Of a DNA stretch of 64,000 nucleotides, positions 1 to 64,000 are shown one piece after another (the stretch's first letter is position 1; each line of letters starts with the position of its first letter). The translations under genes and the position numbers were made by a program. Under the pieces are notes generated by a model. The model searched no databases and was not told the origin of the DNA. It saw only the letters and a list, made by a program, of their open reading frames with translations. The DNA is taken from assembly GCA_016748015.1 (NCBI GenBank), contig JAAOMT010000657.1, positions 248,001-312,000 on the forward strand. The letters are read 5' to 3'. This stretch comes from Geosiphon pyriformis uo1. Lineage: Eukaryota > Fungi > Glomeromycota.

Positions 1-453
1 ATAGCTCTTGATCATGGCTATTGATGAGATACTAACTTACCAAATTGCCTTGGCTTATTTTCATCATTATTTTCTTTATTTTATTTCTTTCTTTCTTTAA
101 TTCTGTTGTGCCTACTAATTGATTGAGGATTAAAAGCACTGAGTTATTGACGTCACAGATAGCCTGATAAAAGACCCAGAAATAAGAGTAGATTTATATA
201 TATTATTAGTTAGCTTACCAGAAGAGCACGACTGCCAGAATAAATCTGGCCACCAAGCTGAGAAAGAAATTGGAAAACAACTGACAACAAATAACGAATT
301 GCCACACTATCAGATCTCTGTCCATTATACAAAAGACTCTATCAAAACCTTCAGATACAACATTTACAGAATATCATTGATGGAAATAGCTTTTGAGCAC
401 CAAGTTACGAGTTTGTTATTTGACTTGAGACTCCAAATAATTCAACTGTAATA
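1..453 (+). repeat. 5' LTR of element A (3' part)
   Basis: Direct repeat of 9277-9728; ends ctgtaata (ancestral GTAACA) followed by the PBS. Confidence 0.96.
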
Positions 454-472
454 TTTGATGCTCCTTGTAAGG
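454..472 (+). promoter_or_regulatory. Primer-binding site; consensus over A/E/F/H is TTTGGTGCTCCTTGTGAGG (3' end like tRNA-Ile(UAU) or elongator tRNA-Met)
   Basis: Immediately 3' of LTR in A (454), E (40007), H (60301), F (57221, minus); complement CCUCAC-AAGGAGC-A-CCA fits T-stem, acceptor stem and CCA; tRNA identity is inference. Confidence 0.85.
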
Positions 473-515
473 TATAATCCTACAGAGAACCAGCACCAAC
501 AACACCAAACCAAAA

Positions 516-2640
516 GTGGTAGAATCAGAAATAATAGGGACAAATTATTTAAGATTTGCAAAATTTTTATTTCAACAGTACAGCCAGCAGCTAGGCCTAA
601 ACAACAATCATTACCCAGCAGAATCAGCTTTCAACTTCTATGTCAATGAAAGAATCACAGATTTCCTAGGAAGACCAGTTGACATTGAATCAGCAAGAAA
701 AAATTTTTATTCAGAACTAATCCAACATACCAACTTATCCAGAAATTACAGCTTTGCACCCATTATCAGAAAAATCAACCAAGAAATTGAAAGATATACA
801 CAAAAGACATTCCCTATTACTTACCAAAACAAAGGCAAAGGAAAACTACAGACACCAGCAATAACACCCAAAGAAATACAAATTCCTAACTGGAAAAAAC
901 AAAGAATCGAATTTCTGATATACTCATTATACCATCACACACCTGAAAGTACCATCAACATCACATTAGCAGATGCGTCTACCAGTACAAAGACGCCACT
1001 AGCAAGAATCACATTTCAGAGTAAACAAAAGAAAAACGAACTATTAGAAGCATACAGCAATTATTTTGAAGGATTTAAATCAAGATCACTAACACCATCA
1101 GGATTTCAATTACTGCCTCATCAGCCAGATTTTGGAACTGTTAGTCCTTGGGAAATTACTGAATCAGAAGAAAAAAAAGATGAGGATCAGAAATTTAATT
1201 ACCAAAACCCAATCCTAGAAGACCCGAACATTCAAACTCAGCAACATTTAAAAAATTCAGAAATTGAAACTCTGAATATTTGAACCCTGCCAAATCAAAG
1301 AAATTAAAACCCCGAGTTAATTCATCAGCAAAATCTATCTCCAGTTATTGTTATTAATCAACCACCAATTAAGCCGATCAGTAAGCCAATTCAACTATTT
1401 CAAGTACTACTCCAACAACTGTTACCTTTTCAACAACCACTTCAACAGCCACCACAACCACCCAACTTAGATCCAATGGCCTATGCACCAATCACAAAAC
1501 TTGACAACTTTACCGGCGAAGAGGATGATGCTCAAGTATAGCTGAATGATATAGAAAAAGCCATTGCAGCCAATGGATGGAATGATGCCCAGACAATGCA
1601 AGCCATTCTCTACTTTTTCAAGGATACTGCCAATTTATGGTACCAGAGCTTGATTAATAAACCACAAGATTTTGATGCATTCAAAGAGGAATTCCTAAGA
1701 TACTTCAGCAACAATAACAGCATCAATTGCCTAGTCAACATGTTCACCACCATGAAACAAAGAGAAACTAAAGCAGTCACTACTTACTTGGAATGCTTCC
1801 ATCAAAATCTGCGCCAAATTCAAGCAATTGATGCCAACTATTTCACAGCATTACAGATCCTTAACCAGTTTATCCATGGCCTGCGCAGCAGCATCCTGCA
1901 ACATGTATGTCTGTTGCATCCAGGTATACTTCAAGATGCAGTCACACATGCCAAAGATTTTGAATCTGCTGAGTCAGAGGCCAACCACGCCCAAGCCATT
2001 AATCTAGTAATGAACAGATCATCTGAATTGGATTCCAAATTGGAAAAGTTCAGTGAATCAATTAATAAGAGATTAGAAGGATACTTAGCTGACAATCATG
2101 CCATTTATCAGCCTCCACAATGATGCAATAATCATAGAAACTCTAATCGTGTCCAAAATCAACCACATCCATCTTCATCAACCAATCAACAGTGGCAACA
2201 GGAAATGCATATTTGCCACTATTGTGGTAAACAAGGACATATTCAAATCGATTGCTGTCAGCATTTAAATAACAAATGATCAAGAAATCAATATCAAAAC
2301 CCTGATCGTTGGTTCTCAACTCTGAATCATCAATCAAACTCAACACAATATCAAACTACTTACCTGCCAATGATGCAGCAATCAATTTATCAACCACCAG
2401 TATATTAAGCTCTAATTTATCAACCAATGGCCCCAATTTATCAGCCACAGCCACAGGTAATATATCAACTGCAGTCACCAACAATTTATCAACCCCAAAT
2501 GATTCAGACCCCACCACAAAACTTACCAGCCAGCGAAGTCCAAAAACCGAGAATTACACAGCAAAACTGAAGATTGTCGATAGTAGTTCATTAGCCAATT
2601 CCCTGTTCCTTCAGTCAAACAAGATCTTATCAATAAAATT
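516..2640 (+). pseudogene. gag: gag of element A: N-terminal extension (516-1475), capsid from ATG 1476, CCHC knuckle, IYQP-repeat tail
   Basis: MAYAPITKLDNFTGEEDDAQ...WYQSLINKPQDFDAFKEEFL capsid-like region; CHYCGKQGHIQIDC at 2214-2255; one frame continuing into PR. Confidence 0.9.
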
Positions 2641-2869
2641 TGGGTGCTGGGAATTCCCAAAACCTGAATTCCCAGGACTATTTAAGTCTCCTGGTTACTC
2701 CAGAAGATGCCTCACCCAGCAACCAAGAACCCACTCAAAACCACCAAACACGTACCAGCAATATTCTACCAACAATAGTCACCAACGACAAATTACTGAA
2801 CGCCATTTTTCCATTCAAACTCAAGGAACTATCAACCATGCCATTATTGAGTGGAGCTACACTGGAAGA

Positions 2870-3258
2870 AAAGCCAATTACCGCCATGTATACTGATGTA
2901 AAAATTGATGGCCATCTCATCAAACTAATTCTTGACAGTGGTTCAGCAGGCAGCATCATTACATGACAACTTATGGATCAATTAGGTGACTGAGTTGATT
3001 GAGCTGCTAGCACCAGAATCATCACAGCTGATGAAGTGACCAAGACTCCAATCGGCGAAATCAATGACTTATCAATTGAAATTAACGGCATCATAGTACC
3101 AATCAAAATACTCGTTATGGAAGCCACCCAATAGCAAGCTCTAGTAGGTAATGACTAGCTGTCTAAGACAAACACCACTTTGGATTAGAATACACAAGAG
3201 CTTCAACTCAGCCAGAATGGGCGACACATGCAAGTACCAGCAATATGTGGCCACTTCA
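2870..3258 (+). pseudogene. Retropepsin aspartic protease of A
   Basis: LILDSGSAGSII and ALVGND(W)L motifs. Confidence 0.92.
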
Positions 3259-3598
3259 AGACTACCAACACCACGGCATCATTAATCAACTTCGAGGAAG
3301 AAAAACCAAAACCTATCTGGGAAGCCTACCAAGTATTGTGGGCTGATGAAGAGCACAACGAGCTGCCACCAATACTCTCTTAGGATGACAACAGGAAAGG
3401 GAAGCAAACAAACGAACTTACCTGGGAAACCGACAATCTAACTTGAACCGACAACAAACAAGAAGAAGCTTTCAGTTGGGAATGGAACAAAAATAAGAGA
3501 AAAAAAAAAGAAAAAAAAAAGGAATGCCACCAACTGCTGTCATTTATAACTCCTACACCCACCACACTTCACAACAATCCAATTATTGACAGCCAAGG

Positions 3599-4230
3599 CT
3601 TGTATGTGTCAATTGCAGCAAGAAACTGTCATCAATGAGCACATGCTGTAGCGACGATGAGGAATACCACACTGCAACAAAGTTCTACTGTCATCCATGC
3701 TTACTTGAATGCTTTGGATGACCAAAGCAGCAAGGAAAATGGGATAACCAACTTTGTTTCGCTTGTGGGGAGACCCTGCTAGATAAAAGAATGTGAAATA
3801 ACATTCCAGGATGTAGAGGAATGTGCGATGCATTGTGTCAATACACAATTCTAATAAGTGACTGGGTAAAGAAAAGAACACCAATAGAAGCAGCCTGGAG
3901 AAGAGCCGTGCAGTGACTGGACAGTTGTCCACATGATGATGATAAAATTTGGAGAATGGCAATTAGCAAAATAGAAGGAGCAACACCCGAAGAGATCAGA
4001 GAAATCAAAAACAACTCATCAGAACCCATCAAGCTTGACTGGAATGCAAAGCCAGTCATAAATTTTCTGGAACCAAAAAAGTTCCATGAATACTACCAAA
4101 ACTTGGCACCCACTAGAGAAGAGCAAGAACAATAGCTAGCACAGTTGAATACAAGACTGTGTCGCCATTGTTTAATTCCCAGTAACTTTGAATATTGTGA
4201 CAATTGTAATCTTATTTACAATCCACCACC
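3599..4230 (+). pseudogene. Cys-rich multi-zinc-finger-like domain of unknown family inside pol (A)
   Basis: CVNC..YCHPC..CFAC..CDALC..helical..CRHC..CDNC; homologs in B, D, E, F, G, H. Confidence 0.75.
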
Positions 4231-4489
4231 ATGCATAATCTACACAATCCCCGAAGAGAAAGAACCAATCAGCAGCTGTGCATCAGAGTCGGAATCACCA
4301 CTCAATCCCAATTCAAACCCTGACAATAATGATGATAAGAATAACAGTTTCAGCTCTGTTCAAAATGGCAATGACAATGACAACAATATCAACTCAGATT
4401 CAAACTCCAACTCAAACTATGAACAATATATCATGCTTCCTGATCTCACCAAGGAACAAAAACTGAAATGGTTCAGCAATAATAATGAA

Positions 4490-4890
4490 GGTATTATGCC
4501 AGAATGTGCGCACAATACTGATGCAGAATTTGATCTGAGATATTCGGGAACAGAAGCCATCAAATTAGAACCACATACGTGCACCTGTATTAATTTGAAA
4601 ATAGCACTGGAAATTCCAGCAACAACAATGGTTCAATTAGCATCTAGGAGTAGTTTAGCAAAAAGAGGGATTAATATAAGAGGAGAAATAATTGACGCAG
4701 AATATGTAGGAAATATCATCACTATGCTACAAAATAACTCAAACAAGGCCTATATAATAGAGCCGAACGAAAAGATAGCACAGGCAATATTCTTATCTTT
4801 GGTTAAGATAGCTCAATTAGTACCAGTAGGAAACAGAGAAGAGTTAGAAATAACAGCAAGAGGGATACAGGGATTTGGGTCAATGGGTAG
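4490..4890 (+). pseudogene. dut: Trimeric dUTPase domain in pol of A
   Basis: All five motifs: DA(G)FDL, ASRSSLA, (G)IIDA(G)YVG, EKIAQ, RGIQGFGS(T)G. Confidence 0.93.
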
Positions 4891-5459
4891 AATAGATGTA
4901 TCAGTTAATATAGCAGAAGAAAAAATTGTTGGCCAAGAAAAAATTATCTCAACCGGTCAAGCTATTTCCATTCCACCATATAGCCAGTATATGCTAACAA
5001 TAGAAAGAAAGGAAAAAGAGCAAGAACAGATTTTTGAAGCTAAAGCAAGCCTTTGTAAATTAGGAGAAATAAGATTGATCAATCTCTACATACTAGCCAA
5101 AAGCTATAGCCACATAAAAATTCCCATCTACAACAACACTGGCAATGTCATCAACATACCAGAAGGAACCACCATCAGATATTTAACCACAGAAATAGAA
5201 GACCAACCATCAAACCCCATTCCAGACTTTTTACAACTTTGTGAATATATTGACATCACATCACAAACAATCTATAGACAAGACAAATGTTATTTACTCC
5301 AACCAAAACAATTGGAACAAATGAACATAGGAAACTTAGATCCACTTCAACATATACAGCTCAAGATGTTGCTCAACAATTTCAAGAACATTTTTGCCAG
5401 TGAAAACGAGTTTGACCAAACTGACATCATCCAGCATCAGATCAAGACTGGAGATGCAA

Positions 5460-6721
5460 TGCCAATCAAACAAAGAGCATACAGAGTGCCACCAGCCAGC
5501 CACGAGATCATTCGTTAAGAGATAAACCAAATGCTTAACAATGGGTTAATTCAACCATCAATGAGCCCATGGTCATTACCAGTAGTACTTGTTTGTAAAA
5601 AGAATGGAAAAATCCGATTTTGTGTGGACTACAGGAAACTCAACAGTGTAACTTGTAGAGACAGCTATCCAACTCCATGAATACAGGAATTATTTGATGC
5701 TTTCGGTGAAAACAAATGGTTCTCAACATTAGACTTAGACAGTGGTTATTGGCAAGTAGCCATGAATCCAGCTGACAAAAAGAAGACAGCATTCACCACT
5801 AGAAAAGGGAATTTTGAATTTGAAGTAATGCCATTTGGCTTAACCAATGCCCCAGCCACTTTCCAATGGCTAATGGAAATTGTTTATACTGGCTTATTGT
5901 GGAAATCAGTAGTTGTATACTTGGATGACACCAATGTATTCTCAAAAACATTTGATGATCACTTTCATCATCTTCAACAAGTGTTTGAAAGGTTAAGAAG
6001 AGCAAGACTAAAGTTAAATGCAACAAAGTGCTTCTTTGGCAAAACAGAACTAAAATTTTTGGGACACATAATCAGTAAAGACAGCATCAAAATGGATCCA
6101 GAGAAAATAGAGATAGTAAAAAACTTTCCAGTACCAACCAATGTAACTGAATTGAAATCATTCTTGGGATTCACAAGCTATTATCGATGCTTTATAAAGA
6201 ATTTTTTAAAGATAGCTCAACCGCTCAATAATTTGCAAACCAAGAATACCAAATATGAATGGACAGAAAGTCAACAAGAAGCTTTTGATATTCTGAAAAG
6301 AAAGCTTATTCAAGCTCCAGTACTGATCTACCCAGATTACAACAAACCATTTATCATTACTACTGATGTATCAGGCCAAGCATTGGGAGCAGTACTATCT
6401 CAAAAGAGACCAAATGGCAGAGTACATCCAGTAGCATATGCCAGCCAAGGTCTAACACCAGCCGAAAAGAACTATGGAACACCAGAACTAGAACATTTAG
6501 CAATTTATTGGGCAGTCATGAAGTGGAACAAATACTTGAGCCAAAAGTTTGATATATACACAGATTATAAAGAGTTAACATCACTTTAAAAGCAAGAATT
6601 TGATGACGGCCATCAATTCAGATGGAAAATGGCACTATTACGATATACTTATGCTATACACTATAAGAAAGGAAAAGACAACAGAAATGCTGATGATTTG
6701 TCGTAAATAAGACAAATTTAA
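5460..6721 (+). pseudogene. Reverse transcriptase + RNase H of A
   Basis: FCVDYRKLN, MPFGLTNAPATF, YLDD, TDVSGQALGAVLSQ, ELEHLA, YTD. Confidence 0.97.
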
Positions 6722-6781
6722 GAACATTTCAACCCAAAAATATAACAAAACCAGAACAATACCAACAAAAAATAACAAAAG

Positions 6782-8164
6782 ATGAACATACAAAAATATC
6801 AACAACTCTAACATTATATAAACACTCAACAGTTCAAAGAGAATTTATTTCAAATGGAACGAAAGAGGATCAAACAACAATCAAAATATTTTATCACTTA
6901 CCAAAATATACTTTATCAGAAAAATAGGAGGGATCTAGATCAGCCAACCAGAGTAATTACAGAGCCAGAGAAAGAGACAATATTATTCAACATGCACTCA
7001 AATCCAACAGCCAGACACTTTCACAAAGAAGCAACCATGAAAAGAACCAGAAAAAGATACTATTGGTCATCAATGTATCCAGACATTATCCAATATGTTC
7101 AAAATTGTAATGCTTGTCAGCGAAGAGGAGGAACAAGACCCAGTGAACCATTAAGACCAATCAAAGTGAGACAACCATTTGACCGGATTGGAATTGATTT
7201 AGTTGGACCATTAACAATCACCAGCAGAGGAAACAGATATATAGTAGTAGTCATGGACTATCTCACTAAATGGCCAGAGGCGAAAGCAATTCAAAGAGTG
7301 AATGCAAAATTTGTTGCCAAATTTGTTCATCAAGATTTAATTTGTCAACACAGATGTCCAAAAGAATTATTATCAGACCAAGGAACTCATTTTGTGAACA
7401 GAACATTAACAGAATTGAGCCAAAGATTCGGAATTAAGAGACTATTATCATCACCATACCATCCACAAACCAACAGATTAGTCAAAAAATTCAACAGAAC
7501 ATTGTGTAAAGCAATTGCCAAACTCAGCCAAAAAAACCAGGACAAATGAGATTTGTTCATACCATTAGTATTATTTGCTTATTAGACAATGAAGCAAGAT
7601 ACTACACAAGCAACACCATTTGAATTAGTATATGGTAGAACAGCAACATTACCAGTAGAGAGAGAAATTAGTACATATCAAGCTGAACCAATAACAGAAG
7701 AGAATTTTCAAGAAACATTGCTGAGAAGAACATATGAATTAATAGAAACATTAGAAAACAAACGAAAAAGAGCAGCTGATAATATTCAAAAGTTACAAAA
7801 AAAACAGAAAGAAAGACACAATAGTCAACTACTAGACAAACCAGTTGAATTCAAGATTAGAGACAAAGTACTTTTATATTGTACTAAAGCAGAAAAACAA
7901 TGGAGTGGAAAATTTGACCCCAAATGGGATGGACCATTTCACATAGAAGAAATTCTAGGAAATGGAGCTTACAAATTAAGACTGGATAACAAAATTTTAA
8001 CCAAAGCAGCACATAAAGATTGACTGAAATCATACCACAACATTACACTATCATCTATCAGTAATATTCCACAATTAGAAGTACAGAGAATACTAGTCCA
8101 ACCAGATGAAATTCCACGAAATCTGGAACCAATAATTATTATCGACAACAACATGTTAAATTGA
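6782..8164 (+). pseudogene. Integrase of A (HHCC, DDE, GPF/Y; no chromodomain), starting at its own ATG
   Basis: HSNPTARH..CNAC, GIDLVGP, SDQG, FNRTL, KWDGPFHI. Confidence 0.95.
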
Positions 8165-8217
8165 TTCAGCAAAAGAATATATAAAAACATGGTAAATGCG
8201 ACAAAAAATATCAGAAA

Positions 8218-8847
8218 ATAGAAATTACAGACAACATTCACTCACTAGCACAACAACTTTTTCAATTGATTCAACACCAGGAAATAAAAATTACAATCAA
8301 TCAACAAACCATTTGATATCAAAATCCTAGAAAGACATTGCAACCCAGAACACAAAAGAAAACTGAAAATATGGTGGACAAAATCATTGCGAAAGTAAAA
8401 TTAACAATAAGAGAGTTGACAAAAGAGACACTATATTAAGAGTTGACTAAAGAAACTTGAAATTAGTGGATACAACAATTTTCAAGAAACTATTGTTATT
8501 TTTATTTGGGACAACATATAAATATCCAGAATCTATTTACGGATAAAACAAAGCAATTATTCGACAAAAGAATATTACAACAATTAGAACATTTTGTGGG
8601 AAAGAACAACTTATCCACACAGGCCTGAACCATATACTGAATATATACAGCATTTCAGGATAGACCAGAAATATTACTCAACAAAGCAATAGATATGGTT
8701 ACCAGTAATCAATTGGAAAAGATCACCAATGCTCAATTTGAAAAATTACAGACCCAAATAACACAAGTAATTCTCAAAAACAAAATCCAGGAAATACTTC
8801 AAGAGGGGGAATTAAATGAGTTGGATTTCAACAGAGCTCAATATTAA
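8218..8847 (+). pseudogene. ORF3 of element A, ~209 aa, unknown function
   Basis: Codon-level conservation with E 52955-53586; protein similarity to B 15298-16032; ends DFNRAQY*. Confidence 0.8.
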
Positions 8848-8860
8848 AAGGAGGGAATAA
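8846..8860 (+). promoter_or_regulatory. Polypurine tract of A
   Basis: aaaaggagggaataa directly before the LTR start TGTTAC. Confidence 0.9.
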
Positions 8861-9728
8861 TGTTACTCATAGAAATATAGGAAATATATTAGCATAATTA
8901 GTAGCCAATCAGAAGTAGGCATAGTAAATGTGGAATTTCAGGATTCCTCTCAGGAATTGCAGGATTTCAGGAATTTTAGAATTCCCCAATGAGGAATTGC
9001 AGGATTCCAGAATTCCAGGATTCCTCTTAAAGAAATTGCAGAATTCCAGGAATTCCAGGATTCCTGTCATGAAGAATTAAGGAATTAAAGAATCTCAATT
9101 ATGTATATATAGCAGCAGGATTAGAAGCTGAAAAGAGGGACCTCTCAGTTTAGATTTAATCTAAGCAATCTTTCAATTCCCAATTATCAAATAAATAATT
9201 ATTTTATATCTCAATCCACTCTCCACTATTAACACTTCATGTTGATAGTAATTGATACTTAACCACACTGAAACAATAGCTCTTGATCATGACTATTGAT
9301 GAGATACTAACTTACCAAATTGCCTTGGCTTATTTTCATCATTATTTTCTTTATTTTATTTATTTATTTCTTTAATTCTGTTGTGCCTACTAATTGATTG
9401 AGAATTAAAAGCACTGAGTTATTGACATCACGGATAGCCTGGTAAAAGACCCAAAAATAAGGGTAGATTTATATATATTATCAGTTAGCTTACCAGAAAG
9501 GCATGACTGCCAGAATAAATCTGGCCACCAAGCTGAGAAAAAAATTGGAAAACAACTGACAACAAATGATGAATTGCTGCACTATCGGATCTCTGTTCAT
9601 TATACAAAAGACTTCATCAAAACCTTCAGATACAACATTTGCAGAATATCATCGATGGAAATAGCTTTTGAGCACCAAATTACAGGTTTGTTATTTGACT
9701 TGAGACTCCAAATAATTCAACTGTAACA
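8861..9728 (+). repeat. 3' LTR of A (868 bp, TGTTAC...GTAACA)
   Basis: Terminal inverted repeats; TATA-like tatatata ~9105; AATAAA ~9190. Confidence 0.96.
8931..9096 (+). repeat. U3 array of ~9-bp GGAATTCCA/GGATTCCA units
   Basis: Visible tandem degenerate palindromes; also in E, F, G, H LTRs. Confidence 0.85.
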
Positions 9729-12700
9729 ATGCACAACAAGTTCCATACACTTAACCACCACCCCAGAACTATTATCAACCACCACCAATAACACAAGCAA
9801 TCTTTTACTATCAAATTTTTTTTTACAGCCAGCCCAGATCTTGAGCCATAGACTATAATCAAAAATAGAGGAATTCTAACAACAATCAGGCACAAACCAA
9901 CAGTAGACTGTCTTGACCAATCCCTCGCAGTCCTGCCCAATCTCAACCAACACCAACCGAATACCCGAATTAAGCTTCCTATCTTGATCTCATGGAAGCC
10001 CAGAGTTTTGATAAATTTACACCAGTGGAAAGGAGGAATGTAGAACAAACCACCAAATCTTTTAATCAAACAAAAAGCAATATCTCACCAGCCATTATTA
10101 TTGAAGACATTATTCTAGCCACCATATTTCCTTTTAATATCAATACTTTAAACAATTATAGCCTTTTTAGTAGAGCAGCCATCAATCAGGATAAACCAAT
10201 AATGGCTCTATACACTGATGCCAGAGCCAGAGGAATAGATATTAAATTAATCCTAAATAACAGATCAGCCAGTAGCATAATTACGAAGCAGCTCATAGAC
10301 CAACTAAGTCACTGAGTAGATCATGCTGCTACTGTTCAGATTATTACAGCAGATAGAAATACAAAAACCCCAATAGAAAAAATTGACAACTTCTTTTTCG
10401 AGATTAATGGAATCCAGATCTCTATCAAAGTACTTGTTATAGAAGCCACTCAATATCAAGCTCTGGGTAAAAAATAATTGGTTGTCAAAAGCCAATGCTA
10501 CTCTCGACTAGAACACCCAAGAACTTTAACTCACATTCAATAGACAGTATGCCCAAGTTCCAGTTATGTACGGACATTTTAAAACCCAATATACTGAGGA
10601 ACTCCTTATTAAATTTGAAAACACATCACTACTACCAACTATTGAGATCTATCAGGTTTCATGAGCAGATGATTATCAAACTGAACTACCCCCACCACCA
10701 ACTTGGGAAGAAAAAAGAAAAAGCAGAGCCGAAGAAGAACTCCAATTGTTATTACTAGAATACATAATCTCAGACCAAAGAAATCTATTTTATCAACCTT
10801 CAAGACTAATATGTGTCGATTGTAGAAAAAAGCTATCTACTATGGGCACATGTATCAGAGACAACAAAAAATAGCCCACTGCTACCAAATATTACTGCAG
10901 ACTTTGTGTACTGAAAAGATTTGGATGACCAAAATAACAAAACAAATGGAACAACATGCCATGTCTCACATGTGACAAGATCCTGTCTAATGAAAGACTC
11001 TGGAATAATGTGTCTGGCAGAGGAGGAACATGTGATGAGGCTTGTCAATACACCATATTAATCAACAATTGAGTATAAAAGGGAATCCCTATTGAGGATG
11101 CTTGAAAATGAGCACTCAATAGGCTGGATGGTTATCCACACAATGATCACAAAATCTGGAGAATGGCAAGTGCTAAAGCTGAAGACACCATGTTCAAAGA
11201 GATATAAGAAATCAGGAACAACTCTTGAACACCCAAATATAATGAACCTGACTACCCCACAGATGATTTTTTTACAGATAACCCTGATGCATTTCAGAAC
11301 CAATATCAAAAATTGGTCCTAACCCAAAAAGAGCAAGAACAGTAGTTAGCTGATCTGAATACCAAACTATGTGATTACTGCTTAATTTCTTGTTATTTTC
11401 AATACTGCAATGAGTGTGATATTATGTTCAACCCACCTCCCAGAATTTTATACCCAATCACCGAATTATCTAAGCCTAAAGAAGAAGAGGAATTACTTAC
11501 CAAAGACATGTTATTTCAAAAGCCGAATCAGACTACCAAAATAGAACAATACCTCACATATCCCGACCTCTTCAAAGAATTAGAATTAAAATGGTACAGT
11601 AACAACAACAAAAGAATATGCTCAGAAAAAGCACATGAGACTGATGCAAGTTTTGATTTAAGATACCCTGGACAGTTACTCATAGTTATAGCTCTATATT
11701 TTCTGGTAAAAATAGATCTCAAAATAGCGTTAGAAATTCTTTTTAGCACCATAGTACAAATAGCATTTAGATCAAGTCTTGCAAAGAAAAAAATTAATGT
11801 AAAAGAAGGAATTATCAATGCTGGATATACAGGAAACATCATTGTGATGCTACAGAACAATTTAGACAAACTCTACAAGATCAAATCCCATAAAAAAATC
11901 ACCCAAGCCATCTTCTTACTTTTAGTCAAAATACTCCAATTAGTCCTGATTACCACCTAAGAAAAATTAGGTCTTACTGCCCAAAGAATCAATGGGTTTG
12001 GCTTAAGTGGAAGAGAGAACATAATGGTCAATTTTATGGAGGAGGATAGTGACCAAGTAGAACTTATCTATACCAACACTATCATTTTTATCCCTCCTTA
12101 TTGGCAGTACATTCTCAAAGTTGACCGAAGGATTCAGAAACAAGCACTAGTCTTCAAAACCAATCCCGAGATCTGTTTGCTAGCTAATATTGCTAACCTG
12201 TACTTATCAGCCAAAGCTTATAAGTACTTTAGAATCCCTATTTACAACCCAACCAAAAACATTATCAAAATGCCTAAGGGAATTCTTGTTGGTTCCATAT
12301 TTTCAGATATTCAGAATCCAGAAAAACCTCAGCTCATTCCAGATTTTGCTCAATTGTTCTTGTTCTGTAACATTACTTCACAAGTATGGAACTTGCCAAA
12401 GAAAAGTTACTTGTTTATGCTAGAAGAAATTAATAAACTCAATTTGAGAAACCTGAGCACTTTACAGCAAATACAACTTAAGATTCTATTGAACCAATAT
12501 GCTGATGTCTTTGTAAGCAAAAATGAGTTCAGACACACTAACATTGTAAAACACCAGATTGATACTGGAAATGCTTGACCTATTAAGCAGTGAGCTTATT
12601 GAGTACCTCCATCTGGTGATAATCTGATTAAGTAGAAAGTACAACAAATGCTTAACAATGGATTGATTAAAGAATTATTAAGTCCTTGGTTCTCTCTAGT

Positions 12701-15297
12701 AGTTTTAGTTACAAAGAAGAATGAAAAGATACAATTCTGTGTGGATTACCAGAAATTAAATAGCATTATTCAAGGAGATAGCTATTCCACTCCTTTTATC
12801 CAAAAAATTCTAAACAACTTAGAAAAAAAAAAATGGTTCTTATCACTAGATCTAGCCAGTAGATATTAGCAAGTTGAAATGGACCTGAAAGACAAAAAAA
12901 AATGGCATTTACCACCCAAGATAGAAATTTTGAATTTAATGTAATGCTTTTTGAACTCTGCAATGCTCCTGCTATCTTCTAGCATCTCATGGATGTTATC
13001 TATAAGAGAATCTTATAGAAATCAGTTATAGTTTACTTAGATAACACAAATGTGTTCTCAGAAATGTTTGACAAACATTTGCTATACCTCCAACAAATTT
13101 TCAAACATCTTCAAAATGCTGGACTAAAACTTAATCCCAACAAATGCTTCTTTGGGAAAACCAAGCTGAAATTCCTAGAACATATAATTGGCAAAGATAG
13201 AGTCAAACCTGATCCAGACAAGATCCAGAAAGTCAAAAATTTTCCAGCTTCCATCAATCTTCAAGAACTACATGGATTCTTAGGATTAGCAAAATATTAC
13301 TGACAGTTTGTCAAAGGTTTCTCAACCATTGCAAAACCACTTTATCATTTGCTATCTAAGCACGTATCATACCAATGAAAGGAGGAACAACAGAAAGCAT
13401 TCAACTATCTCAAACAGCAGTTAATTACCTCTCCAGTATTGATCTACTTAGATTTCACCAAATGTTTTATTGTTGCTATAGATGCCTCAAAAAATGCACT
13501 AGGAACCATCTTATCTCAGATTGGACCAAACAAAAAAGAACATCCAATTGCATATGCTAGTTGTAGCACAAGTCTAGTGGAAAAAATATATAGTACAACA
13601 GACTTGGAATGTCTTGCCATTTATTGGGCAGTACAAATCTGGAGACATTATCTGAGCCAATCATTCAACCTATATACTGATCATAAAAAATTAATCTGGC
13701 TACTCAATAACTCACAGCTGGAAAGAAAATATGCAAAATAGAGTACTTATTTGCAACAATTCTTACTCAAAGTTTATTATAAGAAAGAATCTAAGAACAC
13801 CAATGCCAACAGTTTGTCAAGGATGCCACAAACTTAATCTTGGATCCATGGATACACTTACTTATTAATGATTACATCAGTACCTATTGACACTATGTTT
13901 CAAGAAGATATTATCTCAACAGAAACAAAATACTATATGAAAACAAGTGCAAAATTACTTTATTTAAAATAACCAACTCTATTATTGAGAATGATAAAAT
14001 CACACCACCCCACAATGGTTGATCAAAAGCAATAAAAAAGAAGTTATATTATATAGTATGCATATTGACCCAACTGCAGAACACTTCAACAAAGATGCGA
14101 CTCTGAAAAGAACAACAAATCTATACTATTGGTCTACAATGTATAAGAATATCTTCGAATATGTTTTCAATTGTGATTCATGTCAGCAAAGAGAAGAAGC
14201 CAGAATAACAGAACCACTTTGACTCATTCCAGTTGGAAATCTATTTGATAGAATTGGAATCAATTTGGTTGGTCTTTTTTTGATTACATCCAAAAGAAAT
14301 TGTTATATCATGGTAGCCATAGACTACCTTACAAAATGGCCAGAAGCCAAAGCAATCCAAGTAGCTGACACCAAAACAGTAGCCAAATTTGTACACCAAA
14401 ATTTAATATGCAGACATGAATGCTTAAAAGAATTGTTATCGGACCAAAGAACACATTTTGTCAATACTATGTTAACTGAATTGTGTCAATGATTTGGTGT
14501 AAAATGATTTTTATTGTCACCATATCACTCACAAACAAATGGACTGGTAGAACAGTTTAACAGAATATTATGTAAAACATTAGTAAAATAAGTTACAAAA
14601 ATAAACAAGAATGGGACTTATTTATATCTTCTGTACTCTTTGCATATCAAACATTAAAGCAAAATATGATGCAATTTATATCATTCAAATTAGTCTATAG
14701 AAGAAAAGCAACACTACCTATTGAATGAAAAATACCGTCCTACTCAACAAAAACTATTAACAAAGAAAATTTTAAAGCTACCTTATGCCAAAAAACATAC
14801 CAGTTAATGGAAACATTAGAAAACAATCATAGAACAGTAGCTGACAATATTAGTAATACTCAAAAATAACAAAAAGAAAGACATGATGATTATCTACCTG
14901 AACAACCAATGGAATTTAAGATTGAAGACCAAGTACTATTACATCATACAAAAGCAAAGAAACAATGAAGTGGAAAGTTTGACCCAAAGTAGAACAGCCC
15001 ATTTCACATACACAAAGCTTTAGGAAATGAAGCTTACAAATTATAATTGGAAAACAGGATTTTAAAGAAAGTAGTTCATAGAAATTGATTAAAAATTTAT
15101 CATGTAAAACAACAGTCATTGTCATCAGTACCTCAATTAGGAACACAAATTTCATTAATCAGACCAGAAAATATACCACAAGATTTGGAACCAATTATTG
15201 TTATCGAAATATAAGCAACATGTAGCAAATTAAATTGGAAAATTCAAGTATATATACCACCCAGAAAACAACAAGAAAATGATAAAACCTTTTCAAC

Positions 15298-16032
15298 ATG
15301 AACTTTTCAGATCAAATTCTACAACTTTCAAAACAACTGTTTAATGCAATTCAACAATCTTCCACTCAAATAGAAATTACAATTGATAAAAAAAGAGATA
15401 TGATACAGGGATAAGAGCAAGAAAAAGATGGATAAGAGTTCAACTAGAACTAAGCTGTTCCACTTCTACAAGCAAACCTCTCCCTATGAAAAAAAAGAAA
15501 AAGAGATATGGCATAAATAGGATTTGACACAGCTGAGGAGAAGAAAAAAGTAACAGAAATGGAACTGTGTTGGGTAAGAATTGAGGAAATAAGGGAGGGT
15601 CTGAACAGGCAAATACTGAAGCCAGTAATAGGAGAATGGACACCTAAAAATGTGAAGAAATGGAAAAAAAAACTTCTACTCATTTATTGGCTATTTAAAA
15701 TTGGATTACAATTAGGATTAAATAGCCTATATGAAAACCTCAACTGTTGAATAATCAACAAAGAAGCCCACAGACAAGTAAAAGAATTCATGGAAAAAAA
15801 CAACTTAAACCTATACTATAAAGCAATATACCAACTATATTCAGCATTTAAATACTGTCTAACAGTACTACTAGATGAAACTTTAAAAATTATCATAGTC
15901 AACAACATAAGATGGATGACAAACACCCAATTTGAAGTTCTACAAAAAGCAATACTGAAGGCAACATTTGAGTTCTTTATGGAAAACACAAACTTGGCTA
16001 AAATAGATAATTTCACAGGAGCTCAATTTTAA
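15298..16032 (+). pseudogene. ORF3 of element B (~244 aa)
   Basis: MNFSDQILQLSKQLFNAIQQ...KNNL..AIYQLYSAF..TNTQFEVLQ..DNFTGAQF*; ORFs 15559 and 15790 share the frame of ATG 15298. Confidence 0.8.
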
Positions 16033-16046
16033 AAAAGAAGGGATAA

Positions 16047-16928
16047 TATTACTTGAGTAGAAAAACCAAAAAGCTATAGAAAAACGTGACAAAAAAATGT
16101 GACAAGAAAAACGTGATACAACTCAAGGTAACACAGAACAAATATGAACAATAGCTAGCAATAATAAGCAATAGCTAACAATAGTAAAGCAATTGAAAGC
16201 AATTCTGTAAAACCAAAAGAATGTATTAAAGCAAGTAGTTGTAGAAGTTGAAAAAACAGACAGTTAGTCAAGTAATTAATTTTACTTTGTATTATACTTA
16301 TTATACATCCATAGTCTGAAATACAATAATTATCAAAAACAAAATCCAATTTACCAATTTATGTTCTCCAATTTTATGGATTTTAATTGAAATTAAAATC
16401 AGTATTTCCTATTTTTGTTCTGGGACAGATGTCATTAGCATAAATGCCTTGAACTCTTAATGATTTGGACTAATCACTCTTGATCACAGCAATTAACAAG
16501 AACTAATTTTTTTTTTTCTCTCTTTATTTTCTTTTCTTTTTTCTTTTGTTTGGAGTGGCAACATAGAAAAATCAACTGTCTTAGAATAGATTTTGTGATA
16601 GCCTGGTAAAAGAAGGAAGCTCTCCCTAAGTTTTGGATATTAACATTATCTTAATAGCTTATCAGAAAGATGAAAAAACAACACTGGATCCTAATGACTG
16701 TGCTTGTTAGCATGAAAAAGAAAGCTCACATTTATGGAAAACATTGCAATTGATGAAAGACAAACTCTGTGCCTTATAACCAAAGAACTCAACAGGTAAA
16801 TTTACATCCAAAAATAGATCTTCAGAAACTGATAACACTGACACTGCGGAAAGAGCAACCAACCTTAAAAAATCAAAAAATAGAGCACCAAAAGTTACCA
16901 CCATACCCTACTCAGTTTACTTATAACA
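16047..16928 (+). repeat. 3' LTR of B (~882 bp)
   Basis: Starts tattac after the PPT, ends ttataaca; host C1 sequence resumes. Confidence 0.85.
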
Positions 16929-19900
16929 CTGTATAATAAAAAGAAGCTAAAACACAAATAAGTAACTTGCTAAATACTCTACTTGAATAAATTTGACTAA
17001 GACATATAATATTGCAAAAAAGCAAATTATTAAAACACAAATACTTTTTTTAGACTTATTATCAAATAATAGTAGAATCTTTTTAAACCAAAACAACCTA
17101 ATTATTAGTAATTTTACTTTAATTAAACACAATAATAAACTTGAACAACTATTCTGCCTTAATAAAAATTTTGGATAAAAAACAATATTCATTAAACTAC
17201 ACTTAACAACAAAGAAAATATTTGCACAAACAATCAAATTTTTATTTAATTTATCAAAATTAACTATACAAAAGAAACAGAAAAAATCTTAACTGCTATT
17301 AAAAAATCATTAGATTTAAAAAAAGAAATTGTAATTTACAATATATACACTAATTTATTAGTTAAATACTTTGGAAAAACAAAAACAATTTAAAAAATCT
17401 TAGTTTGTTATTATTGGTCTACTTTGGAAAAAAATATTGTTGAGTATATAAAAATCTGTAATATCTGTTTAAAAAAAAAAATTCAACTGCAAAAAAAATA
17501 TATATCTAACAGAATTGATATAAATATTATAAAATTCTTAAAAATAACTTTTGATAACTACAAATATATTATTACAGCTACTAATTATTTTATAATAGAA
17601 ACAAAAGTTATCTTAAACTAAACAACAGTCTTTATTGCTAATTTTATTTATAAAGATATTATTTATCATTATAACTGTTTTAAAAAACTTTTGTTTGATA
17701 GAAAAAAAGCTTTTCTTAGTATACTGATTAAAAAACTTTGTAAAAAGATAAAAATATGTCATAAACTCTTTTTTTTATTACTCTTAAACAAATGTTTTAA
17801 TAAAATGTTTTAATAAAATCTTATGTAAAACTTTAGCCAAAGCCAGTAAAGAAACAAATCTATAAGACAAAGTATTGTTTTCAGCTTTATTTGTTTATAA
17901 AACTGTAAATTATAACATAACAAATTATAAATTCTTTTATCTGTTCTATAAACAAATAGCAATTTTATCAATAAAAATTAATATTAAGACAATATATTTT
18001 AAAAAAATCATAATAAAATATTATAAGAATATTTTACAAAAAAAGCTTAATACAATTCTTGACTTTTTAATAAAAACATAAATAATTGTTTTTGAAAAAA
18101 TAAAACAGTTTTAAAAAAAGCTTAAAAAAAAATTTATAAAACACTTTTCTTAAGTATTAATAACTTAAAAATTTAAGAATATCTTACTAAAAAGACATAA
18201 CTGTTAAAATAAACTGGCTATCATACTAAAAAAAAATTCCCAGAAGAAACCATTAATTAAATCTCTGTTTATTATACAAAAAACTCAACCAAAATCTTTA
18301 AACTCCAAAATCTTCAGAAATTACCAATATTTCCAGCTATTGAGCACCAAGTTATGAGTTTGTTATTTGTTTTAACATTCTAAATAATTACTTGTAACAC
18401 TGGTAATAGTTTTTTTTGGATTAATAACAGTATAAGTTTTATTGTTATTAGTTATAGTGGTTTGTTTTTTAATAGTTAGAATAACATTTGAATAATTTTT
18501 GGTCTAATATTTATAAAAAATATAGAAAGTATTTTAAATGTTTTAATTTAAAAAATAATTATTTATGTTAATTAAAAATACTTTTGTTTTGAAAATAGTG
18601 TATTTATTTATAACTAATTTTTGTTGATTATTTAGATTAGTATTACCACAACAAGTAACTAATTAAGTTATTTATAATATTTTTTAAGTTTTGTACTATG
18701 AACAGAGCAATTATTAAAAATTGTTTAATATTAATCTTATAGAATATAAAAATTATTATTCAGAAATTTGTTTACTAAAAAGAGTTATTTCTACCAACTA
18801 AAAAATTTATTTTTATAGACATTGTCTTTATTTAAATAATATTTTAAAACTACTTTTGTTTCCAGGTTTTTTACCAGACTATTCTTGATGTTAAATATTC
18901 AGCACTTAATACTTTTAATCAATTAGTAAACAACAAAGAAACAAAATAAAAAAATAATAAAAAATAATAAAAAATTAGTATTTTATCAATAACTATAATC
19001 AAGAACTATTGTTCTAATGTAATTAAGAATTGAATTCTAACAACATGGAGTGTTGATAATGTAGAATAAATTAATATTTCTTTAATTAAATAATAATAAC
19101 ATGAATTTAATGATAATAGATAATTTTATTAATATGGAAATAATTTCATTTTAATTTATAAAAAACTATTTTTTAAAAAAAGAGATATTGTTGTTCTAAA
19201 CTCTATTGAATTCTTTTAGAATTACTTTTTCTGTTTTTAATATTCTTGCTATATATACATAATTTATATTATACAAAATTCCTTGAAATCTTTTAATTTT
19301 TATGAGTAATACCAGAAAAGAAAAAATTGATAATAAAATAGATAAATATCTGCTTAAAAACATAACAACAGTAATACTTCTATTCTCTATTATAATTTAA
19401 AAAACAATTCAAAAAATTCTGCTTATAAACAAAAACTTGTTATATAAAAAACAATTAAAGCTCTATGGTTATTTTGGTAAAATCATAGAAAATATAAAGC
19501 TTATAAAAAAACAACTTCAAAAATACAAGTAAAAATTTTGGACATTATATGATTAAATATTTCAAAAGTTTTGATCATTGCTAAAAAAGCCAAAACTTTT
19601 ATACAAAAATTTGGTTTCTTAGATACAAAACTTATTTTATTTTAAATATTATATATTTTATTTACAAAAAATTTTATATTATGGTTAAAACTTATAGTTT
19701 TTATTAGTTATTATATGTATTAGCCAATAATGTCATATAATTAGCCATTCTATTTTTAGATAGTAATTATTAATAATTTAACTGTTAATTTGGTTATTAA
19801 TTATTTTCAATAATTATATAAGTAATAAGTCTTTTAGCTATGAAAAAACATAATCATAATTAAAAAAAAAAATAATAATTATTATTATCTCAATTTTTTT

Positions 19901-20325
19901 TATTGCTTATTTCTCTTTTTGTACTTTTAAGTATCTGAATATTTTAAAATAAAAAATTACTTGTTGGCAATTATCTATTTTTTTTTAATTTGTATAATTA
20001 TAATATTTAAAAATTATTGAATAATCATAATTAAAGAAATATATTTAATACTTAATATTAAATTCTAAGAACACTAATATAAGACATAAAATTATACTAA
20101 TATATTATTATTTATTAACAATATAAACTATTTCTTTATCTTTAAATTCTTTAGTTATCTTTTAAAAAGAATAGCAATTAAGATATTTTATAAAATTAAT
20201 CTCATATATTAAATTCATATTTATTTAATTTGCTCTTTAAAATTAAATTTTCTTTAATCTTTTTTATTACTCTACAATATTGTTTTTTTTTGTTATCCAT
20301 TAATTTGTTATTTTAATTTATAATA
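16929..20325 (+). mobile_element. Element C1: extremely AT-shifted Ty3/gypsy remnant (RH end, integrase, ORF3, LTR 19677-20325)
   Basis: Colinear with the reverse complement of 33213-36030; integrase traces (CNIC, RIDINII..). Confidence 0.85.
18166..19311 (-). mobile_element. Solo LTR (G-like) in C1 with 4-bp TSD CCAG, split by a later inversion (U5 piece 18166-18399 now +, remainder 18853-19311 -)
   Basis: LTR termini cttgtaaca (18399) and gagtaata (19311) flanked by ctgg/ccag; U3 repeat block deleted. Confidence 0.8.
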
Positions 20326-22335
20326 TTATTATTTGTTATTATAATTGCCCTAGAAAACTTTTATTTAATAAAAAAAAAACTTTTCTTAATACATTAGTTG
20401 AAGAACTTTTTTAAAAAATAAGAATATATTATAAATTTTTTTTTATACCACTTTTAAACAAATAGCTTAGTGAAATATTTCAATAAAATATTATATAAAA
20501 TCTTGGCCAAAACTAGTAAAAAAACAAATTTATAAAACAAAATATTGTTTTTAACTTTGTTTACTTATAAAACTGTAAATCATAATATAAAAGTTATAAA
20601 CTTTTTTATTTGTTCTATAGAAAAATAGCAATATTATCAATAAAAATTGATATTAAAACAATATTTTTTAAAAAAATTACAATAAAAAAATACAAAGATA
20701 TCTTGCAAAGAAAACTTATTACAATTCTTAATTTACTAATAAAAGCACAAATAATTATTTTTGAAAAAATAAAACAGTTTTAAAAAACCCTAAGAAAAAG
20801 AAAACATACAAAATATTTTTTTTAAATATAGATAACCTAGTTTTAAAATATTACTTAAGCAGAGATAATATTTATAGAAATAAGTTTTTTAATAAGTAAA
20901 AAAAACTTTTTATAGTTAACAAAGTTTTAAACAATAATTTTTATATCTTATAAGATTAATATAGAACAATTTTTAATAATTAATTTATATATAGTACATG
21001 ACTCAAAAAATATTACAAATGACCTGATTGGTTATTTGTTATAGTAATACTAATTCAAATAATCAACAAAAATTAGTTATAAATAAATGAATTATTTCTA
21101 AAACAGTAATGTTTTTAATTAATATAAATAATTATTTTTTGGATTAAAACATTTAAAATATTTAAAATATTTTTTATAAGTATTGGATCAAAAATTATCT
21201 AAATGCTATTTTAATCATTAAAAAACAAACTACTATAAATAATAATAATAAAACATTTATTATTATTAAACCAAAAAAAACTACTATTAAAAAAGAAAAA
21301 ACTGGTAACAAAACAGCTAAATATATATTTAAATACATAATTTTAACAATATTATTATCTTTCAATATACTTAGAAAAATAATTAAAAAAATTTTGTCTA
21401 TAAACAAAAACTTATTATATAAAAAACAATTAAAACTCTATGATTAACTTGATGAATTATAAAAAATATAAAGCTCTTAAAGAAAACATTTTCAAAAATA
21501 CAAACAAAAATTTTGGGAATTATATAATTAGATATTTTAAAAATTTTAATTATTGTCAAAAAAGTCAAAATTTTTATACAAAGTTTTGTCTCAAATTTTG
21601 TATATTTTATTAACAAAAAACTTTATCAAACTAGTTAGTTTTAAGTTAAATAAAACTCTTCAATTAAAATACTTTATAAATAATTTAATTTTACTAAAAT
21701 TCAATTTTCTTGGAAAAAATAATGTTATAGTTGAAAGTCATAGTTTTTATTAATTATCACATGTATTACTCACTAATATTATATAATTAACCACTTTATT
21801 TTTAAAAAATAATTAATAATCTGATTATTAATTTAATTAATAACTTGATTGTTAACTTAATTACTAATCTAATTATTGACTATTTTAAATAGTTATATAA
21901 ATGATGTATTTTTTAATTTTAAAAAAATATGTTTATATATATAAGTCATATATAAATCAAAATAATAAAAATTATTTCTTAAAATATCTAATCTTTTTTA
22001 TTTTACTTATTTCTCTTTTTTAATTTTTTTCAAATATCTGAAAATTTTTGTGATAAAAAATTATTTGTTAATATTCATCTATAATTGTTAGTTTTAAAAA
22101 TTATTGAATTATTAAAAAATATAATTAATATCTAATATTGAATTTTAAAAGTGCTAATATAAAGCATAAAATTATATTAATATGTTATTTTTATTAATAA
22201 TATAGATTATTTCTTTATCTTTAAATTTTTTTGTTATTTTTTAAAATAGCAATTGAGATATTTATAAAATTGATTTTATATATTGAATTTATATTAATTC
22301 AATTTGTTCTTTGAAGTTAAATTTTTCTTTAATTA
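20326..22335 (+). mobile_element. Element C2: second C-family remnant (integrase C-half, ORF3, PPT, LTR from 21723, truncated)
   Basis: Parallels 17660-18160 and the reverse complement of C3. Confidence 0.8.
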
Positions 22336-23500
22336 TTATCATATAATTTATTTAACATATTTTTTTAATCAAGCTTATTTTAAAAATTTATATAAAAAAC
22401 AACAATATTAATTAACTTTTTTATTTAATAACTTTTAAACAAATATTTTTTAAATTTAAACCAAATTTATATTTAAATAATTATTAATTAATTAGTTAAA
22501 TTTTTTTAAAACAAAAAAAACATCTATATATTAATATTTTTTAAAAATAATATTTAAAACTTAATTTCTAATTTTATAACCAATTTTATAAATTTTAATT
22601 AAGATATTTTATTAGTTTTTCAAAGTATTTAAACTATTTTAGAACAAAAAAACAATAAATTTTTGCTTTTGTTTAAAAATAATATATAAAACTTATTAAA
22701 TAATTTAATAATTATAAAAAATAATTATAATAAACTAATATAATAATAAATACAAGTTTTAAATTATTGGTAAATATTTTCAAAAATTTTTTACTACTTG
22801 GTTTTTTTAAGTAATTAATATAGTTGTTAATTTAAAAATAATTTATTAGTTATTAATCAACTATTTAAATAATAATATTGTTATTAAAGATTTTATTTCT
22901 AATAATAATTATTTTGTTAATAATAATTTCTAGTTTTTTACTTTTATATTATTATTAAAATTTTGTTTAATTTAGTCAATATAAAATATTTATAAAATAT
23001 CTATAAATTAATATTTAAAATCAAGTTTTTTTATAAAGATTTTTGTTATTTTTTGATGTTATTAATATTAAATTTATTGTTAAATTTTAAAAAGTTATTT
23101 ATCTTTAAAGTATTTTTTATATTTTAAATTTGTATAATATTAAATCTATAATAAAATAATTAGTTTTATGTTAATATTTTTAATATATTAAAGATCAATT
23201 CTTTTATAAAAAATCTTGATTGTAGATTTTTGTTATAATATATAATTACTTTAATAATTTAAAATTTACTCTTTTACAAAAATTTTTAACTATAAATTCT
23301 TAAATAAAATAATAAAAATAAAAATTAATTTCAATAATTTAATAATGTTATGCAATAAAGATGTTTTTTTTTGAGGATTAATAGATTTGTAACAATATAT
23401 TATATAATAATAACATTTTTAATTAATATATATATAATGTTATTATATTATTAACATTTAAATAACATAATAGTTATTTGTTATAATTAAGGTTAAATAT
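22336..23500. repeat. Extremely AT-rich hypermutated repeat remnant, type unresolved (possibly a pogo-like DNA transposon end near 23480-23500)
   Basis: Very low GC, no CpG seen; inverted repeat ataataacatt...aatgttattat 23405-23447. Confidence 0.3.
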
Positions 23501-23786
23501 TGGTCAAAAATTAATGAAAAAATATATAAAAAACTCAGCAGTTCAAAATAGTAAAAATTTAGCAACGGTCAAAAATAAAAAAAAGGCGAGAATAGTGTTC
23601 CGCTTGAAAGTTACTCAGAGTCTCAAGCAAAACTTGATCAATTGTGGTGTGAACGAATCTTATAATTTATATTAAATCGAAATCGTGAAAGTTTTAATTT
23701 AAGAAATCCAATCAAGATGCAAACAGCAATTTCTTGAATAGTTTTGGCAAAGGAAAATTGAAAATTCATTCATCTCTCCTGGTATT

Positions 23787-26700
23787 TCATACACTCACCT
23801 TCATACGTTTAACATTGGCTGCAAGCTTGGCTTCATCGTTGGATTTTCTAGCGCTACTCTTTCCTTGAATAGTATCAAGACTGAGACCAGGTATCTGAGG
23901 TGACAAGAGCTCCATTTTTAACTTCTGTCTCATGCCCCCTGCGGCGCTTCCAACCAGGTCTTCGTCAATGGTAATTTGAACAATTATTTTATCAAATAAC
24001 TTGATGCTCACGTTGTTAGTAGATGAATCAAGACTATTATTGCGAGGATTGTAAACAACAGGGGGGGCAGAAGCAGCGAGTGCGGTCTTCGTTGGAGATG
24101 AGTAAACAATACCTTCAATTCCATATCTGTGAAAAAATTCGAGTAGTTTTTTAGGATGGTGATTAAGAATACGGCAACAAGCCTTTCTTACCGTGGAACT
24201 AGTACAATAAATCCATTCTTGAGTATTCTCGTAACAAAGCCTTCTTCCTGTTCAATTTTATCCTTGAAAAAGATGTTTGTATGCAATTCAACTGAACTTC
24301 GAGCAGCCATTTGCGCCATTCTGTGACGATAATTTAACCCTAATAATAAATAAAGAAGCTAATTAATTGCTTTAAGATAATACAGCTTAAGCAGGAAGTT
24401 TGGATTGCAATTTACCCTCGCATAATGATTGCATCTTATGGATATCTGTAAGCTCGCTTCCATAAACTGAATTAGGTTCGATACAAGCGGCCAATAATCT
24501 GTGAACAATAACATCTGAAAGACAGTTGAGGAGTGAGTAGAGGGAAATTTAGTAAAAGGATATTTGTTATGGGTAATATTATAAAATTTTCAAAAAATAC
24601 CAGCATATCTTCTAATTGGTGATGTGAAATGTGTGTATATGTCCGACGCAAGGCCATAATGCCGAAAATTGGATTGGACGGTATTTCCGGCACAAAAATA
24701 GATAGCTTGCATCATACATCGCGTAGTCATTATTCGAAGAAGTTTATTGAAATACGGCTCATGCGGTAGCTAGAAATAATGAAAATGCTTTAAATGAAAT
24801 TGATCTGTTTAAAACTTTCATCATAGAAATTTAGAAGTTTAAAGGTTATACCTCAGCTTGGTTCAATGAATCAGCGAGGCTTTTCGAAGTGTCAAATTTT
24901 AGTGTAAAACCAAATGGAGCAATTGCTTTAGATAAGTTCTCCAAATTTGCGTTTGCGGGTGGTGGATGTCGTCTAATATAAATATTTTTTAGAAAATATT
25001 GAAATTTTAAAATTCGAAATTTTGATATACCTTAACAAGGAAGAACTCGGAAATTTGGAAAAAATTTTTTCGGCGACAGAGATGTTGGCAAGTAACATAA
25101 ACTCTTCTACAAGGGCATTTGTTTCCTTCAATTCCTTCAATTCTGTACATAATGAAGCATAATATCTGCAGAAGGGGAGGTTACTATTTGAAAAGTGATG
25201 ATCTTAAAGGATACCAACATCTACGGGATCCTGGGAATCATTTTCCAGTTGAAAACGAACTTCTGGGCTGGCCAGCGTCAGAGCACCACGTTCTAGACGT
25301 TTTGCGTGAAGCTTCTTTGCAAGTTGATTCAAAACTCTAATCCCATTAGTGAGGTCATCTTGTAATCGACTAATTAAAATTCAAAAATCTGGTTATGGAT
25401 ATCAATTTTCAAGACAACTATTATCTTCATATTGAAAAAAATCCAACCGGTCGTCGATACGCCTCTGAGCTTCCTCGTATGTCAGTGAAGCTTTAGACGC
25501 AATAACACTCTTGGTGAAATTTACACTGATAATCTCAGCCTCAGGATTAATTTCCTTTCAGAAAAGTATTATAGCCTAATTTAATGAAAATGATATTTAT
25601 ATGAAGGAAAAGCTAATCTTTTATTTACTTACCCACAAGCAAGAAAAGGCTAATCGATCAACATTCTCTTTAAGGGAACAAAGATCTACCGAATATGACG
25701 AACAGAAAAACCTCAGTAACAGGCAATTATCGAGAAATAACACTAAATTGATATTTCGCACCACTTACTGCTTCCCAACAAAAAAGGAATCATGTCAACA
25801 CGTTTGTTAACCAGATAAACGGTCGTTCCGCGATTTGCAGCTTCTTGATCAATGGCAGTTCCTGGCTTAAGGAAGTGAGTAACATCGGCAATGTCTTTGA
25901 AGATAACATAAATGTTATTTAGAAGTGTAAAGGTCTCAGAGAAAGTAACTGAATATTAAATGGTTAAAAATTCTCAAAACTTACGGACACCGACTTCAAA
26001 ATTACCATTAGGAAGCAGTCGGACGTGCAACGCATCATCAATATCCGTACAGCCTATAGTCTTGAAATTAGGATAATATTTATAGAACTATTATATGAAT
26101 ATACTTTGTTTTCATACCAGGTGGATCAATACTACAGATATTTAGATTCCGGAAATCTGCCCTGTTGCGTATATCGTCCTCAGTCATCTTCCAATTAGCA
26201 CCCTCGAAAGGCAGATCGTTCAAAACTTGCAGTGAAAAATCTTGATGCGGTACATCGTGTTCTAATAGCAAAACCTCAGTTTCAGTAGCCTTATCACCAG
26301 CCGCACCGAGAGCACGAACAAAATGCCCTTGCGGAAACCTAGTGATAACAAATACCAAATAGTTAATAAAGTAACCATTGAACTAATGAATGTAGTGTTT
26401 TTCATATAGCACCTGGAATCTTTTGGCCAAGAATCAATTGCGACTAGTATTCGTTGGCCCATTATATTTTGAGCCTGTCGCGTTCTAATTCGGATGAAAG
26501 GGATGCGCCTATCCATTGTAACGACTAACACATTTTCAGACATCTTTGAAGATATAGATCCTTGGACAGATTGTTTCTTGATAAAGCCACAATATCTAAT
26601 TTACAGTTAAGGTGATAAAATAACCAACAAGTATAGATGTGACAATCCTGCAAAAATAATTAGGATACGGTCTCCATTTTCTTTTGATGATTCCAACCAC

Positions 26701-28325
26701 TTTTCCAGTTGGTTGTGGAGGTAATGTTATCACCTCCTCGGGTTCAGAGATACTTTGTTTTTTTGAATCTTGATCTTCTTCGGTATCCATGCTCAAATTA
26801 CTTTCTTCATCTTAATAAAATTTATAGCTACGTTTTTAAGGAGTACTTATATTCAAACAGAAAAACACAATTTATAATATATAAAAATGGCTGACCCTCA
26901 TCCACCACAGCTGCCGTAGGTGTTCGAAGCCATTCAGATTTTGGAAGCAATTGAACAGCGACAACATCTCCTTGAATTGCTCGATTCATCGATGGACGAC
27001 CTATTATCATTATTTGAGTTTCTACTCCCTCTACGTTTGCCATAATAGACCCCTAGGCAATTTGATTATGAATATCTTGAATGAAGTTCTTTGAATAAAA
27101 CTAATACCACAATCCTCAAATCGTACCTCAAGATAATTATGGGTGCTGATACTCAAGCTTCCCTGATAAAAAGTTCCGGATTTGATTCCGTTTGCTATCT
27201 GAGCTGAACTCAGATGCTACATCATCATGAAATAGGAAAGAATAAAATCTAAATATATGCTTGTGAAATAACATCTGAAGCTTCCGATCATCTACCTCAT
27301 CATGTGTAAAATCTTTATCTTTCGTTTCTTGACTAGTGGATAAGTTGCTAAGCATGTCAGCCAATTCGGGACTATCAACCATAGATTCCACATACTGTCT
27401 TACTTTTCAAGCAAATATGAATGAGTTTTCGATTTAAGAATTCCGGATATTTTGATCAAGGTTTTTGTTTACCTGAAACAGCAATTAAATCATCTTTTGT
27501 TGCTTTTTCTCTGTTTCCAAGATCATCGGATAATAGTACTATTTTGACGGGTTCACGATTATTATTGAGAACTGCTAGATGGGTAGAATACCATTTTACA
27601 GCCATGCGTATAGCTATAAGCCAAATGAATTTATTAATTAGCTCAAGTTTCAAGCTTGTTTTGATGCATTTTTATTTTTAATACATATTCGATCATTATA
27701 AGATGCTAAATTGCTTCATCCAAAAATTAATTTATTGAGATGAAATGACAAACCTCTGTCATTTCTATCGTTTGGCGTTTCATCTTTTAATCTTTCTGTA
27801 TATGTTTCTCTTTGTATAGTGAGATATGAAAAATCAATTGAGATGGATTTGATAAAAGCCGACAATTCTCACAAAATTTAAAATTACCTATGATGTTCGT
27901 TAGAAAAAACATAAAAATGACGATCTTTATCGCTAATGATGTTTTTTAATCTATTGTAGATTGAAAGACTCAAATGTCGCAACTCTTCACATACAGTTTG
28001 CAAAACGATAACGTTTTGTATAGCTGGGTGCTCAATTATATCAATCTAGAAAAAGGAAGTACATGAATTTTTATAAACTCTATTTTTCAACAATAATCAT
28101 CAAAGTATATACCTGATTCATGAACACATTCGTATCTGCTATTATAAAGTGAGATTTGAATAATTGTGAAGCTGAAGGAGCCACAGTCAATGCTGGCTGA
28201 GTGTGTAAACACTTTGAACAAAACTCTGCTGAACACCAAATATCATCTCGCAAATAGTGTTCTTGAACAACTTTAACAGCATTCCCTTTTTTTGTACGTT
28301 TGATAAACCCTTTGGAGCGAAGCAT
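23787..28325 (-). CDS. DIS3: Exosome catalytic subunit DIS3/RRP44 (PIN + CSD + RNB + S1), many introns; 3' end may use a further exon
   Basis: [77 protein letters not shown]. Confidence 0.97.
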
Positions 28326-28513
28326 GTTCCCCACATATAATATGACTCGCAAAAATTTCGAACACCCAAGAATCAAATAATCTCTAATCACATTATCATG
28401 GATATTTTGCTAAGAATATCAGTACATCATGAATAATTAATCAGTTATGAAAAAATTTCTTTAACTATAAAATCTAGCTATACTTCATTTCTAAATAGGA
28501 CATTGAACACGCT

Positions 28514-29848
28514 TTACATTAATTTAGGATGCCAAAAAGGACGAGGTGATAATTTTCCTTGAAATACTACCTTCCCATCTGTATCTTTAGCTTCTGAAGC
28601 ATCAACAAATTGAAAATCCATTTCACCGGTTTTATCACTTATGGTAACATGCAGGAATCCAGGTTTTACTATTCCCCAATCTTTTCCCTTGCACCCCTCA
28701 CTTAATCTACTTCCACTGCCAGAAATAAAATGTGCCATTGGCGAAAAATCTTGAGGCCCCTTATATTCTAAAACATGATTATGTCCAGCAAAATATGCCG
28801 TAACACGATGTTTTTCAAAAAGTGGTTGAAGTCGATACATATAATGATTATCAATACATGAACCAATTAATGGATGATGCCCTATAAATTGAACTGTATG
28901 TTAAAAAGATTTAATAAAAAGGAACTATAACTTTGTGAAAGAAGAAACTCACCAACAACTAAAATCCATTTAGCATCTTGATTTTCGATCAGTTTTTGTT
29001 CAATCCATTTTATCTTTTCTTCAACAGCTGATTCGAGGTTCCAACCCATCATTAAAAAATTTTCCTTCATTACTTTTTTCGATTGATCAAGTTTATTATA
29101 ATCATAAAAGAAAAGATCAGTATCAATATGTATCCAAGCGATCTTAGTCCGGGTTGGTCCAATTACAGAGGTTCGAACGTAATATAAGGATGGAAGAAAA
29201 AAACGGGGGTTTTTGTTGAGACTGTAATCAATTTGCGCAGTAATATTATTATACCTTTTGAGTAATAAAAGTGAGTTAAAATTTTTTCTGATTTCAAATT
29301 TGATTTATAAAATATGACTAACCAATCATGGTTCCCAGCGACACTATACCATGGTATAGTTGATAACTTGCCCTTGTACACCTCCAGCCAAATAGTTTTC
29401 CATTTTTCATCCTCAACACTTTTAACACCTTGATAATCATAAACCCCACCCTCATAAAAATTATCTTTTTGAATCGATAAATTGAAATGGATAACAGGAT
29501 TAGTTTAAAATTTCAAACAAGGGCAATTTGCTTAATTTCTAAGAAATAGGCTTAACTAAAACTATGCTACTAATACGGACCGCCAACATTGATGATAAAT
29601 TTGCTATTATATTTGTCTGCATACTTTTCCATGGCGTTTGCCACTAATCGTTGTAATTCACCATTTTTGTCACCTTTTAAACCCAAATCCCCCCAATCAC
29701 CCACCACCAAGAAATCTAAACTTTCGTCTTCATAATGCTCTTTATAAACTTTTGAAGAAGGTTGAAGTATTAAAATGTCGCTCAAGCTTCTATTGAGTAA
29801 GAAGATAAAGAGGTAAAGGAACAATGAGTTTTTATAAAAGTAAAACAT
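28514..29848 (-). CDS. Purple/tartrate-resistant acid phosphatase-like metallophosphoesterase, multi-exon, probably secreted
   Basis: VGDWG, GDNFY, GNHD, VVGHHP, AGHNH motifs; hydrophobic N-terminus. Confidence 0.9.
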
Positions 29849-30891
29849 CTTTTGGTTCCCACAACATAGGATTGATGTTTAAAATATCACATCAATAAAG
29901 TCATCCAATCAGAGTGTTAAGAAATATTAGACCCCAAAATAATCTCTTATTAGAACCACTTGGCCGATTTATCAAAAGTGGCGTGGACAGCTGTGCAAGA
30001 TTAAAGACTTAATCTCCTTCAGTATGATTTTAATAATTTTGACAAGTTCAAAACGATTTGCTTTTACTCTATTGATTGACGTGAAAACTTTCACGAAAAT
30101 AGATAATGTACTATGTATAAAAGATCAAAAATAATTGCTGCAAAAATGGTAAATAGTTGACCCTTTTACAAGTTTTGGTTGACACCCTAAAGTTCCCAGT
30201 GACCAAATAGACTGTTGAGATTCAGCTTCTCAACGACAAATACCTGATATGTAATATCAGATATCATCTTAGTAAGGCCATCAGTCAGTGTGCGTGTAAC
30301 AACCCTCAGACGCGAGAATATTATTAGATCCAAAAATTAATTTGAAAATAGTAAATCACTTAGTAAAATAGTCAGATCCCAGAAAATAGTAGGGAATAGC
30401 CCTGTCCTGAACATTATTAAAACACTTGGAAAATCTTAAAAACTTAAATGTTCGGTAATAAGCACATTATCACATTAGATGAATTCTTAAGAAAATGATG
30501 GAGAAACACACTGTTTATATACAAGTACAAATTACCAAAGGCGCCGCGAATATTTACTAAAAGAAGGAAGATGAGAGAAACAATGAAGTTGTTTGATGAA
30601 GGGAAAATATTTTTAAGGTAAAGAATTTTATGTTCATAGTTGCTATCATAGGATAAAAAAAGTATTTCCCGTATACATTCTTTGACACCAAATGTGTGCC
30701 GAATATATATTGAGAAATAATTATGTACAAATGGGAGGAAAAAGCTCGATCAAAAACATATATTTAACAAAAGAAATTCTTGGGAGTTTAAAGGGTGGTG
30801 GATGCTATATTAACAAGATGGATATTCATAATAGAGGGGTGGATTAAAAGGTTGGATTTTAATAGATGGACGGGTGGATAGGTGGGAGGGT

Positions 30892-32702
30892 TCAATTTTG
30901 TAATCTTACTATTAAATTTTCGTAATTTGAAACAAGGCCAGTTCGAGTGTCATACGTTTGCATAAAACTGATCGGATTCGCACCTTGAATATCTACGCAG
31001 GGATTATTTCCTCCATTGTGGATATTTGTCGTATTCAATTGGTTCCATTGCGAAGAGCCAATAGCGTGGCAATCCAAATGAATTTTCGAATCGTTCTCAA
31101 TAATGGAAACTTTGGAAGATTTTAAATCAATTCCATTATTCCAAAATTGATTATCCTTGACATTTCCCCAAAACGTGGAGTTCAGATTTTGCCCTCGAAG
31201 ATATTGAGCTCCAGTTTGAGGGGCATATTCTGACTCATTGATTGTATGATGGATATCAAAGGAGAACGTACCCGATTGATCTGTTGGGTTGGATATGAAT
31301 TCTGCATCTCCATATTCTGAAATCTGCGAAAAAGAGTAAAAGTTGGCTGGTTCAGAAAATCTGCGTTTTACCTAAAAAATTTATAAACATTTGAAAAAAG
31401 TTAAAAGTTTTATTTAATGTCTCATGTTTTTTATAAGGATTACATTAATAATGATAAGTCACAAACCTGAGCAGGTACTGCGAGAAAATGGTGCATATTG
31501 GAATCATTATAAAAAGTTTGATCTTCGATAATTGTGGATAACGCTTGTTGCTGTCGATCAGTTTCGGAGACAATCTTTTCGCCCATAAAAGAGGTCATCA
31601 ATTCAGGTGGACAAGAATTGCGACGAGTATGATTAATCGAGGTGGAATCAAATGGATCGGATTGATCATCAAGGAGGGTATCTTCACTAATGACAGATCG
31701 AACGGTAGTTGGACTATAGTTATTATAACCATCAAAATAATCCGGAATTGTGTGATTAGATTGCGGGGTTCCAATCGACATAGATTGTGAATCTGTGATT
31801 GATATTTCAGTAGAAGTCTCGAGTGACATAGAGAGTAAGCTCCCGATGGGCATAATTTGGGTTTGATCGATTGAATCATAAACTTCGTTCGCTGATAGAT
31901 AGTCTGGGTGTGGAGATCGTTCAGTAATTGGTAAAGCAACCATATGTTGTTGCACCCAAGCTTCTACTTGAGGAAATTGACGTTGTTGTACCATAAACTG
32001 AAATTCTTCGTTTGTACCAGGAATTTGAATTGGTTCAATATTCGGTTTTGAACGAAGCGAGGTTTTGGGCTTTTGATGAGAACTCTCAGTATCCTCTGAA
32101 ACAATTTGTTCTACCAATACTGGTTTGTGCTCTTCTGAATAAAATGGATCATCATACGAACAAGAAAACTCCTGTTCGTCCTTAATTTGAGAGCAACTCT
32201 TTTGAGGATCAATCAAAGATGACTCATCTTCACAAGAGTCAACTTTTAAGATGTTATTCAAGCAATCATCAGTCGAACAGTTTTGAGCCAAATTATGATT
32301 TGAGAACGGATCTTCTGGCTCTTGTTCAAAAGGGCTTTCAGGCGTTAGACCTTCCTGAACGTCCGATTGATCCCCATCAAAATATTTGATTTTTTTTGCT
32401 TTAGCACGACGGTTTTGAAACCACACCTGGACACCCCTAGGTGTCATATTCAATTTTTGTGCTAATAACTGTCGCACGGAAGAGTGAGGTTTGGGATTTT
32501 CGGTGAAGGTTTTTTCCAACGATTTAAGTTGGTAACGAGACGTCCTACGACGGTGTTTAACCTCAAACGGGTTATAAAATGTCGGTTTGAATTCGCCATG
32601 AGGGGACTGAGGAAAGGCGTCAAACATTTGCGGGACTGGATGAAGTTGGTTAGAAGCGGAAAGTGTCTGCCCTTCTAAAAAACCTTTTTCCTTATGGTTC
32701 AT
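30892..32702 (-). CDS. Homeodomain transcription factor (Hom2-like), ~571 aa; exons 32702-31467 and 31371-30892
   Basis: FYNPFEVKHRRRTS...RGVQVWFQNRRAK; a GT..AG intron 31466-31372 keeps the frame to TGA 30892. Confidence 0.9.
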
Positions 32703-33212
32703 TTGTAGTCTCCTCTCTTCACGCTGGTAGCTCTAGGCTAGAAACGGTAGTGCCAACAAAAGGAAGGAAATGTTTTTTTCAAGGAGAAAAGTTTCGAAGA
32801 AAGATTCACCAATATCCTTTGATCGGCACATTACATTCTATCAATAAAACCTATCTTGAACGGAATATTGTAATGCGTAGTGCCAAAATAATTGGATTTC
32901 TTAAATTATATGATTTTATTGCCATTTGTTCATACAGTCAAGCTTTTTTTTAGTGCACATTCTTGCTAATTACACATCCTAATTTCAGGACTCTAAATAC
33001 ACACCTTCTGTATTTTATATGCGCAAAAGATTTTGCGGTCCCGATATTTACATTAATAGACTAATGCAATATATAAAAATTAATACATGTAATAAGATTT
33101 AATAAAAGCCTATATAATAAGCAGGATTAATTTACAGCTTTGTAATTAACTTAAAGATAAAGCTGTAGTTTAAAAAATTTTTAAAATGAAACTTATTTTG
33201 TTTTTAACATAT

Positions 33213-33857
33213 TGTTACGGATTGGAGTAACAAGCTAACAGATACCAAGAGAGAACAGGATTGTAGGGTGATGGAATTAATCAAAGAGGATTCAACTTCA
33301 AGGAGCGAATTGAATGAGTATGGATTCAATGTGCGAGATCAGTCTCATAAAATATCTCAGTCGCTATTCTTTTCAAAGGATAATTGGGGAATCTGAAGGT
33401 AGAGAGATTAGTCCATACTGTCAACAAATGATAACACACTGGTATAATTCTATGCCTCATGTCGGTGCTCTTAGAATTTGATATCAGATATCAAATGTAC
33501 TCTTCAGTCACGTTTTATTCAATAATCTTCAAATGCTACAATTATATGAGTCAGGAAAAGGGTAGGTAAATGCCAACAAGTAATTTTTTATCCCAAGATG
33601 TTTGGATACTTGAAGGTAAGGAAAAGGGAATAAGTGATAGGAGAAGAATTGAGATGATAGTTGTTATTTTATTTATTCTTGATTAATTGCTACATATTTT
33701 TCTGCAGTTAAGAGACTCATCACTTATATAGCTATTAAAAGTGGTTAGGTTATTGATCAGGTCAATGATCACTATCTAAAAATAGAGTGGTTAATTATGT
33801 GACATCAGTAGTTAATACATGTGATAATTAATAAAACTATGGTTTTTAACTGTAATA
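33213..33857 (-). repeat. 3' LTR of C3 (~645 bp), least mutated C-family LTR
   Basis: tgttacgg...ctgtaata; homologous to 19677-20325 and 21723-22335. Confidence 0.88.
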
Positions 33858-36800
33858 TTATTCTCTCCAAAGAGATTGAGCTCTGGCGAAATCAAGCTAT
33901 TTATGAGATAATTTAATTGAAGGATTTTGTCTAATTTAAAACTAACTAGTTTGGTGAAGTTTTTTGGGGTAAAATAAGTTTTGTATTCAAAAGACTAACT
34001 CTTTATATAAGAGTTTTGGTTCTTCTGACAATAATTAAAATTCTTGGAATATCTAATTATATAATACCCAAAATTTCCACTTGTATCTCTAAAGTTGTTT
34101 TTTTTATGAGCTTTATGTCTTTTATGATTTTACCAAGATAACTATAAAGCTTTAGTTGTCTTTTATATAATAGGTTTTTGTCTATAAATAAGATTTTTTT
34201 AATCATTTTTTCAATTGTAATAGAAAGTAAAAGTATTGTTGCTATAATGTTTTTAAGCAGATACTTATCTAATTTACTATTAATTTTTTCTTTTTTGGTA
34301 ATAATTTTCTTTGGTCTAATAACAGTATATGTTTTACTATTATCAATTATGGTGGTTTGTTTTCTAATAATTAGAGTAGTATTTGAATAATTTTTGATTC
34401 AATACTTATAAAGAGTATAAAAAACATTTTGAATGTTTTGATCCAAAAAATAATTGTTTATGTCAATTAAAAATACTTTTGTTTTGAGAATAGTGTATTT
34501 ATTTATATCTGATTTTTGCTGATTATTTGAATTAGTATTACTACAACAAATAACTAATCAGATTATTTGTAATATTTCTTAAGTTACATACCATAAACAG
34601 AGTAATTATTAAAAATTGTTTTATATTGATTTTGTAAGATATAAAAACCATTGTTTAAAACTTTGTTAATTATAAAAAGTCTTTTTTATTAGCTAAAAAA
34701 TTTATTACTATAGATATTGTCTTTGTTTTAATAATATTCTAAAACTAAGTTATTAATATTTAAAAAAGTGTTTTATAGATTTTTTTTTTTTAAGCTTTTT
34801 TTAGAACTGTTTTATTTTTTTAAAAACAATTATTTATGTTTCTACTAAAGAGTCAAAAATAGTACCAAGTCTTTTTTGCAAAATATTTTTATAATTTTTT
34901 ATTGTAATTTTTTCAAAAAGTATTGTCTTAATATTAGTTTTTATTGATAGAGTTGCCATTTATTCATAGAACAGATAAAAAAGTTTATAACTTGTTATGT
35001 TATAATTCATAGTTCTATAAGAAAACAAAATTAAGAGCAGTATTTTGTCTTATAAGTTTGTTTTTTTACTGGTTTTGGTTAGAGTTTTACATAATATTCT
35101 ATTGAAATGTTTTATTAAGTTATTTGTTTAGAAGTAATAAAGAAAAAAAAGTTTATAATATATTCTTATTTTTTTACAAAGTTTTTTAACCAGTATATTG
35201 AGAAAAGCTTTTTCTTTATTAAATAAAATTTTTTTGAAGCAGTTATAATAACAAATAATATCTTTATAAATAAAGTTGACAATAGAGACTGTTGTTTGAT
35301 CTGAAGTGATTTTTGCTTCTATTAACTTTGTAAAATAGTCAATAGTTGTGATAATATATCTATTGCCATCAGAAGTTATTGTTAAAGATCTAACAACATT
35401 TATACCAATTCTGTCAAATGATTAACCAACAGAGATTAAATAATATCTTTTTTTTAATTGGGTTTTTTTCTTCTTTGAAAAATATTACAGATTTTAATGT
35501 ATTTAGCAATTTTTTTTTCCAAGATAGACAAATAATAATAAGCAAATGTTTTCTGAATTGTTTTTGATTTTCCAAAGTGTTTAGCTAATAGATTAGTATA
35601 TATGTTATAGATCACAATTTTTTTTTCTTTAAATCTGATGACTCTTTAAAAACAGTAAGAATTTTTTCTATTTTTTTTGTATAGTTAATTTTAACAGATC
35701 AAATAAAAATTTGATTGTTTTTACAAATGTTTTTTTTGTTGTTGAATATAATCTGATGGATATTGTTTTTATCCAAAAATTTTATTAAGACAGAATAATT
35801 ATTCAAGTTTATTATTATGTTTGTTTTAAAAAAGAGTTACTAATAATTAAATTGATTTGGTTTGAAAAAATTGTACTATTATTGGATGGCAGGTCTAGAA
35901 AGAATGTTAGTATTTTAATAATGAGCTTTTTTATAATGTTGTATATTATAATTGAATTTATTCAAGTAAAGTATTTAGCAAATTATTTATTTGTGTTCCA
36001 GCTTTTTTTTTTTGTATAGCTAAACCAAAGCTTAATAATCTGTTACTATTAAAAATTTGGCACCAAAAAGATATTTATCCCAATAACTAATAACATATAC
36101 TACTGCTAGATATTTTTGTTTAGTAATTAAGTAGTTTTGTTCTGCTAAAAAAAGTAATTGACTGACATAAGCTATAATATGCTTTTTGTTATCTTTATTT
36201 TTTGGAAGAAAACAGTATCAAGTTCAAAACCAGATATATTAGTATGGAGAATAAAAAATTGGTTCAAATTAGATTGCATAAGAATTGGTTCAGTGATTAG
36301 TTTTTTTTTAGAGTTTTAAAAACTTTTTGCTAATGTATGCTTCAGTAATAATTAACAGTTTTTTTGAATAGCTAATTAAAAGAAAAGGCGATTTTGAAAA
36401 ATTTTTTGACAAATTTGTAATAATAAGAGGCCAAATCAAAAAAAGAACATAATTCATGAATATTTATTGATTGTTTAATGTTCTGAACTTTTTTAATCTT
36501 GGCAAAATCAGAAAAAATTCCATTTTTTGTAATAAAATAACTAAGGAACTGAATAGATTAATGTTCAAAGAAAGATTTAATTAGATTAATTTTGAGACCA
36601 GCATTTCTGAAAAAATCAAAGATCTTTTGCAAATTTTCAAGATGTTTATTTTAGATTTTTGAGTATATTATTATATTATTCAAGTAAACTAGAACAAAAT
36701 TTTTCTTGACTGATTTAAAAACTTTGTTCATGAAATATTGAAAGATAAGAGAAGCATTAATAAAACCAAAGAGCATGATTGTAAATTCATATGTGCTATA

Positions 36801-37077
36801 CTTAATAATAAAGATGGCTTTTTTTCTGCTTTTAAAATTCATCTTTACTTGTTAAAATTCAGTAGTCAAATTAATAGTTGAGAAGAAAACAGCACTATTG
36901 AATTAATCTAACATTAGATTAATTTTGAAAAGTAGATATATGTCTTTTTTAGTAATGATATTTAATTAGTAGTAGTTAATACAAAAGTATAGAATTCCAT
37001 TTTTTTTGAATACTACTACAACTAAAAAAGCCTATTTACTCTTGGTTTTTTGTATAAATCCAAGATTTTTTATCTAG
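33213..37077 (-). mobile_element. Element C3: 3' part (RT, RH, IN, ORF3, PPT, LTR) of a C-family gypsy; host of F and G
   Basis: RT FVLVYL(DD)IIIYSK 36651-36842; PPT at 33858-33868 (minus). Confidence 0.9.
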
Positions 37078-40000
37078 TATTATAAGTAATTATTTAAGAT
37101 GTTGAAACAAATAACAAATCTGTAACTTGGTGTTTAATAGCTGTTAATGTTGGTAATTTCTAAAGATTTTAAAGTTTAAAGATTTTAGTTGAGTCTTTTG
37201 TATAATAAACAGAGATTTAATTGATGGTTTTATTCTGTGAATTTTTTTTTTAGCATAATGGCCAGTTTATTCTAACATTTATGTTCTTTTGGTAAACTAT
37301 TTTTAAATTTCTACTCTTGTTCTCAAGTTTTTTACCAAACTATTTTTAATATTAATTATTTAATACTTAATTTCTTAATCAATTAATAAACAATAAAGAA
37401 AACAAAATAAAAGAAAATAAAAAGAAAATAAGAAAAGAAATAAAAATTAATATTTTATTAATAGCTGTGATTAAGAGTTATTGGTTCAATATTGCTAAGT
37501 ATTAGATTTTATTAATATAGAGTATTAATAGTATAGAATAGATTAATATTTCTTTAATCAAATAATAATAACATAGATTTGAGTAATAATAAATGTTTTA
37601 TTAATATAAGTATAATTTCACTTTAAGTTATAGAAAAATATTTTTTAAAAAGAGAGATATTATTGTTTTGAACTAAATTGTCTGTTTTTTTTGTTTTTAA
37701 TATTTTTATTATATATATATAATTTAAAATTTTTTGAAATTTTGAAATTTTTTTAAAAAAAATTCTGGAATTCTGGAATCTTGGAATTCTTTTTTTTTTA
37801 CTACATCTATTTCTGATTGGCTATTTTATCTACTTATTATAATTTCTAATTTCTATAAATAATATTATTTTTTTCTTTTAATATTGAGCTCTGTCAAGAT
37901 TTTTTAAATTTCTTAACTTTTTGGAAAGATCTGAAAGCACAATATATTGTTTAAAGTTTTTATCAAAGTTTGAATTATTGTTATTGTTATTGCCATTGTG
38001 AATAGAATTGGAATCATTGTTGTCATTATTATTGAAGTCTAAATTGGAATTAAATTTCAATTCTAATTTTAAAGTACAACTGTTAATTGGTTTTTTTTCT
38101 TCAAAAATTGAATAAATTATGCATAGTGGTAAATTGTAAATAAAATTACAATTGTCACAATATTTGAAATTACTAAAAATTAAGCAATGTTTACAAAGTC
38201 TAGTGTTTAACTATTCTAAATACTGCTTTTGTTTTTCTCTAGTGAATGCTAAATTTTGGTAATGTTTGTGTAATTATTTTAGATTGCTTAAAATAATAAC
38301 AAAAATGTTTGGATTTAGAATAAGAATAGTGTTAATGAGTTTTAATAAGTTGTTTTTGATTGTAAGTATTTTACTAAATAAAGCATCTTTGACTTTGGCA
38401 CTTGTTATTTGCCAGATTTTGTTTTTATTGTGTGAATAACCATCTAAATACAAGAGTATTCAGTTCTATGCAATATTGAAAAACATTTTTCAGCTTATTC
38501 AATTGCTTATAAAAATTATGTATTAACATAATATATTATATAATCTTTTTCAATTAAGAATGTTATTCTATATTTCTTTGTTAAGTAATGTTTCTCTATA
38601 AGCAAAACATGGTTTGTTATTTTACTTTTCCTGTTTTTTGGATAACCAAAACATTTTCTATGGCATGTTTTGTAGTAGTAGCAAGTACATATTTTATAGT
38701 TTTTTGTTAATAAGATATAAGCTCCTATAGAGAAAAGTTTTTTTTTATAATTGATACATTTAAAAAGAATATAAGGTGGTTTTTTTCTTGGTTTCACTAA
38801 GTATGGAACATACCAACTATTATTTGTTTCTTCTGTAAAAGTGGTAGTTTAAAATTTATCCTCTTTTTTTTCTTTTTTCTTGTTATCTCAAAATAAAATT
38901 GGTGATAGCTTATTATAATTGTTATTAGTTTATGAAACTTAATAGACTTTTCAGATAAGTTTGTTTATTTTTTTTTCAAATTCTATTAGTGGTTGTAATT
39001 AGATTGTTTTAAAATAATTATAAGTAGCTAGTATTATTCATAGAATATAAAAATTATATATTAATACATAAAATTAGCCAATTAGAAAAAAACATAGTAA
39101 AAGTAGAATTCCAGAATTCCTTTTGAAAGAATTATAGGATTCCAAAATTAGAAGATTCTTATGTAAAGAATTCCAGGATTCCAGAATTTTAAAATTCTTC
39201 TTAAGAAATTACAAGATTATAAGAATTCCAGAATTTCTGGCTAGAAAATTGAAGAATTAAAAGAATCTCATACAATAAAATTTATGTATATATAGCAGTA
39301 GTATTAGAAGCAAAAAAAACAGAATTCAGAGTTTAGAACTTCTAATTTCAATTTTATACTCATCCTTTTATATGATAGTATTCTATAAATTGAAATAAAA
39401 ACATCAAATATCAATAAAATACTTATTACTATTACAATCTATTATTTCACTATTAATCAACTTATGTTAATAATTGCTAATACTTAACTATACTAGACCA
39501 ATAGCTCTTAATTACAGTTATTAATGAAATACTAACTCTTTCTTGCCTTGGCTTATTTTCTTTATTTTATTTATTTATTTTATTTTTTTGTTGTTTGTTG
39601 TTTACTAATTGATTTGAAAAATTAAGCACTGATTAATTAATGTTAAGAATAGTCTAATAAAAAACCCCAAAAGAAGGATATAAAGTTTAAAAAATTTACA
39701 GATAAGCTTACTAGAAGAACACAACTGCCAAATTAAACCAGTTACTATACTAAAAACAGAAATTAGATGAAATTGTGATTCTGAAAGGCTATTATACAAC
39801 ACTTGAATTTTTGTTTATTATATAAAGAACTTATACCAAAATCTTCAAATCACACCAAAATTTTTAGATCATATCAAAACTTTCAGATCACACCAAAACC
39901 TTCAGATTACACCAAAACCTTCAGATATTACCAATTATATTAGCTATTGAGCACCAAGTTATAGGTTTATTATTGGTATCAATACTCTAAATAATTATTT

Positions 40001-40555
40001 ATAACATTTGGTGCTTCTTGTGAGGTATAATCTTACAGAGAACCAGTACCAATAACAATTACTCAAAAGTGGCAGAATTAGAAATAAGAGGAACAAATCA
40101 TTTAGGATTTGCCAAATTCTTATTTCAACACTACTGTAAACATCTGGAATTAACCAACAACCAATTATTAATGGAATTTGCTTTTAACTTTTATGTTAAC
40201 AAAAGAATTAAATATTTTTTAGGAGAACCAGTAAATACAAAATCAGCAAAAAAAAATTTCTACAGCAAATTAATTCAATATACTAGCTTATTATTAGACC
40301 ACAACTTTGCACTGATCATTACTAAAATCGACAGAGAAATTAAAAATCACACCCAACAAATATTTTCTATTATTTATGCAAAAAAAAGCAAAGAAAAACT
40401 ACAAATACTAGCAGAAACTCCAAAGCAAATACAATTATCTATTTGAAAAAAACAAAGAGTCAATTTACTAGCTAATTCATAATATCATCACACTCTTAGA
40501 AGTATTATCAATATAACATTAACAGGCACATTCACAGCAAATACAATAATACTAT

Positions 40556-43500
40556 TGTTACCAAAGATTTTTGGTCTCTTTTCCTAAATGTTGTTGATGC
40601 TTGTTTGCTGTGAATTCACGTTTTCTGGATGTGGTTGAACCTTCAGTAACTGAATTTATCTTCAAATTATCTCCTATAATTTGAACTGCTGGGCTTATAA
40701 GTAAAATAGCCAATTCCATGCCAGTTACTTGTGTAGTTACATTGTAGTAAACGTCAACTCTTTCCCAGGAATTGCTTGTCTGGAAGCTCACTAAAATGTG
40801 TAGTTACTTTGCTGTAAAAGTCAACTTTTCTACAGGAATTTTGTCTGTAGGTTACCCTAATGATTATGATAAGAAAATAAAAGAAAAATAAAAGAAATGT
40901 AAAAGAAAATTGAATTCTGTCAAGGAAATTGTTTTCGATCCAGGCCTGGAATCACTAACAGTTTATTGAAATTGGTAGCTAATCAATTTCAAAACGTTAG
41001 TTGGGTTTTGAGAATTTTCCAAGTGCAATAATTTAAAGAATTTGGCTTTTCAAATTATTTGATGTTTATTTTGTTTTTGTATGTAAAGAATGATTTTAAT
41101 TGTTAAATCTGAAGTAAGATACATTTTTTTAAAGAGAGAAGCTCTTCTTTTATACAACTTGTCATAACACTATTTTATGAACTTGAACTTTGCTCTTTTC
41201 TATAATTTTGTTGAACTAAAAATACATTTTGGCGAACTACAAGTTATTTCTACAAACTATTAGATATTTCGGTAAACAATCAATTATTTCGGCAAATTTC
41301 TACAAATTTCAGTGAACTTTTGAATGTTACATATTTCGGAGTATTGCATGATTGATCATCGCAATTAGGTTATATTTGTGTTATGTACAAATTGGGTTAT
41401 TAATTAAATGATAATTTTGGATATTTTGCTAATGTAATAAGTGATAATTTGAAACAATAATATATGCTAATTAATAATAAGAATTATAAAGATAATTTTA
41501 TGCTAGATAATATCTTTAATTTTGTCTGGTAATATAACCTCCTCCTCAAGACTAAGCTCCGTCGAAGTCCAAGTACTGTCTGTAATTTCTAGATAATAAT
41601 CCAAAATTATTGAAAAAATTTGGTCTGAAAATTGTTGAAATTTCAGTTCTGTGAGCTTTCCAATATATTGAATCTTCAAAAGCTGTAAAATTGGGTTTTG
41701 TAAGACATTTTCACAGGTATAAAATAGGTCATAAAGTCTAAGAGCAGCTCTTAGTTTATAATGACTGTTTGTAGGTCCAGTTGTTGTCTTGAATTCATTG
41801 TGGAGTTGTTTCCGAATAGCTTCTTTTGTGAGATTTGCTGCTGTAAGCTCCCATTTTCGTTTGTGAAGTGTTTTTCCAATGTAAAAATATCTATATATTG
41901 AAGTATAGTCATAGTATTTTTTATTTAATGGACATTTTCTTTGGTAGCTCCATTAATTAATGCTATTGCTAAATCGAAAATTATCTTAGCATCATGGGGG
42001 TAGTGATAAAGTTTGTTGAAAGCACTGTTGTATGCCACATTAAAGGGTGTTCCTCTTTTTACTTTTTCTGAAATTGATAAAGCATATTGGCAGGTCTGAT
42101 CGCAGACTCCTTCGCTCATTGCTACATCAATTCAATTGCATTCTTCTAGTAGTATATTTCCACAAGTCAAACAAAGGGTGTTGTCTCATTTTCTGCTTCT
42201 TTTTATTAGATGGCCCCATTGTTCTCTGTGGCAAGCTTTGCAGTAATAACAAGTATGATTTTCATATTCTTCTTCAGGTGAAATGTAGGCTTCCATTGAT
42301 GAAAGTTTCTTGTGGCAATCTTTGTATTTGAGTGGAATGTAAGGGCGTTGTTTTCGTGGTTCTGGTTTTAAATAGGGGACATTCCATCTGGTTGTCACTA
42401 ATTCTTTTGTTTTAAGAGAATCATTTGTTGAAAAGTATTGTTGTTCAGTTTCATTAGCCCAATTGGAGGTTGATCCAAGTGCCATAAATGTTTCAATAAT
42501 GGGCTTTTCTTCTTCCGGTTTGAATTTAAAAGCTGGGGCTTTTTTGGAGTGTTTATTAAATGTACCACAAATGGCAGGTATCCAGACGTGTTGTCCTTGG
42601 TAGAAGATTGTTAACTCTTGTGTCTTCCAATTCAGATTAGCATTGGCTTTTTGAAGCCAATCATTTCTGACAAGAGCTTGATATTAGGAAGCATCCATGA
42701 CCAGAACTTTGACTGGAATAGTGATTCCATTAATTGTGAATGGGAAGTTGTCAATTTCTCCTACTGGAGTTTTTTTCATGCCATCAGCAGTGACAATGAT
42801 TGTCTGAGCTGGTCAGTCAATGTTTCTCTTTAGCTGCTGCATCAATTGATATGTAATGATGCTTTCGGTGGATCCACTGTCTAGGATTAAGCAAATTGGC
42901 TTTTCTTTTACTTCAGCTTCTATGTACATTGCAGTGATGACTTTTTGCTCATTAGCCACTGCATTGCTAAGCAAGAATGGTGATTTATTTGCTTCAAATT
43001 TGAAAGGGAATATATCTGAAAGATTGGCATTTTCAGCAATTCTGGCTGGTGAGATTGTGGTAGAAGTATAAGAAGAGTTTTGTTGTTGTGCTGCAGCTCT
43101 ACCTTCTGGGAATGCAGTATGGCAAAAATCCTGTTCTTCTGGTATCATAAGATAACTAGGTAGAATATGATAGTAGTTGGGTCTTGGTTGAGCTGAATTT
43201 CGGAGAACCAATTGGTTATTTGAATTGATTCTATTGTTGTTTACTTGGTATCAGTTTTGTGATATGAACTAATTTTGTGGAATCAATTTTCGAGCAGGCA
43301 CTTGATAATGTTGTGTGGGTGGTTGTTGGTATTGCTGTTGGATTGGCTGTGGAGTGGGCTGATAATAGTTACTTTGGTATTGGAGTCTTGATAAATAGTA
43401 AGCTAGTGGTGGTGGTTGATAATAAGATTGCTGTGGTGGAGTGTAACGTTAATTATTCCTATTTTGTTGGTCTCGTTGTAGCTTTCTGCAATCTCTTTTC

Positions 43501-45941
43501 CAGTGGCCAGGGATTCTACAGTAATGGTAATTCTGAGGCTGGTTATTAGAAAGTGGTGCAAAGTTATTTTGATTTCATTTTTGGGGTGGTTGATATCTTT
43601 AGAATTGCTGTTGTTGTTGGTTGGTGAAATAGTTTTCAACCTTCTTTGTGAGTTGGTCAATTTTTTCCTCAGCTGTTGAGCTGGTTTCTCCAATTGCCAA
43701 ATTCACAAGTTTTGTGCAATTGGCATCTTCCATGGCCATTTTGTATTTTTTTGCATGTTGTATGGCAGAGTTTAAATCTTTTGGGGCATGTGAGCAAACC
43801 TTTTTAATCAGTTTATCCTTTAGACCAGCAATAAATTGATCTAAGATTTAAGCATTTGAGTAATAATCATTGGTTTCAAGTTGATGAATTCTTCTGAGAA
43901 GTTTGTTAAACTTTCTAAAATAAGTCATAACAGATTTAGAAAATTTTTGTTTGATATTGCGAAACTGATTTTGAAGAGTGATGGAGGTATTATTGTAAGT
44001 GAACTGTTCAAGGAAGGCTGTTTTGAAAGCATTCCAATCATTGAATGGAGTGGCCAAGTTTTCAAACCATTCTTCTGCTGTTCCTTTGAGAAAATAGGAA
44101 ATAGTTCTTAACATTCTGACAGCATTCCAACCATTTGCATCTCCTACTTTAGTGACTTGATCAAGCCATTCTTGAGGACTGGTTTCAATGTCCTCTCCTG
44201 AAAAGTCAGGGATTTTTGCAATATAAGTGGAGGCCATTTCTTCTTTGTTTTCCGAGTCTTCTGTTTCTTGTTCTGATTCAGTCTTTTCACTTTGATTTTC
44301 TGCTAAGTAGTTAATAAGGTTTGTGCTGGTTAATATTGGTTCCTGTTGTTGAATAGGGCTTTTGGGTGACTGAAAATCATCTATTTTTAAAAACCAAATA
44401 AGTGATAAGCTTGGTGTTTGTGGTTAAGCAAGTGAAGCTGGAAATGGTGTGATTGAGAGTGGTAATTTAAAGCTGGTTCTTGGTTCTGGAGTTTGTAAAT
44501 GTTTGGCAGTGGTTTTAGGTGTATTGGAAGTAGTTCTGAGTTTTTGTTTCCTTTTTCCTTTTTATTCTTCTGTTTCTGATTCAAAACTAAGAGAAAATTT
44601 CTGTTCTACTGGGTAATTCTCTTCACAATACTAAATGATATTGAAGTTGAGTTCTTGGAAATATGTTTCAAGTGTTTGACTGTTAAAATCCTGAGTGTTT
44701 AGATGAGAGTGATGTACTAAGTTTTCATATAAGTTGTGTCTAACTTCTGAAATATTGTAGTCTCTAAGAAGATAATTGTTGATGCGATTTTCAATGTACT
44801 AGTAAAGTGTTTTCTTGAATGTTTCAATTTCGTCTGGGATGTCAAATCTCTGCTTGCAGTGGGTGTAGATTGACTGATAATACTCTAGAGTTTTTGAATC
44901 TGTTTGAGTCGTCACTTTTGAAGTTGTTGTTACTGTGTTATTTCCGTGGAAGAGCACCAAATATTACTGGAGGTTTTTGGTCTCTTTTCCTAAATGTTGT
45001 TAATGCCTGTTTGCTGTGAATTCATGTTTTCTGGATGTGGTTGAATCTCCAGTAACTGAATTTATTTTCAAATTATCTCCTATAATTTGAACTGCTGGGC
45101 TTATAAGTAGAATGGCCAATTCTGTGCCAGTTACTTGTGTAGTTACATTGTAGTAAATGTCAACTCTTTTTCAGGAATTGCTCATCTGGAAGCTCACTAA
45201 AAATGTGTAGTTACTTTGCTGTGAAAGTCAACTCTTCTACAGGAATTTTGTCTGTAGGTTACCCTAATGATTATGATAAGAAAATAAAAGAAAAATAAAA
45301 GAAATGTAAAAAAAAATTGAATTCTGTCAAGGAAATTGTTTTTGATCCAGGCCTGGAATCACTAACAGTTTATTGAAATTGGTAGCTAATCAATTTCAAA
45401 ACGTTAGTTGGGTTTTGATAATTTTCCAAGTGCAATAATTTAAAAAATTTGGCTTTTCGAATTATTTGATGTTTATTTTGTTTTTGTATGTAAAGGATGA
45501 TTCTAATTGTTAAATCTGAAGTAAGATACATTTTCTTAAAAAGGGAAGCTCTTCTTTTATACAACTTGTCGTAACACTATTCTATGAACTTGAACTTTGC
45601 TCTTTTCTACAATTTTGCTGAACTAAAGATATATTTCAGCAAACTACAAGTTATTTCTGCAAACTATTAGATATTTTGGTGAATTATCAATTATTTCGGC
45701 AAATTTCTACAAATTTCAGTGAACTTTTGAATGTTATATATTTCGGGGTATTGCATGATTGATCATCACAATTAGGTTACATTTGTGTTATGTATAAATT
45801 GGGTTATTAATTAAATGATAATTTCGGATATTTTGCTAATATAATAAGTAATAATTTGAAATGATAATATATGCTAATTAATAATAGGAATTATAAAGAT
45901 AATTTTATGCTAGATAATATCTCTAATTTTGTCTGATAACA
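40556..45941 (-). mobile_element. Element D: divergent family, internally deleted (gag, PR, ZnF, ORF3 C-half); LTRs 40556-41534 and 44962-45941; TSD CTAT
   Basis: ~980-bp LTR pair; PBS tttggtgctcttccacgg; PPT gaggaggagg; LILDSGS; MASTYIAKIPDFSGED capsid. Confidence 0.95.
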
Positions 45942-48900
45942 CTATTAAACAAAATTTTATTCCAAAGTAAACAAAAAAAAGCAGAGTTATTAGAAACCTA
46001 TGACAAATATTTTAAAAGATTTAAATCATGATTACCAATGCCATTAAGATTTTGATCACTGCCATCCCAACCAGATTTTGGAACCACTAGTCCTTAGAAG
46101 ATAATGGAATTAAAAGAAAAGGAAGACAAAAATCAAGAATTTAATTATTAAAATCCAATTCCAAAAAACCCAAAAATACAAATCCCAATTATTTCAACTC
46201 AGCAAAATCAGAACAATCTAAATACTACTCCTATTGTTCTCCAAAACTTATCTTCAGTAATCATGATTAATTCACTACCAATCACACCAATCACTGAACA
46301 GCAATAACAATAGCCACAACCACCACCTCAGCAACTACTTTAACAGTAATCACAACAACAACAACTGCTATTAGCACTAATGGTCTATGCTCCAATTACA
46401 AGACTCAAAAAATTCACCAGCAAAGAAGATAATGTCCAAGTTTGACTCAACAACATGAAAAAAGCCATTGCAACCAATAAATAAAATAATGCCAGAACAT
46501 TATAGATGATCTCATATTTTCTTTAAGATACTACCAATTCATAATATTAAAGCCTGATTCAGAAACTCCAAAACTTCAACACATTTAAAGATGAATTTTT
46601 AAGATATTTTAGTAACAATAATAGCATTAATTGCTTAGCCAATATATTTACAACTATCAAACAAAGAGATATTGAAGCAGTTATTATATACTTAGAATGC
46701 TTCTATAGAAATCTGCACCAAATACAAACAATTGATGTAAATTACTTTACAGTGTTACAGATTTTAAATCAATTTATCTATGAACTATGCAGTAGTATTC
46801 TCTAGCACATATGTTTAATACACCTACAAACTTTCTAAGATGCAGTTATCCATGCCCAAGATTTTGAATTGACCAAATTGGAAGCTATTTATGTCCAAGT
46901 TATTAATCTAGTAATGAACAAATCATCTAAATTAGACTTCAAGTTAAAACAATTTAGTGATTCCATTAATTAAAAATTAGAGAGATATTTAGCTAACAAT
47001 AAGGCAGTTTATTAATCATTACAATGCCACAATAATCCAGAGAACCCAAATAGTCTCCAAAATTAATCACATCTATTATTATTAATCAATCAACCATAGT
47101 GACAAGAGACACATAATTGCCACTATTATGGTAAACAAAAATATTTGCAATTCAAATATCACAAACAGTTAAGCAATCAAAAATCAAAAAATTAATATCA
47201 AAACTTCAATTGCTAATTTCAAACCCAAAAATATGTTAATAATCAATTACTTAAACAATTTCAACATCAATTGCATTATGCTTAAGTGACATAGCCAATT
47301 TATTAATCTTTAATCTATCAAACCTCAGCCCTAGTTATTTATTAACCATAGCCATAAGTAATTTATTAACTTTAATCTATCCCAATACTGTCACAAAACC
47401 CAGCTCAAATGTCATCAGAAAACCAAAGACTAAAAACTACTTAAATCTGTCAGAACTGGCAATTGGCAATGATAATATACCAACCAATTTTCAGTTTAGT
47501 AGTCCAGTAAACTGGATTTTGACAGTAAAATTCAGGAACTAACTATGCCCAAAACCCAAATGCCCAACACCATTTAAGTCTTTTAGTAGTCTCAGAAACA
47601 GCCACACCCAACCTATTAGAAACCAATCAAAAACAAATCATATCTATTAGCAACTTTTACTAGCTGTTATTACAGAAAACAAATTGCTTACTGTAATATT
47701 CTTCTTTGAAATTGAAGAACCAGTCTCTACACTTTTATTTAGTGGGGTTACTCTGGAATTAAAACTTATTATGGCATGTATACTAATGTCACAATTAATA
47801 GTCAGTTCATTAAACTAATCTTAAATAGTGGATTAGCTGGCAGCATTATTATATAACAATTTATGGACCAATTAAATTACCGAATTGATTGTACTGCCAG
47901 CACCAGAATTATTACTGCTAATAAGATGACAAAAATGCCTATTGACAAGATTGATGACTTTTTGTTTAAAGTCAATAACATTATTGCATTCATAAAAGTT
48001 CTTGTCATGAAAGCTACACAGTACTAAGCTCTAGTTGGTAATAACTAGCTGTCTAAAACCAATGTCATACTTAACTAAACCACTCAAGAATTGCAACTTA
48101 GCCAAAATAGTTAGCATATTTAAGTACCAGCTACCTGTAATCATTTCAAACCCAACACCATACTAGTATTACTTATTAAATTTGAGAAAAAAAAAGGAAA
48201 AACCTATCTGAGAAGCTTACCAAGTCTTTTGGGTTAATAATAACCACAATAATTTACCACCAGTATCTACATAAGAAAAAAAAAGAAAAGAGAAGAAGAA
48301 AAACTCTAAACAATTACCTTTATATATACTTCATATACTACTATCACTTAATGCCAACCAAGCTATTATTGACCCAAACTAATTTGTGTCAATTGTGACA
48401 AAAAATTGTCAACAATAGATACATGTTATAATAACAATAAGAAATGGCCAACAGTGATAAAATATTACTGTTACCTATGTATTTTTAAATGTTTTGAATG
48501 ACCAAAAAGACAAGAAAAATGAGACAATAAACCATGTCTTGCTTGTGAGGAAACTCTCTTAAATGAAAAAATATGGAACAACATTCCTGATTATAAAAGA
48601 ATATGTGATAAATTATGTCAATACATGATTCTAATCAATTGGGTAAGAAAAAAAATGCCAATAGATGCTGTCTGGTAAAGAGCTATAAAACATTTAGATG
48701 GCTGTTTACACAATAATAACAAAATCTGGAGGATGGTAATTGCCAAAATCGAAGACACAACACCAAAAGAAATAAAAACAATCAAAAACAACTTACCAGA
48801 ACCTGAAAAAATCATTTGGATCCCAAACTCTAATATTATTCTTGATGTTATGGACTCAGAACAATTTCATAAATACTACCAGGAATTAACACTCACTAAA

Positions 48901-49259
48901 AAAAAGCAAGAACAATGTTTAGAACTGTTTAATACTCACCTATGTGACCACTGTTTAATTTTGTGTGATTTTTAATATTGTAATAATTGTGATCTTATTT
49001 ACAATCCATTATCATGCATGATCTACATAATTCCAGAAGAAAAAAAACCAATTAGCAGCTGCAAAATGGAATCAGAATTGCTATTCAATCGTGATTCAAA
49101 CTTCAACAATGATGACAATAACAATGATTTTAGCTCTACTCAAAATGGCAATAACAACAGTAACAATTCAAATTCCGATTTAAACTTAAAACAATATATT
49201 GCACTTTTTGATCTTTTCAAGAAGCAAAAACTCAAATAGTTTAGTGATAATAATGAAGA

Positions 49260-49655
49260 TATTATGTCAGAATGTGCACATAATACTGATACAGAGTTTA
49301 ATTTGAGATATCCCAAAAAGAATGTTATTAAATTGGAATCATATTCATGTATCTGTATAGATCTAAAATTAGTACTGAAAATTCCAGCAACAACAATGGT
49401 TCAATTAGCATCTAGATTAAATCTAGTGAAAAAGAGAATCAACATCAGAAGAGAAATAATTAATGCAGAATATATAGAAAATATTATTGCAATACTACAA
49501 AATAATTCAGAAAAACCATATATTATTGAACTAAATAAAAAGATAGCACAGACAATATTTTTATCTCTGGTAAAAATAGCTCAATTAGTATTAATGAGAA
49601 CAAAGAAGGAATTAGAAATCACAGCTAAAAGAAAAAATAAATTTGGATCCATGAG
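49260..49655 (+). pseudogene. dut: dUTPase domain of E
   Basis: Homologous to 4490-4890. Confidence 0.85.
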
Positions 49656-52600
49656 TAGAATAAATATACCAGTTAATATGGCAGAGAAAGAAGTTATTGA
49701 CAAAAAAGAAATTATTTCCACCAGTCAATTAATTTTTATTCTACCATATGACCAGTACTTAGTAGTTATAGAAAGAAAAGTTAGAGATCAATTCCAAATT
49801 TTTGAAACAGAAGCCACTATTTGTGAATCAGAAAAGATTACTATTACCAATCTCTATATACTAGCTAAAAACCATAAACACATCAAAATTCTCATTCACA
49901 ATACAACTGAAGGCCCCATCAAAATACTAAAAAAAACCACTATTAAATACTTAAGTACTGAAGTTAAAGACTAACTGTTAAGTACCATTCTAGATTTTTC
50001 ACAACTGTACAGATATGTGGATATTATATCATAAACAATATACAGACAAAAAAAATGTTATTTGTTCTAACCAAAATAATTAAAACAAATAAACTTGAGA
50101 AATCTAGATCCACTTTAATATATGCAACTTAAAATGTTGTTCAACAATTTTACTGATATCTTTGTTAGTGAAAATAAATTTGGCAGAACAAATATCATTT
50201 AACATCAAATCAAAACTGGAGATACAATGCCAATTAAACAAAGAGCATACAGAGTACTACTAGCAAGTTATGAGATTATCTGACAAAAAATCAACAAAAT
50301 ATTGAACAATAGGTTAATTCAACCATCAATAAGTCTATAGTTATCATCAATAGCACTGGTTCAGAAAAAAATAAAAAAATTCACTTTTGTATAAATTACA
50401 GAAAACTTAACAGTATAATTCATAAAGACAGCTATTTAACTTCACAAATTTAAGAGTTGTTTAATGCTTTTGAAGAAAAAAAATGGTTCTCTACTTTGGA
50501 TTTGGATAGTGGTTATTGACAAGTAATCATAAAACCAGAAAATAAAGAGAAAACAGCATTTACCACATAAGAAAAAAATTTTGAATTTGATATTATGCCA
50601 TTTAGCTTAATAAATACACCAGCTACTTTTCAATGACTAATGGAAATTGTCTATACTGGATTACTATAGAAGTCAGTAGTAGTTTATTTGAATAACACCA
50701 ATGTATTTTCCAAAACATTTGACAACTATTTCTATTATTTTCAACAAGTGTTTGAAAGATTAAGAAGAGCCAGATTAAAATTGAATGCAACCAAATGCTT
50801 CTTTGGTAAAACAGAACTGAAGTTTTTGGAACATGTTATAAGCAAAAATGACATTAAGACAGATCCAGACAAGATTGAAGTCATCAAAAACTTTTTAGTA
50901 CTAACAAATTTTACTAAATTAAAAACATTCTTGGAATTTGTTAAATACTATTGCTGCTTTATCCAAAACTTTTCCAAATTAGTTCAACCACTTTACCAGC
51001 TCCAAATTAAGAATGTAAAATATGAATGAACTAAAGCTCAGCAAAAAGCCTTTGACATTTTAAGAAAAAAACTTATTCAAGCTCCAATATTAATCTATTC
51101 AGATTACAACAAACCATTCATTATCACTATTGATGTCTCAAACCAAACATTGAGAGCTGTACTATTACAAAAAGAACCAGATAAAAAAACACTTAGTAGC
51201 ATATGCCAGCTGAAGCTTAAGTTTAACTAAAAAGAACTATGGAACTTCAGTACTAGAACACTTGGCTATCTATTGGGCTGTTATCAAATAGAAAGAATAC
51301 TTAAGTCAAAAGTTTAACATATATACTGATCACAAAAGACTAACATCAATTCAGAACCAAGAATTTGGAAATAATTACTATGCAAGATAGAAAATAGAAC
51401 TTTTATCATTTAATTATACAGTACATTATAAAAAAGGAAAAAAAAATGAAAATATTGATGATTTGTTACAAATAAAACAAATCTAAGAATATTTTAACCC
51501 AAAAATATAACAAAAAATGAACACACAAAAATATTTACAACTCTAATATTATATTAATACTCAACAATTCAAAAAAAAATTATTTCAAAAAAATGAAACA
51601 ACATAAAACAACAATCAAAATATTTTATTATTTACTAAAATATACTATATTGGAAAAACAAAAAGAATTCAGATCAATCATTCAGAGTTATTTTAAAACC
51701 AGAAAAAGAAACAATACTATATAACATATATACAAACCTAATGACAAGACATTTTTATAAAGAAGCAACTATGGAAAAAACTAGAAAAAGATATTATTGG
51801 TCATTAATATATTCAAACATCATCTAATACATTCAAAATTGTGATGCTTGTCAAAGAAAAAGAGGAACAAGACCCAGTAAATTACTAAGATCAATTAAAG
51901 TAAGACAGCTATTTGATCAAATTGGAATTAACTTAATTGAACTATTAATAATAACCAGCAGAAGCAATTATTATATAGCAGTAGTAATAGACTATTTTAC
52001 AAAATAGCCAGAAGCAAAAGCAATTCAAAAAGCAGATCCAAAATTTATAGCCAAATTTATTTATTAAGATTTGATTTGTCAACACAAATGTCTAAAAAAA
52101 TTGTTATTAGATCAAAAAACTCACTTTGTAAACAAAACATTAACAGAATTAAGCCAAAAATTTGGAATCAAAAGACTATTATTATTATTATATTATCTAC
52201 AAACAAACAGTTTAGTTAAAAAGTTTAATAGAACATTGTGTGAAGCAATTGCCAAAATTAGTCAAGAAAACCAGAACAAATGAGATCTGTTTATACTATC
52301 AGTACTATTTGCTTATTAGACAATAAAGCAAGATATCACACAAGCAACACTATTTGAACTTGTTTATAATAGAACAACAATATTACTAGTAAAGATAAAA
52401 GTCAATATATATTTAACTAAACCAATAACAGAAGACAATTTTTGAGAAATATTGTTAAGAATAACATATAACTTAATAGAAACTTTAGAAAACAAAAGAT
52501 AAAAAGCAGCTGATAACATTCAAAAGTTACAAAAGAAACAAAAAAAATGACATAATAATCAGCTAACAAATAAACCAGTTGAATTTAAGATTAGAGACAA

Positions 52601-55600
52601 AATACTCTTGTATTGTACCAAAACAGAAAAACAATAGAATAGAAAATTTGATCTCAAATAAGATGGATCATTCCACATTGAAGAAATTTTAGGAAATAAA
52701 GCTTATAAACTAAAATAGAACAATAAAATCTTAGCTAAAGCAGCACATAAAAATTAATTGAAATCATATCATAATATAGTATTATTATCTACCAGTTATA
52801 TTCTACAACTGAGAACACAACAAATATTAGTCCAACCAGATAAGATTCTACAAAATCTAGAACCAATTATAATCATCAATACAAACATGTTAAATTGATC
52901 AACCAAAATAATATATAAAAACATAGTATACATAACAAAAGCAACAAATAAAAAATAAAAATTACTAATAACATTTATTCATTTACACAATTACTATTCT
53001 AACTGATTTAACAACAAAACATAGAAATTACAATTAATCAACAAACCATTCAGTACAAAGATACTAAAAAAAAAACCTAATACAAGATGCACAGAAAACC
53101 GAAAAACACCATAGACAAGATAATAGCAAAAGTAAAATTGTCAATAAAAATACCAGAAACAGCTATATTCTACTAAAAACTGACAAAAAAAACTTGGAAT
53201 TGGTGAATACAACAATTTTCAAGAAACTTTTGTTATTATTACTTGAAACAAAATCTGAATATTCAAAACTTATATACTGACAAAACAAAATAATTATTTA
53301 ATACAATAATATTATAACAACTTGAACAATTTGTGAAAAAGAATATCTGTTTATATAGACATAAATCATATATCAGCTACATGCAGAATTTCAAGATTGA
53401 CCAGCAATACTATTTAATTCAGTAATAAATACAATTACTGTTAACAAATTGGGTAAAATTACCAATGCTTAATTTGAAAAATTACAGATTAAAATAACCC
53501 AAGTAATTTTCAAAAAAAAAGTTTAAAAGTTAATTAAAAATGGAAAGTTAGAAGACATAGAAAATTTCAACAGAGCTCAATATTAAAAAGAGAGAATAAT
53601 GTTACTTATAGAATATAGAAATTATATATTAATACATAAATTAGCCAATCAAAAGAAGATATAGTAAAAGTGGAATTCCAGGATTTTTCTTAAAAGAATT
53701 ACAGGATTCCAAAATTACAGGATTCTCATGTAAGAAATTGCAGGATTCCAAAATTCCAGAATTCTTCTTAAAAAATTAAAAGATTACAAAAATTCCAGAA
53801 TTTCTGGCTAAAGAATTGAGAAATTAAAGAAATTTTGTACAATAAAATTTATGTATATATAATAGTAGCATTAAAAACAGAAAAGACAGAATTCAGAGTT
53901 TAAAATCTCTAATTCCAATTCTATACTTATTTCTTTATATAATAGTATTCTATAAATTAAAGTGAAAACATTAAATATCAATAAAATACTTATTATTATT
54001 ACAATCTATTATTTTACTATTAATCAACTTATGTTGATAATTGCTAATACTTAACTATACTGGACCAATAACTTTTAATTATAGCTATTAATAAGATATT
54101 AATTCTTTTTTGTCTTGGCTTATTTTCTTTATTTTATTTATTTCTTTGTTGTTTGTTGTTTACTAATTAATTTAAAGAATTAAGTACTAATTAATTGATG
54201 TCAAAAATAGTCTAATAAAAGACCCCAAAAGAAGAATATAGAGTTTAAAGAATTTACAAATAAGCTTACCAGAAGAGCATAACTGTTAGACTAAACTAGC
54301 CACCATACTAAAAACAAAAATTAGATGGAATTGCAATTTTAGAAAACTACTACACAACATTTGAATCTCTATCTATTATATAAAAGACTTACATTAAAAT
54401 CTTTAAATTACACCAAAATCTTCAGATTACACTAAAATCTTCAAATATCACCAACCATATCAGCTATTAAGCACCAAGTTATGAGTTTGTTATTAGTATT
54501 AATATCTTAAATAATCACCAGTAACATTGATATTCAAGTATGCCAACTATTTTAATTGAGCTGTAGCTCTTGAATATTTCAGTTAAGTACAGTATTGGTT
54601 TTGAACAACCAATTATTACTAATAAAAGCTTAATATTGTGTGGCTTTTATAATAAGAACTTTGATAGATGTGATGATACTATTGACTTTAAAAGAAAAGT
54701 TGTTAATTTTACCAATAGAAATTTTGGTTGTTTTATTGACTGTAATAATCCTAGTATTGGCAGCACAATCAACTTGGTAATTTAATTAATCTATAAGTTA
54801 TTAGATAATAATACTGTCTGCTAACTCACTATTAAAGATTAATTTGATAAATTGTCTATTAACTTTAATATTAGTATATATAATGGTAATTAGTTTGATA
54901 TTAAAAGTGGTTTTATTAAATAACAGAGTTTCTGATTGGTTTTTTAACTTAAATAGAAAGATAATAACTAGTAATTTATTTTCTGTAATGGTTGCTAATA
55001 AGATGTTATTGGTGGGATGTTGTTAGTAAGTAATATTAAGTTGGTTTTTAGTAATTTAAGTATTGTGATTTTTGGAGTTATCAATAAACTTAAATAGTTC
55101 TGAAAATTCAGATTTTGAGTGTACTTACTTTCTGAATTTTTTAGACATAATTTTAATGGCTGGTTTAATGAACTGAAAATCAATTAATGCATAATCATTG
55201 CCAATTTTCAACTTTGTTAAATGTAAGTGATTTTTGGATTTTGGATTTTGGTTAATGTTAGCACAGTATTTTAGAATGGTACTTGAATTTATTAGAATTA
55301 ATAGATTACTTGTGGTTATAGTTAATAAATTACAAATATTGAAGCTTAATACATTAGAGGTATATAAATAAGTTGTTGCATTATTGATTGATATGAGATT
55401 TAATATTAATATTGTTTCTAATTCTGAATATAATTCAGAATTTGAAACCTGTGATCAAAACTTTTATATTGGTTTTCTGATTGTAAATTATTAGACTTGA
55501 AGCAGTAGTCTGTTTTTAGATAGTCTTGTTTATTATAGTAGTAACAATTACATGTTTTTTGTTATCATGATTAATTTAATAATAATAATAATAATAATAC

Positions 55601-57994
55601 ACATGGGTGATTTTGGAATTAACTGGAATTTTTTAAATTGTCATAACATTAAAAAAACTAATATATAACTTAATTGTTAGCTAAATATCTTTTTAATTTC
55701 TGGTTGATAGAATTACTAAATTGTTTTAGCTTAAATTCAATTCAAATAATCTGTTCATTATTAGATTTATAGTTTGGCCATGGTTGGCTTTGAGTTTGGC
55801 CAATTCAAAATCTTTGACATGTATAATTGTGTTTTAAAGAGTATTTGGATGTATTAAACATATTTATTATAACAAACTGCTATATAATCCACAGATAAAT
55901 TAATTTAAAATTTGTGGTGCTATAAAGTAGTTAGCTTTAATTTTCTAAATTTAGTGTAAATTTTAATGAAAATGTTTCAGATATATAGTAACTATTTAGT
56001 ATTATTTTGTTTGATAATAATAAAGCTAATTAATAACCAATTGATGCTGTATAATTGTTAAAATATTGTAGAAACATGGTTTTAAATGTGTTAAAAGTTT
56101 GTGACTTGTTAACTAGACTCTAATATTATGAGTTAGCAGTATTCTGAAAAAAGTATAGAATAGCTTAAAATGCTTTGGCATTATTTTATTTATTGGCTGC
56201 AATGATTTTTCCTATGTTGTTAAGCCATACTTAGATATTGCCTTTTTTATTAGTGAATTTTTTGAGTTTGATAATTGATATGTATATTATTGATACAAGT
56301 TGTTGTTATTGGAGTTATTATTAAACAGTGATTAGTGCTACTAGTAGTAAATTAATCAAAATAACTAGAAGTAAGTTTTGTGAAAAAATAGGAGCTGGGT
56401 TTAAATTGTTCAAGTTTGGCTGGGTTTAAACAATCAGAATTATAATTTCTAAGTTAATTAAGATTGGATTTTGATTATTATTTTTTTGATTGCTGTTTTT
56501 TTTTTCTTCTGAATTGGTGTTTTCTCAATTACCAATAGATCTGAGATTTAGTTAAGGTAGTAATAATCAAAGTTCTAATGAGATTGTTGGTTACAATTTA
56601 AATTCTTCAAAGAAATCATTATAGATTTCTAATAGTTTGGTTTTTTTTTGATTATTTTAGAACAGTATTTTAGATAATAGTGTTTTTGCAGTTAATTGTA
56701 ATATAAATCTGAATGATATATAGATAGTACTTTCTAGTATATAATAATATGATAAGTAAATAAGTAAAATAACTCTTGATTTCTTCTAAATAAGCAGTTG
56801 TATTTTTCTTGGTGTTTTTGCTAAAGTTTGTAATTTCTCTTTGTTTGCAAAGATAATAGAAAATTTCTGTTAGGTGTAATTCTCAATTTCTTAATTTATC
56901 TCTGTGATTAGTAAGACAAACAAAATATTTTGTGAAAGCATAATGTTTTGAAATAATTTACTGTAGAAATTTTTAAGTACAGCTTTTAGATCTTTTTGGT
57001 TTTCCAAGTAGAATTTAATTTTTTTGTTAACATAGGAGTTAAAAGCTGATTCTATTAACCAATAGTTATTTGTTAGTCTAAAATGAGTTTAATAATATTA
57101 AAATAAGGATTTGGTAAATTTTAAATTTTTTGTTCTTGTTATTTCTGATTCTGCCACTTTTCTGAATAATTAATATTAGTACTAGTTTTCTGTTAGATTA
57201 TATCTCACAAAAAGCACCAAATTTTATAGATAATTATTTAGAGTGTTAAAACAAATAACAAACCTGTAACTTAGTGCTTAATAGCTGTTAATATTAATAA
57301 TTTCTGAAAGTTTTGGAGTTTAAAAATTTTGGTTAAGTTTTTTGTATAATGAATAGAGATTTAATTAATGGTTTTATTTTATGAATTTTTTTCTTTAACA
57401 TAATAGCCAATTTATTCTAACAGTTGTGTCCTTCTGATAAACTATCTTTAAATTTCTACTCTTGTTTTTAGATTTTTTACCAGATTATTTTTAACATCAA
57501 TTACTTAATACTTAATCTCTTAATTAATTAGTAAACAACAAAGAAAACAAAATAAAAAAAACAAAATAAAAATAAAAAATTAGTATTCTGTTAATAGTTA
57601 TGATCAAAAGTTATTGGTCTAGTGTTATTAAATATTGAATTTTATTAACATAGAGTGTTAATAGTATAGAATAGATTAATATTTCTTTAATTAAGTAATG
57701 ATAATATAGATTCAGATAATAATAGATGTTTTATTGATATAAATATAATTCCACTTTAAGTTATAAAAAACTATCTTTTAAAAGAAAAGATATTGTTGTT
57801 CTGAACTGAATTGTTTGTTTTTTTTGCTTTTAATACTTTTATTATATATATATATTATTTGTATTATAAAAATTTTTTAAAATTCTGCAATTTCTTAAAA
57901 AAAATTCTGAAATTCTTCTTTTTTTATTACATCTATTTTTGATTGGCTATTTTATTTACTTATTATAATTTCTAATTTCTATAAGTAATACTGA

Positions 57995-59438
57995 TGTTAC
58001 AGATGATTATTTGAAATGTTAAAACAAATAACAAATTTGTAACTTGGTACTCAATAGTTAATAATATTGGTAACTGCTGAAGGTTTTGGTTGAGTCTTTT
58101 GAATAATAAACAGAAATTTAATTAATGGTTTTTTTTGTGAATTTTTTTCTTTAGCATGGTGGCCAGTTTATTTTAGTAGTTATGTTCTTTTAATAAACTA
58201 TCCTTAAATTTCTACTCTTGTTTTTGAATCTTTTATTAGATTATCTTTGACATTAATTATTCAGTACTTAATTCTTTTAATCAATTAGTAAGCAACAAAG
58301 AAACAAAATAAAAAAAAATAAAAAAAAATAAAAAATAAAAAATAAATATTCTATTAATAGCCATAATTAAGAACTATTGATTTAATATAGTTAAGTATTA
58401 AATTTTATTAATATAAAATATTAATAATAACAAAAGTGATTAATATTTTTAATCAAGTAATAATAACATGAATTGAATAATAATTAGATATTTTATTAAT
58501 ATTGATATGATTTTACTTTAAATTATAGAAAACTATCTTTTGAAGGAAAAAGTATTGTTATTTTAAACTCTATTAACTTGAATTCTATTGAATTAACTAC
58601 TTTTTCTGCTTTTAATACTCTTGCTATATATACATAATTTATGTTATATGAAATTTTTTGAAATATTTTAATTCTTTTGAAAAAAATTCTGCAATTCTGT
58701 AATTCTGCAATTTCTTAAAAAGAATTCTGCAATTTCTTAAGAAAAATTCTAAAATTCTTTTTTTTATTATTCTTATTTTTAATTGGCTATTTTATCTATT
58801 AATATAATTCTTAATTTTTATAAGTAATAATATATTTTTTTTAATATTAAGCTCTGTTAAGATCTTCTAAATCTCTTAAATCTATACTAATACATGAATG
58901 AGATTCTAATTTAATAGCAATTTTTTGGAATATTCAAGATCAAACTTTGTCTTAGTATTATATGCATATTTTAGCATAATACCTTTATTATTATTGCTGA
59001 ACTATTTGAGTTTTTGCTATTTTGAAAAATCTGAAAATATGATATATTGTTCAGAGTTTTTGTTAAAGTTTGAATTATTGTTGTTATTATTGTCATTGTA
59101 AATGGAATTGGAACTGTTGTTGTTGTCATTGTTAGAGTCTAAATTGTAATTGAATTTCGATTTTAATTCTGATGCACATTTGCTAATTGGTTCTTTTTCT
59201 TCAAAAATTAAATAGATTATGCATAATAGTAGATTATAAATAAGATCACAATTGTCACAATATTCAAAGTCATTAAAAATTAGGCAATATTTACAAAGTT
59301 TAATATTTAATTGTTCTAAATACTGCTTTTGTATTTCTCTAGTAAGTACTAGATCTTAATAATATTTATGAAATTGCTTTAAATTATTTATAATGTTAAT
59401 AAATACATCTGAGTTAAGAATAAAAACAGTCTTAATAG
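57995..59438 (-). mobile_element. Element G: 3' LTR (57995-58829) and 3' internal part of a deletion derivative; interrupted by H
   Basis: LTR homologous to F and the solo LTR; dUTPase start fused to LRDLEDLNRA(Q)Y*. Confidence 0.88.
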
Positions 59439-62400
59439 TGTTACTCATAGAATATAAGAAGTATATTAGCATATAAATTAGCCAATCAGAAGTAGACATA
59501 GTAAATGTGGAATTCCAAAATTTCTCTCAAAAGAATTACAGAATTTTAGGAATTTCAGGATTCTCATATAAGAAATTGCAAAATTGCAGAATTGCAGAAT
59601 TTCTTTCAAAGAAATTGCAGAATTCCAGAAATTTCAGAATTCCTGGTGTAAAAAATTGAGGAATTGAGAAATCTCAATTATATATATATAACAGTAATGT
59701 TAAAAACAAAAAAAACAGACCTTTTAGTTTAGATTTCATCTAAACAACTTTCTAATTTACAAATATCAATAAATAATTATTTGCTATTTCAATCTATTTT
59801 TTACTATTAACACTTTATGTTGATAGTAACTAATACTTAACTGCACTAAAACAATAGCTTTTGATCACAGCTTTTAATGAGATACTAACTTATTTACCTT
59901 GGGTTATTTTTTTATTTTATTTTATTTTATTTTATTTTTATTTTATTTTATTTTGTTATTTCTTGTTTTGTTTTACTAATTGATTAAGGATTAAAAGTGC
60001 TGAGTTACAGATGTTATAGAGACTGGTAAAAAACCTGTGAAACAAGGGTAGAGAACTTATAAATTTGAGAATAGCTTACTAGGAGAATTACTAACCACCA
60101 CACTAAAAAAAAAATTCGACAGAATTGTGATTCCAGAAGGCTACTGAAACAATAATTAAATCTCTGTCTATTATACAAAAAACTCAACCAAAATCTTCAA
60201 ATACAAACAACTTACAGATATTACCAATATTATCAAGTGACTTAGCACCAAGTTACAGATTTGTTATTTGATTTAAGATCCCAAATAATCACTTCTAACA
60301 TTTAGTGCTCTTTGTGAAGTATAATTCTACAGAGAACCAGTACCAACAACAACCATCCAAAAGTAGCAAAACCAGAAAGAATAGGGACAAACCATCTAAG
60401 ATTCACCAAATTCTTATTTCAATATTATTGTTAACACTTGAGATTAACCAACAATTATTTATCAGCAAAATCAGCCTTTAATTTTTATGTTAATAAGAGA
60501 ATCTTATATTTGCTAGAAGTATCAGTAGAAACCAACTTTGTAAAAAAAAATTTCTACAACAAATTAATTTAAAATACCAGCCTACCAACAAATTATAACT
60601 TCATGGCAATTCTTATTGAAATTAATAAAAAAATTGAATATTATATTCAACAAAGATATCCAATCACTTACACAAACAAAGGCAAAGGAAAATTACAAAC
60701 ATCAGCAGTAACATTTCAAAGAATACAATTATCTACTTGGAAGAAAACAAGACTTGAATTACTAACCAATTCATTATATCACTATACACTTGGAAGTATC
60801 ATTAACATCTCATCAGCAAGTGTGTTTATATCAAACACAAAAACACTATTGGCATGGATACCATTCCAAAGTAAACAATCAAAAGCTGATCTATTAAGAA
60901 CATACAGTGAGTATTTTAAAGGATTTAAATCTTAATTGCCAATACCATCAGAATTTTAATCACTACTACCTTAACCAAATTTCAGAATAGCTAATTCTTG
61001 GGAAATAACAGAATAAAAAAAAAAAAAGACAAGGATTAGGAATTTAATTATTAAAACCCAATTCCAAAAAACCCAGGAATTCAGACTCCAAATCTTCAAA
61101 CTTTGCCAAGTCAGAACAATCTAAACTTTGATATCATTAATCAGCAACACTTACTTTTAGCAATTGTGATCAATTAGCCACTAATTGAACTGATTCCCAA
61201 ACCAATTCAACAACCACAAGTATTACATCAACCACAACAACTATTTCAACAACTGCCCCAACAAATTATAGCACCAATAACATATGTACCAATTGTAAAA
61301 TTAAAGAAATTTACAAGCAAAGATGACAATCCAAGCCTGGTTAAATGACATCATCAAAGCAATTACAGCTAATAACTGAGATGACACCAGAGCTTTTCAA
61401 GTGATTTCATATTTTCTCTAGAATACCACCAATTCATAATATCAGAGTTTGGCCCAGAAACCCCAAACTTTCAATGTGTTTAAACAGAAATTCCTAAAAT
61501 ATTTTAGTAACAATAACAGTATTAACTGCTTGGCAAATACTTTTACTACAATCAAACAAGAAGATACTGAAGCAGTCACCACTTACTTGGGATGCTTTTA
61601 TTAGAATCTGCATCAGATCCAAGCAATTGATACCAATTACTTCACAGAGCCACAAATCTTAAACCAGTTTATTCATGGTCTATGTAGTAGCATCTTCCAA
61701 TGTGTATGCTATTACATCCAATCAATCTTTAAGCAGCAGTCACTTATGCCAGAAATTTTAAATTTGCTAAACTTAAAGCTAATCATGTCCAAATCATTAA
61801 CATAGTAATGAACAGATTATCTAAATTGGATTTTAAGTTGAAACAATTTAGTAATTCCATTAATCAAAAATTAGAGGGATATTTAACTAACAATCAAGCA
61901 ATTTATCAATCTCTACAGTGATACAATAATCAAGGAAATGCGAATTGTTTCCAAAATTAGTTGTGTTCATTATCATTGACCAATCAGCAGTAACAGCAGA
62001 AGACATGTGTTTGCCATTATTGTGGTAAACAAAAACATTTAAAAATTAACTGCAAATTAAGGATGGATAACCAATGATCAGAAAATCAATATTAAAATCC
62101 CAATCATTAGATTCCAACTCTGAATTATTACCCAAATTAAAGTCACTATTCACTTTATTATACCTAAATAACACATTAGTCAATTTATCAACCACCAGTG
62201 TATTAAACTCCAGCACCCATAATTTATTAACCACAGCCTCAAATTATTTATTAAACAACCCTAATTCAAATACTGCCCCAAAACCCAGCTCTGATATCAC
62301 ATGGAAGACTCAGAATAACTTAACAAAACTAGAGATTGGCAATAGTAGTCTATTAACTGATTTCCAGTTCCTTCAACCCAGCACCAAAATCATGTTCTTG

Positions 62401-64000
62401 GAGTTTGAGAACTGGATACACCGAAAACCCGAATTTTTAGCAATATTTAAGTCTTCTGGTTACTCCAGAAGACGTCTCATCCAGCAACTAAAAATCTAAT
62501 CAGAAGCAGCCACTTACCAGCAATATTCCACCAACAACCAGTACTGAGAACAAAACACTTGTTACCATATTCTCATTTGAACTCAAAGAAACTGTTCCAG
62601 TTTTATTGCTTAATAGAGTCACTTTTAACACCAAATCTATCACCACAATGTACACTAACACCAGAGTTAATGGTCAATCTATTAAGCTTATTTTCAATAG
62701 TGGTTTAGCAGGCAGCATTGTCACAAGACAACTCATGGACCAATTAGGTTGCTGAGTTGATTATGCTATTAGCACCAGAATTATTACAGCTGATAGAGCA
62801 ACTAAAACTCCTATAGGCAAAATTGACAACTTTCCATTCAAAGTCAACAGTATTATCATCTCTATTAAAGTCTTAGTAATAAAAGCCACCCAATACCAAG
62901 CACTTGTCAGCAATGACTGGTTGTCCAAAACCAATACAGTGCTTGATTGGACTATATAGGAGCTCCAACTCAGTCAGAATGGCCAACAAACATATGTACC
63001 AGCCACATGTGATTATTTTAAAACTACTTACACCTTAGCACCATTAATTGAACTTGAAGAAAAAAAGGCAAAGCCTATCTGGGAAGCCTATTAAGTCTTA
63101 TGGGCCAATGATAAGTACAACAAACTACCACCCATACCCTCATGAGATGACAAAGAAAAGGGAAAGTAAAAAGAGGAACTTACTTGGAATAACAATCAAA
63201 TATTGTGGACTAACAATGATTAGTACAAGCTAACACCAACTTGGAAGTGAGAAGAAACTAAAAAAGGGAAAGGGAAAGAAAAAAAAAAGAGCCAGCTTCA
63301 GCAATTACTACAATATATACCCCATACATTTATATTTTATCACAACTGTCTAACTATCACCAACTAAAACTGGTGTGCATCGATTGTGGCAAGAAATTGT
63401 CATTAATGGGTGCATGCTGTAGTAACAATAAAGAATACCCAATGGCAACCAAATTCTATTGTTGTTCTTGCATCCTTGAATGGTTTGGATGACCAAAAAG
63501 ACAAAGAAAATAGGATAATGAATCTTGTCTTGTTTGCAGAACTATCTTGTCTAATGAAGGAATGTGAAATAACATTTTTGAGTGTGGAGGAACATATAAC
63601 AAAATATGTTAATATACTATTCTAATAAACTATTGAGTATGAAAAAAAACTCCAATTAATGATGTATAGAAAAGAGCATTGTGACAAATGAAAAAATATC
63701 CCCATGACAAACATGAGATCTGGAGAATGGCAAGTGCAAAAGTAAAAGGTACTACTCTCAGTAAATTATTGAAAATTAAAAACAACCCATTATCTTTTTC
63801 TGAACCCAAATACATCTCAACTTTTAATGTTTTTGACAATATTGAGAACAATCCAGAAGAATTTTATGAGCACTATCAGTGCTTGGCACCAACAAGAAAA
63901 GAACAAAAACAATGTTTGGAAAAAATTAACACTTGATTATGTGATCACTGTTTGATTCTATGTGACTTTCAGTATTGTAATGAGTGTAATCTCATTTACA
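59439..64000 (+). mobile_element. Element H: 5' part of an A-family element (LTR 59439-60300, PBS, gag, PR, ZnF), runs off the window
   Basis: tgttactc...ctaaca LTR; CHYCGKQKHLKINC knuckle; colinear with A 454-4220. Confidence 0.93.

What the first reader, a model, noticed from the sequence alone, without database searches (positions are those of the whole stretch)
395..463. U5 'anti-PBS' hairpin: an LTR sequence mimicking the tRNA 3' end pairs over the LTR end and PBS
Seen: GAGCACCAA-GTTACG (395-409) is complementary to (C)GTAACA-TTTGGTGCTC (LTR end + PBS), with an inner stem ttatttg/caaataa. It recurs in E (39949), H (60244), F, G and the solo LTR. The otherwise unrelated B LTR has gagcaccaaaagttac (16883-16898), a 15/16 match to the A-type end + PBS complement. 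D has a version fitted to its own PBS (aagag-accaaa vs tttggtgctctt). Known: Tf1-type elements self-prime through RNA complementary to the PBS, and retroviral U5 stems regulate initiation. Inference: a PBS-masking switch (timing of tRNA loading, shielding from tRNA fragments) or an alternative self-primer.
Basis: partly seen in the sequence, partly recalled or inferred. Interest (0 to 1): 0.75.

Follow-up and report, generated by a model that had tools for sequence, protein, structure and literature searches.

The report
Hairpin covering a retrotransposon's primer site
In a family of decayed jumping genes of the fungus Geosiphon, the end of the terminal repeat carries a short inverted copy of the site where DNA copying starts, which is predicted to fold over half of that site and likely controls when the tRNA primer can load, much like structures already known in retroviruses.

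Summary
The inverted repeat is real. It lies in dUTPase-bearing Ty3/gypsy retrotransposons of Geosiphon pyriformis. The motif sits 58-59 nt before the LTR end in nine A-type LTRs, 46 nt in family B and 27 nt in family D, and folds over PBS bases 1-8 in four of five LTR-PBS junctions. In B, whose PBS is outside the window, genome contigs gave the predicted PBS core and a perfect 16-nt inverted copy in 47% of depth. The PBS itself is an ordinary tRNA site: LTR end, two-base spacer, then 17 nt matching an elongator tRNA-Met 3' end, nine bases beyond the hairpin. The predicted transcription start lies about 525 nt upstream and no chromodomain was found, so Tf1-type self-priming is unlikely. Covariation within family A is not above shuffles; the host tRNA and real start site were not testable. 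Best reading: a tRNA-primed element with a U5-PBS stem that gates primer loading, a variant of known retroviral/Tf1 U5 stems. The scan earlier noted self-priming hairpins in diatom copia elements, not this tRNA-primed form. Interest 0.38.

The parts
395..409 (+). U5 motif: inverted copy of PBS bases 1-8 plus one spacer base (395-403) and of the LTR end (404-409); reads like the tRNA-Met 3' end followed by the first minus-strand DNA bases, two bases short
   Evidence: no change at 10% or more listed for 387-409 in 2589 contigs of run X1
395..463 (+). Predicted 69-nt irregular hairpin: motif/PBS helix, LTR-end helix, inner stem, 11-nt loop
   Evidence: -18.6 kcal/mol, z -2.2 as RNA; z -3.3 as DNA; kept in a 653-nt context
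415..441 (+). Inner stem (415-422 with 434-441) and loop
   Evidence: 68 of its 72 cells are standard pairs or better in nine copies by the per-pair table: only pair 32-46 breaks, in 2 copies
447..455 (+). 5' LTR end (447-453, C>T at 452) and two-base TT spacer (454-455)
   Evidence: mirrored by AA before the 3' LTR at 8859-8860
456..472 (+). 17-nt PBS complementary to an elongator tRNA-Met 3' end; two G>A changes in this copy
   Evidence: 15/17 to tRNA in L138; all 9 mismatches in four copies are G>A or C>T
324..333 (+). Conserved TTATA box about 70 nt before the motif (also in B and D, 110-120 nt before theirs); role unknown, the only candidate for a second promoter
1..453 (+). 3' part of element A's 5' LTR (U5)
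   Evidence: 425 of 453 identical to the 3' LTR, 26 of 28 differences transitions
471..7549 (+). Broken gag-pol of element A: Gag N-terminal frame, capsid, dUTPase, RT-RNase H, integrase
   Evidence: Pfam; ORFs; 100% match to a Geosiphon pyriformis record
8846..8860 (+). Polypurine tract and spacer before the 3' LTR
8861..9728 (+). 3' LTR of A (868 nt): TATA 9104, initiator-like 9145, AATAAA 9190, motif copy 9670
16883..16898 (+). Family B motif, 46 nt before the end (16928) of B's 3' LTR; 15/16 inverted copy of the majority junction, 16/16 in part of the family
18342..18399 (+). A-type LTR end with motif, no PBS
33462..33472 (-). Similar motif in the distant family C LTR, about 260 nt before its end; C's PBS is not in the window, so a lead only
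   Evidence: 0 of 300 shuffles against D's junction, 4 of 300 against E's; alignment
37078..37135 (-). Solo A-type LTR end with decayed motif
39949..40025 (+). Element E 5' LTR end: best-preserved hairpin and PBS (16/17)
   Evidence: -21.6 kcal/mol, z -3.75, 0 of 200 shuffles
44944..44988 (-). Family D junction: motif 44976-44988, LTR end 44962, different PBS tail; 11 pairs with one bulged PBS base, two more pairs than A into D's own PBS
   Evidence: no tRNA found for D's PBS
54469..54526 (+). Element E 3' LTR end with motif
57203..57279 (-). Element G 5' LTR end, hairpin and PBS (14/17)
57995..58052 (-). LTR F end with motif, no PBS
60243..60319 (+). Element H 5' LTR end and PBS (14/17); hairpin not the preferred fold in this decayed copy

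Best explanation
The end of U5 in these Geosiphon Ty3/gypsy elements carries an inverted copy of the LTR end and of the first eight PBS bases, which is predicted to fold the genomic RNA into a stem that likely gates loading of an elongator tRNA-Met primer. Shown: the inverted repeat, its recurrence in three families, the canonical LTR-end/TT/TGG layout and the 17-nt fit to a tRNA-Met 3' end found in other organisms. Predicted: the stem closes PBS bases 1-8, the very bases where the tRNA's CCA end must pair, and costs 9-12 kcal/mol to open, while the full tRNA duplex is worth up to 33. Inferred: tRNA, helped by the Gag chaperone inside the particle, lands on PBS bases 9-17 and displaces the mimic; priming is thereby delayed until packaging, and the remaining upper stems stand just ahead of RT as a U5-IR-like initiation structure. 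Inferred origin: an inverted duplication of the primer/minus-strand junction in the common ancestor of families A, B and D.
For: PBS bases 1-8 pair with U5 at probability 0.88-1.0 in A, E, G, D (except one mutated or bulged base each in A and D) and still at about 0.7-1.0 in 650-800-nt contexts of A, E, D. 90.5% of cells paired against 35-47% for slid structures. Out-of-sample test on B: loose ends behind the LTR end (10 contigs, agreement 0.54) have GGTGCT exactly where the motif predicts it; 16 contigs (47% of depth) make the inverted copy perfect; depth peaks on the motif (about 3180 against 660 upstream). Loop length differs (59, 46, 27 nt to the LTR end) while the pairing stays. tRNA fit: 29 of 30 viral loci and 67 of 77 metagenome loci found with the PBS complement are called tRNA-Met(CAT), 5 of 77 tRNA-Ile(TAT); L138 matches exactly. 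Energies: opening 12.3, tRNA duplex -32.6, tRNA opening 11.6 for E, net about -9 kcal/mol (my sum).
Against: No covariation in family A beyond shuffles (score reached by 434 of 500; only four rows cover the PBS pairs). H does not form the stem in context (probability under 0.1) and A, D, H are not individually significant in the duplex test. PBS bases 9-17 are mostly free in local folds and in A's long context but paired at 0.8-1.0 in the long contexts of E and H, so the landing site is not robustly open. The motif window ranks only 74 of 854 in conservation among seven LTRs: other U5 boxes are as conserved. The tRNA patterns were built from the PBS, so the match is partly by construction, and the host's own tRNA was not seen. 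Families A, B, D share ancestry, so recurrence is not independent. All copies here are dead and decayed; no RNA data.
Confidence: 0.6

Rival explanations
1. Tf1-type self-priming, alone or as a backup: transcription starts at the motif, it pairs with the PBS and RNase H cuts it free as primer.
For: Geometry like Tf1/Tj1: LTR sequence complementary to the bases just after the LTR (PMC7175516, PMC4600332 passages). B's motif gives 10-11 pairs against an A-type junction, the length used to predict self-primers in PMC6317226. A conserved TTATA box lies 70-120 nt upstream of the motif, and A3 and E3 have further TATA-like matches in U5.
Against: The PBS starts with TGG after a two-base spacer and keeps nine more tRNA-complementary bases that a self-primer would not maintain. 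TATA plus AATAAA (5 of 6 LTRs; with an initiator-like match in 3) lie 260-570 nt upstream of the motif. In A the motif gives 9 Watson-Crick pairs plus one G-U, short of 11. No chromodomain in 12 stop-free stretches behind the integrases of A and B.
Confidence: 0.08
2. The hairpin acts on DNA: in minus-strand strong-stop DNA the copied motif folds back on the tRNA end, and in plus-strand strong-stop DNA it captures the newly copied PBS, helping primer release or timing the strand transfers.
For: Both DNA strands fold as well above shuffles as the RNA (z -3.3 to -3.8 for A and E); B's motif equals the primer end plus first DNA bases exactly in part of the family.
Against: DNA stems are weak (-10 to -11 kcal/mol); the same sequence necessarily folds in both chemistries, so this is no separate support; a closed plus-strand PBS would hinder the second transfer.
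Confidence: 0.12
3. The stem mainly serves RNA fate (translation, splicing or packaging), not priming: the Gag frame has no AUG near its start, and the hairpin overlies a possible 60-nt intron that would remove the PBS in frame.
For: No in-frame AUG in the 270-codon Gag frame; 80 of 97 matched homologues have Val and 12 Met at one conserved place. Some annotated gene models join the motif frame to Gag, and the join is in frame in 4 of 4 junctions.
Against: The gene models are predictions on decayed repeats and use several different joins; the upstream open frame is kept only in A's two LTRs; the acceptor would be GAG or AAG; D has no such arrangement; frame agreement has a one-in-three prior.
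Confidence: 0.1
4. Neutral relic: an old inverted duplication carried along by descent with no function.
For: No covariation; related families; other U5 boxes equally conserved.
Against: The motif survives while spacing and neighbouring sequence change; contigs of diverged B relatives begin to align at the motif (10 loose ends before 16876-16877); D's version gains two pairs to its own PBS.
Confidence: 0.1

Closest known systems
Retroviral U5-IR / U5-PBS stems (avian sarcoma-leukosis virus, HIV-1 PBS segment)
   Same: U5 sequence base-paired next to or over the PBS in a tRNA-primed genome; base-pairing that masks a priming element regulates initiation (PAS masking, PMC1865047 passages; stem loops pairing LTR with LTR-adjacent sequence called of interest in PMC3601003). 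ASLV details are recalled; the U5-PBS and U5-IR papers were seen as titles only.
   Different: Here the pairing strand is a literal 9-16-nt copy of the primer end and first cDNA bases and covers 8 of 17 PBS bases (3 of 18 in the HIV-2 model, PMC3185550); the host is a fungus and the element a retrotransposon; no extra tRNA-U5 pairing was found.
Tf1/Tf2/Tj1 and the Tf1/sushi self-priming chromoviruses
   Same: An LTR sequence complementary to the bases right after the 5' LTR, enclosing an inner stem.
   Different: In Tf1 the complementary 11 bases are the first bases of the RNA and no tRNA is used (PMC7175516). Here the PBS is a full tRNA site, the motif lies at the far end of a predicted 500-nt U5, and no chromodomain was found.
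dUTPase-bearing fungal Ty3/gypsy elements (Postia PosPlaTy3-5, Tuber Tmt1, Phanerochaete elements)
   Same: dUTPase between protease and RT, as described for PosPlaTy3-5 (PMC2864245 passages; here).
   Different: Clade (Ylt1-like or other) was not determined; nearest non-Geosiphon RT representatives are unnamed, about 50-55% identical.

Membership tests
Ty3/gypsy LTR retrotransposon | gag, then RT-RNase H, then integrase, between LTRs with PBS and PPT | tested here: met
tRNA-primed LTR element | PBS begins TGG 0-5 nt after the 5' LTR | tested here: met
   two-base spacer then TGG in E, G, D; one G>A change in A and H
tRNA-primed LTR element | At least 12 nt complementary to a tRNA 3' end | tested here: met
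   17 nt to tRNA-Met in L138 once G>A/C>T decay is allowed; 14-16 of 17 per copy; not found for D
tRNA-primed LTR element | The matching tRNA is encoded by the host | not tested
   no genome held, no tRNA in the window; both read-laying runs went to the LTR ends
Tf1/sushi self-priming group | PBS not complementary to a tRNA | tested here: not met
Tf1/sushi self-priming group | LTR segment of 10-11 nt complementary to the bases after the LTR | tested here: inconclusive
   A-type 9 plus one G-U (10 in the 9670 copy); B 10-11 against an A-type junction; D 11 with a bulge
Tf1/sushi self-priming group | That segment is the 5' end of the transcript | not testable with these tools
   no RNA run listed; promoter motifs point about 525 nt upstream
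Tf1/sushi self-priming group | Chromodomain behind the integrase | tested here: not met
   no chromodomain hit at E 0.1 in 12 stop-free stretches of A and B; copies are broken, so a lost domain is not excluded
Tf1/sushi self-priming group | RNase H cleavage releases the primer | not testable with these tools
   needs biochemistry
Retroviral-type U5-PBS regulatory stem | Stem joining U5 to the LTR end and PBS, conserved among relatives | tested here: met
   as prediction:
Retroviral-type U5-PBS regulatory stem | Compensatory base changes | tested here: not met
   3 pairs changed on both sides, reached by 351 of 500 shuffles; low power
Retroviral-type U5-PBS regulatory stem | Effect on initiation of reverse transcription | not testable with these tools
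   needs an assay

The most novel reading that the evidence does not exclude
This lineage is a living intermediate between tRNA priming and Tf1-type self-priming: it keeps a full tRNA-Met site and also a built-in copy of the primer end, with a conserved TTATA box upstream that could start a second transcript at the copy, so the element could prime either way, and a single shift of start site explains how self-priming arises.
Probability: 0.1. Interest if true: 0.75.

Novelty: new variant of a known kind. Interest (0 to 1): 0.38.

Why it matters
It gives a clear, multi-family example of a tRNA-primed fungal retrotransposon whose U5 mimics its own primer, extending retrovirus-style control of primer loading to a Glomeromycota gypsy lineage. 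It also warns that LTR-to-PBS complementarity alone does not show self-priming. If a second start at the mimic exists, it would offer a testable route from tRNA priming to self-priming. Without RNA or functional data, and in dead copies, it remains a structural prediction of modest reach.

Tried and rejected
No whole genome held; no RNA holder listed; runs X2 and X3 gave 1 and 0 contigs. No relative of the RT in viral contigs. The 16-nt junction pattern gave 42 viral loci, none looking like an LTR junction in the 70 nt read upstream; 2 of 42 had the 7-mer within 400 nt; treated as chance. D's PBS pattern: 1 viral locus, no tRNA. The 30 viral tRNA hits are phage-type genes, useful only for geometry and isotype; priming by a symbiont or phage tRNA was not pursued. 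Extra pairing between U5 and the rest of the tRNA: 97, 46, 163 and 8 of 200 shuffles as good in four copies, using a non-host tRNA; rejected as unsupported. Protein-coding constraint on the motif: the open U5 frame exists in 2 of 10 LTRs only. No Rfam match in 1-700 at E 1. Clade placement failed: 9 of 10 RT representatives looked up had no informative name. Depth dips at 444-461 are confounded by this copy's own mutations and were not used. Position 469 (A here, G in three other window copies) was not listed as variable; unexplained, possibly contig clipping. Literature: nine full-text searches listed no paper on this structure in Geosiphon or on a primer mimic in a tRNA-primed retrotransposon; only listings and selected passages were read, subscription papers are not held, two key Tf1 papers were not held, and no supplements were opened, so absence from print is not established.

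Full report
Setting. The window is 28% G+C with CpG at 0.32 of expectation and is a nest of decayed Ty3/gypsy elements. Element A has capsid, dUTPase, RT-RNase H and integrase frames. All 120 listed homologues of its dUTPase frame (of 566 found) and all 120 listed for its Gag N-terminal frame (of 166) are Geosiphon pyriformis records, one of them 100% identical, so the host is this Glomeromycota fungus, for which an LTR expansion is reported (PMC11952901, passages). A's 3' LTR is 8861-9728, behind a polypurine tract and AA; its 5' LTR ends at 453. The two LTRs are 425 of 453 identical and 26 of 28 differences are transitions.

The observation. The motif is at 395-409 and the inner stem at 415-422/434-441. 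Nine A-type LTR ends carry it 58-59 nt before the LTR end.

Folding. In 95-nt junction pieces PBS bases 1-8 pair with U5 at probability 0.88-1.0 in A, E, G and D (bar one mutated base in A and one bulged base in D) and at 0.4 or less in H; z-scores are -2.8, -3.3, -1.3, -0.9 and -0.9. The tool's own folds agree: A -18.6 kcal/mol (5 of 200 shuffles), E -21.6 (0 of 200), D -11.4 (10 of 200); the 3' LTR copies without PBS are weaker (A -14.1; B -1.0). In contexts of 650-800 nt the helix stays in A, D (0.94-1.0) and E (about 0.7) and is lost in H; G was not run. A duplex test of U5 against the first 12 bases after the LTR was reached by 3 (E), 13 (G), 78 (A), 96 (D) and 336 (H) of 1000 shuffles. 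On the nine-copy alignment 90.5% of 189 cells pair, against 35-47% for slid structures, but covariation is no higher than shuffles (434 of 500), with only four rows covering the PBS. The motif window ranks 74 of 854 in conservation among seven LTRs: conserved, not uniquely so.

A test outside the sample. B's PBS is not in the window. Laying X1 on B's LTR end (38 contigs) gave a loose-end consensus behind position 16928 (10 contigs, agreement 0.54, a mix of 5' junctions and flanks) with GGTGCT at bases 4-9, where the motif predicts it; an A>T change at 16893 in 16 contigs (47% of depth) makes the motif a perfect 16-nt inverted copy of the majority junction; and depth rises about fivefold on the motif, with ten contigs starting to align just before it. 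Depth stays nearly level to 16905, so these are not reversed junctions. D's motif lies 27 nt from the LTR end and pairs two bases further into D's own PBS, with one bulge: one fitted change, weak as covariation. The distant family C (RT 36%) has a similar 11-mer 260 nt from its LTR end (0 of 300 shuffles against D's junction), but its PBS is unknown.

What the PBS is. The layout is LTR end, TT, then TGG, mirrored by AA before the 3' LTR, the usual sign of tRNA priming with two bases trimmed by integrase (established knowledge). A pattern made of the PBS complement behind a generic T-loop found 30 viral loci, 29 called tRNA-Met(CAT), one cut off. A looser eukaryote-type pattern found 77 metagenome loci: 67 Met(CAT), 5 Ile(TAT), 2 intron-bearing genes given other names, 3 uncalled; one, L138, has the exact end, 70 differ by one base and 6 by two. 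Against L138 the four A-type PBS copies match 15, 16, 14 and 14 of 17, and all nine mismatches are G>A or C>T. The match is partly built into the patterns; what is not built in is that the hits are tRNA genes, nearly all of one elongator isotype. The organisms are unnamed and the host tRNA was not seen. D's PBS has tRNA-like geometry by eye but found no tRNA.

Where transcription starts. By motif only: A has TATA at LTR position 244, an initiator-like site at 285 and AATAAA at 330, with the motif at 810; D has 381, 423, 465 and about 955; E is similar; H and C have TATA and AATAAA; B has neither match. [quoted passage not shown] A TTATA box conserved in A, B and D 70-120 nt before the motif, and further TATA-like matches in U5, leave a second start possible. 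No chromodomain was found behind the integrases.

Mechanism. Opening the PBS costs 9-12 kcal/mol; the tRNA duplex is worth -32.6 in E and opening the tRNA 11.6, so the tRNA wins by about 9 kcal/mol, less in decayed copies (unmodified-RNA model, non-host tRNA). The stem covers the bases that take the CCA end and leaves bases 9-17 as a possible landing site, open in local folds and in A's long context but paired in the long contexts of E and H. I infer a gate: priming waits for chaperone-assisted strand displacement in the particle, and the upper stems remain as an initiation structure. Shielding from tRNA fragments is not excluded, but their seed would pair with the unmasked half, and an 18-nt fragment could invade like the primer (inference; PMC7472051, passages, notes that mismatches outside the seed also relieve repression). 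Rivals are a role in strong-stop DNA (both strands fold), a role in Gag expression or splicing, backup self-priming, and a neutral relic.

Comparison and verdict. It works like retroviral U5-PBS/U5-IR stems (PMC1865047, PMC3185550, PMC11181671, PMC3601003, passages) and looks like the Tf1 self-priming fold (PMC4600332, PMC6317226, passages) without meeting its defining features. Lin and Levin 1998 was seen as a title only. Nine searches found no description of this case, within the limits given under Tried and rejected. Four earlier scan notes on diatom copia self-priming are a contrast, unchecked here. Verdict: real, a new variant of a known kind, interest 0.38.

Noticed in passing
window 471-1283 and 516-518: The Gag frame opens right after a stop inside the PBS and has no AUG in 270 codons; an in-frame GTG in an AAAAGTG context (also present in D) may be a non-AUG start. 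80 of 97 matched homologues have Val and 12 Met there.
   Followed up: partly
window 146-451 and 9421-9726: About 100 codons of open frame in U5 of both A LTRs, ending at the TAA of the LTR end; not kept in eight other LTRs.
   Followed up: partly
window 411-471: A possible 60-nt intron over the hairpin and PBS that would join the motif frame to Gag in frame; used by some annotated gene models.
   Followed up: partly
window 7-130, 16475-16560, 45300-45350 minus: U5 boxes shared by families A, B and D: a TGATCA box, a long T-rich tract and further short boxes; in A also TACTAA(C/T) branch-point-like motifs.
   Followed up: no
window 8185-8844 and 15517-16029: Remnants of an extra reading frame between integrase and 3' LTR in A and B, similar to each other by eye, with no convincing Pfam match.
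   Followed up: partly
window 33213-33232 minus: Family C's LTR ends in a compact 6-bp inverted repeat with an 8-nt loop, a U5-IR-like hairpin; its U5 also holds a PBS-like sense 8-mer near 33300.
   Followed up: no
window 40557-45941 minus: Element D, with 94% identical LTRs and gag but no RT hit, is inserted in E's gag with a CTATT target duplication.
   Followed up: partly
window 31440-32732 minus and 23787-24251 minus: Host genes among the repeats: a homeodomain protein and a weak Rrp44 S1-domain match.
   Followed up: no
L043-L072: A family of phage-type tRNA(CAT) genes, often in arrays with Ile(TAT), Leu and Arg(TCT), ends in the same 14 bases as the PBS complement; taken as coincidence.
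   Followed up: no

Follow-up and report, generated by a model that had tools for sequence, protein, structure and literature searches.

Where does the translation of gag begin in the LTR retrotransposons of Geosiphon pyriformis? The question is raised by a window of 64,000 nucleotides (the whole stretch of DNA analyzed here; G. pyriformis uo1, assembly GCA_016748015.1, contig JAAOMT010000657.1, positions 248,001 to 312,000 of the forward strand), in which several element copies carry a GTG codon shortly behind the 5' LTR and, more than 200 codons farther on in the same frame, an ATG at the start of the capsid. A first-pass annotation of this DNA proposed that the two codons start a minor extended form and a major capsid-first form of Gag. 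We followed up the proposal in the copies of the window and in the stored gene models of the organism.

Composition of the window

Self-comparison of the window showed nested, decayed LTR elements. Copies A, E, F, and H form one broad family and copy D belongs to a second, and all five are broken. The copies are decayed Ty3/gypsy elements of G. pyriformis, an assignment that rests on their LTRs and on the order of their domains. LTRs with TG...CA ends flank the coding region in both A and D, and the extension protein of A, encoded ahead of the capsid, is identical over its length to one G. pyriformis gene model.

Copy A (positions 1 to 9728, plus strand) opens with the 3' part (U5 side) of its 5' LTR (1 to 453), which is 94% identical to positions 9276 to 9728 of the 3' LTR (8861 to 9728; TGTTA...TAACA, 868 bp, with a TATA-like box 625 nt from the LTR end). 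Its Pfam matches follow the order capsid, dUTPase, reverse transcriptase, RNase H, and integrase, and the protease is recognized by motif alone. The capsid (Retrotrans_gag/Ty3_capsid; 1476 to 2120) gave the Ty3-type matches PF03732 (E 6e-10) and PF19259 (E 1.5e-7); matches to Arc capsids were weak (E 0.005). The aspartic protease region (2637 to 2966) lies in the frame of the GTG and contains the motif LILDSGS, with no Pfam match. It is followed by a frame with dUTPase (4136 to 5518; PF00692, E 2e-19), by reverse transcriptase and RNase H (5681 to 6589; PF00078, PF17919, and PF17917), and by integrase (6782 to 8023). A 196-codon open frame (2306 to 2896), used by some gene models, overlaps the Q/P-rich tail of gag in another frame.

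The RNase H frame of A ends in a stop, and integrase opens at its own ATG at 6782, behind an A/C-rich spacer that is much like the leader ahead of the GTG (6704 to 6784). The same arrangement of stop and new ATG recurs near 51500 and 13850, that is, in all three copies aligned. A separate integrase start fits unusual translation of one RNA and is no proof of the mechanism proposed for Gag. Farther downstream, A (8020 to 8860) and the copy ending at 54528 (52755 to 53600) have in common a conserved stretch of approximately 800 nt that separates integrase from the 3' LTR; it holds long, broken frames and possibly an extra 3' ORF.

Copy D (40556 to 45939), whose 5' LTR (44962 to 45939, minus strand) is 94% identical to its 3' LTR (40556 to 41532), sits inside the gag extension of an A-type element (39034 to 54528) with a probable target duplication of 4 bp, ATAG, at its ends. 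E and the copy resuming at 45940 are probably the two parts of a single element that D interrupts. Copy A is itself inserted in the gag region of another element, which continues from 9729. Within LTR pairs, nearly all decay is C>T/G>A, and CpG sites change at about four times the rate of other sites, which is consistent with loss driven by methylation; the GC content of older copies goes down to 18 to 25%. The window also holds, among the repeats, a host homeodomain gene (31440 to 32732, minus strand; PF00046, E 6e-19), more host-like exons (23787 to 24251 and 28514 to 29304), and, without relation to the gypsy copies, a repeat family of very high AT content with units of about 1.3 to 1.5 kb in both orientations (16929 to 21831 and 33228 to 36019).

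The codon at the GTG site

In copy A, the likely start of an extended Gag is the GTG at 516 to 518, in the context AAA-GTG-G. The GTG that had been described behind AAAA in A, E (40069 to 40071, plus strand), F (57155 to 57157, minus strand), and D (44913 to 44915, minus strand) was present in each of them, and H has, likewise behind AAAA, GTA (60363 to 60365, plus strand), likely a decayed GTG. These codons were found 62, 62, 64, 46, and 62 nt past the LTR end in A, E, F, D, and H, respectively, which is slightly more than the 45 to 60 nt first given. The codon precedes an invariant Leu by 11 codons in family A and by 9 in family D.

The site was tabulated across copies through the stored Geosiphon gene-model proteins, which give predicted residues rather than codons; the five window copies were read as DNA. 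A motif-anchored count gave 156 matches among 397 proteins for family A and 88 among 399 for family D, the rest being without the motif. In family A, the residue was Val in 128, Met in 21, and Leu in 7 matches; in family D, it was Val in 64, Met in 19, Leu in 4, and Asn in 1. Val dominates both families and, over the two together, outnumbers Met about 5:1; the possibility that most copies carry ATG at this site was not borne out. The Met count is itself inflated, since 27 of the 40 Met cases are the first residue of a gene model, and the Leu rows are best explained by the splice junctions that the gene models use. Ile was found at the site in neither family, although other Val columns do decay to Ile. 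Because GTA, GTC, or GTT would give Ile by G>A, its consistent absence indicates that the Val codon was GTG.

Substitutions between paired LTRs (1 to 453 with 9276 to 9728, and 40565 to 41532 with 44971 to 45939) were transitions in 79 of 83 cases and hit 13 to 16% of ApG and 50 to 62% of CpG sites; protein columns likewise drift in the G>A/C>T direction. Met was commonest in the AAY-GTG context, likely a CpG (3/8), and rare after Lys inside a model (3/173). FastTree trees of the domain, computed without the start codon and poorly resolved, placed 9 changes for the 10 Met of 88 rows (shuffled mean, 9.6) and, in a second tree, 16 changes for the 17 Met of 74 rows (shuffled mean, 15.5). This scatter of the Met copies argues for GTG as the ancestral codon and for ATG as the outcome of G>A decay, in agreement with the earlier view that GTG is unlikely to derive from ATG where mutation runs from G to A. 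We take the ATG copies to be decay products. Among the 40 differences listed, of 299 between the window and contigs of one DNA run, none fell at 516, 641, or 647; a further comparison gave no G>A at 516, but it gave none at sites known to vary either and so says nothing about the codon.

A different history would make the GTG a dead ATG, fixed in the founder copies, with the extension untranslated during amplification. Every copy seen is decayed and nonautonomous lineages can amplify, as such a history would have it. Yet two families that share 19% identity, and every subfamily, would all need an identical A>G change that runs counter to the mutation bias, and the extension holds its frame across subfamily indels and keeps a foldable domain. 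We consider this history largely refuted, with hardly any probability left to it.

Non-AUG initiation normally needs a strong context, with A at -3 and G at +4, according to the relevant part of PMC3542737. Val is preceded by Lys, Thr, or Asn in 126 of 128 family A models and by Lys in 60 of 64 family D models. The codons of these three residues all place A at -3, and this A is thus kept while the codon itself changes. The residue after the site is mostly Ala or one of its decay products, giving G at +4; copy D itself has A at +4, and the majority of its family has G. Among the other in-frame near-cognate codons, a single one combines A at -3 with G at +4, namely an ATA that lies past the GTG, at +18, in A.

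Leader and reading frame upstream of the GTG

The primer-binding site of A (454 to 472, assigned by position directly after the LTR) has a TGG-type start, as it does in all five copies. Behind it stands an A/C-rich, presumably noncoding leader (473 to 515), the length of which is not kept to a multiple of three. A stop in frame with the GTG lies in the primer-binding site of A (468 to 470); three of the four A-type window copies have such a stop, and F has one just past the site. Among 133 family A models, the leader is read in one frame by about 100 and in the other two frames by about 23, one row being assigned to the wrong one of these two, with 10 unclear, and one clade shares a leader frame shift. 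Family D models use two frames (8 and 5 rows), and the D copy of the window is in the third. Since the leader enters the codon in all three frames, and given the in-frame stops, an unspliced start encoded in the LTR, which the first-pass annotation had named among the threats to its proposal, is disfavored. A 102-codon frame in the LTR of A (143 to 451) was rejected as an upstream start: it is out of frame with the GTG in A and does not extend past the LTR end, and where it has ATG, Thr codons occur as alternatives.

Within the extension, the gaps in pairwise comparisons with A were multiples of three in 9 of 10 cases, with one 33-nt gap counted three times. The frame of the leader is free and that of the extension is held; thus, coding constraint begins at the GTG.

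Splicing might join an AUG in the LTR to gag; the acceptor would coincide with the GTG or closely precede it, and the GTG would then be an ordinary Val codon. Each family has one candidate LTR AUG, CAG acceptors occur 15 to 35 nt upstream of the GTG in both families, and AAAG|TG contains an AG acceptor that some gene models use, namely those of the Leu rows. The details fit this arrangement poorly, however. GT follows the candidate LTR AUG in only two of seven LTRs, the stretch from CAG to GTG shifts frame at the clade level, and an Asn-Val/Met subfamily (8 models), with AAY-GTG, has no AG yet keeps A at -3. Splicing would also leave unexplained the presence of GTG in both families, a codon that occurs once in the 960 nt of the A extension. 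We judge a spliced start to be quite unlikely. Initiation at the GUG is, from the codon, its context, and its frame, very probable.

A possible hairpin occupies 528 to 573, its start being 13 nt from that of the GTG. In E the hairpin is strong (z = -3.56), in A it takes the same shape but is weak (z = -0.61), and H, F, and D lack it. Significant in one of five copies, without compensatory change, and in a region picked after looking, the hairpin is weak support for the start. In family A, the leader (488 to 495) complements the first bases of the primer-binding site (455 to 462), and pairing is predicted in all four copies; the complement was not seen in D. Such pairing could hide the primer-binding site or tie priming to translation. 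The primer-binding sites of the two families (454 to 472, and 44943 to 44961 on the minus strand) share their first 8 to 9 bases and then differ; the site does not look like one for the initiator tRNA-Met.

The N-terminal extension

The extension had been credited with a conserved domain on the basis of the motifs YVNERITDFL and YIENRINNYL, and both motifs are present and align. The first 100 or so residues (516 to 815 in A) form a predicted four-helix domain common to the two families, the versions of which are homologous at 19% identity (hhalign probability, 93%; E 3e-7) and need no gap in the alignment of their first three helices. AlphaFold2, run with both families, returned a confident helical domain (pLDDT of about 90 for residues 11 to 100) with a low-confidence tail after residue 100, whereas family A alone gave a poor model (pLDDT, 52). 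As a correction to the first-pass annotation, the frame of the extension is not open in the window copies: A has two stops (1281 and 1305) and D has four. At the stop positions of A, other copies carry Gln, Arg, or Pro.

Structure searches with the model of family A alone were empty, and Foldseek with the two-family model gave no match at E <= 0.001. The best structural Z score, 7.2, was to unrelated helical proteins. Pfam has no family for the extension, and no relatives outside Geosiphon were found in metagenome contigs, prokaryote genomes, or viral contigs. The homologs named among the stronger matches, which are the ones listed (120, 120, and 29; 46, 69, and 61 weaker ones stood outside the listings), were all from Geosiphon, as were 10 of 10 representatives looked up. 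Phage clusters of the ESM Atlas (0.93 to 0.94) were rejected as relatives because they share too few features.

Between the domain and the capsid lies a predicted disordered linker (816 to 1475 in A), in which a basic KGKGK motif is followed by S/T/P-rich, acidic, and Q/P-rich stretches. It measures 125 to 220 aa across families and has no family-conserved Met. No long hydrophobic run was apparent in the translations of the extension. A matrix-like role in targeting or scaffolding is a guess made from the position of the extension.

The capsid ATG

The ATG at the capsid start lies in frame with the GTG, 320 codons past it in A (1476 to 1478) and 226 in D (44235 to 44237, minus strand), where it had been placed before. 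In both families, it is the first in-frame ATG that is conserved in the family, and neither family has a majority-Met column ahead of the capsid. The residue at the capsid start is Met in 66 of the 81 matches of the A type and in 91 of the 102 of the D type; most of the others have Ile, a decay product of Met. In both families this Met stands 6 to 7 residues before the same capsid Lys, in flanks that are unrelated between the families, one being Q/P-rich and the other acidic. The capsid AUG of family A usually has C at -3.

In retroviral Gag, the matrix and a spacer precede the capsid. The Geosiphon elements could be built in the same way, with the GUG as their only start, throttling one long polyprotein from which the protease removes the extension; the capsid Met would then be kept for structure or processing. 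That layout speaks for the idea, as does the imperfect context of the A-family capsid AUG, and sole GUG starts are known, DAP5 being the case treated in part of PMC5666671. The shared spacing of the Met from the Lys amid unrelated flanks counts against it, and so does the fact that this is the first conserved Met after 226 to 320 codons without one. We regard the GUG as very unlikely to be the only start.

AUG content between the two proposed starts

As described before, A has no in-frame Met between the two codons and four ATG triplets (640, 646, 973, and 1180), and D has two (44728 and 44380), all of them in frame +1 at NAT|G junctions. The further claim that AUG is depleted held against the capsid part of the same elements, was weak against shuffled sequences, and failed against a synonymous null. 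There were 4 ATGs in 957 nt of extension versus 26 in 822 nt downstream in A (composition-adjusted P = 6e-5), 2 in 675 nt versus 17 in 786 nt in D (P = 0.005), and 3 in 675 nt versus 15 in 766 nt in H (P = 0.017). The pooled counts were 10 in 2574 nt of extension and 59 in 2406 nt downstream, with A and H being related, and antisense CAT was not much reduced (42 versus 50). Dinucleotide shuffles gave P values of 0.012 (A) and 0.13 (D), and codon shuffles gave 0.14 (A) and 0.07 (D). Synonymous resampling with the protein fixed showed no depletion, with 4 ATGs against 3.8 expected in A and 2 against 2.2 in D. In present copies the ATG count equals the synonymous expectation, and the depletion could therefore be a by-product of amino acid composition.

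The ATG triplets had been explained as products of ACG>ATG decay. Because CpG decay would refill such sites, ancestry was assessed by how often codons that follow Tyr, His, Asn, or Asp (NAY|G junctions) had undergone G>A. All six such junctions in the A extension had CpG-like G>A rates (27 to 51%), compared with 7 of 18 capsid junctions under 20% (Mann-Whitney P = 0.024 for the A extension versus the capsid). The junction behind the ATG at 640, a triplet present in four of four window copies, is decayed in 35 of 125 rows, scattered, as opposed to 7 of 120 for a control Val. The codons at 640 were likely TAC-GTC ancestrally, and the CpG origin is supported indirectly. In the D extension, two of four junctions had low rates (P = 0.10 for D alone), and the Asp-Gly junction at codons 28 and 29 is decayed in 10 of 81 rows. 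At this junction, most D copies may have a genuine AUG, out of frame and about 85 nt past the GTG. For family A, the rates support an ancestral extension without AUG.

Within the LTRs, most sites past the TATA-like box that read ATG in some of 8 LTR copies read ACG or ACA in others. A true upstream AUG may exist at column 566, where five of seven copies have ATG and two have ATA; its frame is 7 codons long, and the base at -3 is C or T. Both LTRs of D carry an ATG, 570 nt ahead of the LTR end. The extension, for its part, is AUG-poor, not AUG-free.

Such counts bear on whether both forms of Gag need come from one RNA. The GUG might start the long form alone, with capsid-first Gag translated from a separate, shorter or spliced RNA, as p22 of Ty1 is from Ty1i in the account given in part of PMC5408680. 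Besides this precedent, the synonymous null without depletion favors a separate RNA, and a scan of 680 to 960 nt is demanding when, as in family D, it probably has to pass an AUG that is out of frame. A separate RNA does not, however, predict the missing Met and the CpG-type junctions of the A extension. The product of Ty1 is, moreover, a truncated capsid, whereas the AUG here is just ahead of the whole capsid domain. A separate RNA for capsid-first Gag seems to us unlikely.

Discussion

The reading that we prefer is that two in-frame Gag isoforms are made from one RNA by leaky scanning from the GUG to the capsid AUG, and from the sequence record we give it a probability of roughly 0.65. Transcription would start about 600 nt before the 5' LTR end, and in the leader the scanning ribosome would meet no more than one upstream ORF, short and in weak context. 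Some ribosomes would initiate at AAA-GUG-G and produce the long form, consisting of the four-helix domain, the linker of 125 to 220 aa, and the capsid. The remaining ribosomes would scan through 680 to 960 nt of ancestrally AUG-poor RNA and then start at the capsid AUG. Typical efficiencies of GUG are 2 to 30% in the part of PMC3542737 that covers them, GUG ranks after CUG as a start (PMC5666671, in part), and near-cognate starts function in filamentous fungi (PMC5487733, in part). These values make it plausible, by analogy, that the long form would be the minor and the capsid-first form the major product.

An in-frame near-cognate codon that is conserved, in strong context, and ahead of the first AUG, and the lack of an in-frame AUG between these two codons, are features shared with cases of the MLV glyco-Gag and PEG10 kind. 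MLV glyco-Gag, as treated in part of PMC3542737, combines non-AUG and AUG forms of Gag, likewise proposed here, and the likeness is confined to the start codon. In MLV, the start is CUG, the extension carries an ER signal peptide, and the AUG form starts at matrix, whereas the Geosiphon elements are fungal LTR retrotransposons with GUG, an extension of 226 to 320 aa with a predicted four-helix domain, and an AUG at the capsid. Human PEG10 is a gag derived from Ty3/gypsy with a non-AUG and a downstream in-frame AUG start, shown by mutagenesis, the non-AUG start being thought the major one; it is, however, a domesticated host gene that uses CUG and gains just 34 residues (PMC2800197, in part).

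Two fungal elements offer further comparisons. PosPlaTy3-5, a fungal Ty3/gypsy element, has a dUTPase between protease and reverse transcriptase and the order reverse transcriptase, RNase H, and integrase, as in A, and the available part of PMC2864245 mentions no non-AUG Gag start. Yeast Ty1 is an LTR retrotransposon in which a short Gag form, p22, arises from an internal AUG; it differs in belonging to Ty1/copia, in using a separate internal transcript and AUG starts only, and in that its product is a truncated restriction factor (PMC5408680, in part).

ORF I-II-III of rice tungro bacilliform virus, as outlined in part of PMC3542737, belongs to a reverse-transcribing genome with a non-AUG first start and leaky scanning through about 895 nt that are almost AUG-free, a length comparable to the 680 to 960 nt of the Geosiphon elements. 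In the virus, in contrast, the start is AUU, reached via ribosome shunting, and separate ORFs rather than in-frame isoforms are made. A bolder conjecture, of which we are doubtful, is that the whole genomic RNA is run as in a plant pararetrovirus, with a GUG-started product bearing a new four-helix targeting domain, leaky scanning to the capsid, and a separately started integrase. In a mosaic particle, the GUG would then determine what proportion of the subunits bears the domain, which would amount to a matrix-like layer evolved independently in a fungal retrotransposon.

A non-AUG Gag extension is already documented for a gammaretrovirus and for a domesticated gene. In the full-text literature, with most subscription journals outside its scope, we found no report of a mobile LTR retrotransposon whose gag has a non-AUG start, and the available part of PMC5009743 contains nothing on non-AUG gag starts. 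The present case comes from one genome, in which all copies seen are decayed. AUG-based annotation would mis-start such genes, and most stored models enter the frame via spliced or LTR-derived N-termini. If the preferred reading is true, the Geosiphon elements would have a way to set the ratio of two Gag forms, an early-branching fungus would supply a naturally occurring GUG start that deep divergence has left in place, and the Gag of these elements would carry a new folded N-terminal domain.
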